This document shows, piece after piece, positions 1-64,000 of a DNA stretch of 64,000 nt. The stretch is from positions 248,001 to 312,000 of the forward strand of contig JAAOMT010000040.1 in NCBI GenBank assembly GCA_016748015.1, in the 5' to 3' direction. The stretch comes from Geosiphon pyriformis uo1. Lineage: Eukaryota; Fungi; Glomeromycota. The notes under the pieces are model-generated. The model was not told where the DNA came from. It did not search any database and was given only the letters and a program-made list of their open reading frames with translations. Each line of letters begins with the position of its first letter. The first letter of the stretch is position 1. The translations under genes were made by a program, and so were the position numbers.

Positions 1-564
1 TGGACAATGTTGGAAGACAGCGTATAGTCAGTATGCTGCTTTGTAATGTAGGGTCAGATTGTTTTTCCTTATGAATTTTTCTACTTGTTGTATTGCTTTT
101 TTGTTGAATTTTTTCTGGCTGAGGTCTTTGTATGGTGTTTTCAAGTCAAGCTGTTCTTCAATTTTGTAGAACCAATAAGCTGGAGGAAGTCTTTCTTTCT
201 ATTCCTGGGCATTGTCAGGTGTCCACTTCCCTGTTTCGGGGAGTTCAGTCCCACGAGCTAAAGCTTGTTTTATTTCTTCGAGCTTGGGGACCAAGTATCT
301 TCTTTTGTAACCTTTTTCTCGTTCTTTGCCTCCTTCTTTTCCACCCCCCGCCCGAAGGCAATTTTTCCTATCACATTGCCTTTCAGGTGGTGAGTAGGGA
401 AGGAAATGTTTAGTTCTAATTGAACTCTCATCCTCTCCTCTCCTGCTCTTATCTTTGTACCATATCTCTTTTTTATTAATTGTTATTTTTATTTGAGATG
501 TCAATTTTTGAATTGTTTCAAATAATTGTTTAGATAATTTTAAAATTTGATCTGAAAGGTCCAT
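1..564 (-). pseudogene. Element A ORF3 (unknown protein downstream of integrase), runs off the window
   Basis: MDLSDQILKLSKQLFETIQK...EKFIRKNNL aligns by eye with ORF3 of B and D; has an insertion, a stop and a frameshift. Confidence 0.75.
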
Positions 565-644
565 GTTAAAATTTCTATCATTTCTTGCTGCTTTTTGAAT
601 GCTATATATATTTGAATTCTCCAATTTAATTTGCTGCCCATTGT

Positions 645-2012
645 CTACGTTTCGATAACAATGATTGGTTCCAGATCTTGTGGTATATTTTCTGGTCTGA
701 TTAATGAAATTTGTGTTCCTAATTGAAGTATTGATGACGATGATTTCTGTTTTACATGATAAATTTTTAACCAATTTCCATGCACTACTTTCTTTAAAAT
801 TCTGTCTTCTAATCATAATTTGTAAGCTCCATTTCCTAATGCTTTGTGTATATGGAATAGACCGTCTCACTTTGGGTTGAACTTTCCACTCCACTGTTTC
901 TCAGCTTTTGTACAATGTAACAGTACTTGGTCTCCAATCTTGAATTTCATTGGTTGTTCTGGCAGGTGTTTATCATGTCTTTCTTTTTGTCATTTTTGAG
1001 CATGACTAATATTGTCAGCTGCTGTTCTTTGATTGTTTTCCAATGTTTTCATTAGCTGATATGTTCTTTGGTGTAAGATAGCCTCAAAATTCTCTTCATT
1101 GATTGTTTCTGTTGGGTATGATGGTATCACTTGTTCAATTGATAATGTAGCTTTTCTTTCATAGACTAGTTCGAATGGTATAAACTGAGTTGTATTTTGT
1201 TTTAATGTTCGGTATGCAAAAAGTACAGAAGGTATGAATAAGTCCCATTCTTGTCTGTTTTCATGACTTATTTTTGTTAGTGCTTTGCACAGTGTTCTGT
1301 TAAATTGTTCTACCAGTCTATTTGTTTGTGGGTGGTATGGTGATGATAAGAGTCTCTTTATTCCAAACCATTGGCTTAGTTCAGTCAGCGTATTATTAAC
1401 AAAGAGTGTTCCCTGATCAGATAATAATTCTTTTGGACATCTATGTTGGCAAATTAGGTCTTGATGCACAAATTTGGTGACTGTTTTGGCATTGGCCACT
1501 TGGATTGCTCTGGCTTCTGGCCATTTTGTAAGATAGTATATGGCTACAGCAATATAGCAATTTTCTTGAGATGTAATTGAAAGAGGTCCAACCAAATCAA
1601 TCCTGATTCTATCAAATAGATTTTCAACTGGAATGGGTTGAAGTGGTTTTGTTGATCTTGCTTCTTCTCTTCACTGACATGCGTCACAATTGAGCACATA
1701 TTCGAAAATGTCTTTGTGTATCATTGGCCAATAGTATAAGTTTAGTGTTCTTTCGAAGGTAGTGTCTTTGTTAAAGTGTTCTACAGTTGGATCTGAGTGC
1801 ACACTATATAGTATAGTTTCTCTTTTACTGTTTGTGATTAGTCGTTGTGGGTTGGGGTGGTTTCGGCATTCTCGTCAATATAGTTGGTTGTCTTGAATAA
1901 AATAATTTCGGGCTTGTTTTCGTATGGTATTCTGTTCCTGTTGAGATAATATCTCCTTAAAACATAGTGTCGATAGGTACTGATATAGTCATTGATAAGT
2001 AAATGTGTCCAT
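645..2012 (-). pseudogene. Element A integrase, separate ORF
   Basis: ATG at 2012, stop at 645-647 (456 codons). Motifs IDLVGPL, LSDQGTLF, SPYHPQTN, C-terminal GPY/F-like GNGAYKL; internal stops from transitions. Confidence 0.9.
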
Positions 2013-2022
2013 GGGTTTGGAA

Positions 2023-2819
2023 TTAGGTTTGTGGCATCCTCAACAAACTATCAGCATTGGTGTTCTTGGATCCTTCTTTGTAATGGACTTTGAGTGGAAA
2101 TTGTTGCAGATAAGTACTCCATCTCGCATATTTTTCTTCTAGTTGTGGATTGTTGAGTAACCAAATAAGTCCTTTGTGGTTAGTATATAAGTCAAATGGT
2201 TGACTAAGATAATGTTTTCAAGTCTGTATAGCCCAATAAATGGCAAAACATTCCAAATCTGTTGTGCTGTAATTCTTTTCTGCTGGGCTAGTGTTGCGAC
2301 TAGCATAGGCAACTGGGTGTTCTCTATTGTCCGGTCCTATCTGTGATAAGACTGCTTTTAGAGCATTTTTTGAGGCGTCCATAGTGACAATGAACTATTT
2401 AGTGAAATCTGGGTAAATCAGGATTGGAGATGTGATCAATCGCTGCTTGAGATAGTCGAATGCTTTCTGTTGATCTTCCTTCCACAAGTACAGTACGTAT
2501 TTGGACAACAATTGATGGAGTGGTTTTGTGATGTTCGAGAAACCTTTAACAAATTGACAATAATATCCTGCTAATTCTAGAAATCCTCATAATTCTCTGA
2601 GGTTGATTGGGGCTGGAAAATCCTTAACTTTTTGTACTTTATCTGGATTGGGTTTAATTCCATCCTTGCTGATTACATGTTCTAGAAATTTTAACTCGGT
2701 TTTTCCAAAGAAGCACTTCTCAGAATTGAGTTTCAATCCAGCACTACAAAGACATTCAAAGACTTGTTGCAGATGGAGCAGATGGTCTTCGAATGTTTCG
2801 GAGAACACATTTGTGTTGT
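2023..2819 (-). pseudogene. Element A RT C-terminus and RNase H
   Basis: TNVFSETFEDHL, GLKLNSEKCFFG, VAYASR, NADSLLRMPQT then TAA at 2023-2025. Confidence 0.9.
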
Positions 2820-3684
2820 TGTTACTCATAAAAATATAAGAAATGTATTAGTATAATTATTAGCCAATCAAAAGTAAGTATAGTAAATATGGAATTCCAG
2901 GATTCCTTTCAGGAATTGCAGGATTCCAGAAATTTCAGAATTCCCAATGAGAAATTGCAGGATTCCAGAATTGCAGGATTCCTCTCAAAGGAATTGCAGG
3001 ATTCCAGGAATTTCAGGATTTCTGTTGTGAAGAATCGAGGAATTGAGGAATCTCAATTATATATATATAGCAGTAGTGTTAGAAACAGAAAAGAGAGAAT
3101 CAATACCACAGAATTCTTAGCCTAGAAATGCAATCATCAAATAAATAATTATTTTATATCTTCATCCACCTCTCTACTATCAACTCTTCATGTTGATAGT
3201 AATTGATACTTGATCATGCTAGAACAATAGCTCTTAATCATGGCTATTGACAGGATACTAATCTGCAAATTGCCTTGGCTTATTTCTTTGCTTTCTTTAT
3301 TTTCTTTTCTTTCTTTTTCTTTATTTTATTTTGATTTGTTGTTATATACTAATTGATAAAAAATTAAGCGCTGAGTTATTAACGTCAAGAATAGCCTGGT
3401 AAAAGACCCAGAAATACAGATAGGATTTTATATATTATCGGATAGCTTACCAGAAGGGCATGACTGCCAGACTAAATCCGGCCACCACACTGAGAAAGAA
3501 ATTGGGAAAACTCTTGGAAAATATATCTACTATTGACACTATTGAATCTCTGTCTATTATACAAAGGACTCAACCAAAACCTTCAGATACAGTATCTTCA
3601 GAACAGCCTCAATGGAAGTAGCTTTTAAGCACCAAGTTATGGGTTTGTTATTTAATTCAACAGCACAAATAATCACCTGTAACA
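2820..3684 (+). repeat. Element B 5' LTR
   Basis: TGTTACTC...CTGTAACA, collinear with 12422-13286; U3 GAATTGCAGGATTCC repeats, TATA-like run near 3058, U-rich tract 3280-3345. Confidence 0.97.
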
Positions 3685-3686
3685 TT

Positions 3687-3703
3687 TGGTGCTCCCTGTG
3701 AGG
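3687..3703 (+). promoter_or_regulatory. Primer binding site of B
   Basis: TGGTGCTCCCTGTGAGG, 2 nt after the LTR; complementary to a tRNA ending ...GAGCA-CCA (Ile-UAU or elongator-Met-like; identity inferred). Confidence 0.85.
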
Positions 3704-3746
3704 TATAATCCTACAGAGAACCAGCACTGACAACACCAAACCAAAA

Positions 3747-6700
3747 GTGGCAGAATCAGAAAACATAGGAGCAAACCATTTAGGATTCGCAAAATTCTTA
3801 TTCCAACACTATTGTCAATACTTGGGATTAAACCACAATCATATATCCACTGAATCAGCCTTCAATTTCTACATCAATGAAAAGATTTTCTCTTTATTAG
3901 AAACACCAGTGAATACTGAATCAGCAAGAGAAACTTTCTATAAAGAATTAATTCAAAACACCAACCTACTAACAAATCATAATTTTGCATCCATCATCAC
4001 TAAGATCAACAAAAAAATTGAACACCACACTCAACAAAGATATCCAATTACATACGCTAGTAAAGGCAAGGGAAAATTACAAACACCAGCAGTAACACCC
4101 AGAAAATTACAGCCACCTGCTTGGAAGAAAAACAGAGTTGAATCCCCAAGCAACCCATCCTACCACTCTACACTTGGAAGCACCATCAACATATTATCAA
4201 CCAACGCGTTCTCATCAACCGCGACATTAGCATTTGGATGATTCTCATTCCAAAATAGACAAAAGAAAACAGAATTGTTAGGACCATATGGTGAATACTT
4301 TGAGGGATTTAATTTGCGATCATCAACCCCATCAGGACTTTGATCACCACCACCTTCACCAAATTTCGGAATCTCTGATCTATGGAAAGCAGCAGAATCA
4401 GAAAAAGAGGAAGAAGAATCAGAGGATCAAGAATTTACTTACCAAAACCTGATCACGAAAACCTTGGAAGTTGAAACCCCGAATCTTCAAACTCAGCAAG
4501 ATTTAAATATAGAAAATTCAGAAATTGAAACTCTGAATCAGCAAAGACAGAACAATCTAAAACCCAAATTAATTAATCAGCAAAACTTACCTCCGATAAT
4601 TGTCATCGATCAACCACTGATTAATCCAGTAGCTGAACCTATACAACAGCCACTTCAACTACCACCCCAACAACTACTTTAACAGCCACCACAACTATCT
4701 AACTTAGACCCAATAGTCTATGCACCAATCGCAAAACTCGACAACTTTACTGGTGAAGAGGATGACGCTCAAGTATGGCTGAATGATATAGAAAAGGCCA
4801 TCGCAGCCAATGGATAAAATAACACCCGAGCCATACAAGCCATTCCCTATTTTTTCAAAAATACCACCAATTCATGGTATTAGAGCTTGGTTAATAAACC
4901 ACAAGATTTCAATGCCTTCAAAGCGGAATTCCTAAGATACTTCAGCAACAACAATAGCATCAATTACCTGGTCAATACATTCACCACCATGAAACAAGGA
5001 GAAACTGAAGCAGTCACCACTTACCTGGGACGCTTCCATCGAAACTTGCGCCAAATTCAAGCAATTGATGACAACTATTTCACAGCACCACAGATATTCA
5101 ACCAGTTTATCCATGGCTTATGCAGCAGCATCTTGCAACATGTACATCCATTGTATTCTGGCACACTTCAAGACGCAGTCACACACGCCAGAGATTTTGA
5201 ATCCACTGAGTCAGAGACTAATCATGCCCAAGCTGTTAATCTAGTAATGAATGGATCATCTGAATTGGATTCTAAATTGGAGAAGTTTAGTGAATCAATC
5301 AATAAGAGATTGAAAAAATACTTAGCTGACAATCATACCATTTATCAGTCTCCACAACGACGCAATAACCAAGGACATCCTAATCGTGGCCAAAATCAAC
5401 CATATCTATCTTCATTAACCAATCAATAGTGGCAACAGCATATCTGCCACTATTGTGGTAACCAAGGACATATCCAAATTGACTGTTGCCAGCGTTTAAA
5501 TAACTAACAATCAGGAAATTAATATTGAAACCCTGATCACCAGTTCCAAACTCCAAATTATTATCCAAATCAAAGTCAAGACCAATATCGGAATAATTAC
5601 CTGCCAATGATGCAGCAACCAATCTATCAACTGCCAGTATATCAACCTCCAATTTATCAGCCACAGCCATAAATAATATATCAACCACAGCCACAAATCA
5701 TCTATTAACTCCAACTAATTCAAACACCACCCCAGAACCCAGCTCAAATGACATCAGGCAACCCTCGATCCAGAGTCATTCAAAACTGGAGATCGGCGAT
5801 AGTTGTTCACCAACTGATTCCCTGTTTGCTAGACCCATTATTAAGATCACACACCCAGAATTTGGATACCAGTCACATCCAAAACCCAAATTCCCAACAT
5901 TATTTAAGTCTCCTGGTTACCCCAGAAAACACCACATCCAACAATACAGAAGCCAATTAGCATGTACCTACCAACACAATTCCACTGGCAACCATCTCTA
6001 GTGATGAATTCTTAGCAGCCATCTTTCCTTTCGAACTCAAAGAAAACACACCAATACCGTTATTCAGTAGAGCCGCTCTCAAAGAAAAACCCATAACAGC
6101 AATGTACACAGATGTTAGAGTTGATGGTCACTCCATCAAACTTATTCTAGATAGTGGATCAGCTGGCAGCATAATTACATGACAACTCATGGATCAATTA
6201 AGTCGCCAAGTTGATCGAGCTGCCAATGCCAGAATCATCACAGCCGACGGAGCGACCAAAACTCCAATTGGTAAAATTGATGAGTTTTTTTTTAAAGTCA
6301 ATAGCATCGTGACTTCCATTAAAGTTCTAGTAATGGAAACCACTCAATACCAAGCTCTCATTGATAATGACTGGCTATTCAAAGTCAACACAACATTAGA
6401 CTGGAACACCCAGGAACTCCAGCTAACGTATCAGGGCCAACACATACGTATTCCGGCCATGTGTGGCCACTTTAAAATGCCTCCAAGAGAGAAACTATTG
6501 ATCAAACTGGAGAAGGAGAAAAAAAAGCCTACCTGAAAAGCCTACTAAGTATTGTGAGCTGATGAAAAGCACAATAAGCTGCTGCCAATACTCTTCTGGG
6601 ACGACAACAACAAGGAAAAAGGAAACAAAAGGAAGAACTTACCTGGGAAACCGATGACCTGACATGGACCAACAATGATGAGAGTGAACCGACTTCAAGC

Positions 6701-9700
6701 TGAGAATGGGAAGAAGACAAAGAAAATAAAGGGAAAAGAAAAGAAAAAGAGACCACCCAAACCACCACCACTTATAACATCCACATTATACCACAACAAT
6801 CTACCTATTGTCGACCTAAGCTTATATGCGTCGATTGTGGTAAAAAATTGTCATCAATGGGCGCATGCTGTGGTGACGATGAGGAATACCACACTGCAAC
6901 AAAATTCTACTGTCGTCCATGCTTATTTGAATGCTTTGGATGACCAAAGAGGCAAGAAAAATGAAATAACCAATCTTGTTTTGCTTGTGAGGAGACTCTG
7001 CTAGATGAAAGGATGTGGAATGACATCCCAGGATGTGGAGAAACATGTGACGTATTGTGTCAATACACAATTCTAATAAGTGACTAAGTAAGGAAAAGAA
7101 CCCCAATAGAAGCAGCCTGGAGAAGAGCTGTGCAGCGACTGGACAGTTGTCCATATGATGATGATGAAATTTGGCAAATAGCACTTGCAAAAATCGAAGG
7201 GGCAATGCCAAAAGAGATAAAAATGATCAAAGACAACCCCCCAGAATCTTTAAAGCTTGACTGAGATGCAGAACCCATCATAAACCTCCTGAATCTGGAA
7301 CAATTCTATGAACACTACCAAGAATTAGCACCCACAAAAGAAGAACAAGAACAACGGTTAGAGCAGTTGAACACTCGACTATGTCAACACTGCCTAATTC
7401 CCTGTAACTTCTAGTATTGTGATAAATGTGACCTCATTTACAATCTACCACCATGCATGATCTACTCAATCCCTGAAGAAGAAGAACCAATCAGCAGCTG
7501 CACATCAGAATCAGAATCGCCGATCAATCATGATTCAAACTCCGATGATGATGATGATAACAACAGTTCAAGCTCCATTCAAATTGGCAATAATGATGAA
7601 AACAATTCAGACTCAGATTCAAAACCCAATATAAACTATGAACAATACATTGTACTACCAGATCTCTCCAAGAAACAAGAGTTGAAATAGTATAGTGACC
7701 ATGGGGAAGGTATTATGTCAGAACGTGCACATAACACAGATGCAGAGTTTGATCTGAGATATCCAGGAAAAGAGACCATCAAATTAGAACCACATTCATG
7801 CACCTGCATTGATCTGAAAATAGCACTAGAAATTCCAGCAACAACAATGGTTCAATTAGCATCTAGGAGTAGTTTAGCGAAAAGAGGGATCAATATAAGA
7901 GGAGGAATAATTGATGCGGAATATATAGAAAATATCATCACCATGCTACAAAATGACTCAGAAAAAGCCTATATAATAGAGCCCAACAAAAAGATAGCAC
8001 AGGCAATATTCCTGCCTCTGATTAGAGTAGCTCAGTTAGTGTCAGTGAGAAAGAGAGAGGAATTAGGAATAACAGTGAGGGAAATACAAGGATTTGGATC
8101 AATGGATAGAATAGAAGTACCAGTTAATATGGTGGAGAAAGAAATTGTTGGCCAAGGAGAAATTATCTCAACTGGTCAAGCTATTTCCATTCCACTATAT
8201 AGCCAGTACATGTTAGCAATAGAAAGGAAAAAAAAGGAGCAAGAACAGATTTTTGAAGCAGAAACAACCCTTTGTGAATCAGGAGAGATTGGGTTAATCA
8301 ATCTTCACATACCAGCCAAAAGCTATAGCAGCATAAAAATTCTCATCTACAACAACACTGGCAATATCATCAACATACCAGAAGGAACCACCATCAAATA
8401 TTTAACCACAGAAATAGAAGACCAACCACCAAATCCCATTCCAGACTTTCCACAACTTTGTGAATATGTTGACATCACATCACAAACAATCTATGGACGA
8501 GACGAATGTTATTTGCTCCAACCAGAACAATTGGAACAAATAAACATGGGAAACTTAGATTCACTCCAATGTATGCAGCTCAAAATGTTACTCAACAATT
8601 TTAATGACATCTTTGCCAGTGAAAATGAGTTTGGCCGAACTGATATTATCCAGCATCAGATTAAGACTAAAGATGCAATGCCAATCAAACAAAGAGCATA
8701 CAGAGTGCCACCAGCCAGCCACGAGATTATTTGTCAAGAGATAAACAGAATGCTTGACAATGGGCTAATTCAACTATCAATGAGTCCATGGTTGTTACCA
8801 GTGGTACTTGTTTATAAGAAAAATGGAAAAATCCGGTTTTGTGTAGACTACAGGAAACTCAATGGTATAACTCGTGGAGACAGTTATCTAACTCCACAAA
8901 TACAGGAATTATTTGATGCTTTCAGTGAGAACAAATGGTTCTCTACATTAGATTTGAACAGTGATTACTGGCAAGTAGCCATGAATTCAGCTGACAAGAA
9001 AAAGATGGCATTTACTACTAGAGAAGGGAATTTCAAATTTGAAGTAATGCTATTTGGCTTAACCAATGCCCCAGCAACTTTCCAACAGTTAATAGAAATT
9101 GTTTATACTGGCTTATTGTGAAAATCAGTAGTTGTATACTTGGACAACACCAATGTATTCTCAAAGACATTTGATGATCATCTTCATCATCTTCAACAAG
9201 TGTTTGAAAGACTAAGAAAAGCAGGACTAAAGTTAAATGTGACAAAGTGCTTCTTTGGCAAGACAGAACTCAAATTCTTGGAACACATAGTCAGCAAAGA
9301 CGGCATCAAAATAGATCCAGAGAAAATAGATATAGTAAAAAACTTTCCAGTGCTGACCAATATAACAGAACTAAAATCATTCTTGGGATTCGCCAGTTAT
9401 TATTGTCATTTTATCAAGAACTTTTCCAAGATAGTGCAGCCACTCAATCAACTGCAAAACAAAAATGCGAAATATGAATAGACAGAAAGTCAACAAGAAG
9501 CTTTTGATATTCTGAGGAAAAAGCTTATCCAAGCTCCAGTACTAATCTATCCAGATTACAGCAAACCATTCATCATCACCACCGATGCATCAGGCCAAGC
9601 ATTGGGAGCAGTATTATCTCAGAGAGGACCAAATGGCAGAGAACATCTAGTAGCATATGCCAGCAGAGGTTTAACACCAGCCAAAAAGAACTATAGAACA

Positions 9701-9940
9701 CCAGAACAAGAACACTTAGCAATATACTGGGCCGTCATAAAATGGAAAAAATACTTGAGCCAGAAGTTTGAAGTATACACAGATCACAAGGGATTAACAT
9801 CACTCCAAAAACAAGAATTTAGAGATAGAAGACAGTTAAGATGGAAAATGGCACTCACACTATACAATTATATCATATATTACAAAAAGGGAAAAGATAA
9901 CAGAAATGCTAACAGTTTATTGTGAATAAGACAAATCTAA
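3747..9940 (+). pseudogene. Element B Gag-protease-Cys-rich-dUTPase-RT-RNase H polyprotein
   Basis: CHYCGNQGHIQIDC knuckle, LILDSGSAGS protease, dUTPase motifs, FCVDYRKLN, YLDN (YLDD), TDASG, YTDHKG. Many Trp/Gln/Arg codons mutated to stops, one frameshift near 6615, terminal TAA 9938-9940. Confidence 0.92.
7715..8105 (+). other. Trimeric-type dUTPase domain in the B polyprotein (also A ~14330-14720, C ~22045-22440, D ~30445-30835)
   Basis: All five dUTPase motifs recognisable: AEFDL (AGFDL), ASRSSLA, GIIDAEY, IAQAIF, GFGS (RGTFGFGST in D). Confidence 0.92.
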
Positions 9941-10006
9941 GAACATTTCAACCCAAAAATATAATAAAAACCAGAACAATACCAATGGAAAAATACAACA
10001 AAAAAA

Positions 10007-11724
10007 ATGAACATACAAAAATATCAACAATTGCAACATTATCTAAACACTCAACAGTTCAAGGAGAATTTATCTCATACAGAATAAAGGAGTATCAAAC
10101 AACAATCAAAATATTTTATCACTCACCAAAATATACTTTATCAAAAAAATAGAAGGGATCCAGATCAACCAACCAGAGTAATTACGAAGCCAGAAAAAGA
10201 GACAATATTATTCAATATGCACTCAAATCCAACAGCAGGACATTTTCACAAAGAAGCAACCATAGAAAGAACTAGAAAAAGATATTATTGGCCATCAATG
10301 TACCCAGACATCATTCAATATGTTCAAAATTGTAACACTTGTCAGCGAAGAGGAGGAACAAGACCCAGTAAACCATTAAGACCAATCAAAGTGGAACAAC
10401 TATTTGACCGTATGGGAATTGATTTAGTGGGACCATTAACAATCACCAGCAGAGGAAACAGATACATAGCAGTAACTATGGACTATCTCACTAAATGGCC
10501 AGAGGCGAAAGCAATTCAAAGAGCAGATGCAAAATCCATTGCCGAATTTGTTCATTAGGATTTGATTTGTCAACATGGATGTCCAAAAAAATTATTATCA
10601 GACCAAGGAACTCATTTTGTGAACAGAACATTAACAGAATTGAGCCAAAGATTCGGAATCAAGAGACCATTATCATCACCATACCATCCACAAACCAACG
10701 GATTAGTAAAAAAATTCAACAGAACATTGTGTAAAGCAATAGCCAAGCTCAGCCAAAAAAACCAGAATGATTGGGATTTGTTCATACCATCAGTACTATT
10801 TGCTTATTGGACAACGAAACAAAATACTACACAAGCAACACCATTTGAATTAGTATATGGAAGAATAGCAATGTTACCAGTAGAGAGAGAAATTAATACA
10901 TATCCAGCTGAACCAATAACAGAGGAAAATTTTCAAGAAATATTGCTGAAAAGAACATATGACTTAATAGAAACATTGGAAAACAAACGAAGAAGAGCAG
11001 CTGATAATATCCAAAAGTCACAAGAAACACAGAAAGAAAGACACAATAATCAACTACCAGACAAACCAGTTGAATTCAAGATCGGANNNNNNNNNNNNNN
11101 NNNNNNTGGGATTTGTTCATACCATCAGTACTATTTGCTTATTGGACAACGAAACAAAATACTACACAAGCAACACCATTTGAATTAGTATATGGAAGAA
11201 TAGCAATGTTACCAGTAGAGAGAGAAATTAATACATATCCAGCTGAACCAATAACAGAGGAAAATTTTCAAGAAATATTGCTGAAAAGAACATATGACTT
11301 AATAGAAACATTGGAAAACAAACGAAGAAGAGCAGCTGATAATATCCAAAAGTCACAAGAAACACAGAAAGAAAGACACAATAATCAACTACCAGACAAA
11401 CCAGTTGAATTCAAGATCGGAGACAAAGTATTACTACATCGTACCAAAGCTGAAAAACAATAAAGTGGAAAATTTGACCCCAAATGAGATGGACCATTTC
11501 ACATAGAAGAAATTCTAGGAAATGGAGCTTACAAATTAAGATTGGATAACAAAATTTTAACCAAAGCAGCACATAGAAATCAACTGAAACCATATCACAA
11601 CGTTATATTACCATCTATCAGTAATATTCCACAATTAAGAGTACAGAGAATACTAGTCCAACCAGATGAGATTCCACAAGATTGGAAACCAATCATTATT
11701 ATCGACAACAACACATTAAATTGA
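10007..11724 (+). pseudogene. Element B integrase, separate ORF (about 315 bp duplicated around the N gap)
   Basis: ATG 10007 is in frame with MHSNPTAGHF..CNTC (HHCC), GIDLVGP, LSDQGTHF, NGLVKKFN, GPFHIEEILGNGAYKL. Confidence 0.92.
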
Positions 11725-11748
11725 TCCATCAAAAGAATATATAAAGAC

Positions 11749-12408
11749 ATGGTAAACATGACAAGAAATATCAGAAAAATAGAAATTACAGACAATATTC
11801 ACTCACTAGCACAACAACTCTTTCAATTAATCTAACACCAAGAAATGGAGATTACAATCAATCAACAAACCATTCAATATCAAGATACTAGAAAGACATT
11901 TCAACTCAGAACATGAAAGAAAACTGAAAATACTGTAAACAAAATCATGGCAAAAGTAAAATTAGTAATAAAAGAATCGACAAAAGAGTCACTATATCAA
12001 GAGTTGACTAAAAAAACTTGGAATTGGTAGATACAACAATTTCCACAAAACTATTGTTATTTTTACTTGGAACAACACGTAAATATCCAGAATCTATATA
12101 TGGATAAAACAAAGTGATTATTCAACCAAAGAATACTACAACAATTAGAACATTTTGTGGGAAAGAACAACTTATCCACACAAGCCCGAGCCATATACCA
12201 AATACATACAGCCTTTCAAGATAAACCAGAAATATTGCTCAACAGAGCAATGGATCTGGTTACCAGTAATCAATTGGGAAAAATTACCAATGCTCAATTT
12301 GAAGAATTACAGACCCAAATAACACAAGTAATTCTCGAAAACAAAATCCAGGAAATACTTTAAGAGGGGGAATTACATGAGTTAGATTTCGACAGAGCTC
12401 AATATTAA
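11749..12408 (+). pseudogene. Element B ORF3, about 219 aa, unknown function
   Basis: ATG 11749; FPQNYCYFYL..NIQNLY..FVGKNNL..IYQIHTAF..DFDRAQY*; homologous to D ORF3. Confidence 0.82.
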
Positions 12409-12421
12409 AAGGAGGGAATAA
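12407..12421 (+). promoter_or_regulatory. Polypurine tract of B
   Basis: AAAAGGAGGGAATAA immediately before the 3' LTR. Confidence 0.85.
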
Positions 12422-13286
12422 TGTTACTCATAGAAATATAAAAAATGTATTAGCATAATTATTAGCCAATCAGAAGTAAGCATAGTAAATGTGGAATTTT
12501 AGGATTCCTCTCAGGAATTGCAGGATTCCAGAAATTTCAGGATTCCCAATGAGGAATTACAGGATTCCAGAATTCCAGGATTCCTCTCAAAGGAATTGCA
12601 GAATTCCAGGAATTTCAGGATTCCTGTCATAAAGAATCGAGGAATTGAGAAATCTCAATTATATATATATAGCAGTAATATTAGAAACAGAAAAGAGAGA
12701 ATTGATACCACAGAATTCTTAGCCTAGAAACGCAATCATCAAATAAATAATTATTTTATATCTCCATCCACCTCCTCACTATTAACCCTTCATGTTGATA
12801 GTAATTGATACTTGATCATGCTAGAACAATAGCTCTTGATCATGGCTATTGACAGGATACTAATTTGCAAATTGCCTTGGCTTATTTCTTTGCTTTCTTT
12901 ATTTTCTTTTCTTTCTTTTTCTTTATTTTATTTTGATTTGTTGTTATATACTAATTGATAAAAAATTAAGTGCTGAGTTATTAACGTCAAGAATAGCCTG
13001 GTAAAAGACCCAGAAATATGAGTAGGATTTTATATATTATCAGATAGCTTACCAAAAAGGCACAACTGCCAGACTAAATCTGGCCACCACACTGAGAAAG
13101 AAATTGGGAAAACTCTTGAAAAATATATCTACTATCGACACTATTGAATCTCTGTTCATTATACAAAAGACTCAACCAAAATCTTCAGATACAGTATCTT
13201 CAGAACAGCCTCAATAGAAGTAGTTTTTGAGTACCAAGTTATGGATTTGTTATTTAATTCAACAGCAGAAATAATCACTTATAACA
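12422..13286 (+). repeat. Element B 3' LTR
   Basis: Same length as the 5' LTR; differences are almost all A/G or C/T. Confidence 0.97.
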
Positions 13287-16200
13287 TCATCTAGGTAGAC
13301 TACTACTGATTTCCAAAGGATTCCTTTGTATACTACATCCATTAAGCGTTGAAATATGGCAGAAGCATTACAAAGTCCAAAAGGCATTACATTAAACTCG
13401 AAGTTTTTGTCTCGAGTGGTAAATGCTGTTTTTCCTTTGTCTTTGGGGTCTATTTCAACTTGCCAGTAACCACTTGCTAAATCTAATGACAAGAATCATT
13501 TCTTTTTCCCTAGATTGTCCAGAAATTCCTGGATGAGGGAGTGGAATAACTATCTCCTCATATGATGCTATTTAGTTTTCGATAATCTACGCAGAATCAC
13601 ACTTTTCTGTTTTTCTTGGTGACCAAGACTATTAGCGAGGACCAAGGGCTTAATAATTCTTTAATTAGGCTGTTATCAAGCATCTGTTGCACTTCTTGCT
13701 TAATTAAGTTATCACCAGATGGGGGTATATGGTAAGCTCATTGCTTAATTGGTCAAGTGTCTCTTGTATCAATCTGATGCTTCATAATGTCGGTGCGTCT
13801 AAACTCATTTTCACTGGCAAAAACATCAGCATACTGATTTAGAAGAACTTTGAGTTGCATTTGTTGCAGGGTACTTAAATTTCCTAAATTCAATTTATTG
13901 ATTTCTTCTGGTGTGAACAAGTAACTTTCTTTTGGCAAATTCTATACTTGTAAGGTAATATTACAGAATAAGAATAATTGTGCGAAATCTGGAATGGACT
14001 GGGGTTTTTCAGAATTCTGACTATCTGTGGATATGGAACTGACGAGAGTCCCTTCGGGAATTTTAATGGCATCTTCTGTTAGGTTGTGGATGGAGATTTT
14101 GAAGTGTTTATGGACTTTGGCCAGTAGGTATAGATTAGCAATATTGGCTAGGGAACAGATTTTGGGACTGGCTTCGAATAATAGGGCTTGATCTTGGATC
14201 TTTTGATTCACCTTGAGGATGTATTATCGGTATGGAGGAATGGAGATGACGGTGTCGGTGTGGATAAATTCTACCTGGTTACTGTCTTCCTCCGTGAAAT
14301 TAACTGGTACGTTTTCTCTTCCACTTGATCCAAACCCATTGATTCCTCAGACAGTGAGGCCTAACTTTTCTCGGGTTGTTATCAGGATTAATTGGGGTAT
14401 TTTGACTAGGGATAGAAAGATAGCTTGGGCAATCTTTTCTTGTAATTCTATTTTGTAGGGTCTGTTCGAATTGTTCTATAGCATCACAATGATGTTTCCC
14501 ATGTAACTGGCATCAATAATTCCTACTTTTATGTTGATTTCTTTCTTGGCTAGACTAGATTGAGAGACAACTTGTACCATTGTACTAACAGAAATTTCTA
14601 ACGCTATCTTAAGATCTATTTTTACAAGGGAATATGGGGCTATAATGATGAGTGATTGTCCAGAGTATTGTAGATTGAAACCAGTATCAGTGTCATGTGC
14701 TCTTTCGGAGCAGATTCCTTCCTTATTGTCACTGTACCATTTTAGCTCTAGTTTTTTGGATAGGTTGGGATATGCAAGATACTGTTCTGTTTTGGTATCT
14801 TCAATTGGATCTTGAAACAACATGTTCTCGGTGATCAATACCTCTTCTTCGGGTTTAGGTAGTTCAGTGATTAGAAACAGTATTCTTGGAGGTGGATTGA
14901 ACATGAGATCACATTCATCCCAGTACTGGAAATGACAGGGAATCAAACAGTGATCACATAGTTTGGTATTCAAATCGGCCAACCTTTGCTCCTGTTCCTC
15001 ACGAGTTGGGGCCAATTCCTAATATCAGTTCTGAAATGCATCTGGGTCATCTGTAAAAAAATCATCCTCAAGGTAGTTGGGTCCAGTATATTCAGACATT
15101 CAAGAGTTGTCCTTAATTTCTCGTATTTCTTCGGGCGTGGTGCCTTTGGTCTTGGCACTTGCCATTCTCCAGATTTCATGGTCATTGTGTGGATAACCAT
15201 CTAGCCTGTTGAGTGCTCGTTTCTAAGCATCCTCAATGGGGGTTTCCTTTCGTACCCAATTATTAATTAATATGGTGTATTGACAAGCCTCGTCACATGT
15301 TCCTCCTCTGCCAGGCACATCATTCCAGAGTCCTTTATCTGACAGGATTTCGTCACATGCAAGGCATGGCATGTGGTCCCACTTGCCTTGTTGTTTTGGT
15401 CGTCCAAATCTTTCCAGTAAACAAGACCTGCAATAGTATTTGGTGGTGGTGGGCTATTCTTCGTTGTCTCTGATACATGTGCCCATAGTGGATAGTTTTT
15501 TTCCACAATCAACACATATTAGTTTTGGGGGTTGGTAAAATAAGTTTCTTTGGTCCGAGGTTACATATCCTAATGATGACAATTGGGGTTCTTCTTCGGC
15601 TCTGCCTTTTTTTTTTCTTCCCAGGTTGGTGGTGGAGGTAGTTTAGTTTGATAATCATCTGTTCATAAAACCTAATAGGTCTCGATGGTTGGTGACATTG
15701 ATGTGTCTTTGAATTCAATAAGGGGTTCCTTAGTACGTTGGTTTTTAAAGTGTTCACACATAGCTGGGACTTGGGCATGCTGTCCGTTGAACATAAGTTT
15801 AAGTTCTTAGGTGTTCCAGTCGAGAGTAGCATTGGCTTTTAACAACCAGTTGTTTCCTACTAAAGCTTAATATTGAGTAGCTTTCATAACGAGTACTTTG
15901 GTAGGGATTTGGATTCCATTAATCTCGAAGAGGAAGTTGTCAATTTCTTCTATCAGGGTTTTTGTGTTCTCATCTGCTGTAATGATCTGGGTGGTAGCGA
16001 CACAGTCTACTCAGCAACCTAGTTGGTCCATGAGCTGCTTCATGATTATGCTACTAGCTGATCTGCTATCCAGGATTAATTTAATGTCTATTCCTCCAAC
16101 TCTGGCATCAGTGTATAAGGCCATTATTGGTTTATCCTGATTGATGGCTGCTCCACTAAAAAGGCTATGTGTGTTCAAATTATCGATGTCAAAAAAAAAT

Positions 16201-18270
16201 ATGGCAGCTAAGGTGGTGTCTTCAGTAATAGTAGCTGGTGGGATATTGCTTTTTGTTTGCTTGGAAGGTTGGAAGATTTATTCTATATTCTCCTCTTCCA
16301 TAGGTGTAGATTTATCAAAACCCTGGTCTTCCATAAGACCGAGATAGGAAGCTTGATTTGGGTATCCAGTTGGTGTTGGTCGAGATTGGGCAGGACTGCG
16401 AGGGATTGGTCGAGACGGTCCACTGTTGGTTTGCACCTGATTGTTGTTGGAATTCCTCCATTCCTGATTATAGTTTATAGCTCGAGGTCTGGATGGGCTG
16501 TAAGGGGAAGTTTGATAGTAAGAGATTGCTTGTGTTATTGGTGGTGGTTGATAATAATTCTGGGGTGGTGGTTGAGTGTACGGGACTTATTGTGCATATA
16601 GAGGTGGTTGATTCTAAGGTATGGAATATTGGGGTACTATGTTTTGCTGATATCTGGATTGCTGGTATGGGTTTCCTTGATTTTGGTCCATGATCTTCCT
16701 TCTGCAGTCACGGGCGATATGTCCAGGTTTCTGGCAATAGTAGCAGTTGCGGGGATCGGATCTTCAAGGTTGTTGCTGTTGCTGACAGTTCTGTTGTTGT
16801 GGATATCTGCTATTATTGTTATTTTTTCTCCATTGGAGTGGTTGGTAAGTTCCTGTAGTTCCAGCTAAGAATCTCTCAATTTTCTGAGTTAGTTTCTTAC
16901 TCAATTGGGTTATCTTTGCATCAATGTCAGAGGTTTTATTAATGGCTAAATTAATGGCTTGGGTATGGTTTGCTTCTTGTTCTGCAGACTCAAAATTGCA
17001 AGCAAAAGTGACGGCGTCTTGTAAACTGGTCAGATGGCAGGGTCTTATGGATCTTAGAATACTACTCTGCAATCCTTTAATGAATTGATTAAGAACTTGC
17101 GCTGTGGTGTAGTAGTTCTTTTTGATAGCTAATATTTGATACAGGATTTAATTGAATTGTCTGAAATAAGTAGTTATGGCTTCGTGATCTTTTTGTTTAA
17201 TTATGCTGAATTGATTCTGCAATCGGATTAATGTATTGGGGTCACAGAAATGCGAGTTTAAACTTGGTAAAGGAGGTAGGCTTCTCTGTCAGGCTCTGGA
17301 ACCATAAATTGGCGGTTCCAGTCAGAAAAAACAGCAGTGCCTGAACTGTGTGGTTGTCATTCCAACCGTTAGCAGTAATTGCTTTCTCAGCATTCGTGAT
17401 CCAAGAATATGCATTATCTTCTTCACCAGAGAATTTTTCCAATTTAGCAATATCCCGGTAAGCCATGATCCGGTTAATGGGTGGGGTGTTACTGGTTATG
17501 TTTAAAGGGATTGGTGTCCGCGTATTTGAGTGTTCTCCGGGTGCTAATGCTGGTTGCTTTTCTTTGTCACTTGAACCAATAAATTGTAAAATAGCTGTTT
17601 CTTCTATTAGGGGAAATGCTGATTCTGCTAGGTTTTGTGCTGATGGCTGTTTTCAAGTTGACGGGTTTCCTTCTGTTTGACTGGCTGTTGGGGTAAGATT
17701 TCCAAACAGCGATCCGTATTTTTCTAGTAATTTGGTCCAACTGTGTTGATTCTAAGGGTGTGGATTTCCAGAAGTTCGTGGTATTTCCAACTGGGTTTCT
17801 GGGGGTGAGTTGAATACAATTCTACTTTGGGGTGTCTGATGGTATGATAGAGTTGTTGGGGAGAGGACCCTTGGTTTCTTATTGACCATGGACTTGGCTT
17901 GGGCAGTTACAGGGTTGTTGGATTCATTTTTGTATTCCTCAGGGTCGGATTCCACTGGTTGTTGTACTTGAGGGAATCATTGTGCCATGTAATATTTAAT
18001 GTCTGTATCAATTATGCACAGAGTTTCAGCGATTACTCAGGTAGTCATGGCTGTTGAGTACTCTAGTAAGCTTTGATGGATTTGTTCTCCAAGTCTTCCT
18101 GTATCAGTTGCATGGCCTAACAAGCAATCAATTTTTGCATTGATATAATTACAAAAATCACTTTCTGCATAAGTGGTTCTTGCTGGTATTCCTAGGTCTT
18201 TTCGAAAGTATTGAAATAGTGCTTTTCTATACAAGGAGTGGTCCTTTCCTATTGTTCCAATAGTCACCAC
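13287..18270 (-). pseudogene. Element A Gag-protease-Cys-rich-dUTPase-RT(N) polyprotein
   Basis: MAYRDIAKLEKFSGEED capsid start (17466), zinc knuckle, protease, CDHCLIPC motif, ERAHDTDTGFNL dUTPase, LDLASGYWQV, VVYLDD. Confidence 0.9.
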
Positions 18271-18313
18271 TTTTATGTATTTTTGGAGGTGCTCTGTCTC
18301 TGTGGATTTATAA

Positions 18314-18330
18314 CCTCACAAAGAGCACCA
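18314..18330 (-). promoter_or_regulatory. Primer binding site of A
   Basis: Minus strand TGGTGCTCTTTGTGAGG, 2 nt after the LTR end; same type as B. Confidence 0.85.
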
Positions 18331-18332
18331 AA

Positions 18333-19423
18333 TGTTACAGGTAAACTTGGTGGGTATGAGAAATGGTAATGTTTGGTGCTCTCAATTATTGATGATGCAT
18401 CTTCCGTATAATTCTGTTGGCTTAATCTTGATTATCAGTTTCTGAAAGTCTATTCCTAGATGTGAATTTTACTCATTGAGTTCTTTGGTTATAAGACACA
18501 GAGTTTGTTTTTCGTCAATTACAACGTTTTTCGTAAATATGAGCTTTCTTCTCCGAGCTAACGAGTGTAGTTGTTAGGGTCTGGCATTGTTTTTTCGCCC
18601 TTCTGGTAAGCTAACAAGATAATATTAATATCCAAAACTTAGGAAGAGCTTCCTTTTTTTACCAGGCTATTATGAAGTTTATTTCCAGACAGTTGATTTT
18701 ACTATGTTGCCACTTCACAAAAAATTAAGACAGAAAAAGAAAGAAAAAGAAAAAGAAAAGAAAAGAAAAGAGAAAAAAGATAAATTAGTATCATTAATTG
18801 CCATGATCAAGAGTGATTGGTCCAAATTGTTAATAGATTCGAGGTGGTTATGCTAAGAGCATCTGTTCTAGAACGGAGGTATGAGACAAGAGTTAATTCA
18901 TGTAAATTTTACAAAGTTCGAGAACATGAATTTGCAATTCTAATTTCTTTTAATAATTGATTTATTTCAGAAATGAAATAAAGAAGATAATAAAGGATGA
19001 AAGAGTATGAATATTTTAATTTCTGGTTTAGAGGTTCGTATCTATTTTTTTTTCTGTCTTTTCTCACTTCTACAACTACTTGCTTTTATACATTTTTTTG
19101 GTTTTATAGGATTGCTTTCAATTGTTTTGCTATTGCTAGCTATTGCTTTGTTGTTTCTGTTATTGCTTCGTTTTTTTACGTTATCACTAGTTATCCTATG
19201 TTATAACATATTATCTGACGTTATTACATGTTATTCTGTGTTATCCTGCGTTATAACACGTTATCCTACATTATTGTGCACTATTCTGTGTTATCCTGCA
19301 TTATAACACGTTATCCAACGTTATAACGCATTATCCAATGTTATTGTGCATTATTCTGTATTATGTCACGTTTTTGGTCACATTTCTTCATAACTTTGGA
19401 TCAGTTTTTCTACTTGGGTAACA
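18333..19423 (-). repeat. Element A 5' LTR (about 1090 bp)
   Basis: TGTTAC/GTAACA termini, adjacent PBS, shared U5 motifs with the B LTR; the right boundary abuts the gag of element C. Confidence 0.88.
19178..19372. repeat. 10-bp tandem array in U3 of the A LTR
   Basis: About 19-20 degenerate units of (C/T)GTTATnnnn, e.g. cgttatcctg, cgttataaca. Confidence 0.88.
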
Positions 19424-22400
19424 ACATTTCTATAATACTTTAGCAATTACAACAATATTAATTAGTTATTAACTAGTTTTATCACAATTAAACAAAACAA
19501 TACAAAAGCAGTTACTACTTACTTAAGATGCTTTTACAAAAATCTACACCAAATTCAGACAATTCAAACTGACTACTTTATAACAACACAAATTCTGAAT
19601 TAGTTTATTTACAAATTATGCAGTAGCTTGTTACAATAAATATGTTTAATACATCTAAATACTCTTTAAAACACAATAACTCACACCAAAGATTTTGAAT
19701 TGGCTAAACTCAAAGCCAATTGTACCCAAGCCATTAATCTAATAATGAACAAATTATCTGAATTGGATACCAAATTAAAGCAATTTGGTAAAGTTATTAA
19801 TCAAAAAATTAAGAAATACTAAGTTAATAATCAAGTAATTTATTAATTTTCACAATATTGTAATAATTAAGAAAACTTCAATTATTTTCAAAATCAATTT
19901 TGTTTATTATTTTTATTAGCCAACCAATTATGGCAGCAAAAGATACATATTTGCCACTACTGTAATAAATAAAGATATTTAAAATTAGACTATTATGCAA
20001 AATTAAATAACCAACAATCAAAAAATCAATATTGAAACTTCAATTACTAGTTCTAAACTCCAAATTATACTCTAAATTAAGAACAATATCAATCTTATTA
20101 CATCTTAATAATGCAACAATCAATATATTTATCTTTGGTATATTAAACTTTAATATCAGTCATCTATTAACTACAGTTACAAATTATTTATCAATCACAA
20201 TTAATTCAAACATCATCTCAAAACTTAGTTCAAATGCCAATCAACAACCAAAGACCAAGAATTACTTACACACAACAGAATTGAAGATTGGCAATAATAA
20301 TGTATCAACTAATCCTCAATTTATCAAATCAACTATTAGGATTATACTAGTGAAGTTCAAGAAACACATACACCAAAAACCCGAATTTTTAAAGCTATTT
20401 AAGCTTCTTAGTTATTTCAGAACCCAACTTATTTAACAAATTAGAAAGCCCAACAACACTACTTATTAACAATATTTTGTCAGCTATTGTTATAGAGAAC
20501 AAATTACTTATAGCCATATTTTTCTTTAAAATAGAAAAATCAACAATGTTACTTTTATTCAGTAGAGCTATTTTTAATGCCAAACCTATTACAATTATGT
20601 ATACAAATATCAAAGTTAATGGCCATTCTATTAAACTAATTTTTAATAGTGATTTAGTAGGCAGTATTATTATACAACAATTTATAAATCAATTAAGTTA
20701 CCAAGTTAATCATGCTGCCAGCACCAGAATTATCATAGCTGATAAAGTAACAAAAACTTCCATTGGTAAAATCAATGACTTTTTGTTTGAAGTCAATGAC
20801 ATTATAGCATTCATCAAAGTTTTTATAATGAAAGTTATGTAGTACCAAGTTTTTATTAGTAATAACTAGCTGTTTAAGACTAATGCTATACTCAATTAGA
20901 TTATATAGAAGCTATAGTTTAGTCAAAATAGTCAGTAAACTTAGGTACCAGCTACTTACAGACACTTTAAAGCTTCTTCAAAAAAGTAACTATTGATTAA
21001 GCTAAAAAAAAAGAAAAAAAAACTTGCCTAAAAAGTCTATTAAGTTTTGTGAACTAAAAATAAACACAATAAATTATTGCCAATACTTTTTTAGAATAAT
21101 AAACGAAAAAAAAAAGGACAATCCAAAAGCTATCACTGTTATTAAGAAAATAACCAGTAGCTGAAATAGATCATACTTTATGAATACAAGAAAAAAAACC
21201 ATTTTATATTCTACTAAAATACATTAATTATAAGAAAAAGCTTTTCTTTATGAAAGCTTAAATTTCATTAGATGAAAATTACTGGACATACACCTACTAC
21301 TATTGTAAACTATGTCATTGAAAATGTTTTGGTTACTCTAAATAACAAAGAATATATAACAATATTTTTGATTAAGAAAGAACATATAATATATTATGTC
21401 AATACATGATTTTTATTAATGACTGGGTGACCCAATAAACATTTTTTAACACTACATAGAACTAAACACTTTTACACTTGGATAGTTATTTACATGATAA
21501 AAACAAAATTTGGCAAATAACAAATACCAAAGTTAAAGACACTTTGTTCAATAAAATATTTGCCATCAAAAACAACCTACCAAAACCTGTTAAAACCATT
21601 CTTATTCTCAATCCAAATGTATTTATTGATATTTTGAACAATTCAGAACAATTTTACAAATACTACCAAGATTAGTATCTGTTAAAAAAGAGCAAAAATA
21701 GTATTTGAAACAGTTAAATACAAGATTTTATAAATATTACCTAATTTTTAATGATTTTAAATATTGTAATAATTGTAATCTTATTTATAATCCACTATTG
21801 TGCATAATCTATTCAATTTCTAAAGAAAAAAACCAATTAGCAAATGTGTATTGGAATCAAAATTAAAAATTAATTGCAATTCAAACTCTAATAATAATGA
21901 CAACAATAGTTTCAACTTCATTTATAATGGCAATAACAACAATGATGATTCAAACTCTGATTATAATTCCAAACAATATATCACACTTTCAGTTCTGTCA
22001 ATGGAGCAGAAATTAAAATAGTTTAGTGATAATAATAAAAATATTATACTAGAATATATACATAATACTAATGCAGAGTTTGATTTTAGATATTTAGGAA
22101 AAACTGTCATCAAATTAGAATCCCATTTGCATACCAGTATAAATTTGAAAATAGAACTGGAAATTTTAACAACAATAATGGTCCAATTAGTCTTTAAATC
22201 TAATTTAGTAAAAAAAAAGATTAATATCAGAAGAGAAATAATTAATATAAGATATATAGAAAATATTATTACAATATTATAAAACAACTTAGAAAAAGAA
22301 TACATAATTAAAATAAATAAAAAAATAGCACAGGCAATATTTCTGTCTTTGATTAAAATAACTTAGTTAGTATTAGTGAAAACAAGAAAAAAATTAGGAA

Positions 22401-25400
22401 TTACAACAAAAAGAATAAAAGAATTCAGATTAATGGGTAAAATAGATATACCAGTTAATATAACAAAAGAAGAAACAATTGATAAAGAAGAAATTATTTT
22501 TATTTATTAATTAATTTCTATCCCAGTATATAACTAGTATATATTAGTTATAAAAAAAAAATAAAGGATCAACTACAAATTTTTGAAGCAAAAACAAACA
22601 TTTGTAAATCAGGAGAAATTGGTATTACCAATTTCTATATACCAGCCAAAAACAATAGACACATCAAAATTTTAATATACAATACAATTGAAGATTCCAT
22701 AGAAATACCAAGTGGAACCACTATTGAATACTTAAGTACTAAAGTTGAACATTAAGTACTCATCACTATTTCAGATTTTCTACAACTTTATAAATATGTG
22801 AATATCACATTACAAACAATCTATGGACAAAAAAAGTGTTATTTGTTACAATCAAAACAGTTAAAGCAAATAAACTTGAGAAATTTAAACTCACTTCAAT
22901 ATATACAACTTAAAATGCTACTTAACAACTTTACTAACATTTTTGCCAATAAAAATGAATTTGGCAAAACTGATATTATCTAACACTAGATTAAAATTAA
23001 AAATATGATGTTAATTAAACAAAAAGCATACAGAGTATTACTAGCCAGCCATAAAATCATTTAACAAGAAATTAATAGAATGTTCAATAATAGATTAATT
23101 CAACTATCAATGAATCTATGATTATTATTAATAGTACTTGTTTGAAAAAAAAATGGAAAGATCTGCTTTTGTGTGAATTACCAAAAGCTTAACAACATTA
23201 TTCATGAAAACAGCTATCTAACTTTACAGATTTAGAAGTTATTTAATGCTTTTGAAAAAAAAAATGAGTTTTAACATTAGATTTAAATAGTGGTTACTAA
23301 CAAGTAATCATGAATTCAACTGACAAGAAAAAGACAGCATTTACAAACAGAAAAGAGAATTTCAAATTTGATATTATGTCTTTTGGCTTAACTAATGCTC
23401 CAGCTATCTTTCAATGGCTTATGAAAATTGTATACACCAGATTATTATAATAATTAGTAGTAGTCTACTTGGACAACACCAATATGTTCTTCAAAATATT
23501 TAATAACTATTTTTACTATTTCTAACAAGTATTTAAAAAATTAAGAAGAGCTAAATTGAAATTAAATACAACCAAATGTTTCTTTGGCAAAACTGAATTC
23601 AAGTTTTTGGAACATATTATAAGCAAAAATAGCATTAAAATATATTCAAACAAAATTGAAATAGTTAAAAACTTTTCAGTATCAACAAACTTGATGGAAT
23701 TAAAAGCATTTTTGGAATTTGTTAGATATTATTACTGCTTTATCCAAAACTTTTCCAAACTGGCTCAATTACTTTACCAGTTTCAACCAAAAAAAATTAA
23801 ATATAAATGAACTAAAACACAACAAAAAGCTTTTGACATCTTAAGAAAAAAGCTTATTCAAGCCTCAGTACTGATTTATTCAGATTATAACAAGCTATTC
23901 ATTATTATCACTAATGTATCTGGTTAAACATTGAGAGCTGTATTGTTATAAAAAAAAGTAAATAAATGAAAAAATTCAGTGGCATATACCAGCTGAAGTT
24001 TAAGTCCAGTCAAGAAGAACTATAAAACTTTAGCATTAGAACACTTAGCTATTTATTGGACTATTATCAAATAAAAAAATATTTAAGTCAAAAATTTGAT
24101 ATGTACACTAATCACAAAGAATTAACATCAATTCAGAAGCAAAAATTTGAAAATAATTGTTATACAAGATAAAAAATAGAATTATTACTATTTAATTATA
24201 CAGTATATTATAAAAAAAGAAAAAAAACAGAAATGCCAATGGTTTATTACAGATAAAACAAATCTAAACATTTTAATTCAAAAATATAACAAAAAATGAA
24301 CACACAAAAATATTAACAACTCCAACATTATATCAATACTCAACAGTTTAAGAAAAAATTATCTCAAAAAAAACAAAACAAAATAAAACAACAAGCAAAA
24401 TATTTTATCACTTACCAAAATATATTATATCAAAAAAGCAGAAAAAATTCAGACCAGTTACTCAAAGTAATTACAAAACTAAAAAAAAAAACAAGCAACA
24501 TTATTTGAACTTGTCTATGATAGAACAACAATATTACCAGTTAAGATAGATATTAATACATATTTAACAAAACCAATAACAGAAGCCAACTTTCAAAAAA
24601 CATTGCTGAAAAGAACATATAACTTAATAGAAATATTAGAAAACAAAAAGCAAACAGCAGCTAATAACATATAAAAGTCACAAAAAAAACAAAAAAAATG
24701 ACATAATAACCAATTACCAAATAAACCAGTTGAATTTAAGATTGAAGACAAAGTATTCTTATATTATACCAAAGCAAAAAAACAATAGAGTGAAAAATTT
24801 GATCCCAAATAAGATGAACTATTTTATATTGAAAAAATTCTAAAAAATAGAACTTATAAATTAAGATAGGACAACAAAATTTTAGCTAAAACAGCACATA
24901 GAAATTAATTAAAATCATATCACAATATAGTATTATTATTCACTAGTAATATTTTATAATTAGGAATACAACAAATACTAATTCAACCAGATAAAATTTT
25001 ACAAGATCTAGAACCAATTATAATTATTAATACCAACATATTAAATTGATATAACAGAAAGATATATAAAGAACTAACACAATATACATAACAAAAACAA
25101 CAATAAAAAGATAGAAATCCCAAATCATATTTATATAATAACTTAACAATTATTCTAAGCTATAAATTAACAACAATTAAACATAAAAATTATTATTAAT
25201 TATCAAACAATTTGCTATTAAAATACCAAAAGAGAAAAAAAAGCAAAAATTATTTTATATTAGTGAACATGAAACCAAATAAAACACTAGTTAGATAAAG
25301 TTATAAAAAAAATAAAGAACATTTTTAGAAAAATACCAATAACAATTCTAACAAAAAAGTTAATAAAAAAAACTGGAAACTATAAATAGAACAACTTCCA

Positions 25401-25567
25401 GTATTATATTATTATTATCAGTTGAGACAAAAGCTGAATATCTAAAAATTATATATTAATAAATTCAAAAGAATATTCAATCAAAAAATAATACAATAGA
25501 TTAAAGATTTTATTGGAAAGAAGACAAATTCTATACTATACATCAAAAAAATTTACTAACTACACAC

Positions 25568-26433
25568 TGTTACGGTTTAAGAAGTTAGCAAAAAGAATCA
25601 TAAAAATAATACAAACTATTCAATCATAATATAGCACAGTAATAATCTTAGAAAGGTAATGATTAACATAGTAGCAAACACCATCTCGCGATAGTGGCAA
25701 GCACCAGTTCACAATAGCAGCCAACACCAACTGGTGATAGCAGCAAGCACCAGGTTAAAATATCAAAAAGAAAGTATTTTCTTGTAGAACTACAAACATG
25801 TATATATACATTAGTTTTAATATTGGGAAAGAATCAATCAAGTAATAAAAATCATAACTTATCAAGCAATAGATCCAATTTTATCCAACAAACTCCACTT
25901 TAAATCATACTTTCAAATTAAATATCCCAAGAAACCTTTAAAATCAAAAAGAAATGAAAAAGAATATTTAAAACTGAACTATCACAACCCAAAGTATTAA
26001 GAAACTTACTTGTATTATTTATTGAATGAAACTATCATTCATCAACTGAATCCCTTGGAAGAATAATCCTTGATCAAGATTATTCACGTTGTTACTAATT
26101 GATAAAAGCTTTATTGTGAGAATTAGAAAAGCACTAAAGACCATTAACATTCTGTGTTTCTAGATTAGAGAAACACATCAAACAATTGCAAGGATAGCCT
26201 CAGAGAAGACCCCAGACAGTGGATAGATTTCAGTTCAGCCTCTGAGAAAGAGTACATAAACACACACAACAATCAAGAATTAAAGAATAACTTACATCGC
26301 AACAGTAAAAAGAAAGCCTTCAGTGTAACAGTGACATTATCACACAAATAGAATTGAGGAACTCACGAAAGACTGATTGCAATTAAAGCAGGATATCAAC
26401 AATTAAATATAACAAGAAAACCATCCCGTAACA
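25568..26433 (+). repeat. Element D 5' LTR (866 bp)
   Basis: Matches 35469-35628 and 36609-36948; four 23-bp repeats ATAGYRGCMARCACCA at ~25668-25755. Confidence 0.95.
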
Positions 26434-26435
26434 TT

Positions 26436-26451
26436 TGGTGAACCCTACGAG
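26436..26451 (+). promoter_or_regulatory. Primer binding site of D
   Basis: TGGTGAACCCTACGAG after the LTR; complement ...GGGTTCA-CCA resembles a tRNA-Trp 3' end (inferred). Confidence 0.8.
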
Positions 26452-26515
26452 AAAAGAAAATCAAAAAGGAAATAATAATTAGCAATAATTCATTGCTAAA
26501 AAGGAAAAGACAAAA

Positions 26516-29500
26516 GTGGCGACAAAAACCCCTAATCTTACTGTTCTTGAATTCTGCCGTGCTATTTACACACAAAATCAAAGTGATCTTGGATTACCAG
26601 AAGGGTGTTGTCCAGCAGAATCTGCCCTCACTTATTATATCAACGCCAGAATAAATTATCATATAAGAAAGGAAGAAGAACCACATGACACAAAACTTGG
26701 ATTGTATAGAGAATTATCACAATACACTACAAAAGAAGTAACAGTAATAGCTGCAACTATTGTCAAAATCCATCGAAAAATTGAGCAATACACCAACGAA
26801 AATTTTCCAATATCCACAGGAAACACTAGGGAATATGCCAACAAAACCAAAGAAAATTTAGAAACTAATCAGGAAAGTAACCAGCAAAAACTAAGAACAC
26901 CAGCTCAAACGCCAAAGAAAACTGTCACTCAATCAATAAAAAAACAACGTATTTATTCACCAGAAGATAAATCATACCATTTTTCACCAGAAAATAAGAT
27001 ACAAATTCCATTAGGAGCTGCATCATCATCAACATCAACTCCACAAACGCCAAGAACTCCTAGTTATATTGATAAAATTAAACAACGTAACTGGGGAGAC
27101 ATACCAATTATAGGAGAATATTTATCACTATTCCAAAACCCTTTTTTTCAGCCAAAATTTAGAACGGGGTTTGAAAACTGTGAAGAGGAGTCTGAATCAG
27201 AATCCGAAAAAGAGACCAGTGAAAAAACAATCACAAGACCAGTTACTGGAACAAGCAGCCAGTCCAGAAACCAAGAAACTTATGATCAAGAGAAAGAACT
27301 GGATATAAGGGAAGCCACCTTTAGGAACGCTCAAGGAAATATCATCCCACCTCCTCTTAGACCAATAAACCCATCAGCAGAAAACGGCAACGAAATGACC
27401 ACACCATACATTGCAAGACTAACAGATTTCTCAGGAGAGGAAGAAGAAACGGACATGCACACATGGCTCAGAGAAACACAAAAAGCCATCCAGGCAAATA
27501 ACTGGAATGACCAAAGAGCAATTCAAACATTACCTTTTTTCCTGAAAGGCACAGCCAACTCGTGGTATCAAAGTCTGGAAACAAAACCCACGAGCTTTGT
27601 CAAATTTAAAAATACACTCCTGGAGTATTTTAGTGATCCAAATGCCGTAATCCAACTATAGAACGAATTCAATACTATTAAGCAAAATACTGGTGAAACT
27701 GTCACCCAATACCTTGCTTGATTCAATCGAATTTGCCGTCAGATTGAAGCGATTGAACAAGGATACTACACTGATTCTCAGGTTTTAAATCAGTTTATTA
27801 GAGGATTAAAAAGCAGCATTTTAGGAAGAGTATGCCCTGCCCACCCTAATTCCTTACCAGAAGCCATTACGCTCGCCAGAGCCCTTAAATCGGCTAAGAA
27901 AGAAGCTAACCATAGTCAAATGGTTAACATGGTAATGGAGGAAAATAAGACAGAAACATTAGAGAAAAGAGTAACGCGATTAGGGGAGGAACTCTCTAAG
28001 AAAATAGAAAGTTACCTCATCCCGGATCTGAGAAAAAATACATACCAACCACCCCAAAGACGCAGCCAGGAAGTCAGTGACAGTCGAAATAATCGCCCAT
28101 CGTGCCAGGAATTCAGAACAGAAACACGCGCCTGCCATTTTTGCAAACGCGTAGGACATTTGATTAGTCAATGTCGAACGCGAATGATGCAGGAAGCACG
28201 CAAAAATAATTACTATGCGCCACCCCAAATGCCCAGAAACCAGTACACGCCAATACCACGCCAATATCCCACCACGTATCAAAATCAAGGAACTTACCAG
28301 CAACAGCCCATGATAGCCAACCCGAATTGGCGTCCCGAGGCCCGAAATCAGCCCATGTGGAACCAGAACGCGTTGGTCCAGAGGAATCCAAACCACGCCG
28401 GAACCAATCAGCAAACCAATCCAAACTACCAAAATTATCAACAAACTTACCTTAATATACTGGAAAACCTGATCATTGGAAACAATGACAGTAGAAACAT
28501 AAACAGAACCAAAAATTCCTCCAAATTGAGCCAGACAATACCACCAGCAGTTGCCACCGAAGATAGCAGCCTCGCAGCTATTTTTCCTTTTGAATTAGAG
28601 GAAAACGAGGCTATGTTCAGTGGAGCAGCATTGGACGAAAAATGCCCAATCACTGCTATGTATATGGAAGCCACTGTAAACAATACTCCAATCAAACTTA
28701 TCTTAGACAGCGGATCCACTGGAAGCATCGTAACGCTTCAACTAGNNNNNNNNNNNNNNNNNNNNGAACGCGCCAACAAAACCAAAGAAAATTTAGAAAC
28801 TAATCAGGAAAGTAACCAGCAAAAACTAGAAACACCAGCTCAAACGCCAAAGAAAACTGTCACTCAATCAATAAAAAAACAACGTATTTATTCACCAGAA
28901 GATAAATCATACCATTTTTCACCAGAAAATAAGATACAAATTCCATTAGGAGCTGCATTATTATCAACATCAACTCCACAAACGCCAAGAACTCCTAGTT
29001 ATATTAATAAAATTAAACAACGTAACTGGGGAGACATACCAATTACAGGAGGATATTCATCACTATTCCAAAACCCTCTTTTTCAGCCAAAATTTAGAAC
29101 GGGGTTTGAAAACCATGAAGAGGAGTCTGAATCAGAATCCGAAAAAGAGACCAGTGAAAAAACAATCACAAGACCAGTCACTGGAACAAGCAGCCAGTCC
29201 AGAAACCAAGAAACTCGTGATCAAGAGGAAAAACCGGATATAAGGGAAGCCACCTTTAGGAACACTCAAGGAAATATCATCCCACCTCCTCTTAGACCAA
29301 TAAACCCATCAGCAGAAAACGGCAACGAAATGACCACACCATACATTGCAAGACTAACAGATTTCTCAGGAGAGGAAGAAGAAACAGACATGCACACATG
29401 GCTCAGAAAAGCACAAAAAGCCATCCAGGCAAATAACTGGAATGACCAAAGAGCAATTCAAACATTACCTTTCTTCCTGAAAGGCACAGCTGACTCGTAG

Positions 29501-32500
29501 TATCAAAGCCTGGAAACAAAACCCACGAGCTTCGCCGAATTTAAAAATGCACTCCTGGAGTATTTTAGCGACCCAAACGCCGTAATCCAACTACAGAACG
29601 AATTCAATACTATCAAGCAAAATACTGGTGAAACTGTCACCCAATACCTTGCTTGATTCAATCGAATTTGCCGTCAGATTGAAGCGATTGAACAAGGATA
29701 CTACACTGATCCTCAGGTTTTAAATCAGTTTATTAGAGGATTAAAAAGCANNNNNNNNNNNNNNNNNNNNCCGTTGTAACAAAGAAAAATACGGTTACCC
29801 AGAAAGACACGGAAAATGGGACGAGGAACCGTGCCTCGCTTGTGGAGAACTGTTACCAAGAGGGTGTGACTGGAACGACTTACCAGGCAGAGGAGGAACG
29901 TGTGACACAACTTGCCAATACACGATCCTCATCTGTGACTGGGTAAGAGGAGGAATGCTGTTCGAAGCAGTGTTCAACAGAGCGTTAAAAAGACTACAGC
30001 ACTACCCACACGACGAGGACGAGTTGTACAACACCGCACAAGCCAAAGTAAGAGGAGGAACCGCTGAAGAAATACGACGTTGGAAAGAGTCAGCCGAAAT
30101 AGCCGACGAAGTCGCCAGCTACAATATGTTCAACCCAGTGGACGAATTCCAGAACTACTACCAACAACTATGCCTCACTCGACAAGAGCAAAAACAATAC
30201 CTCGCTCAAATCAACACTTACCTCTGCGAAAACTGTCTTATCCCATGCCAAAGTCAGTGCTGTGAAGAGTGTCAAGATGAAAGGGACTTAGAAAGAAAAA
30301 TGGAAATTGAGAATCAGCAGTCTCAAAATCAATCAATAAATCAACAAGACTCACTTGACAGTCCCGAGTCAGAAAAATTTGTAGCCTATACCGACCTAGA
30401 ACAGGTGACCGACATCTGATACTTCAACAACGGGCACTTAGGAATAATACCCGAAAGAGCCCATCCAACCGACACCAGATTCAATCTACGTTATCCAGAA
30501 GACCAATCCACAACATTACCACCCAGAAGCATCACCAAAATCGACCTAAAATTAGCGGTTGAAATTCCGCCAGGAATAATGGTTCAAATGGCGTCGCGAT
30601 CAAGCCTCGCGAAAAAAGGAATAAGTGTTCAAGGAGGAGTAATTGACTCCAGATACACTGGAAATTTGATGGTTTTGCTACAGAACAATTCAGAAAAGCC
30701 TTATACCATTGAATCTAAGGAAAAGATTGCACAAGCAATTTTCCTACCATTGGTAAAAATTGGGAAATTCGTGCCAGTGGAAAATCGTGAGGAATTGTCA
30801 CAAACAACAAGAGGAACTTTTGGTTTCGGATCGACAAAAAAAGGAATTGAAGCGAATTTCGCTGAAACAATAGAGGAAAAAGGCGAAGTAATTAAAATTG
30901 AGCGGTCCATCATGCTCCTACCATATGGAAAATCAGAAATAAGAATAAAAAGGACAATTAAAGAAAAAGACCTAATATTTGAGCCCTATCCAGAAACTTG
31001 CCAACAGTTTCTCATAAGACTTACTAACCTTTTTATTCCAGCTGATAAAGCTCAATGGATAAAAATTCCTATCGCAAACATCACAGAAAAACCCATCTAC
31101 ATTCCGGAAGATACCATCATTGGATACCTCGGAACAGAGCTAGAAAACGCGTCAACACTACAAGAAATTCTAAATTTCCCAGAAATCGCCCTCTACTGTG
31201 AACTCACTTCAATAAATTGGCAACAACCAGTAGAATGCTATCAATTTACGCCAGAAGAATTGGCCAAATTAAACATTGGAACAATGGATCCCGACCAACA
31301 GCGACAATTAAAAGCATTAATTTTAAAATACTCTGATATATTTTCAAGAAATAGCGAATTTGGAAGAACCAACTTGGTTCAACACCAANNNNNNNNNNNN
31401 NNNNNNNNTGAATTAGAGGAAAACGAGGCTATGTTCAGTGGAGCAGCATTGGACGAAAAATGCCCAATCACTGCTATGTATATGGAAGCCACTGTAAACA
31501 ATACTCCAATCAAACTTATCTTAGACAGCGGATCCACTGGAAGCATCGTAACGCTTCAACTAGTAAACCAACTGGGTTTCAAAGTTGATTGTGCCGCGAT
31601 GTCCCAAATCATAACAGCCGATGGAAGTACAAAGCTGCCTTATGGCGAAATCGACTCATTCCCTTTCGAAATTAATGGCATAGTAATACCTACAAAAGTA
31701 TTAGTAATGGACGCTACACAATATCAAGCGTTAGTAGGGAATAACTGGCTAACAAAAGCCAATGCCACCCTAGACTGGACCACCCAAGAGCTTCTGATCA
31801 ATTATAATGGCCACTAGGCCAAAATTCCAGCCACCTGTGGCCACTTCCAAAAACCCAGCGCCAACNNNNNNNNNNNNNNNNNNNNACGCCAGAAGAATTG
31901 GCCAAATTAAACATTGGAACAATGGATCCCGACCAACAGCGACAATTAAAAGCATTAATTTTAAAATACTCTGATATATTTTCAAGAAATAGCGAATTTG
32001 GAAGAACCAACTTGGTTCAACACCAAATCTCCACTGGAAACGCCAGACCTGAAAAACAATGCGCTTACTGTGTTCCACCAATGGAGCATAATTTTATCAA
32101 AGAAGAAGTCCAAAGCATGTTGGAAAAAGGAATAATACAACCATCAATGAGCTCATGGTCCTCACCAGTTGTTTTAGTAAGGAAAAAGAACGGAAAAATT
32201 AGATTTTGCGTCGACTATCGCAAACTAAACAGCAAAACAACCAAAAACTCATACCCAATACCGTTAATTGACGAAATTTTCGACGTTTTTGGAGGAGCAA
32301 AATGGTTTTCTACACTGGACTTGACCAGTGGGTATTGGCAAGTGGAAATGGACCCAAAGGACAGGCATAAAACAGCATTCACAACACAAAATGGCAATTA
32401 TGAGTTCAATGTAATGCCATTTGGATTAACAAACGCTCCCACAACATTCCAAAGACTAATGGACGTAATTTACTCCGGAATCCTGTGGCAATCCGTTGTT

Positions 32501-33293
32501 GTCTACTTGGATGATACAAATGTTTTCTCGTCAAAATTCACGGATCATCTCCAACATTTACAACAAGTTTTTGAGAGATTGAGACACGCTGAACTTAAAC
32601 TAAATCTAGAAAAATGTTTCTTTGGGAAAAATGAGCTAGCATTTTTAGGACACGTAATTGGAAAAGATGGAATAAAACCAGATTCATCAAAAATAGACAA
32701 AGTGAAAAATTTTCCAGTACCTCGAAACGTCTCAGAAGTTAGAAGCTTTTTAGGACTCGCATCTTACTACCGCCGCTTTGTAGAAAACTTTTCAAACATC
32801 GCTACTATCTAAAAATGTGAAGTTTGAATGGACTGAAGCACAACAAAAAGCTTTTGAGTACCTTAGACAAAAGCTCATTGAATCACCAATAATGATCTAT
32901 CCGAATTTTAACAAGAAATTCATTTTGGCCACAGATGCCTCTAGAACTGGACTTGGAGCCATTCTGTCACAAAAAGATGATAATGGAAGAGAACGTGTAA
33001 TCGCTTATGCCAGCAGAAGTCTCAATACGGCAGAACAAAACTATGCAGCACATGAACTTGAATGCTTAGCAGTAGTCTGGAGTTGTGTTCACTTTGACAC
33101 ATATTTACGGTACCAATCCTTTGAGATTACGACAGATCATAGAGGTCTGGTCTGGTTAAATAACAAGAAAGCGCTAAAAGGAAAATACGCCAGATAGTCA
33201 TAAACGTTAGCACCATACGATTATATTATCAAATACAAAAAAGGTACCAAAAATGCTAATGCCGACTGTTTGTCAAGAATGAGACACACATAA
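26516..33293 (+). pseudogene. Element D Gag-protease-Cys-rich-dUTPase-RT-RNase H polyprotein (pieces duplicated or out of order at gaps)
   Basis: CHFCKRVGHLISQC, LILDSGSTGS, RSSLAKKG/GVIDSRYTG/RGTFGFGST, VVYLDDTNVF, TDASRTG, TDHRG, NADCLSRMRHT then TAA. Overlapping contigs join gag through RT in one frame. Confidence 0.92.
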
Positions 33294-33322
33294 AAATCAC
33301 CAACCCACCCGCCACAACAACA

Positions 33323-34702
33323 ATGAACAACCACCTTTACAAAAACCTCAGCCAATACTTGGAAACACTACAAATAGACAAAAAAATGCCAGTAAAAGAG
33401 CTAATTAAGCTCCAAAAATTAGCAAAACACTATTTCATCCAAAATCACATACTTTATTACCGGAATCAACAAAATCCAGATAATCCATTAAGAGTTATAA
33501 CCACGAATGAAAAAGAAACTATCTTATTTAACATGCACTCAGATATTCATTCAGACCACTTTGGAAAAACAGCAATCATCTAATGTGCAACTAGCCATTA
33601 CTATTGGCCAAAAATGAGCTCAGACATAATCCAATACATAAGAAATTGTGACCCATGCTAACGAAGAGGAGGAGCAAAAACAACGGAATTATTAAGACCA
33701 ATAAAAGTTGGACAGCCATTTGACAGAATCGGAATTGATTTAGTTGGACCCTTACCAATAACAACAAGAAACAACCATTATATTGCAGTAGCCATGGACT
33801 ATCTCACCAAATGGCCAGAAGCTAGAGCTATTAAAACAGCTGATGCTATTTCCGTAGCTCAATTCGTACATGAAGACTTAATTTGCTGACATGGATGTCC
33901 ACAAGAATTGCTATCAGATCAAGACACACACTTCGTAAACAGCACCTTAAAAGAACTTAGCCAAAAATTTGGAATCAAGCGACCACTGTCATCACCATAC
34001 CACCCTCAAACAAATGGATTAGTTGAAAGATTTAATCGCACATTATGTGAATCACTGGCAAAAATTAGTAACGAACATGAAAAAGAATGGGATTTGTTCA
34101 TACCAGCAGTACTACTAGCATATAGAACAATAAAACAAAATACTACACAATTCACACCATTCAAACTAGTTTATGGAAGAAAAGCCACATTACCCATTGA
34201 ACTTATTATTCCAACTTATCCGAGTGACACTATCATGGAAGCAACATTCCAGGAAACACTACTTAGAAGAACATACGAATTAATGAGAACTTTAGAAAAC
34301 AAAAGAAGAAAAGTAGCACAAAATATTGAACAATCACAAGAACAACAAAAAGTGAGACATGATAACCAGTTACCAGATAATATAATTAGCTACAAAATTG
34401 GAGATAAAGTATTGTTGCATTGTACAAAAATGGAAAAACAGTGGAGTGGAAAATTTGATCACAAGTGGAATGGACCATTTTATATTCATGAAATACTTGG
34501 AAATGGAGCATACAAGCTAAGACTAGATGATAAAATATTAAGAAAAGCAGCACATGGTAACCGGCTGAAATTCTATTACAGTAAACCAGTAATAACAACA
34601 AAAACACCCAGAATTAGAACACAATTACCTTTAATTCTACCAGAACAAATTCCACGAGATTTAGAACCAATAGTTTTAATTGAACATTATTCGAAAAGAT
34701 AA
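33323..34702 (+). pseudogene. Element D integrase, separate ORF (460 codons, few internal stops)
   Basis: Own ATG; HHCC, IGIDLVGP, LSDQ, NGLVERFN, WNGPFYIHEILGNGAYKL; no chromodomain seen. Confidence 0.93.
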
Positions 34703-34786
34703 TTAATCTTAGATCACAGCAAAAATGATTTAACAACCATAAAAACGCATGCAAAAGATTCCAAAATAACATTCAAAATTAAAACA

Positions 34787-35455
34787 ATGATACTTATTCC
34801 AGAAAACATCAACAATATAACTCAACAATTAGTTGAAAGCTTACAACAATTAAAATCCGATCTAGAAATCACAGTTAATAGCTCCAAAATAACATACATA
34901 AAAAGAACAATAGAAAATCCAAAAACAAGAAAAGAACATAATTTCGAACCATATAATATTGCCAAATATAACAACAAATTTATTAGCAAAGTTATTGAAA
35001 AATTAGAGATAGCATTGGGCAATACATTAATAATGGAAGAAATAGAAATAAGTGAATTAACACCAGACACATTTAGCAACTTGAAAACAAAATTCCCAAT
35101 TAATTACTGTTATTATCAACTAGGAAAGCACTTGAACATACAAACATTATACTTAAAAAACTCAACTAGAGTGTTTGACAAAACAACTATCCAACTATTA
35201 GAACCTTTCATTGGAAAAACCAACACTACATTCCATTCAAAAACAGTTTACAGAATTTTCAAAGCATTTGAAAACTGTCACAAATTATTGTTGGACCCAA
35301 CCATGAACATAATAACAACCAACAGTATTGGACGACTTACCAACTCGCAATTTCAAGAATTATAACAACAAATTAATAACACAGTATTGAACCACTATAG
35401 TAACTTAGAATTTAATGAAGAAATTAACTTCGATTTCGACGGAGCTCAATCTTGA
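34787..35455 (+). pseudogene. Element D ORF3, about 222 aa with one CAA>TAA stop at 35363
   Basis: 192-aa ORF that continues in frame to DFDGAQS*, which overlaps the PPT; homologous to ORF3 of A, B and C. Confidence 0.85.
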
Positions 35456-35468
35456 AAGGAGGGGATAA

Positions 35469-36948
35469 TGTTATGGTTTAAGAAGTTAGCAAAAAAAATC
35501 ATAAAAATAATACAAACTATTCAATCATAATATAGCACAGTAATAATCTTAGAAAAGTAATGATTAACATAGTAGCAAATACCATCTCGCAATAGTGACA
35601 AGCACCAGTTCACAATAGCAGACAACACNNNNNNNNNNNNNNNNNNNNCAATCCAAACTACCAAAATTATCAACAAACTTACCTTAATATACTGGAAAAC
35701 CTGATCATTGGAAACAATGACAGTAGAAACATAAACAGAACCAAAAATTCCTCCAAATTGAGCCAGACAATACCACCAGCAGTTGCCACCGAAGATAGCA
35801 GCCTCGCAGCTATTTTTCCTTTTGAATTAGAGGAAAACGAGGCTATGTTCAGTGGAGCAGCATTGGACGAAAAATGCCCAATCACTGCTATGTATATGGA
35901 AGCCACTGTAAACAATACTCCAATCAAACTTATCTTAGACAGCGGATCCACTGGAAGCATCGTAACGCTTCAACTAGTAAACCAACTGGGTTTCAAAGTT
36001 GATTGTGCCGCGATGTCCCAAATCATAACAGCCGATGGAAGTACAAAGCTGCCTTATGGCGAAATCGACTCATTCCCTTTCGAAATTAATGGCATAGTAA
36101 TACCTACAAAAGTATTAGTAATGGACGCTACACAATATCAAGCGTTAGTAGGGAATAACTGGCTAACAAAAGCCAATGCCACCCTAGACTGGACCACCCA
36201 AGAGCTTCTGATCAATTATAATGGCCACTAGGCCAAAATTCCAGCCACCTGTGGCCACTTCCAAAAACCCAGCGCCAACCAAAGACCTACCTTCGAATTT
36301 GAGGAAAATCCAGCACTACCAGCCATTGAAACCTATTAGCTCTCTTGGGCTGATGACCAAAAAACAGGACTACCAGCCATACCAACGTGGACCAGCGAAG
36401 AAAGATCCGAATGGAACCAGGTAAGTTCACGAAGAAACCACCAGCGACGCAGACCAAAGCTAGAATGCTCGGTTTGCAAGAAAAAACTCTCGTCTATGAC
36501 TGCGTGCAGCGCACCAGACGAAGACCCAAGAAACCCCACCCACTACTATTGTAACCGTTGTAACAAAGAAAAATACGGTTACCCAGAANNNNNNNNNNNN
36601 NNNNNNNNACTAATTGATAAAAGCTTTATTGTGAGAATTAGAAAAGTGCTAAAGACCATTAACATTCTGTGTTTCTAGATTAGAGAAACACATCAGACAA
36701 TTGCAAGGATAGCCTCAGAGAAGACCCCAGACAGTGGGTAGATTTCAGTTCAGCCTCTGAGAAGGAGTACATAAACACACACAACAATCAAGAATTAAAG
36801 AATAACTTACATCGCAACAGTAAAAAGAAAGCCTTCAGTGTAACAGTGACATTATCACACAAATAGAATTGAGGAACTCACGAAAGACTGATTGCAATTA
36901 AAGCGGGATATCAGCAATTAAATATAACAAAAAAACCATCCCGTAACA
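35469..36948 (+). repeat. Element D 3' LTR, split by two gaps and a misplaced gag-protease contig (35649-36588)
   Basis: 35469-35628 and 36609-36948 match the start and end of the 5' LTR. Confidence 0.9.
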
Positions 36949-37148
36949 ACACCATATTTTAAAATTATCCAGAAATACTACTATATTAAAAAATAAGAAC
37001 AATAACTATTAACCAGTGAAAATAAATAAACAATTCTTAATGTAAAGAAATAAGAAACAGAATTAAATAAACAGTATTAAAAAGAGAAATAATAGACTTA
37101 ATTCAAAATAAAGATTTTAATAGAGCTTAATATTAAAGAAAAAAATAA

Positions 37149-38083
37149 TATTACTTATAAAAAAAGATACAAAAAAAAAAGTAAGAAAAACAGATAAAAA
37201 AAATAGACCAATAGGAAAATAGTATTTAGCACAATATCAAAAAATTATGATATATTGTTTAACAATGTACATATTGTTAATGAATTATGATATACTGCTT
37301 AGCAATGAATATATTATTAAAAAATCATGGCATATTGTTTAACAATAAACATATTGTCTGAAAAAATAGGGCATATTGCTCAAAAAAATATGAAATCTTA
37401 TATAACAAGAATTATGTATATATAATAAGAGTATTAAAAACAAAAAAGATATATTTAATTAAAAAAATTCATTACAACCCATTAATTATTTAATATTTCT
37501 TCTTTCAAAAAGTAATTTCTATAATTTTAAGTGAAATTAAACCACATATTAATAAAATATTAATTTATTATCTAAATCCATATTATTATTATTTGATTAA
37601 AAAATATTAATCAATTTTATATTATTAACACTCCATGTTAATAGAATTTAAAACTTAATTATATTGGACCAATAACTCTTAATTATGGCTATTGACAGAA
37701 TATTAATTTTTTATTTTTTATTTTATTTTTTTTATTTTTTTTTATTTTTTTTATTTTATTTTTTTGTTGTTTACTAATTGATTAAAAAGATTAAGTGCTG
37801 AGTATTTAACATTAAAGATAGCCTGATAAAAGACCTAAAAACAAGGGTAAAAATTTAAGGATAGCTTATCAGAAAAGCATAATTATCAAAATAAACTGGT
37901 TATTATACTAAAGAAAAAAATTCATAAAAAAAACCATTAATTGAATCTCTGTTTATTATACAAAAAACTTAACCAAAACCTTCAGACTTCAAAACCTTCA
38001 GAAATTATCAACATTATCAGTTATTGAGCACTAAGTTATAAGTTTGTTATTTGTTTCAACACTTTAAATAATTACTTGTAATA
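37149..38083 (+). repeat. Element C 3' LTR (decayed)
   Basis: TATTACTTATA...CTTGTAATA (from TGTTACTCATA...CCTGTAACA); U5 collinear with the B LTR; its own GCATATTGCT-type U3 repeats. Confidence 0.85.
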
Positions 38084-40680
38084 CTGTTTTGCTATTAATT
38101 TTACTATTAATACAAATTAATAAATTTTTAATAAGTTAATTTATCTTTCAAAATTTTTTTCTATATTTAAGACTATTATTATTATTAAATTTATAATAAA
38201 ATAACCAATTTTGTATCAATTATTTTATATAGTTATTTTAGTAAAAGTTAACTTTTTTATAAAAATTTCTTATTTATAAGTTTTTTAATAATATGTAATT
38301 ATTTTGTTATAAAAGTTAACTCTTTTATAAAAAGTTTTAATTATAATTTGTTTAATAATATAAAAAAATAAATAAATAAAAATAAATAAATAAATAATTG
38401 TTTTCAATTTAAGTCTAAAAATAACTAAGCAATTATTAAAATTAATAACTAATTAATTTTAAAATATTAATTATAATTGTGAGTTTTTTGAGTAATATTA
38501 AATTTGAAAAAACTTTTAAGTTTTTAAAATAGATTTTATTAAATTAATTTATAATTATTTGCTGATTTTAATTTTAAAAAAAAATATTTTTTTAAAAAGA
38601 AAAGTTTTTTTTATATAATTTATTATAATATTATTTTATAATCTTATTTTTTTTTTGCTATTATTTTACAAATTAAAAATATATTTTAGTAATTATAAGT
38701 TGATTTTATAAATTATTAATTAATTTAATAAATTTTTGAATATTTTATTAAATTATTAAATATTTTTAAATATTATATAATTTAAAATATTACATGATCT
38801 AATTATTATATTTAGTTATATTTGTGTATTATACTAATTAAATTATTAATTAAATAATAGTTTGATAATTTGATAGAATAATAAGTAATAATTTGAAATA
38901 ATAATATATATTAATTAATAATAGAAATTATAAAAATAATAAGAATAATATTATATGAATTAATAATTCAAATTTTTACTGATAACAATATATTTTTAAA
39001 GATTAATTTGAAATCTATTTATTATTGCTAAAGTTTTTATTAAGATTATTTTTTTAATTTAAAAACATCAAATATTAATAGTCCTTTAACATTTTTTTTA
39101 ATTTTAACAATAAATTTTTTATTAATTAGTAATAATATAAATAATTTTGATTAAAAATTATTTTTTCAAAAAATTTAGCTAATAAATAACAGTTTTATTT
39201 AATAGATAATACAAGTAAGTTTTATTGTAATAATTTGGTTTTTAATATTAATTTTTATTTTTTTTTGATTAAAAATTTATTTAAAAATAAATATTAAAAA
39301 ATAATTGATGTAAAAATTGAAATAAAAACTAGAAAATTAAATATATATTTTTTAATATTAAAACTACTATATATATAGTTTTACAAAAAACATTTTATAA
39401 TACTTTATTTTTTATATTTTAATATAGTATTTATTGTTATTGTAAAATAATGCTTATTGTTAATACTATTTAATAATTATTGCTATATTAATTATTATTT
39501 TTTTAAGATTATTACTGTATTATATTATAATTAGATTATTTATATTATTTATAATTTTTATTAAATTTTTAAACTGTAATAATGATTATAAATGTTTTAA
39601 AAATAAAAATATTGTATTTTTACTTCTTATTTTAATTATAATTATAAAAATACAGAAAAAAAAATTTTAATTAATAATAATATAAAAATATAATTTGTTT
39701 TGTTTTTAAAACCAATAAAAATTATTAAATTTAATATATTAAGTTATTTAGTTATGTATTAAATTTGTTAAATATGTTGTTATTACTATTATTTAAAACA
39801 AAAAAAAAATTATTGTTTATAATTAAATTAAAATTAAATATTATAATTTATATAAATACAATAAAATTAATATAAATATCAAAAAAACTAACTTTAAATT
39901 AAAAATGCTGTTTTATTTTTTTTTATTTTTTTTTATTAATTAACAAGTGAGGTCTAAACGCTATCTACTGCTATACATCAAAGAAATAATCTAAAGTAGG
40001 CGCTGTTTTATAAAACATTAAAAAAATACTTTTTTTAATATTTAGTTTTTTTGGTTATTTAAGCAATAATAAAAAGAATTGTTAAAAAAAAATCAACTTT
40101 ATTACCAGTTTATTGTTGAATCTTTTATAATAATAACAATTATATTAAAATTAATTATAATTAATTGTTAAAAAAAAACTTTTATTTAAAGTTAAAAATT
40201 GTGTTTTTTTAATAATTAAAAACTTTTTTTTATAATAATATTTAAAAAAAATGCTGTTTAGCTGTTTTACTTTTAAAAAAGCTTTTTAAGTATTAAAATT
40301 AGTAAAAACAATAAAAAAAATGGTTGTTTTTTTTAGCTTTTTGCTTTGATTGTAATTATAAAAATTCCAAATAAAAAATAATATTTTTTTTGTCATATTA
40401 AATACACATATGTATATGTACATATGTGTATTTAATATGTTATTTAAAAATTTATTATTATTATTTATTTTGTAAACAATATTTTTATAAATTCCAACAA
40501 TATTTTTTTTAAATAAAATTTGTTATGTTATTGTGTTTATATAAGTTAATAGAAGGATGGTTTTTATTAATTATTAAGCTTATTAATTATATAATAAGAT
40601 TAGCATTATTATTATTTATAATTATTACAAAGTTTTAAATGTGTTAAAAAAAGTTGTTTTTTTTTAAAACATTTGAAATC
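38084..40680. other. Extreme AT tract, probably fully decayed repeat sequence
   Basis: Visually about 90% A+T, no ORFs in the track, not simple tandem repeat. Confidence 0.7.
40394..40439. repeat. Perfect 21-bp inverted repeat with 4-nt spacer
   Basis: CATATTAAATACACATATGTA-tatg-TACATATGTGTATTTAATATG. Confidence 0.95.
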
Positions 40681-42914
40681 AAAGATAATACTGCAACTGG
40701 TTGTAACCCTTTTTTTTTTATTAAGAGCCACAAACTTTATGAAAATTTAAAACTGAAAAAATGCCATCTTTACTTGAAAACAATAGAAAAATAAGGTTTA
40801 TTTGAATATTGGTAATATTTCAATTATTAATTCATCTTCATCACCTGATTGACCTAGAAATTTATCCCACGCACGACCTTGTTAAAATGTACAGTGTTGT
40901 ACAACAATGGCCATTGGACAATTTACTCGCATGACTTGATAATAATCAGATGTATTTGCGTCCACAGCGTTTGAATGAACAGTAGTCAATGCAATAAACC
41001 TTTCCCTTTTCAAGACCTTTGATAACAGATCTATCTCATCTTACCGAATAAAACTTTCAGCACGATCCCAAAATATGCCCGACTAAAACTTTCAGGCATT
41101 AATGACATTGGCAGCACAAAGAACTCACCTCGTGGTGAATTAAGAATGGTCAAAAAACACTTGTTTCGCTCTTTGGAACTGGTCGGTAAAAGCATATGAT
41201 TTTCAGGTGTTAGGACGCGATTAAGGATCAATTTACAAAGAAAAAATTATCGTATATTTCTTTTCTGGCTCTCTTTGAATCCTGTTTTAACACAAGTTTT
41301 ATTTGTGACGTGTAAATTCCCAGGGGCACCTTCTAATTCAATGGTGAAAAAGGCAAAGGTCTTAAGAAGATTGATGTTCAAATTGTTTCTTTTGAAACGT
41401 GGTCAGGATTGGTTCCCAAGTTGCGATTACTCATTTGCATGTTTAATAAATATTGATTTATGATACCATGATCCAGTGCTTGAACCAGATTTTGATTTGG
41501 TATTATTCTCACCTGTGTTAAACATTAAACCAACATATCATGTTAAATATACAAAAAGCCCTATAAATTACCTAATCAGTATGTACTTTACTTGGTTCCA
41601 AATAGAATATTGAAGGCATGCGAAGTTTAGGGTATTTCGACTTCTTGCAGAGTCTCGAACAACATTGTCTGATGCCAAAGAAATTTCGTGTTTTTTCCAC
41701 GATCAACAGATGCTTTTTTAATTTAATGAGCCTTCAATAAAGAGCAGGTGATTCTTGGGCTAAAATAGATGAAAAAAGACATTAAACTTTAAGAAAATTT
41801 GTCCTTTTATCATTGGTCTTTTTTTTTCTTTAATAAAAATGACCCAAGAAACCAAAGGAACCCACCTCCTCATCTTCAAAGATCCTTTTTTGATCATTAT
41901 ATTAGTCATGGACCACTTTTATTTTAAGTTTCTCTCGCGCAGTCTTAAAATAGATAATTTAAAAAAAAACTAATTAAGAAATCCTTCTTTCATACATAAA
42001 AAGAGTAGTAGACGTTTTTGATTGTATTATACAGAAGAATTTTTAGGTTAGTTTCGAGGGATAAATACCCGATTTCAGACCTAAATAGGTTTTTTTTTCA
42101 CCAACAAAAGAAATACACGAAAATACGAGGTCTATACAAAAAGGTATATTTCCCCTTTTTACGTACTTTTGCTGCGGAATTTACAATTGATTATTTTAAT
42201 TTTTCAGCTTCTGACGAGGCCAAGTTGGAAATCATTATGATTTGCATTGTTGATAACACAGCTCTTTTTTAAAAGGAATTTGTAAGCACCTACTTTGCCA
42301 CCACAAGGAAAAATATTCATAACACGCCTCAAAGTCCTTGTTAATACAATTAATTCTATCCATTAATCTGGAAAAAGATACAGAATTAACCCAGAAGACA
42401 ATTAAAAAAAACCCCATTTTTTCTTGCTTCAAGAATTTTAATCAAAGAAAAAACTCATCATAACAATTACTCAAAAAATCTGCATTCTTTTTATTATCAG
42501 CTGAAAAAGTACAAATACTCGCAGATTCACGCGCAAACGGTAAAACCTTGCACATCCCAACCAACAGTCATCTTAATTTTTTCCCTCTGATTTTCTTTGC
42601 GCGATATCATTTGGATCTTTTGGCCGTTAAATTTTCTTTCATTTCCAAACTCCGATTTCGCAAAAGCAAACACACTAGTACATTTTTTTGCTCGTGCATT
42701 TATAATCTTTAAAATCAGAAGCATAGTACGCTAATTTCCTTGTGATTTTCAACTTTGAAATTTCTTTTTTTTTTAAAAAAACAATCATTCCTTATAATTA
42801 AAAAATTTTTTTCTTTGAACCCCTTCTTTCATACTATCAAGTTCACAGTTTTGAAACTATTCAACCTTCTAACTATCACAAGAAAAGTCCACGTCAGCAA
42901 ACAAGAAATACGCT

Positions 42915-44236
42915 ATGTTTGAAACAGCAGCCACCGCTTTATACCACACAAACGGCCAACCAGCCAAAGGTCTCTTTAGCAATATAACAATACCCTCATC
43001 ACTACCGACTCACTTTTTACAAAACTCCTTCATCATGTTTCCGTTAGCGTTGTTCGGTCAACAAACAGAACAGCCAGAGGTAACTTCAACAACCACAACT
43101 CTTTCCCCTTTAGATAGTAAAAATCATGGACAAAACATTCCAATAACACCACCAACACCAGCACCACTTTCTTCACCGTTATCACCATCCCAAACTACAG
43201 CACCACCTGTGAATAAACGTCTAAATCAACGAAGGAACAAAGTTGGGAATTCTGCTTCAGCTGCTATCGTTGCTCAAGCTGGCAACATGAATTTCAATGC
43301 GATGGTTCCATCCTCTGGTCCTCATCAAAATAATCAATCGCAGAATAATACACATAATACAAGACGAAAAAGATTGTCAAATCGAATGAATCGTAATTTG
43401 ATTGATCAGGCTATCACTTTTTCGGCGATTGCTGTCGAAGAAGATCAACAGGGTAACCATCAATGTGCTCTTGACCTTTATTTGACCGCTTTGGAGAGTA
43501 TGCTTTACGCAATGCCAAGTATGTATACCATATCCATTGGAAAATTTTTTCCATCATCTCACCCCTAAATAGTTTTGATTGATTCAAATTCTTGTGAAAC
43601 CCATGTGAATATATCACGATGAAAACGCGTGACTAACATCTGATCTAAATTTCAATTTTCATCATAGTTCATACGGATAACAATCGTAAAGCAGCGGTAG
43701 AAGAGAAATTAAGAGAATTCATCAATAGCGTAGGCTTTGCAGAAGATTTTCTACAAACTCCACCTGCTTCGAACAATCGATCATTATCCATATCTCTCAA
43801 TGGCAATCAAACCGAACACAATGGCATGATTACTGCATACCCAAATGGGGGAAGAGGCTTATCTTGTGGTGTTGACAACCCCACACCAGCTCCCTCAATA
43901 TCTCAACATATAATCAACGCAGCAATTACGAGTGCCGTAGCACTCAAACAATCTCCGATTCCCGATGCAATCTCTGCCACCGTTAATTACACCATGAAAA
44001 AGGTGAAACAAATTGATGAAACTTATGGATTACAAGAAAAAGCATGGGAGATTTCTAGAACTGGAATTAATATGGCCCTGGAAATAGATCAACAATATAA
44101 TGTTCACGAAAAGGTTGGCAATGCCATCTTCACCGGGTTGGCTGCAGCAATGAAAGCCGGAATAGCTTATAAAGATTCACCATCGTATCAAGAATTGAAA
44201 CGTATGAAGTCAGAGTATCAGACCCTTGTAAAATAA
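42915..44236 (+). CDS. Host gene, two exons (42915-43518, 43668-44236), about 390 aa, MIT-like domain protein
   Basis: Intron 43519-43667 has GTATGT donor, GACTAAC branch point and CATAG acceptor. Splicing joins the two ORFs in frame, giving LIDQAITFSAIAVEEDQQGNHQCALDLYLTALESMLYAMPIHTDNNRKAAVEEKLREF (MIT-like). The start could instead be the ATG at 43035. Confidence 0.85.
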
Positions 44237-45805
44237 AGTTGAGAAATCAGATGTGTGATCTATCGACACCACGTGATTGGATTAATATAATCGAATATGC
44301 ATATTGAGATTTAGTGGATAACTCAACCATCGTCCTCAAAGATTCATTTCCAAAAGAACAATTTAAAAGCCTTTATCAGTTATCTCTTCTTTCTTTCATA
44401 CATAACTTGTATTTGGTACCTAATATTGGCAAAATCTATATGATGCTTTGGTAACATTAGCCGTTCTCTCAGCAGTAGAACCGCAGTTGGCTTCGAAATC
44501 TGGATGATTAAAAGTCAAAGACGGTCAAAGCTCGCTTCCGAATAATCAAGGAACAATGTGAATTTTTTCTGCTTTATTCCGATTTGGTGTTAAAACACTG
44601 CTTCGTTATATATCTTTTCGAAGGATTCTTTACCTTGATGCTTCCCTATTTCCAAACCTTTAACTTGATATATAAACGAACATGTACACAGGCACATTTA
44701 TAAACAGTAAATTAGTATTATTTCCTCCTTCCTTTTGTCATTAGTAGTTATTATAATGTTCTTTCAGGTATCTGGAGATTAAATCCAGCATAGATTTTTG
44801 AAGGTGATAAAGATTAAAGAGAGCAGAAATAGACTTTTGTGTGTCACCAATTTTTTGAAAAGACATTCTCATAGTTTATTTTAATCTTTTTTGTTATTGA
44901 TTTTTGTTTTATTTCAAGAGTCAAAGAGGCAAACATCGATTGTTTTTTTACCTTAAATCTTTGACTATGGATTTTAGTTTAAAAGGATGTTTCAAAAATA
45001 ATTATTTGCTTCGTGACATAGAATCCTTTCATTTTTATCGACTTAGTCGGTAAAACGATCCAGATCTTTGAAAAGACATTTTTGTACAGATAATAAAATC
45101 AAGACTCGATTCCATTTGTTGCCAGACAATTTCTACTTCTCAAACAATATTTGTTATTGATATATATATACACAGGAGCGCTGTTCGTCACCAAATTGGG
45201 CTGGGTTATAAAGATAACTCAATTAACAAAAAGTCGTCATATCCGGATTTCATCAAATAACCCAATTGTATCATTCTACTGTACTTTATTTTTCTTATTA
45301 TTGAAGAGACACACATCATTTTATTTTCAATTTATTTTTAAACTTTATTATGTTAATTTCTTATCATTTTTTTAAAAGTAAACAATTTTTTTGTAATTTT
45401 TTATATATATTTTTGTTTAAGATTGTTTCAAAGCTTTTATGATTACATAATAATTTTTATTAAATATTTTTATACACAATTTAATTTTAATAAATAACTT
45501 GTTAAATTGTAAAAATTGTAAATAATTATAATTTATGAATTTTTTTTATGTTTAACATTAAATAATTTTCTGAATTGTTAATGTTTTACAACATAATTCA
45601 ACTATAAACTATTTTAAATAACTTATTTATTAAGTATTAAATATAAATTATATTATATACAATACAAAAAAAAGGGAGACTTTCTTCTTTCGTTGATCCC
45701 CTGGTCACAACGAGAGCTTTGAGTCGTCACTGAAATAGCCTTCCTTTTCCCTTTCCCCTTCACCTTTCTCCAGTTATTTCTTCAGACATTCCCCTTTTTG
45801 TGGCT

Positions 45806-47762
45806 ATGGAACCGGTGGGCTTTGCTGCTGGTGGTTCTGGGTCCGTTTCGGCTGGGTTGGGGACCCGGTCTGGTGTCAAAAACAAGCGTTCGGTTGGTCC
45901 TCAATCTCGCGGTGCGTCCTATAAGAAGCCGAAGAAACCTGTGGCGGTTGACGGTTTGGTGGAGTCGTCTGCTGGTGTCTCGAACGTTATGGATGAAAGT
46001 GGTGACGGACCTAATATTGGGCGATCGTGGGCTAGCGAGGTCAACAGCGAAGTGGACAGCGTAAGTGGCGTCTCGGACTTGGATAACTTGGAAAACGTCG
46101 TCGCTGAGGAAACTAGCTATGCAGAGTCGGATGTTTCAGGTTTGGACGACGACATGAACGATGCCACGCCAAGGAAGACGCGTACCCGCACCTATGTTCT
46201 GAACAGTAAGCCGCCACCTCTCTCTTTCAACGTGCTAAGTGATGGTGAAGACACTCTGCCTCTTCCGAATCCTAAATTTTGTGGGTCCAATCGCCTTCCT
46301 CCAGTCGGGTCACGTGCTCCGGAGAAACGGAGTTTTATTTCGTCAAAATCGTTTGCATTGGATATTGAGCTATCTGCCGTTCCTGGCAAAACTATTGGTG
46401 ATAAGTTGGTTTGTGTGAAAAAAAATTTTTATCAGGTTGATGGTTTTGGGGGGGGTTTCGACTCCCTCAAAATTTCCTGAAATAATAAGGTCATCATTTA
46501 CATCTGAAAAAAGTTTGTTTAAGGCGAGGAAAATGGCAATCAGTGAAAAAATATTGGTAAATGATGATCTAAGAAAAGTAAACAGCCATTTAGATTGGGA
46601 GATAATCGTCAAGGAAATCCCAGTAGATTTTCCCAAATCGGCAATTGAGGCAGTGTTCTCCAAGTTTGGCAAGATTGTTTCAATTAAAGTGCAGTTTATT
46701 GGTCTTTGGCAAAAGGTCTTGGTGGAATATGAATTATTTGAGATGACTGATTTGGTCGCAGCTAGATAGTCTGTGCTCATAGAAAAGGATTCTGTCCATG
46801 TGGCAAAGGCAAATATTGATAAACAAACATGGGTATCGAGGGATCAGCATTGGGCTTTGCTTTATACTCTTTCAGTTGGCACCAATGCTCATGATCTTTT
46901 CAGTTTGTTGGAATCATATGGTGAGAAGATTTGTTATATCAGCTGTAATCCTAGTTCATATGTTTGTGATAGATGTGCTGTAATTTGTTTTGGTGATGAG
47001 GCATCCAAGTTGGCTACTATTGGTATCATTTCAGTTTTGAGAAATGTGAGTTTGCGTTGGGCTGGTTTTTCTTTGGCCAGTTGTGCTTGTTGTAAACAAT
47101 TCAGTCATGTTTTGGTTAATTGTTCCTTGGGTGAGTATTTTGGTGTTTGAGGAAGGAGGGTGGTTTCTGAGCAAAATCGGGTTCGTCTAGCTGGGATATA
47201 TAAAAGGAAATCAGCCTCTGTTGCTCGTCCAGTTTCTTTTGGTGGAAAGACGTGGGCCCAAGTGGCAGGCCGTTCTCCTTCTTGTGTTGTCTCTTCGGGT
47301 GCTCCTGGTGTCAGTTTGGTCTCTGGTTTGAAGGCTTTCTCAATGGATTCCTCCTCGTCTGGTGCTGCTGATCTAGGTGGTTGCCTAGCTGTGCTGAAAT
47401 GTTCCGTGGAAATTCTCATGGACCAAGTCTTACTCATTTTAAAGAAATTAAGTTTCGTTGACTTGGTGCTATTGGCATCTTCTCTCTCAGCTTTTCCTTT
47501 GGTGTTTCCAACTGCCATTGTTTTAGATATGGACTTAGGTTTGGATTTGGATAGCATGTTGTTGTCGTCTGCCTCTTTTTCTCTCAATGTTGGTGGGTCG
47601 GTTGTTGATTTCAGTCCGAGCAGTTCTAAGGTTTTGACTGCCAAGATTGGTGGTTTGAAGTCAAATATGATGGCTCTTGAGGCTTCAGTTTGCTCGGTCT
47701 TGAATAGATTGGATCATCTGCGTTCTGGATCGGGTTCGTTGGCTTTTTCTCCATCTCAATGA
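45806..47762 (+). pseudogene. LINE ORF1 (RRM-like region plus CCHC knuckle)
   Basis: IVKEIPVDFPKSAIEAVFSKFGKI, CACCKQFSHVLVNC; frameshift in the G run near 46450, stops at 46769 and 47150. Confidence 0.85.
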
Positions 47763-50700
47763 GTAGTTTGGTTTGGAAATTTGCTACGTGCAATGTTTGG
47801 GGTATCAATGTTCCTGTGAAGCAAGCAGATGTTGTTCGTTGGCATGTGAGCTCAGGAAATATGGTTTCTTTTATCACTGAGACTAAGTTGAGATCCTTTT
47901 CTGGGCCATGGATAAAGGATAAATTTGATGGAGTGCGAATATTTTTTTCTGGCTTGGATAAGAGTTTCATAGGTGCTGGAATTGCGATTGTTATGAACAC
48001 TTCTTTGGCCCGTCATGTATCTAAGGTGGAAGAGATTCCTGGTTGGGTTATTTCTGTTCAGCTTCTGTTTAAGGGCAAGCTCTTGGTTACTGTTTTGGGG
48101 TTGTATGCTGGTGCCTCCTCTGGGGCTAGATTTGGTCAGGCTTCTGAAGTTAACACCCTCATTGCAAAGGCAGTCAACTCCAGCAATTTTGTTATCTTGG
48201 ATGGAGACCTTAATGAGAATGGATCTGGTAGAAGTGCTAGTTTTAAGTTTTGTTTGAGTTTAGGTTTGGTCAATTCATTTTTTGGTCATCATTTGGCTAA
48301 TTCTTATACGTGGAGCAATTCGAGAGAGGTTGGAAAAACAATTGATTACATTTTTGTTGGTAGTAATTTGTCTACTGCTGTTGCTGGCCATCAAGTTGTC
48401 TCTGTTTTAGATTTCTTTGACACCGATCACAAGGCTGTTGTAGTTTCAGTTGGTTTGGGTGGGCTTCTAGATGTACAATTGAACAGTTTGTGCAAGCAGG
48501 TGAATAAAAATCGTTGGAAGTTCAAAATCAAGAATGCTGACTGTGTTGGATGGGCTAAGTTTAAGGATCTCTTGTCAGCTAAACTTTTGTCTTTGGGTGA
48601 GGTGTTCTCTGGTGCCGAAATACGTGGTAATGTGGATGCTATGTGGGCAGTTTTGGTGGAAGCTGTGGTGAATTTTGCTGATGTGACATTTTCGAGGCAT
48701 TGGTTTAGTGAATTCAAGTGTTCGAGAAACAAACATTCTTCTAGGTTTTTTGGTCTGGAATTGTTGGTGGTCAAGATTGTCAAGAAATTTTGATCTGGTG
48801 ACTTGCTGGGCACTAATCGTCTTGTGAGTAAATGGTCGACTCTGGATAACGCAAAGGCTCATGCTTTCAAGGACTTGGTTGGCTCGGGTGTTAAATCTGA
48901 TGTTGTTGTTAGGCATTTGTCATTGGTTTGCAGAGATTACAGGAGGTCGAAGATGTTTGAGTCAAGATTGGCTGAGGAAGCTTCGGTTAGGAAGGTGATT
49001 GAGAAGCGCATGGATAATTTCTGTTCGGATAAGAATAGTATGATCAGGAGTGTGTTGGAAAAGCCTTTTCGCAAGGTTGTGTTGAATCACTTGATAGTTG
49101 ATGATGATCTGGTTTTGTTGCCTGAAGAGGTGAAGTCCAGTGTGGATGGAATAATGGAAGGGTGGACAAGGAAACACTCTGTGCAGTCAGTGCTTCCCAG
49201 TCTTTGGGCTCATCAGTACATGCCTTTGGACTATGTTCGGGATGATGCTTTTTCAGGTGTTATGAGTGCAATCAGTATGGGGTGAGTTACTTTCTGTTGT
49301 TGGTGGTCTTCTTGATGGCAAGGCTGCTGGTTTGTTTGGTGTTTCTAATGAGTTATGGAAACATGGTGGTGAGGTGGTTTTGGGGTGCCTGTTGGCGCTG
49401 TTTAATAAATGTTTGTCTGGTAGTGTGGTGCCTGTTTTGTGAAAGAGGGCTTGGGTGTCAATGATTCCTAAGCCTTATGACTGGGATGGAGTTCTTATGA
49501 ACACTCGGTCCATTGCTTTGATTGAGACTGCCAGGAAGATTCTTTCCAAGATTCTGTCTGACTGTATTTTAATGGCTTGTAGCAAGTTCAATGTTCTTCA
49601 GGGTGACAACTTTTTGGTGCTGAAGGGTACGTCAACACAATCTCCAGTGTTTGCTGTCGGTTCAGTAATTGAGGATGCCATTGAGAAGGATAGGGAGTTA
49701 TGGTTGGTCTTGCAAGATATGCGGAAAGCTTACGATTCAGTTGGGTGGCATCATTTAAGAGTTAGTTTGCGGCGTGTCAAGATGTGTGAGAGGTTCATAA
49801 GGTTTTTTGGTGGTATTCATGAGGATAGAATTAATAGGGTGATGACTGACTTTGGTTTGTCTGATGGTTATAAGATGCATGATGGGCTGGACCAGGGTAA
49901 GGTCTTTTCGCCACTTCTTTAGAGAATTTTTTATGATCCGCTTTTGTGTGAGGTTAAAAGACACGAACAATTGTGTGAATACTGGATTAATACTAAGTTT
50001 GTTTCAAAATCTGGCAGAATTGAGGGCAGTGGTGGTTTGACATCGTATTTTTCGGCTGGTGTGTTTGTCGATGATACGATCTGAGTTGGAAATTGTCAGG
50101 CTTCTACTCAATATGCTTTGAACATTGCCAGTGAATTTTTTGTGATCAATGATATTTCTATCAATAGTGAGAAGACAGTAGCTATTCCCATCAATCAGGG
50201 CGTTAAAGTTGCTTCACTGAACATTTGTGGTCAGCCAATTTCTATTGCCAAGAAAGAGGAAACACATTGGTATCTGGGTATTTTTCTGTCGACTGAAGGG
50301 CTCTCCAAGCCGAGTGTTGCCAAGGCTCATGCAGATGTACATTTCTTCATCAATGTTGTGCTTAGGAAGGCTATTACAGACAAACAATTCTCCTATCTGG
50401 TGTCGGCTGTTTTGCAGCCTATTGTTAGCTATTGTACTCAGTTCAGTTTTGTCTCATTTAATGTTTGTCGCAAGTGGGATGCCTTGGTTAGAAAGGATCT
50501 TAGGTTCAAGACTTGTCTCCCCCGTGATTTTCCTGACGCTGTCTTGCATCATCTCTCATTGTATAGCCTAAAGCCTTTTGAGCAGGTGCAGTCAGAAGAG
50601 AAGGTTGCTGCTTTGATAGCATTTTTGGGCATTTGTTTAGACATAGGTTTTTGGATCTACAGGTTCTTGGTTGGGCTCCTTTGGATCCTTTGCAGTTTCC

Positions 50701-52426
50701 AGTCAGGTTGTGTATTAATCCGGTGAACAATTTTTTGGCTGGGATGGTGAAGATCTTTCTGGGCAATGAGCTTACTTTAGTAAACAACCTCCCCACTGCA
50801 TTTCGTAGTCCTGATCGGTTCCTGTTGTCCTCTGTTCTTGAAAAGTCTCTGTATTTTGATTTAGTCAAATCTCTTAAACGTTTTGGTGTTGCTTTTGGTG
50901 ATCGGCTTTTTAATAAGAAAAGTGTTTTGTTGGATTGGAAAACTTTTTGTCATTGGAAGAGGTTGGATCTGCGTGGCCTTGTGCCTCACTGGTTCATGGT
51001 TTCTTCTGAGTTTTTGAAAGGTCAGGGTTACTCATTTTCTGGTTCTGTTGGCTCTGCGGAAAAGCTTGGTTTGGACATTTTGGGGTCTGGGGAATTTTTT
51101 GCAGTTAAAGATGGATTGCATGACATTTGGTCAGGCTTTTTTGAAGTTTTCACGGATGGGTCTTTGAGGAATGCAGGCTCTGCTGAGGTCGCCTGTGGTG
51201 CTGTTGCATACTTTCCGGTCTTGGATAAGAGCATTGGTGTCGCTGTTCGTGGTCTTTTGTCATCTACTATGGCCGAGTTACAGGCTGTCACTTTGGCTTT
51301 GGAGTGTGTTCCTTCTTCAAGTACTGTGGTGTTATGTCTTGACAGCCAGGCTGCCATTGACGCATGTGTGTCTGAGATGTCTTTGGTTGCCCCTGATTTC
51401 CGTAATCAATGCTGGCTGGAAAGGCATCATATTTTCAATTTGGTCAGGGATAAGGATCTCAGCGTGAGTTGGGTTAAGGTGAAAGGACACTCTGGAATTC
51501 CTGGTAATGTGAGAGCTGACTTGGCTGCTGGGGCTGTTTCTGGGTCTTCTTTTTCCCTTTGTGCTGATGTGCGTAAACATTTTTTGGTTGCTGAGGGTGT
51601 CGCTGTTTCTGATAATGCCCGTCATTTTGTCAGGAATATTTTTCAATCAATTTGTTGTGCTCGTTGGGAAGCTGGACCTGGTTGTGATGTAGTTCTGGAT
51701 GTGATGATTGGTTGCATAGACTGGGTTGTCACAGCAAAGGTGTGGCATCCTGATTCTCATATGCTTGCTGGGTTCACTAACTGCGCATCCTTAACACTTC
51801 GCACTTATGTTATGAAGACTGTGCACAGGAGGTTGCCGGTGGCAGTAAGGAAGAGGTTGTATGATAAGTGCTATCCTAGTGTGTTGTGTTTGTTTTGTGG
51901 TGAGGTGGAGTTCTCTGACCACATTTTTACTTGTGTTCATGAGTCTGGCATTCATGGTGAGATTTTGGCAGAGGTTTCTGCCCGTTGGTCAGCTTTGGCT
52001 GGTGGTTCCCCTGCTTCTGCTGTGTTGCAGGTTTTGTCTCAATGTTCCATTGATGTTGGGCTGTACACTTTGGTGTGCAAAGGGTTTGTGCTGGAGGAGT
52101 GGTATGAGAAGGCTTGCGATGTTTTTGAGGATAGAAAGGTGGCCACTGCTCGGATTGTTGATTATGTTAAGTTTGTTGTTGGATTACATCATACTAAAGT
52201 ATGGTTGGCTAGAGCCAACCACCAGGTAGTGATGGAAAAGGCTGGTCTGGTCTGTGATGTTGGTGTTGTTTCTGGGCTCCCTTGTGATGTGTCTTCGGTT
52301 TTGTCTGATGGTGTTGTGAGATTGCTTGGTTTGGCCAATTCCTTTGCTGTTAGCTTTGGTCATCGGAAGCCTTATTGTTTCTTTTCTGGTCTGGGTGGCA
52401 GTGTGCGGGTAGTTATAGATGTGTAG
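47759..52426 (+). pseudogene. LINE ORF2: AP endonuclease, RT, RNase H, C-terminal Cys/His motif
   Basis: TCNVWGIN, TETK, GDLN, IDYIF, TDH; QDMRKAYDSV, GLDQG..SPLL, FVDD, YLGI; FTDGS, AELQA, DSQAA, VKGHSGIPGNVRAD; CLFC..HIFTC. Several stops and frameshifts. Confidence 0.93.
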
Positions 52427-52965
52427 TGTTGCCTTGTCTGGCCTGAGTGGCTAGCCACATGTAGAAAGTGCATGAGTCGCGTTTAGTTTGAGCCTCTTAG
52501 TTTGGTTCTATGTACTAAATAGCGATTGGGCTGCACTCGTTAAATGTGTTAAATAAAAATAAAATACAATACATAATTAATTATCTAATTAATTAAAACT
52601 ATTTTATATTAAACATAAAAAAAACTTTGTGATTTTATTTTTAATTTTTAATTTTTAATTTTAAAAAATTCCAAAAATTATTATTAACAAAATGTATTTT
52701 TACTTACAAAAAGACCTGTTTTATTAATTGTTTTTTATTATTTAAAAACCTAATTTAAATTTATTTTTAATTTTTAAATATATTAATAATTAAACTGACT
52801 ATATTATAATATTTATAATAATACTAATATTTAAAAATTTTTTATTAAATATAAATTTTAATAATAATAGTATTAAAAAAATTTTTAATTTAAATATAAT
52901 AATAATATATTTTTAATATTAATTAAAATTAATTAAATGAAAAATAAAACAAACTTAATTATATA

Positions 52966-55900
52966 TTTTTTTATTATTATTTTAATAAGTAAAGTCCAAC
53001 TACTATTTAATATATAAAACTAAACTAAGTGGCTTAAACTAAATGTGACTTATACTTTTACTATATGTAATTATTCATTTAAGTCTGATAAAGCAATATT
53101 AAACACTTATATTAATATATATATTATTTTTAAACCAAAAAAAAAACAGTTTGCATTTACCAAAACTAATTATAAAAGATTTTATAATACTAAAAAACTA
53201 AATTATATTATTAGATAATATAAACACCATGTTATAAGACAAATCTAATATCAAATCACTATTTTTAACCAATTCAGCTTTTTTTATATTCATTTATATT
53301 TGGATTTTATAAGCTATATTTTAATACAATATGACTTTATTAATTGCTTTACATATTCAACAATAACAGAAACAACTTTTTTTTATTATTAAAAACTATA
53401 ATAGTTTTTGCATATTAGTTTTTTAGCACAAATTTTTTGCAAATTACTGTATATAAGCCCATATTTAAAGAACACTTGAAAAATATTTACAAGACAACAA
53501 AAAAAGATAGACTACAAATATCTACCAAAAAAATTTATTATTTAAAAGTTTTTACTAAGATTTCTTCTTAAATATTATTATCTTTAACACAAGTAAAAAC
53601 ATGATTTAACAATTCTACTTTATTATACAGTAAATATAATATACTTAAATATGTTTTATTATATAATTTCTTCCTAATTGTTATTGACAGTTATCTATAT
53701 ACTGCTTTTATTAAATATGTGCACAAATTAGCAAATCTTTTATTAGTAAATTCAGAAAGCATATATAAATTAGAATGTTAAATCTTTGTAGTAATCAATT
53801 AATTTACCTCTTTAATTAGCATATTTAGAATTATATTATAACTAAAGTCTTTCTATTGAGCACAACAAATAAATTTGTACAAACTATAAATAAAATAATA
53901 AATATTGTTAAATACAGCTGTGTTTTTAATTATTATAAAACATTTATACATCTCAATTAGTAAAAAAAAAAAGTAAGCAGTCTCATCTATTATTATATTA
54001 GCTTTAACATTGCTTAAGATTTTTGAATAATCTTTAATTTTTATCTAATAACAAAAAGATCTTTGTTTTTGATTAGATTAGCAATATGTCTTCTTTTTTT
54101 CAATATTAATTATGAAAGTTCAGTACAACAAACAAAATCTTAGCTATACATGTATTAATAATAGTTTGACTATTTAGATATAAGATTACTGTACAAAAAA
54201 ATAAAATATATTTCAAAAACAAAACAACAGTTTATAATTTGGTCATTGTAAATAACAAAAATCTATGCATTCTAACACCAATACTTATATTTACAACAAA
54301 AAAATAAGCAGCTGTTTTACTAACAATCTTAGCAAACCAGCATATTTTAAAAACTTATTTGTATAAGCCACAATAGAATCAAACCAAACTTCATGTAAAC
54401 ACCTTCACATATTGAAAAACTCTTTAGAATTCAAAATATTCAAGCCATATAACTCATTAATATTGGCAAAATTAACTATTAAAAAACTTTTATTACACAA
54501 AAACTTTAATGTTAACTCAAACCAGTAAGGTATAAGGCTCTTAAAATCCAATTTTTTTATTAATAAAACATCTTCTAATTTATTATATTACTTTTTTTGT
54601 TCAAAAGTCTGTTATCAAAACCACTTTAAGAAATAAACAGAACTATAGTACATGGCTTTTCTTAAGATATCTAACATCAAAAATTTATTAAAACAATAAA
54701 ATACATTGAATAAATTGTTTATTAATGATAAATTATTGTCCAAAAATTTTTTATTACTTTAGCCAAAAAATTGTTTACAAAATTAATACACAGCTTGACA
54801 AAAAACTACAAAAAATTCAAAAAAATTTATTTCAAAATCTGTAAATTCCAAAATCTGTGATTTAACAAATGTTTAAAATATTCAAAGCATTAGAAAAGGT
54901 AATCAATAAAACCAACTTTTTTTTAAATTGTACTTGCTCAAAGAGTTTCAAATTATACAAAAAAAAATAATATAAAACTTTATTAAGAAAGTTCTATAGC
55001 AAATTAATCTTAGTTTTAAGATCTTTTTTAATTATTATATTTTATTTATAATATATACTTAATAAGACAAAACTAAATTACAACTGGTAGTTAATTATAG
55101 ATTATAAAACTGCTAATACCAAATAAAAAAATTGCTTATCTATAATTGTTTTTTTAATACTACATTGGAAAAAAACTTGATATTAATATAAGCTTAAGCT
55201 ATATTAGACTTAAAAAATTTTTAATTAACAAAAAAATTCTCAGGTACTTATATAATTTATTCTTCTTAACAATTAAAATAAACAAGCCATTGATAATAGT
55301 AAAACAGTTTTAACACTCTGGTTAATAAAAATAGAAACCATTTTTTTATTATTAATTGAAATATTATTAATACTAAAAAACTTGCTAATAATATTCAAAA
55401 TATATTACATAGAAGTTTGACAACTTCTAATTTAAATTGTATTATTAATAAAAATATTAGCAGCAAAAAAAAGTGTCTTTTCTCTATTATTCTTGATTCT
55501 GTTAGTCTTGGCCACAAATCTAGTATCAATCTAGTATTTATACAAATGTTTATGTTTTTTGACTTTACATAAAAAAAATCATAAAAAATCTTATAAAAAA
55601 AAAAAGAAAAAACTTTATCTTAATCTAATTTATCTGTATTCTATAACTATTTAAAAACCCAAAATTAGTTATTATTCTATTAATTTTGTTTCCATATATG
55701 TTGCTAAAAAACTCAAAAAACTGACTGCATATTTTAATGTATTGCAAATTAGTCTTCAAATAATGTTATTCTATTAAATTATAAACTTTATACATATTTT
55801 ATAAGACCAACTAAAGCTCTTTATTTTTTTTTAGAACATTTTTAACAACTAATTTAATAGTAAAAATAGGAAATTAAGTTGAAGTACTTTTTAATACCAA

Positions 55901-56573
55901 AAAGTTATTATTACAAAAAATACTAAATTTGCTACATGTAAAAAAGATCTAATTAGAGAAAATTTTAGATCAAATTTTTTTTGTTATCTTAATTAACACA
56001 ATAAGTTAAGTGTTTATTAAAATGCCATCTTATTCATAAGACTTGAAAATTATTAAAACTCATACTTTTTTTTAAGAAATTAGAATATTAACTAAAACTA
56101 AATAAGAATTCAACAAACTTAAAAAGCACTTTAATATAACTTTATTATAATGCTTCTAAAGTTTATTTGGAATACCAGACAATCCAGCAGTCTTACTACC
56201 AGACAAATTATCAACTACCAAAACCAATTTATTCAAGTTAATTTTCTTTATTATACCAGAAAATGCATTATTATTTATATAATCTAAAAGCAAATATTAA
56301 CAAGATAAAAAATCAAGCATCTTTAAAAACAAAGATTTCTTTCTTGTTTATTTTTTCATAATTTTATCAACCTTAAATTTTATCTTATTAAGTTCTACAA
56401 CCAATTTTTCTCCAATTACCAAATAATTTAAAATAACTTTGCAAAAAAGTTATTTTAAAATACTTTTTATTATTTGTCTCTTATTAAAGCAAAAATTCCC
56501 TATATGCTGTTTAATAGTCTTTCTGATTTCCACAATCTTTAATGTTTTTAACTTATATTATCTAAATTTTCAA
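52966..56573 (-). mobile_element. Decayed copy of the same LINE family (3' 3.6 kb), tail-to-tail with the first, cut by element E
   Basis: 52966-53105 is the AT-converted reverse complement of the LINE 3' UTR (52422-52563); 56370-56570 matches ORF2 near 48950-49145 (ENFCSDK..IRSVLE.PF, LVLLPEEVKSSVD region). Confidence 0.85.
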
Positions 56574-59137
56574 TGTTATTTATAGAAAATAAAAGTTATA
56601 ATAGTTAGATAAAAGCCAATTAAAAGTAAGCATAGTAAAAAAAATTCTAAGATTCTTAAAAAATTTCAAGATTCTAGAATTTTAGAATTTTTCTTAAAGA
56701 ATTAAAAAATTTTAAGGAATTTTATATAACAGAAATCATATATATAGCAGTAATATTAGAAGCAAAAAAAAAAGACAAACAAGTTTTAAGAAACAAATAA
56801 TTAAATACTTTTTTTTTCAAAAATTAGTTTTCTATATCTTAAAATAGAATCATTTAAATATTAAATAAAATTATTATTTTATTATCCAATTTATATTGTC
56901 TATATTATTGAATTAACATCAATATTTTTCAACTCAATTAGCAACTTATACTAATAATACCTACTACTTAATTATACTAAAATAATAGCTCTTAATTATA
57001 GCTATTAACAGAATATTAATTTTTTATTTTTTTTTATTTTTTTTTATTTTGTTTCTTTGTTGTTTACTAATTGATTAAGAAATTAAGTACTGAAATATTA
57101 ACATTAAGAATAGTCTGGTAAAAGACCTATAAAACAAGTGTAAAAACTTAAGAATAACTTATTAAAAAAGCATGACTGTTAGATTAAACTGGCCTCTATA
57201 TTAAAGAAAAAAATTCAGAAAAATATTATTAAGTAAATTTTTGTCTATTATACAAAAAACTCAAACAAAACTTCCAGATTACGAAAATCTTTGAAAATTA
57301 ATATTATAATTAGATATTAAGCACCAAATTACAGATTTGTTATTTATTTTAATACTCTAAATGATTATCTGTAATATTTAATGCTTTTTGTAAAGTATAA
57401 TTTAACAGAGAACAAAACACTATTATCAATTATTCAAAAAAGTGGCAGATTTAAAAGTTATAGGAGTAAATCATTTGGAATTTGTAAAATTTTTGTTTTA
57501 ACAATATTAACAACAATTGGAATTAACCAACAATTATTTCTCAATAGAATTAGCATTTAATTTTTATGTCAATAAAAAAATTATACATTTTTTAAAAAAA
57601 CAAGCAGATTTCGAATTAGCAAAAAAAAATTTTTACAAAAAATTACTTTAATACTTAGTTTATTACAGAATTACAATTTTATTTTAATTATTACTAAAAT
57701 AAATCGTAAAATTGAAAAATACATTCAGTAAAAGTTTTTAATTACATTTACAAACAAAAACAAAAACATAATATAAACATCAGCAAATACATTTAAAACA
57801 ATACAATTATCTAATTAGAAACCCAAAGTTATTTTTTTATTATATTTATTTTATTATTATATATTAAGAAGTATTATTAACATATTATCAAGATTTATGT
57901 TATTATTGACATCAAAACCAATCATTACAAAAGTCTTATTTTAAAACAATTAGGAGAAATCCAAACTGTTAGGAAACTACAGTAATTATTTTGAAGAATT
58001 TAAGTTGTAATTAACAATATCATTAAGATTTTAATTACTGTTATTTTAACCTAATTTTAGATTTATTAGTAATTATGCAAACACTAATTCAAAAAAAACA
58101 GTAATTAAGAAAATAATAGACAAAACCCAATTCCAAATAAACTGAATATACAAACTCTAATTGTTTAAACTTAATAAAATCTAAACAATTTAAACTCTAC
58201 TTTTATTATTTAACAAAATGTATTTTTAGTTATCAAAATTAATTCACTACTAATTGCACTAATAGTTATTTTTTAATAATCATAACAACAATTACTCACA
58301 TTAATATTATATATATTAATTGCCAAATTAAAGAAGTTTACTAATAAAGAAAACAATATCCAAGTTTGGCTAAACAATATTGCAAAAACCATTATAGTCA
58401 ATAACTGAAATAATATTAGAACTTTTCAAGCAATTTTATACTTTTTATAAAATATTGTCAATTCATAGTATTAGAGTTTTACAAACAAATTTAATAACTT
58501 TAATACATTTAAAACTCTTTTTTTACAGTATTTTAGCAATTATAATAGCATTAATTGCCTATTAACTGGCTTTACTACTATTAAACAAGATAACACTAAA
58601 ACAGTTATTACTTATTTAAAATGTTTTCATAGAAACTTGTGCCAAATTCAGATCATTAATACTGACTATTTTATAGTATCTTAGATTTTAAATCAGTTCA
58701 TTTGTAAACTATACAGTAGTTTTCTACAACAAGTATGTTTATTATATTTAAATACACTATAAAATACAGTTACCTATGTTAAAAATTTTGAATTAGCTAA
58801 ATTTAAAACCAATTATACTTAAGCTATAAATCTAATAATGAATAAATTATTTGAATTGGATTTCAAACTAAAACAGTTTAATAAAACAATTAACCAGAAA
58901 ATAGAAAAATACCTAATTAACAATCAAGCAATTTTATAAGTTTTTTTAATGTTATAACAATTTAGAAAACTCCAATTAGTTTCAAAATTAGTTACATTTA
59001 TCATTATCATCAACAAATCAACAATGGCCATAAAAAATACATATCTGCTACTATTATTATAAACAAAAACATATTAAAACAGACTGTTATTTAAGAATGA
59101 ACAGTTTATAATCAATAAATTAATATTGAAATTCCAA
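56574..59137 (+). mobile_element. Element E: decayed B-family element; 5' LTR (56574-57376), PBS relic and gag only
   Basis: TGTTATTTATAG start, LTR collinear with B, TTTAATGCTTTTTGTAAAG PBS relic, AAAAGTGGCAGAT gag start, gag homology up to the zinc knuckle. Confidence 0.85.
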
Positions 59138-60117
59138 TGTTATCAGAGGTTTTTGGTCTCTTTTCTTGAATGTTGTTAATATTGGTTTGCTGTGAATTCA
59201 CGTTTCCAGAAAGTAGTTGGACCTCCAGTAACTGAATTTATCTTCAAATTATCTCCTATAATTTGAACTGCTGGACTTATAAGTGGAATAGCCAATTTTG
59301 TGCCAGTTACTTTATGTAGTTACATTGTAGTAAATATCAACTTTTTCCTAAGAATTGCTTGTCTAGAAGCTCACTAAAAATGTGTAGTTACTTTGCTGTG
59401 AAAGTCAACTCTTTTACAGGAATCTTGTCTGTAGGCTACCCTAATGATTGTAATAAGAAAAATAAAGAAAATAAAGGAAATGTAAAAGAAATGGGATTTT
59501 ATTAAGAGAAACGTTTTCTATCCAGGCCTGGAGTCATTAACAGTTTACTGAAATTGGTAGCTAATTAATTTCAAAATGTTAGTTGGGTTTTTGAGGATTT
59601 TCTAAGTGCAATAATTAAAGAATTTGGTTTTTTGAATTTATTTGATATTTATTTCTTTTTGTGTATGTAGGAATGGTTCTCAGTGATAAATCTAAAGTAA
59701 GATACATTTTTTTAAAGAGAAAAGCTCTTTTTTTATACAACTTGTCATAACACTATTTTATGAACTTGAACTTTGCTATTTTCTACAATTTTGCTGAACT
59801 AAAGATACATTTCGGCAAACTACAAGTTATTTCTGCAAACTATTAGATATTTTAGTGAACTATCAATTATTTTGGTAAATTTCTACAAATTTCGGTGAAC
59901 TTTTTGAATGTTACATAGTTTGGGGTATTGCATAATTGATCATTATAATTGAGTCACATTTGTGTTTTGTACAAATTGGGTTATTAATTAAATGATAATT
60001 TTGGATATTTTGCTAATGTAATAAGTGATAATTTAAACGATAATATATGCTAATTAATGATAAGAATTATAAAGATAATTTTATGCTAAATAATATCTCT
60101 AATTTTGTCTGGTAACA
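59138..60117 (-). repeat. Solo LTR G (980 bp) of another family
   Basis: TGTTATCAG...CTGGTAACA termini, ~20-bp ATTTCGGYGAACT-type array at 59760-59900; orientation inferred from motif order; flanks do not form a TSD. Confidence 0.75.
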
Positions 60118-63100
60118 ATGTGGAGGATAAAAAGTTGGTCCAAATTAGGTTGCTTGAGAATTGGTTCAGTAACAAGTTTTTCTTTCAAAATTTTAAAAGC
60201 TTTTTGTTAATGAATACTCCAGTAATAATTGACATTTTTCCTGAGTAGCTGATTGAGAGAAAAAGCAATTTTGAAGAAATCTTTGATAAATTTGTGATAG
60301 TAAGAGGCCAAACTAAAAAAAAAGCGTAGTTTAAGAACATTCATTGGTTGTCTAATGTTCTGAACTTTTTCAACTTTAGCTAAGTCAGGAAAGATTCCAT
60401 CTTTTGTAATAAGATAACCAAAGAACTAGATGAATTGGTGTTTAAAAAAAGATTTAATTGGGTTGATCTTAAAACCAGCATTTCTGAGCAGGTCAAAAAC
60501 CTTCTGTAAATATTCAAAATGTTTATTCCAGGTTTTTGAATATAATATTATGTCATCTAAGTAAACCAGAACAAAGTTTTCTTTTACTGATTCAAACACT
60601 TTATCTATTAGGCATTGAAAAATGGGAGAAGCATTGGTGAGACCAAAAGACATGACTGTAAATTCATAAGTGCCATACTTGGTGATGAAGGCAGTTTTTT
60701 TTCTGCTTTTTGGATCCATCTCTACTTGCCAGAATCCAGCAGTTAAGTTAATAGTTGAAAAGAAAACAGCATCATTAAATTTATCTAGCATTGTATCAAT
60801 TTTGGAGAGTGGGTACATGTCTCTTAAAGTGATGGCATTTAGTTAGTGGTAGTCAACACAGAAGTGTAGAATTCTATCTTTTTTAAATATCACTACAACT
60901 GAAAAAGCCTATTCACTCTTGGTTTCTTGTATGAATCCAAGATCTTTCATCCTGTTTATTTCTTTTTTAATAAACTCATCATTGTGTTGATTGAATTAAT
61001 AAAGCTTCAAATAGATAAGACATATTTTTTTGGTGGTGATGGTGTATTGTATTATATGAGTTTGTCCAAGAGTGTTGCTTTCTTTTGAAATAACTGGGCT
61101 ATTTCTAGCCAACAGATTTTTAATGTCTATTTTTTTTCTTCAAGAGAAGATTTTCTTTGTTTTACAACTAGTAATTGAATTTCAGGTGGTTTATTCTCAA
61201 AGGATTTTTGTACTTCCTTTAGTTCTTCTCTGGGTATCAAACTAATTGGCTCCCAATCTTTGTAATAGATTAAGCAGAACTTCTATTTATCACTAAGGGA
61301 ATACAAAGGTTTATCACACCAGCACCTGGCACAAGGACCATATCACCAATAGCTATATTTGGCTTTTTTGTCAGGTTTTCTATCAAAGGTTCTTTTAAGA
61401 ATATTATAGTAGGACCAGCAGATCAGCTTGCTATTTACCATGATTTCTTCTTTGTTAGCTTTAACATTGTCCAGTGGCTTGCTATTGCTGGTAAAGATAG
61501 TATAAGTGAGTTCAACAGTTTTTTTTTGTTCTTCTTGATCTTCTTTATCATTGTTTTCATCATCATCTGATTCATCTGATTGTTTTTCTTCTTGGTTCTG
61601 TTTGGTTACTGGAGAAGTTGTCCAATAATGGCATTTAACCACAATGGGTTTTTCACCACATCTGATGGTTAGTTTGCAAAGTTCATAGTTAAGTAGTGCT
61701 TTGGCTTTTTTAAGCCATTTATTACCAACAATGATAGTATACTTTTTTGCTTCAGATACTTCCATGTTTGTTTTGATGCTGATACCATTGATGTGAACAG
61801 AAACAGCTTTGGCTATATTCAGACCTTTTTTTTTGTCACCATATACATTGGTCATAGACCAGATGGAAGGTTCATCAATCTTTTTTCCAATGATTTTTAG
61901 AAAATATTTGGCAATTACACTAACAGATGATCTACTGTTTAGAATCAAATCAATAAAGTAGCCAACCACTTGGGCTTTGCAAATCAGAGGAGTAACATTG
62001 CTGTTGTCAGCAAGTCCAGCTTGACAAAGACATTTATTGGTTTTTGGTGTCTTCTTCTTTGATATTAATGATTTGCGAAGATCTTTTCTGAACTGTAGAT
62101 GAGTTATTAGTTGGCCAAATGTAATGTGTGCTGGGGTTTTCATAAGATTTTTAACAACAGAATAGGGGCCAGATTTTTGTACTATTTTTGGAGGTTCCAA
62201 CTTTGAAAGATTTTTAAAAACTTTAGTCTTTGGTGGCTCATTGTTGTCAACAGTGGAAGTTAAGACTTTGTTGGAATTTAGAATGAAATCAACCTTGGCT
62301 TTCTTCTTCTTTCTTGTCAAGTCAGAGTTATTAATTGTCAGTTTATTTATATTATGGTCATTATTAGTTAGGTTAAAAGCGTAAAAAGAGTTTTTTTCTG
62401 GTTGGCTTGTACTCTTACCCTTTGGAGGTGCGCCTACTAGTTTAAAGGCTAATAAACAATAGCTTCAACTAAGAGATTTTTTTCAAAAAAATTGATGTTG
62501 GCATGATTGGTTCTTTGATTGGGAACATTATTATTGTTGGGTCTGTTATTCTGGGTGTTATTATTTCTAAGAGCTGGAGAGAGCAATAGAGGATTGTTGC
62601 AGTTTTTGGAAAAGTGTTCAGTTAGTTCACAGCAATAGCACACAGGTGGGCCATAATTTTGTTGTCTTTGATATGATGGTTGTTGGGGCTGATTGAAGCA
62701 GGATTCAAATCTGGATCTTTGGAGTTGCTGGTTGTCTCTGATTGCTTGGGCTAATAGTTCTAATAGCCAAGCAAAGTTAGCAGTAAGTTTGTCTATTAAT
62801 TGTTCATTGGGGTCTTGAATATGAGTGGCAAAAGAAGTAGCAGTCATTTGTGAAGCTGAAACCATGGCAAAAGCAGAAGCAAAAACTGGAAGAGTAGATC
62901 CCAGATGTATTCTTTGGTTATCTTCTATTTTCTGGACAAGTTCAATAGTCATATCCATTGTGGGATTATTTTTTAAGGCCAGAAAGAGCCAAAGAGCATA
63001 TGATAGATTAGTTCTCAGTCTTTTTGTGAAGGAATGTATTTTCTGCTTTTCTGTCCAATTTTTTCTAAAGTCTACTCATTTAATGAGTTTTTTTATTGCT

Positions 63101-64000
63101 TTGGCATATTTTATCACAATTTTATCAGAGTCTTGAGTTCTTTTTTCCAATTCTATGCACCATTTGAATATTAAGATAGGAGTTCTAAATTTTGTTTCAA
63201 ACTGAATAGTAAAAGAGGTGTTATTTTCTCCAGCATTTGTTGATATTCATCTAATGATTTTTTGCTGGACATTAGTATTGGTTTTTTGTAAGAATTAAGT
63301 AGCAGAAAAGCCTTGAAGGTAGCCACCAATGATTTGAAACTTGTATTCATTATCATATTGGTTTGCTGTGACAGCTCTCTCAAAATCATCCAGCTATTCA
63401 ATTGGATCTTGGATATCACCTCTGAATAATAATAATGGGGTGTTGTTTTTTCGCCCTAAAGCAGTCAGCAATCCAAATGTGAATTTGATAATTTAGATAT
63501 TCGAAATCAGAGGGCTGTTGTTTAAAGATTGTAGAATATAAGAGCTGATTGATACTGTTGTTCTTTTCTTTAAAGTTGTCTTCAAAATAAGCTTGGTCAA
63601 AGTAATAGGTTGTATAAGCTGTGTAAGTTTTAGCTGAATGCTTGTTCAGAAACCAGTTTCAAAAGTCTTGGAATTGTTTACTGGATTGTTCTTTAATGGG
63701 GAAGCAAATCAAGCAAAAGGGCAAAGGATTGAGTTTAATAAAGTTTAGATCTTTTTTGTTGTGTGCTTCAAAGTGTTCTTCTGATTATTGTGGTAAGTAT
63801 AAATAATCACTCATATAATAGGAAACAAAGTAGATTTTGACAATTTCATAGAGAGCACCACTTTTATGTTACAAGTTGAAGTAACAAGCTAATGGATAGC
63901 AAAGGAGAACAAGATTGTAGGATAATGAAAGGAATCAAAGAGATTTCAACTTCAAAGAGCAAATTGAATAAGTATGGATTCAATGTGCAAGATCAGTTTC
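60118..64000 (-). mobile_element. Element F: different Ty3/Gypsy family without dUTPase; LTR from 63867, PBS 63846-63860, gag, protease, RT, start of RNase H
   Basis: CYCCELTEHFSKNC knuckle, LILNSRSSVS protease relic, YPLSKID, LTAGFWQV, VYLDDIILYS; truncated at FILH by LTR G. Confidence 0.88.

Follow-up and report, generated by a model that had tools for sequence, protein, structure and literature searches.

A Ty3/gypsy-type retrotransposon lineage predicted to encode integrase as a separate gene behind RNase H

In LTR elements and retroviruses, integrase lies within Pol, an arrangement that sets its amount and gets it packaged. The window analysed here, a stretch of 64,000 nucleotides from Geosiphon pyriformis (contig JAAOMT010000040.1, positions 248,001 to 312,000), holds LTR elements in which the RNase H frame is closed by a stop codon and integrase begins behind it at an ATG of its own. 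The locus raises the question of whether this split merely reflects the decay of dead copies or belongs to the design of a lineage and, if so, how the integrase is made and delivered.

Stop and start codons in the window

Stop/start junctions are found in four elements of the window, A to D (Table 1). The positions that the initial annotation had given for the four RNase H stops and the four integrase ATGs were right, and so were the spacer lengths, which correspond to phases 1, 0, 1 and 2 in A, B, C and D. It had also placed the TAA shortly after an NADxLSR motif. The Asp of this motif provides the final carboxylate of the RNase H catalytic site. Four codons do separate the motif equivalent from the stop in each element, but the motif itself is decayed in A, B and C, where it reads NADSLLR, NANSLL* and NANGLLQ, respectively. 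In element B, an additional and earlier TGA (9923-9925) lies within the motif, and the spacer holds one ATG, out of frame. The description of four diverged elements had to be revised to three families, since B and C share about 71% identity across 2.9 kb.

The D junction is located inside one gap-free piece of the assembly, between N runs at 31866-31885 and 35629-35648. Stops inside integrase are present in all elements: those of A and D are given in Table 1, B has two in the 360 codons preceding its gap and C has one, at codon 7. As all four copies are decayed, the window by itself is unable to exclude decay.

Table 1. Features of elements A to D in the 64,000-nt window
Feature	Positions	Strand	Remarks
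A integrase ORF	645..2012	-	7 decay stops in 456 codons; next ATG 4 nt past its stop
A junction	2012..2025	-	RNase H TAA 2025-2023, 10-nt spacer, integrase ATG 2012
B whole element	2820..13287	+	LTRs 2820-3685 and 12422-13287, 93% identical
B order: gag-PR-dUTPase-RT-RH, integrase, ORF3-like frame		+	RNase H TAA 9938-9940, 66-nt spacer, integrase ATG 10007, ORF3-like frame 11749-12408
C junction	24265..24298	+	TAA 24265-24267, 28-nt spacer, ATG 24296; C is an AT-eroded relative of B
D 5' LTR	25568..26433	+	TG...CA, ACAC before it; 96-98% identity to 3' LTR pieces
D PBS-like site, TGGTG...	26436..26451	+	two bases past LTR; putative, no tRNA assigned
D gag (CCHC), protease and dUTPase pieces	27425..31865	+	order scrambled at assembly gaps, where pieces are duplicated
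D RT and RNase H	32048..33293	+	ends NADCLSR-MRHT-TAA (TAA 33291-33293); decayed: one frameshift, two stops in RNase H frame
D spacer	33294..33322	+	29 nt, A/C-rich, without ATG
D integrase ORF	33323..34702	+	own ATG (33323) with A at -3; HHCC, rve core, GPF/SH3; three decay stops in 459 codons; no chromodomain match
D ORF3, helical family	34787..35455	+	ends at PPT; profile match E 1.3e-4 (weak); one internal stop; two short out-of-frame ATGs upstream of it
D polypurine tract	35456..35468	+	
D 3' LTR	35469..36948	+	ACAC after it; interrupted at two assembly gaps and by a misplaced piece

Pfam matches among the 26 proteins scanned include a Ty3-type Gag, an aspartic protease, a dUTPase, RT and an integrase of the HHCC-rve-SH3 type. 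The chromodomain PF00385 is absent from protein P0001 and from the 120 relatives listed. Across 71 aligned integrases, Met1, H69, H76, C106, C109, D136, E232 and P380 are invariant. The dUTPase sits between protease and RT in the window elements (7691-8100, 14476-15018 and 30420-30840). In related elements, a NUDIX domain was observed in Pol (P0257, P0265, P0272, P0339), and a NUDIX-like ORF was recognized by eye after integrase in L021 (1945-2886).

In element D, a 390-codon open frame on the plus strand lies between the PBS-like site and the capsid region (26489-27661, part of it repeated at 28772-29750); it has no match in Pfam and is probably a long Gag N-terminus. Both B and D are bounded by TG...CA LTRs and contain a PBS-like site and a PPT. 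ACAC, a possible target-site duplication, flanks D on both sides and no duplication is seen at B, both elements spanning assembly gaps. Exact duplicates adjoin the 20-N gaps (10772-11421, 28417-31865 and 35649-36279); they are assembly artefacts that scramble the gag-pol order of D and put a protease piece in its 3' LTR. Two further elements on the minus strand, at about 13300-17500 and 60100-63400, break off within RT or RNase H and lack integrase. The window also contains eroded, very AT-rich element copies (10-25% GC; 19190-26000, 37000-41000 and 52000-60000), a decayed non-LTR retrotransposon with Pfam matches to endonuclease, RT and RNase H (47708-52426, plus strand) and an ORF, possibly a host gene exon, with a weak match to an MIT domain (42873-43568, plus strand, E 2.7e-5). 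Differences between sister copies are mostly C>T and G>A, like methylation-driven or RIP-like mutation.

The split layout in relatives

The probability that the split stems from decay, or from faulty assembly of dead copies, as the broken state of all four window copies and the gapped assembly might suggest, is practically negligible: in sister-copy contigs of a DNA run (X1, possibly the sample behind the window sequence; 378 contigs cover 33200-33420, and contigs drop rare variants) the D stops at 33196, 33581 and 33659 are replaced by sense codons in 99%, 94% and 100% of depth, the RNase H stop at 33291-33293 has no variant reaching 3%, the spacer has no indel, and both frames are clean in 39 of 53 relatives. 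In the same contigs, the third base of the D integrase ATG varies in 4%.

Searches for relatives gave a concordant picture at the protein level. The 120 best matches of the D integrase measure 390-453 residues in a search limited to near lengths (longer proteins were searched separately), and 119 of them begin with Met, mostly at the same place. For RT-RH, the length window was wide enough for a fused Pol; 120 matches were listed, 23 eukaryotic gene models were set aside and 88 of the other 97 show the motif. Among these 88 listed matches, 82 end within 35 residues past the motif, the short tails of some being possible contig ends, two run into an integrase, both with a chromodomain, and four run on without integrase.

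In parallel, the best 80 of 568 loci in the scanned part of a soil metagenome were analysed. The RNase H C-terminus is present in 55 of these best 80 of 568 loci and is fused to integrase in none of the 55, with the reservation that the query, derived from free-standing integrases, works against the retrieval of fused kin, and that several loci are near-duplicates. Tabulation of stop, ATG and spacer, the check proposed by the initial annotation, placed an ATG at the integrase start in 53 of the 55, at varied distances. Stop and start overlap in 20 loci (-1 to -20 nt, including three TAATG and five ATGA junctions), lie +2 to +192 nt apart in 29 and 365-943 nt apart in four, and in three of these four a long RNase H extension contains an early stop. 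The 53 loci divide 11/23/19 among the phases. With sister copies keeping the RNase H stop and no fusion among 55 relatives, the claim that integrase is free-standing by design and not through decay was borne out. As judged from sequence, the elements form a large Ty3/gypsy-type lineage in which Pol closes with RNase H, and integrase is encoded separately from a start codon of its own. The hosts are likely Glomeromycota fungi, because the named close relatives come from Rhizophagus irregularis, R. clarus and Cetraspora pellucida; the metagenome loci carry no host name. No integrase relative was found in viral contigs.

The RNase H extension measures 236-344 residues (L025:4345-5166, L039:3494-4441, L054, L069, L076 and L029). 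It combines an acidic part with a Cys/His-rich motif, C..C...NHH.H.YC..C, predicted to be probably a zinc-binding domain.

Trees of RT and integrase, built from database matches only, recover the same families, with a distance correlation of 0.45 over 32 split rows whose pairs are not independent. The RT tree is a quick one with weak deep branches (81-83), and the integrase tree was built without P0134 and P0236, which form long branches. A truly fused form lies inside the group (integrase support 96): P0124, a metagenome ORF that holds RT, RH, IN and ORF3 in one frame, with the motif intact. Fusion is also seen in P0130, P0138 and P0143, which are placed, with weak support, in the group or close to it.

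Downstream of integrase, 30 of the 37 ORFs of at least 90 residues belong to one family, ORF3. Its start lies -11 to +5 nt from the integrase stop in 6 of 30 loci and more than 1 kb away in four. In the window, the ORF3 profile matches D weakly, and A and B only marginally. The predicted model consists of eight helices (pLDDT 96.6). No Pfam family is common to more than 1 of 28 members, the Atlas gave no match and the PDB only weak sequence matches. The model has no Foldseek match at E 0.001 and reaches a best Z of 4.5, results that do not by themselves establish a new fold. The ORF3-integrase fusion in P0124 hints that the two may act together.

How integrase may be made and delivered

Since integrase is free-standing by design, separate expression and separate delivery follow, as the initial annotation had argued. 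Termination-reinitiation on the genome-length RNA is the mechanism towards which the sequences lean, if by a modest degree. Ribosomes would finish at the RNase H stop and resume translation at the integrase AUG close by, the terminating 40S subunit staying on the RNA and either finding an AUG a few bases back, at overlaps, or scanning a short ATG-poor spacer. In one sub-group, a bulged hairpin after the stop would help the restart, comparable to the structure after the ORF1 stop in SART1, and ORF3 may be reached by the same restart. More loosely, and by analogy with foamy-virus Pol, integrase made in cis might bind its own RNA or Gag and so be co-packaged.

Restart is favoured because the stop-start overlaps, the ATG-poor spacers and the structure after the stop match what is seen in CHV1 and SART1. 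UAAUG coupling was reported to work in a fungus at 2.5-4.4% (PMC2699510), and coupling in the SART1 retrotransposon to need a structure downstream of the stop (PMC10275272). The stop-start distance falls between -20 and +30 nt in 27 of 53 junctions, and ORF3 starts near the integrase stop in the six loci mentioned above. All 20 overlaps are held within 20 nt (14 of 14 after dropping six close kin), compared with 44% of off-frame runs inside integrase. The 29 spacers of up to 200 nt contain 11 ATGs, six of them in L033, where mononucleotide shuffles predict 24.9 and dinucleotide shuffles 18.8; a count as low was reached in 0 of 500 and 7 of 500 shuffles, respectively. Moreover, A is found at -3 in 30 of 48 integrase starts versus 88 of 289 internal Met codons (p 3e-5). 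The loci are related, so that none of these counts is independent.

Several observations speak against restart. Spacers exceed 30 nt in 26 of 53 junctions, a length reported to lie beyond the range of TURBS-type restart (PMC10275272), and L011 (365 nt with 7 ATGs) and L033 (192 nt with 6 ATGs) fit a scanning restart badly. No TURBS motif is held in common, 1 of the 20 overlap loci having UGGGA ahead of its stop, and the hairpin is absent from the four spacers of the window. In four loci, RT-RH itself lies behind an in-frame stop; few ribosomes would then arrive at the RNase H stop, and a restart of a few percent would yield very little integrase. P0124, a relative, is truly fused. In addition, selection against dual coding can alternatively give rise to short overlaps, and a subgenomic mRNA would be equally compatible with the scarcity of ATGs and with the start context.

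Production of integrase, and of ORF3 with it, from such a subgenomic RNA is unlikely without being far-fetched. It would be transcribed from an internal promoter in RT/RNase H or formed by splicing of the 5' leader to an acceptor before the AUG. The good start context and the ATG-poor spacers agree with it, as do the long spacers with upstream ATGs of L011 and L033; it would avoid the low yield behind a readthrough stop and has a counterpart in foamy viruses, where Pol is reported to come from a spliced RNA (PMC7828637). On the contrary, overlaps held within 20 nt are not predicted by it and most spacers are without an acceptor-like site, that of D having no AG at all. In 12 of 57 junctions, a branch point and YAG lie in the 60 nt preceding the ATG, a figure that 3 of 16 control windows equal or exceed. 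The weak CTRAY..AG signal that the initial annotation had seen over the NAD codons did not hold, no donor or acceptor position being in common. A second shared motif, starting GACCAGGAC, was noticed at L011:2774, L033:1739 and L058:405, at least some 100 nt upstream of the integrase ATG; occurring in loci with long ATG-containing spacers, it is possibly a promoter or a structure.

It is improbable that initiation occurs internally on the full-length RNA, independently of upstream termination, with the hairpin or spacer motifs recruiting a ribosome or factor. In its favour is the covarying hairpin with conserved unpaired bases just before the AUG. Positioned after the stop and ahead of the integrase AUG in 22 of the best 80 of 568 loci, this bulged hairpin of 46 nt is made of a 5-bp stem, a purine-rich bulge of 11-12 nt, a second stem of 6+2 bp from which one A bulges, and a loop of 3 nt, its end being 0-32 nt from the AUG in the nine loci measured. 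In 19 aligned copies, both partners have changed in 9 of 13 pairs, and 94.7% of cells are paired versus at most 48.6% in slid controls. In other sub-groups, AACGG repeats and another shared motif could play a similar part. Nevertheless, the hairpin is absent from 58 of the 80 loci and from the window, and overlap junctions leave no room for a spacer element. Furthermore, 46 nt is small for an IRES.

The hairpin is distributed over the clade with the RNase H extension, except for L069, and is also present in L050, which stands apart from that clade in both trees. A model of it retrieved three extra copies, each near-identical to a training copy, and a weak variant in L030, with no match elsewhere in the 80 loci and none in the window, its four spacers included. 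Rfam gave two matches on 19 loci, neither at the hairpin; the exact pattern was not found in viral contigs, and a search with a 15-base hairpin pattern was discarded as it returned only chance-level matches. The sequence AACGG occurs up to four times per spacer, often near the integrase ATG, in L003, L004, L006, L008, L013, L023, L055 and L061. Sub-groups may differ in the mechanism by which integrase is expressed.

Finally, it is highly improbable that a fused Pol-integrase is still made through a stop-removing intron, a frameshift or readthrough. Four NCBI gene models (P0122, P0123, P0125 and P0126) do join RT to integrase, but at different places, and three of the four are without NADxLSR. 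P0123 and P0125 are likely gene-predictor artefacts, as both trees join them as sisters to the split loci L020 and L006 (support 98-100). The split layout would account for mis-annotation, gene finders likely bridging the stop by invented introns in Rhizophagus and Cetraspora models. Some in-frame intron is allowed at 21 of 57 junctions, with donors up to 150 nt upstream. However, a GT-AG intron of at least 40 nt that spares NADxLSR and restores the frame is possible in only 9 of 48 junctions (nine loci having been dropped as near-duplicates or broken); five of these nine introns run through the long RNase H extension and none is in the four junctions of the window. No donor position is common to more than 4 of 57 junctions, the Gly codon able to give a donor is GGT in 4 of 57, and a conserved intron was rejected for want of a splice site shared across junctions. 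Two joints in a single contig of run X2 (depth 9.7, ends TC..AA and CT..AC) were likewise set aside, being not splice-like and in DNA. Slippery heptamers are present in 6 of 48 junctions, and the invariance of Met1 also argues against fusion. With all three phases represented among relatives and none of 55 fused, the absence of a fixed frameshift or readthrough, as first proposed, is confirmed.

Signs of recoding were seen elsewhere in these elements. In one sub-group, TGA CTA, a known readthrough context, follows an acidic stretch and is found in frame between protease and RT (L010, 2882-2888; L011, 870-876; L057, 3290-3296; L074, 1955-1961), where it likely serves stop-codon readthrough, unusually after protease and not after Gag. 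Where the lineage appears to recode in this way, it does so in a constant phase and context, which the integrase junction does not have. In other sub-groups, the Gag stop follows TTTAAAC-like heptamers, with pol in another frame (L014:1975, L020:3147, L061:2919, L028:2084), which suggests a -1 frameshift.

Beyond the favoured restart at the integrase AUG, a broader proposal is tentative and rather doubtful as a whole. The fungal LTR clade could be a eukaryotic operon in which Gag-Pol, integrase and ORF3 would be produced by serial restart, the 46-nt RNA structure promoting restart, or else internal initiation, downstream of a long ORF; integrase would reach the cDNA without a polyprotein, with ORF3 as adaptor.

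Comparison with known systems

No prior description of the split layout was found in the literature searched; Repbase, Dfam, subscription journals and preprint supplements lay outside the search and may hold such consensus elements. It is not described in the accessible parts of PMC5911963, PMC2871265 and bioRxiv 2021.03.30.436303. New here are the covarying 46-nt hairpin before the integrase AUG and the conserved helical ORF3 that is sometimes coupled to the integrase stop. A successful lineage without the link between Pol and integrase is a natural test of separate integrase delivery. In the same way, dozens of natural stop-start junctions, together with a compact RNA structure, offer material for the study of restart after long ORFs in fungi.

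The elements resemble Ty3/gypsy by their TG...CA LTRs, PBS-like site, PPT, Ty3-type capsid, PR-RT-RH-IN order and HHCC-DDE-GPF integrase. In canonical members such as Ty3, Tj1 and fungal gypsy elements, pol is reported as one polyprotein, AP-RT-RH-INT (PMC3248453), whereas here integrase lies outside pol with its own Met, a conserved ORF3 follows and no match to a chromodomain is obtained. On sequence grounds they are a variant lineage of Ty3/gypsy and not a canonical member, since integrase is not the end of Pol (none of 55 fused). A chromovirus was rejected, as no PF00385 chromodomain is found at the integrase C-terminus in P0001 or among the 120 relatives listed.

UAAUG and AUGA overlaps like those described here are reported for CHV1 ORF A/B, HvV190S and SART1 (PMC10275272, PMC2699510). 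Each of those systems has one fixed junction, whereas distances here range from -20 to about +190 nt within one lineage. Foamy viruses (Spumaretrovirinae) are comparable in that an enzyme is made apart from Gag and packaged via a Gag-genome-Pol complex (PMC7828637). Nevertheless, their whole Pol, integrase included, is reported to come from a spliced RNA (PMC7828637), while here only integrase is separate and the junctions yielded no conserved splice site.

Badnaviruses and other Caulimoviridae share a polyprotein ending in RNase H and downstream ORFs on one RNA. The resemblance to the badnavirus layout put forward by the initial annotation proved superficial: LTRs, PBS, PPT and an intact DDE integrase are present here, many relatives have gag and pol in separate frames and no Pfam match to a movement protein was obtained among the 26 proteins scanned.

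Ginger1 likewise has a free-standing gypsy-type integrase ORF with HHCC and GPY/F, TG...CA ends and a 4-bp duplication (PMC6839031). Here, by contrast, integrase lies between direct LTRs behind RT-RH, and the integrase and RT trees agree at the level of families. Capture of Ginger1, which has terminal inverted repeats and no RT, was discarded on account of the direct LTRs and of the RNase H upstream in 55 of 80 loci, the other 25 not all being long enough. The split layout is a plausible half-way state towards Ginger-type transposons that carry integrase only.
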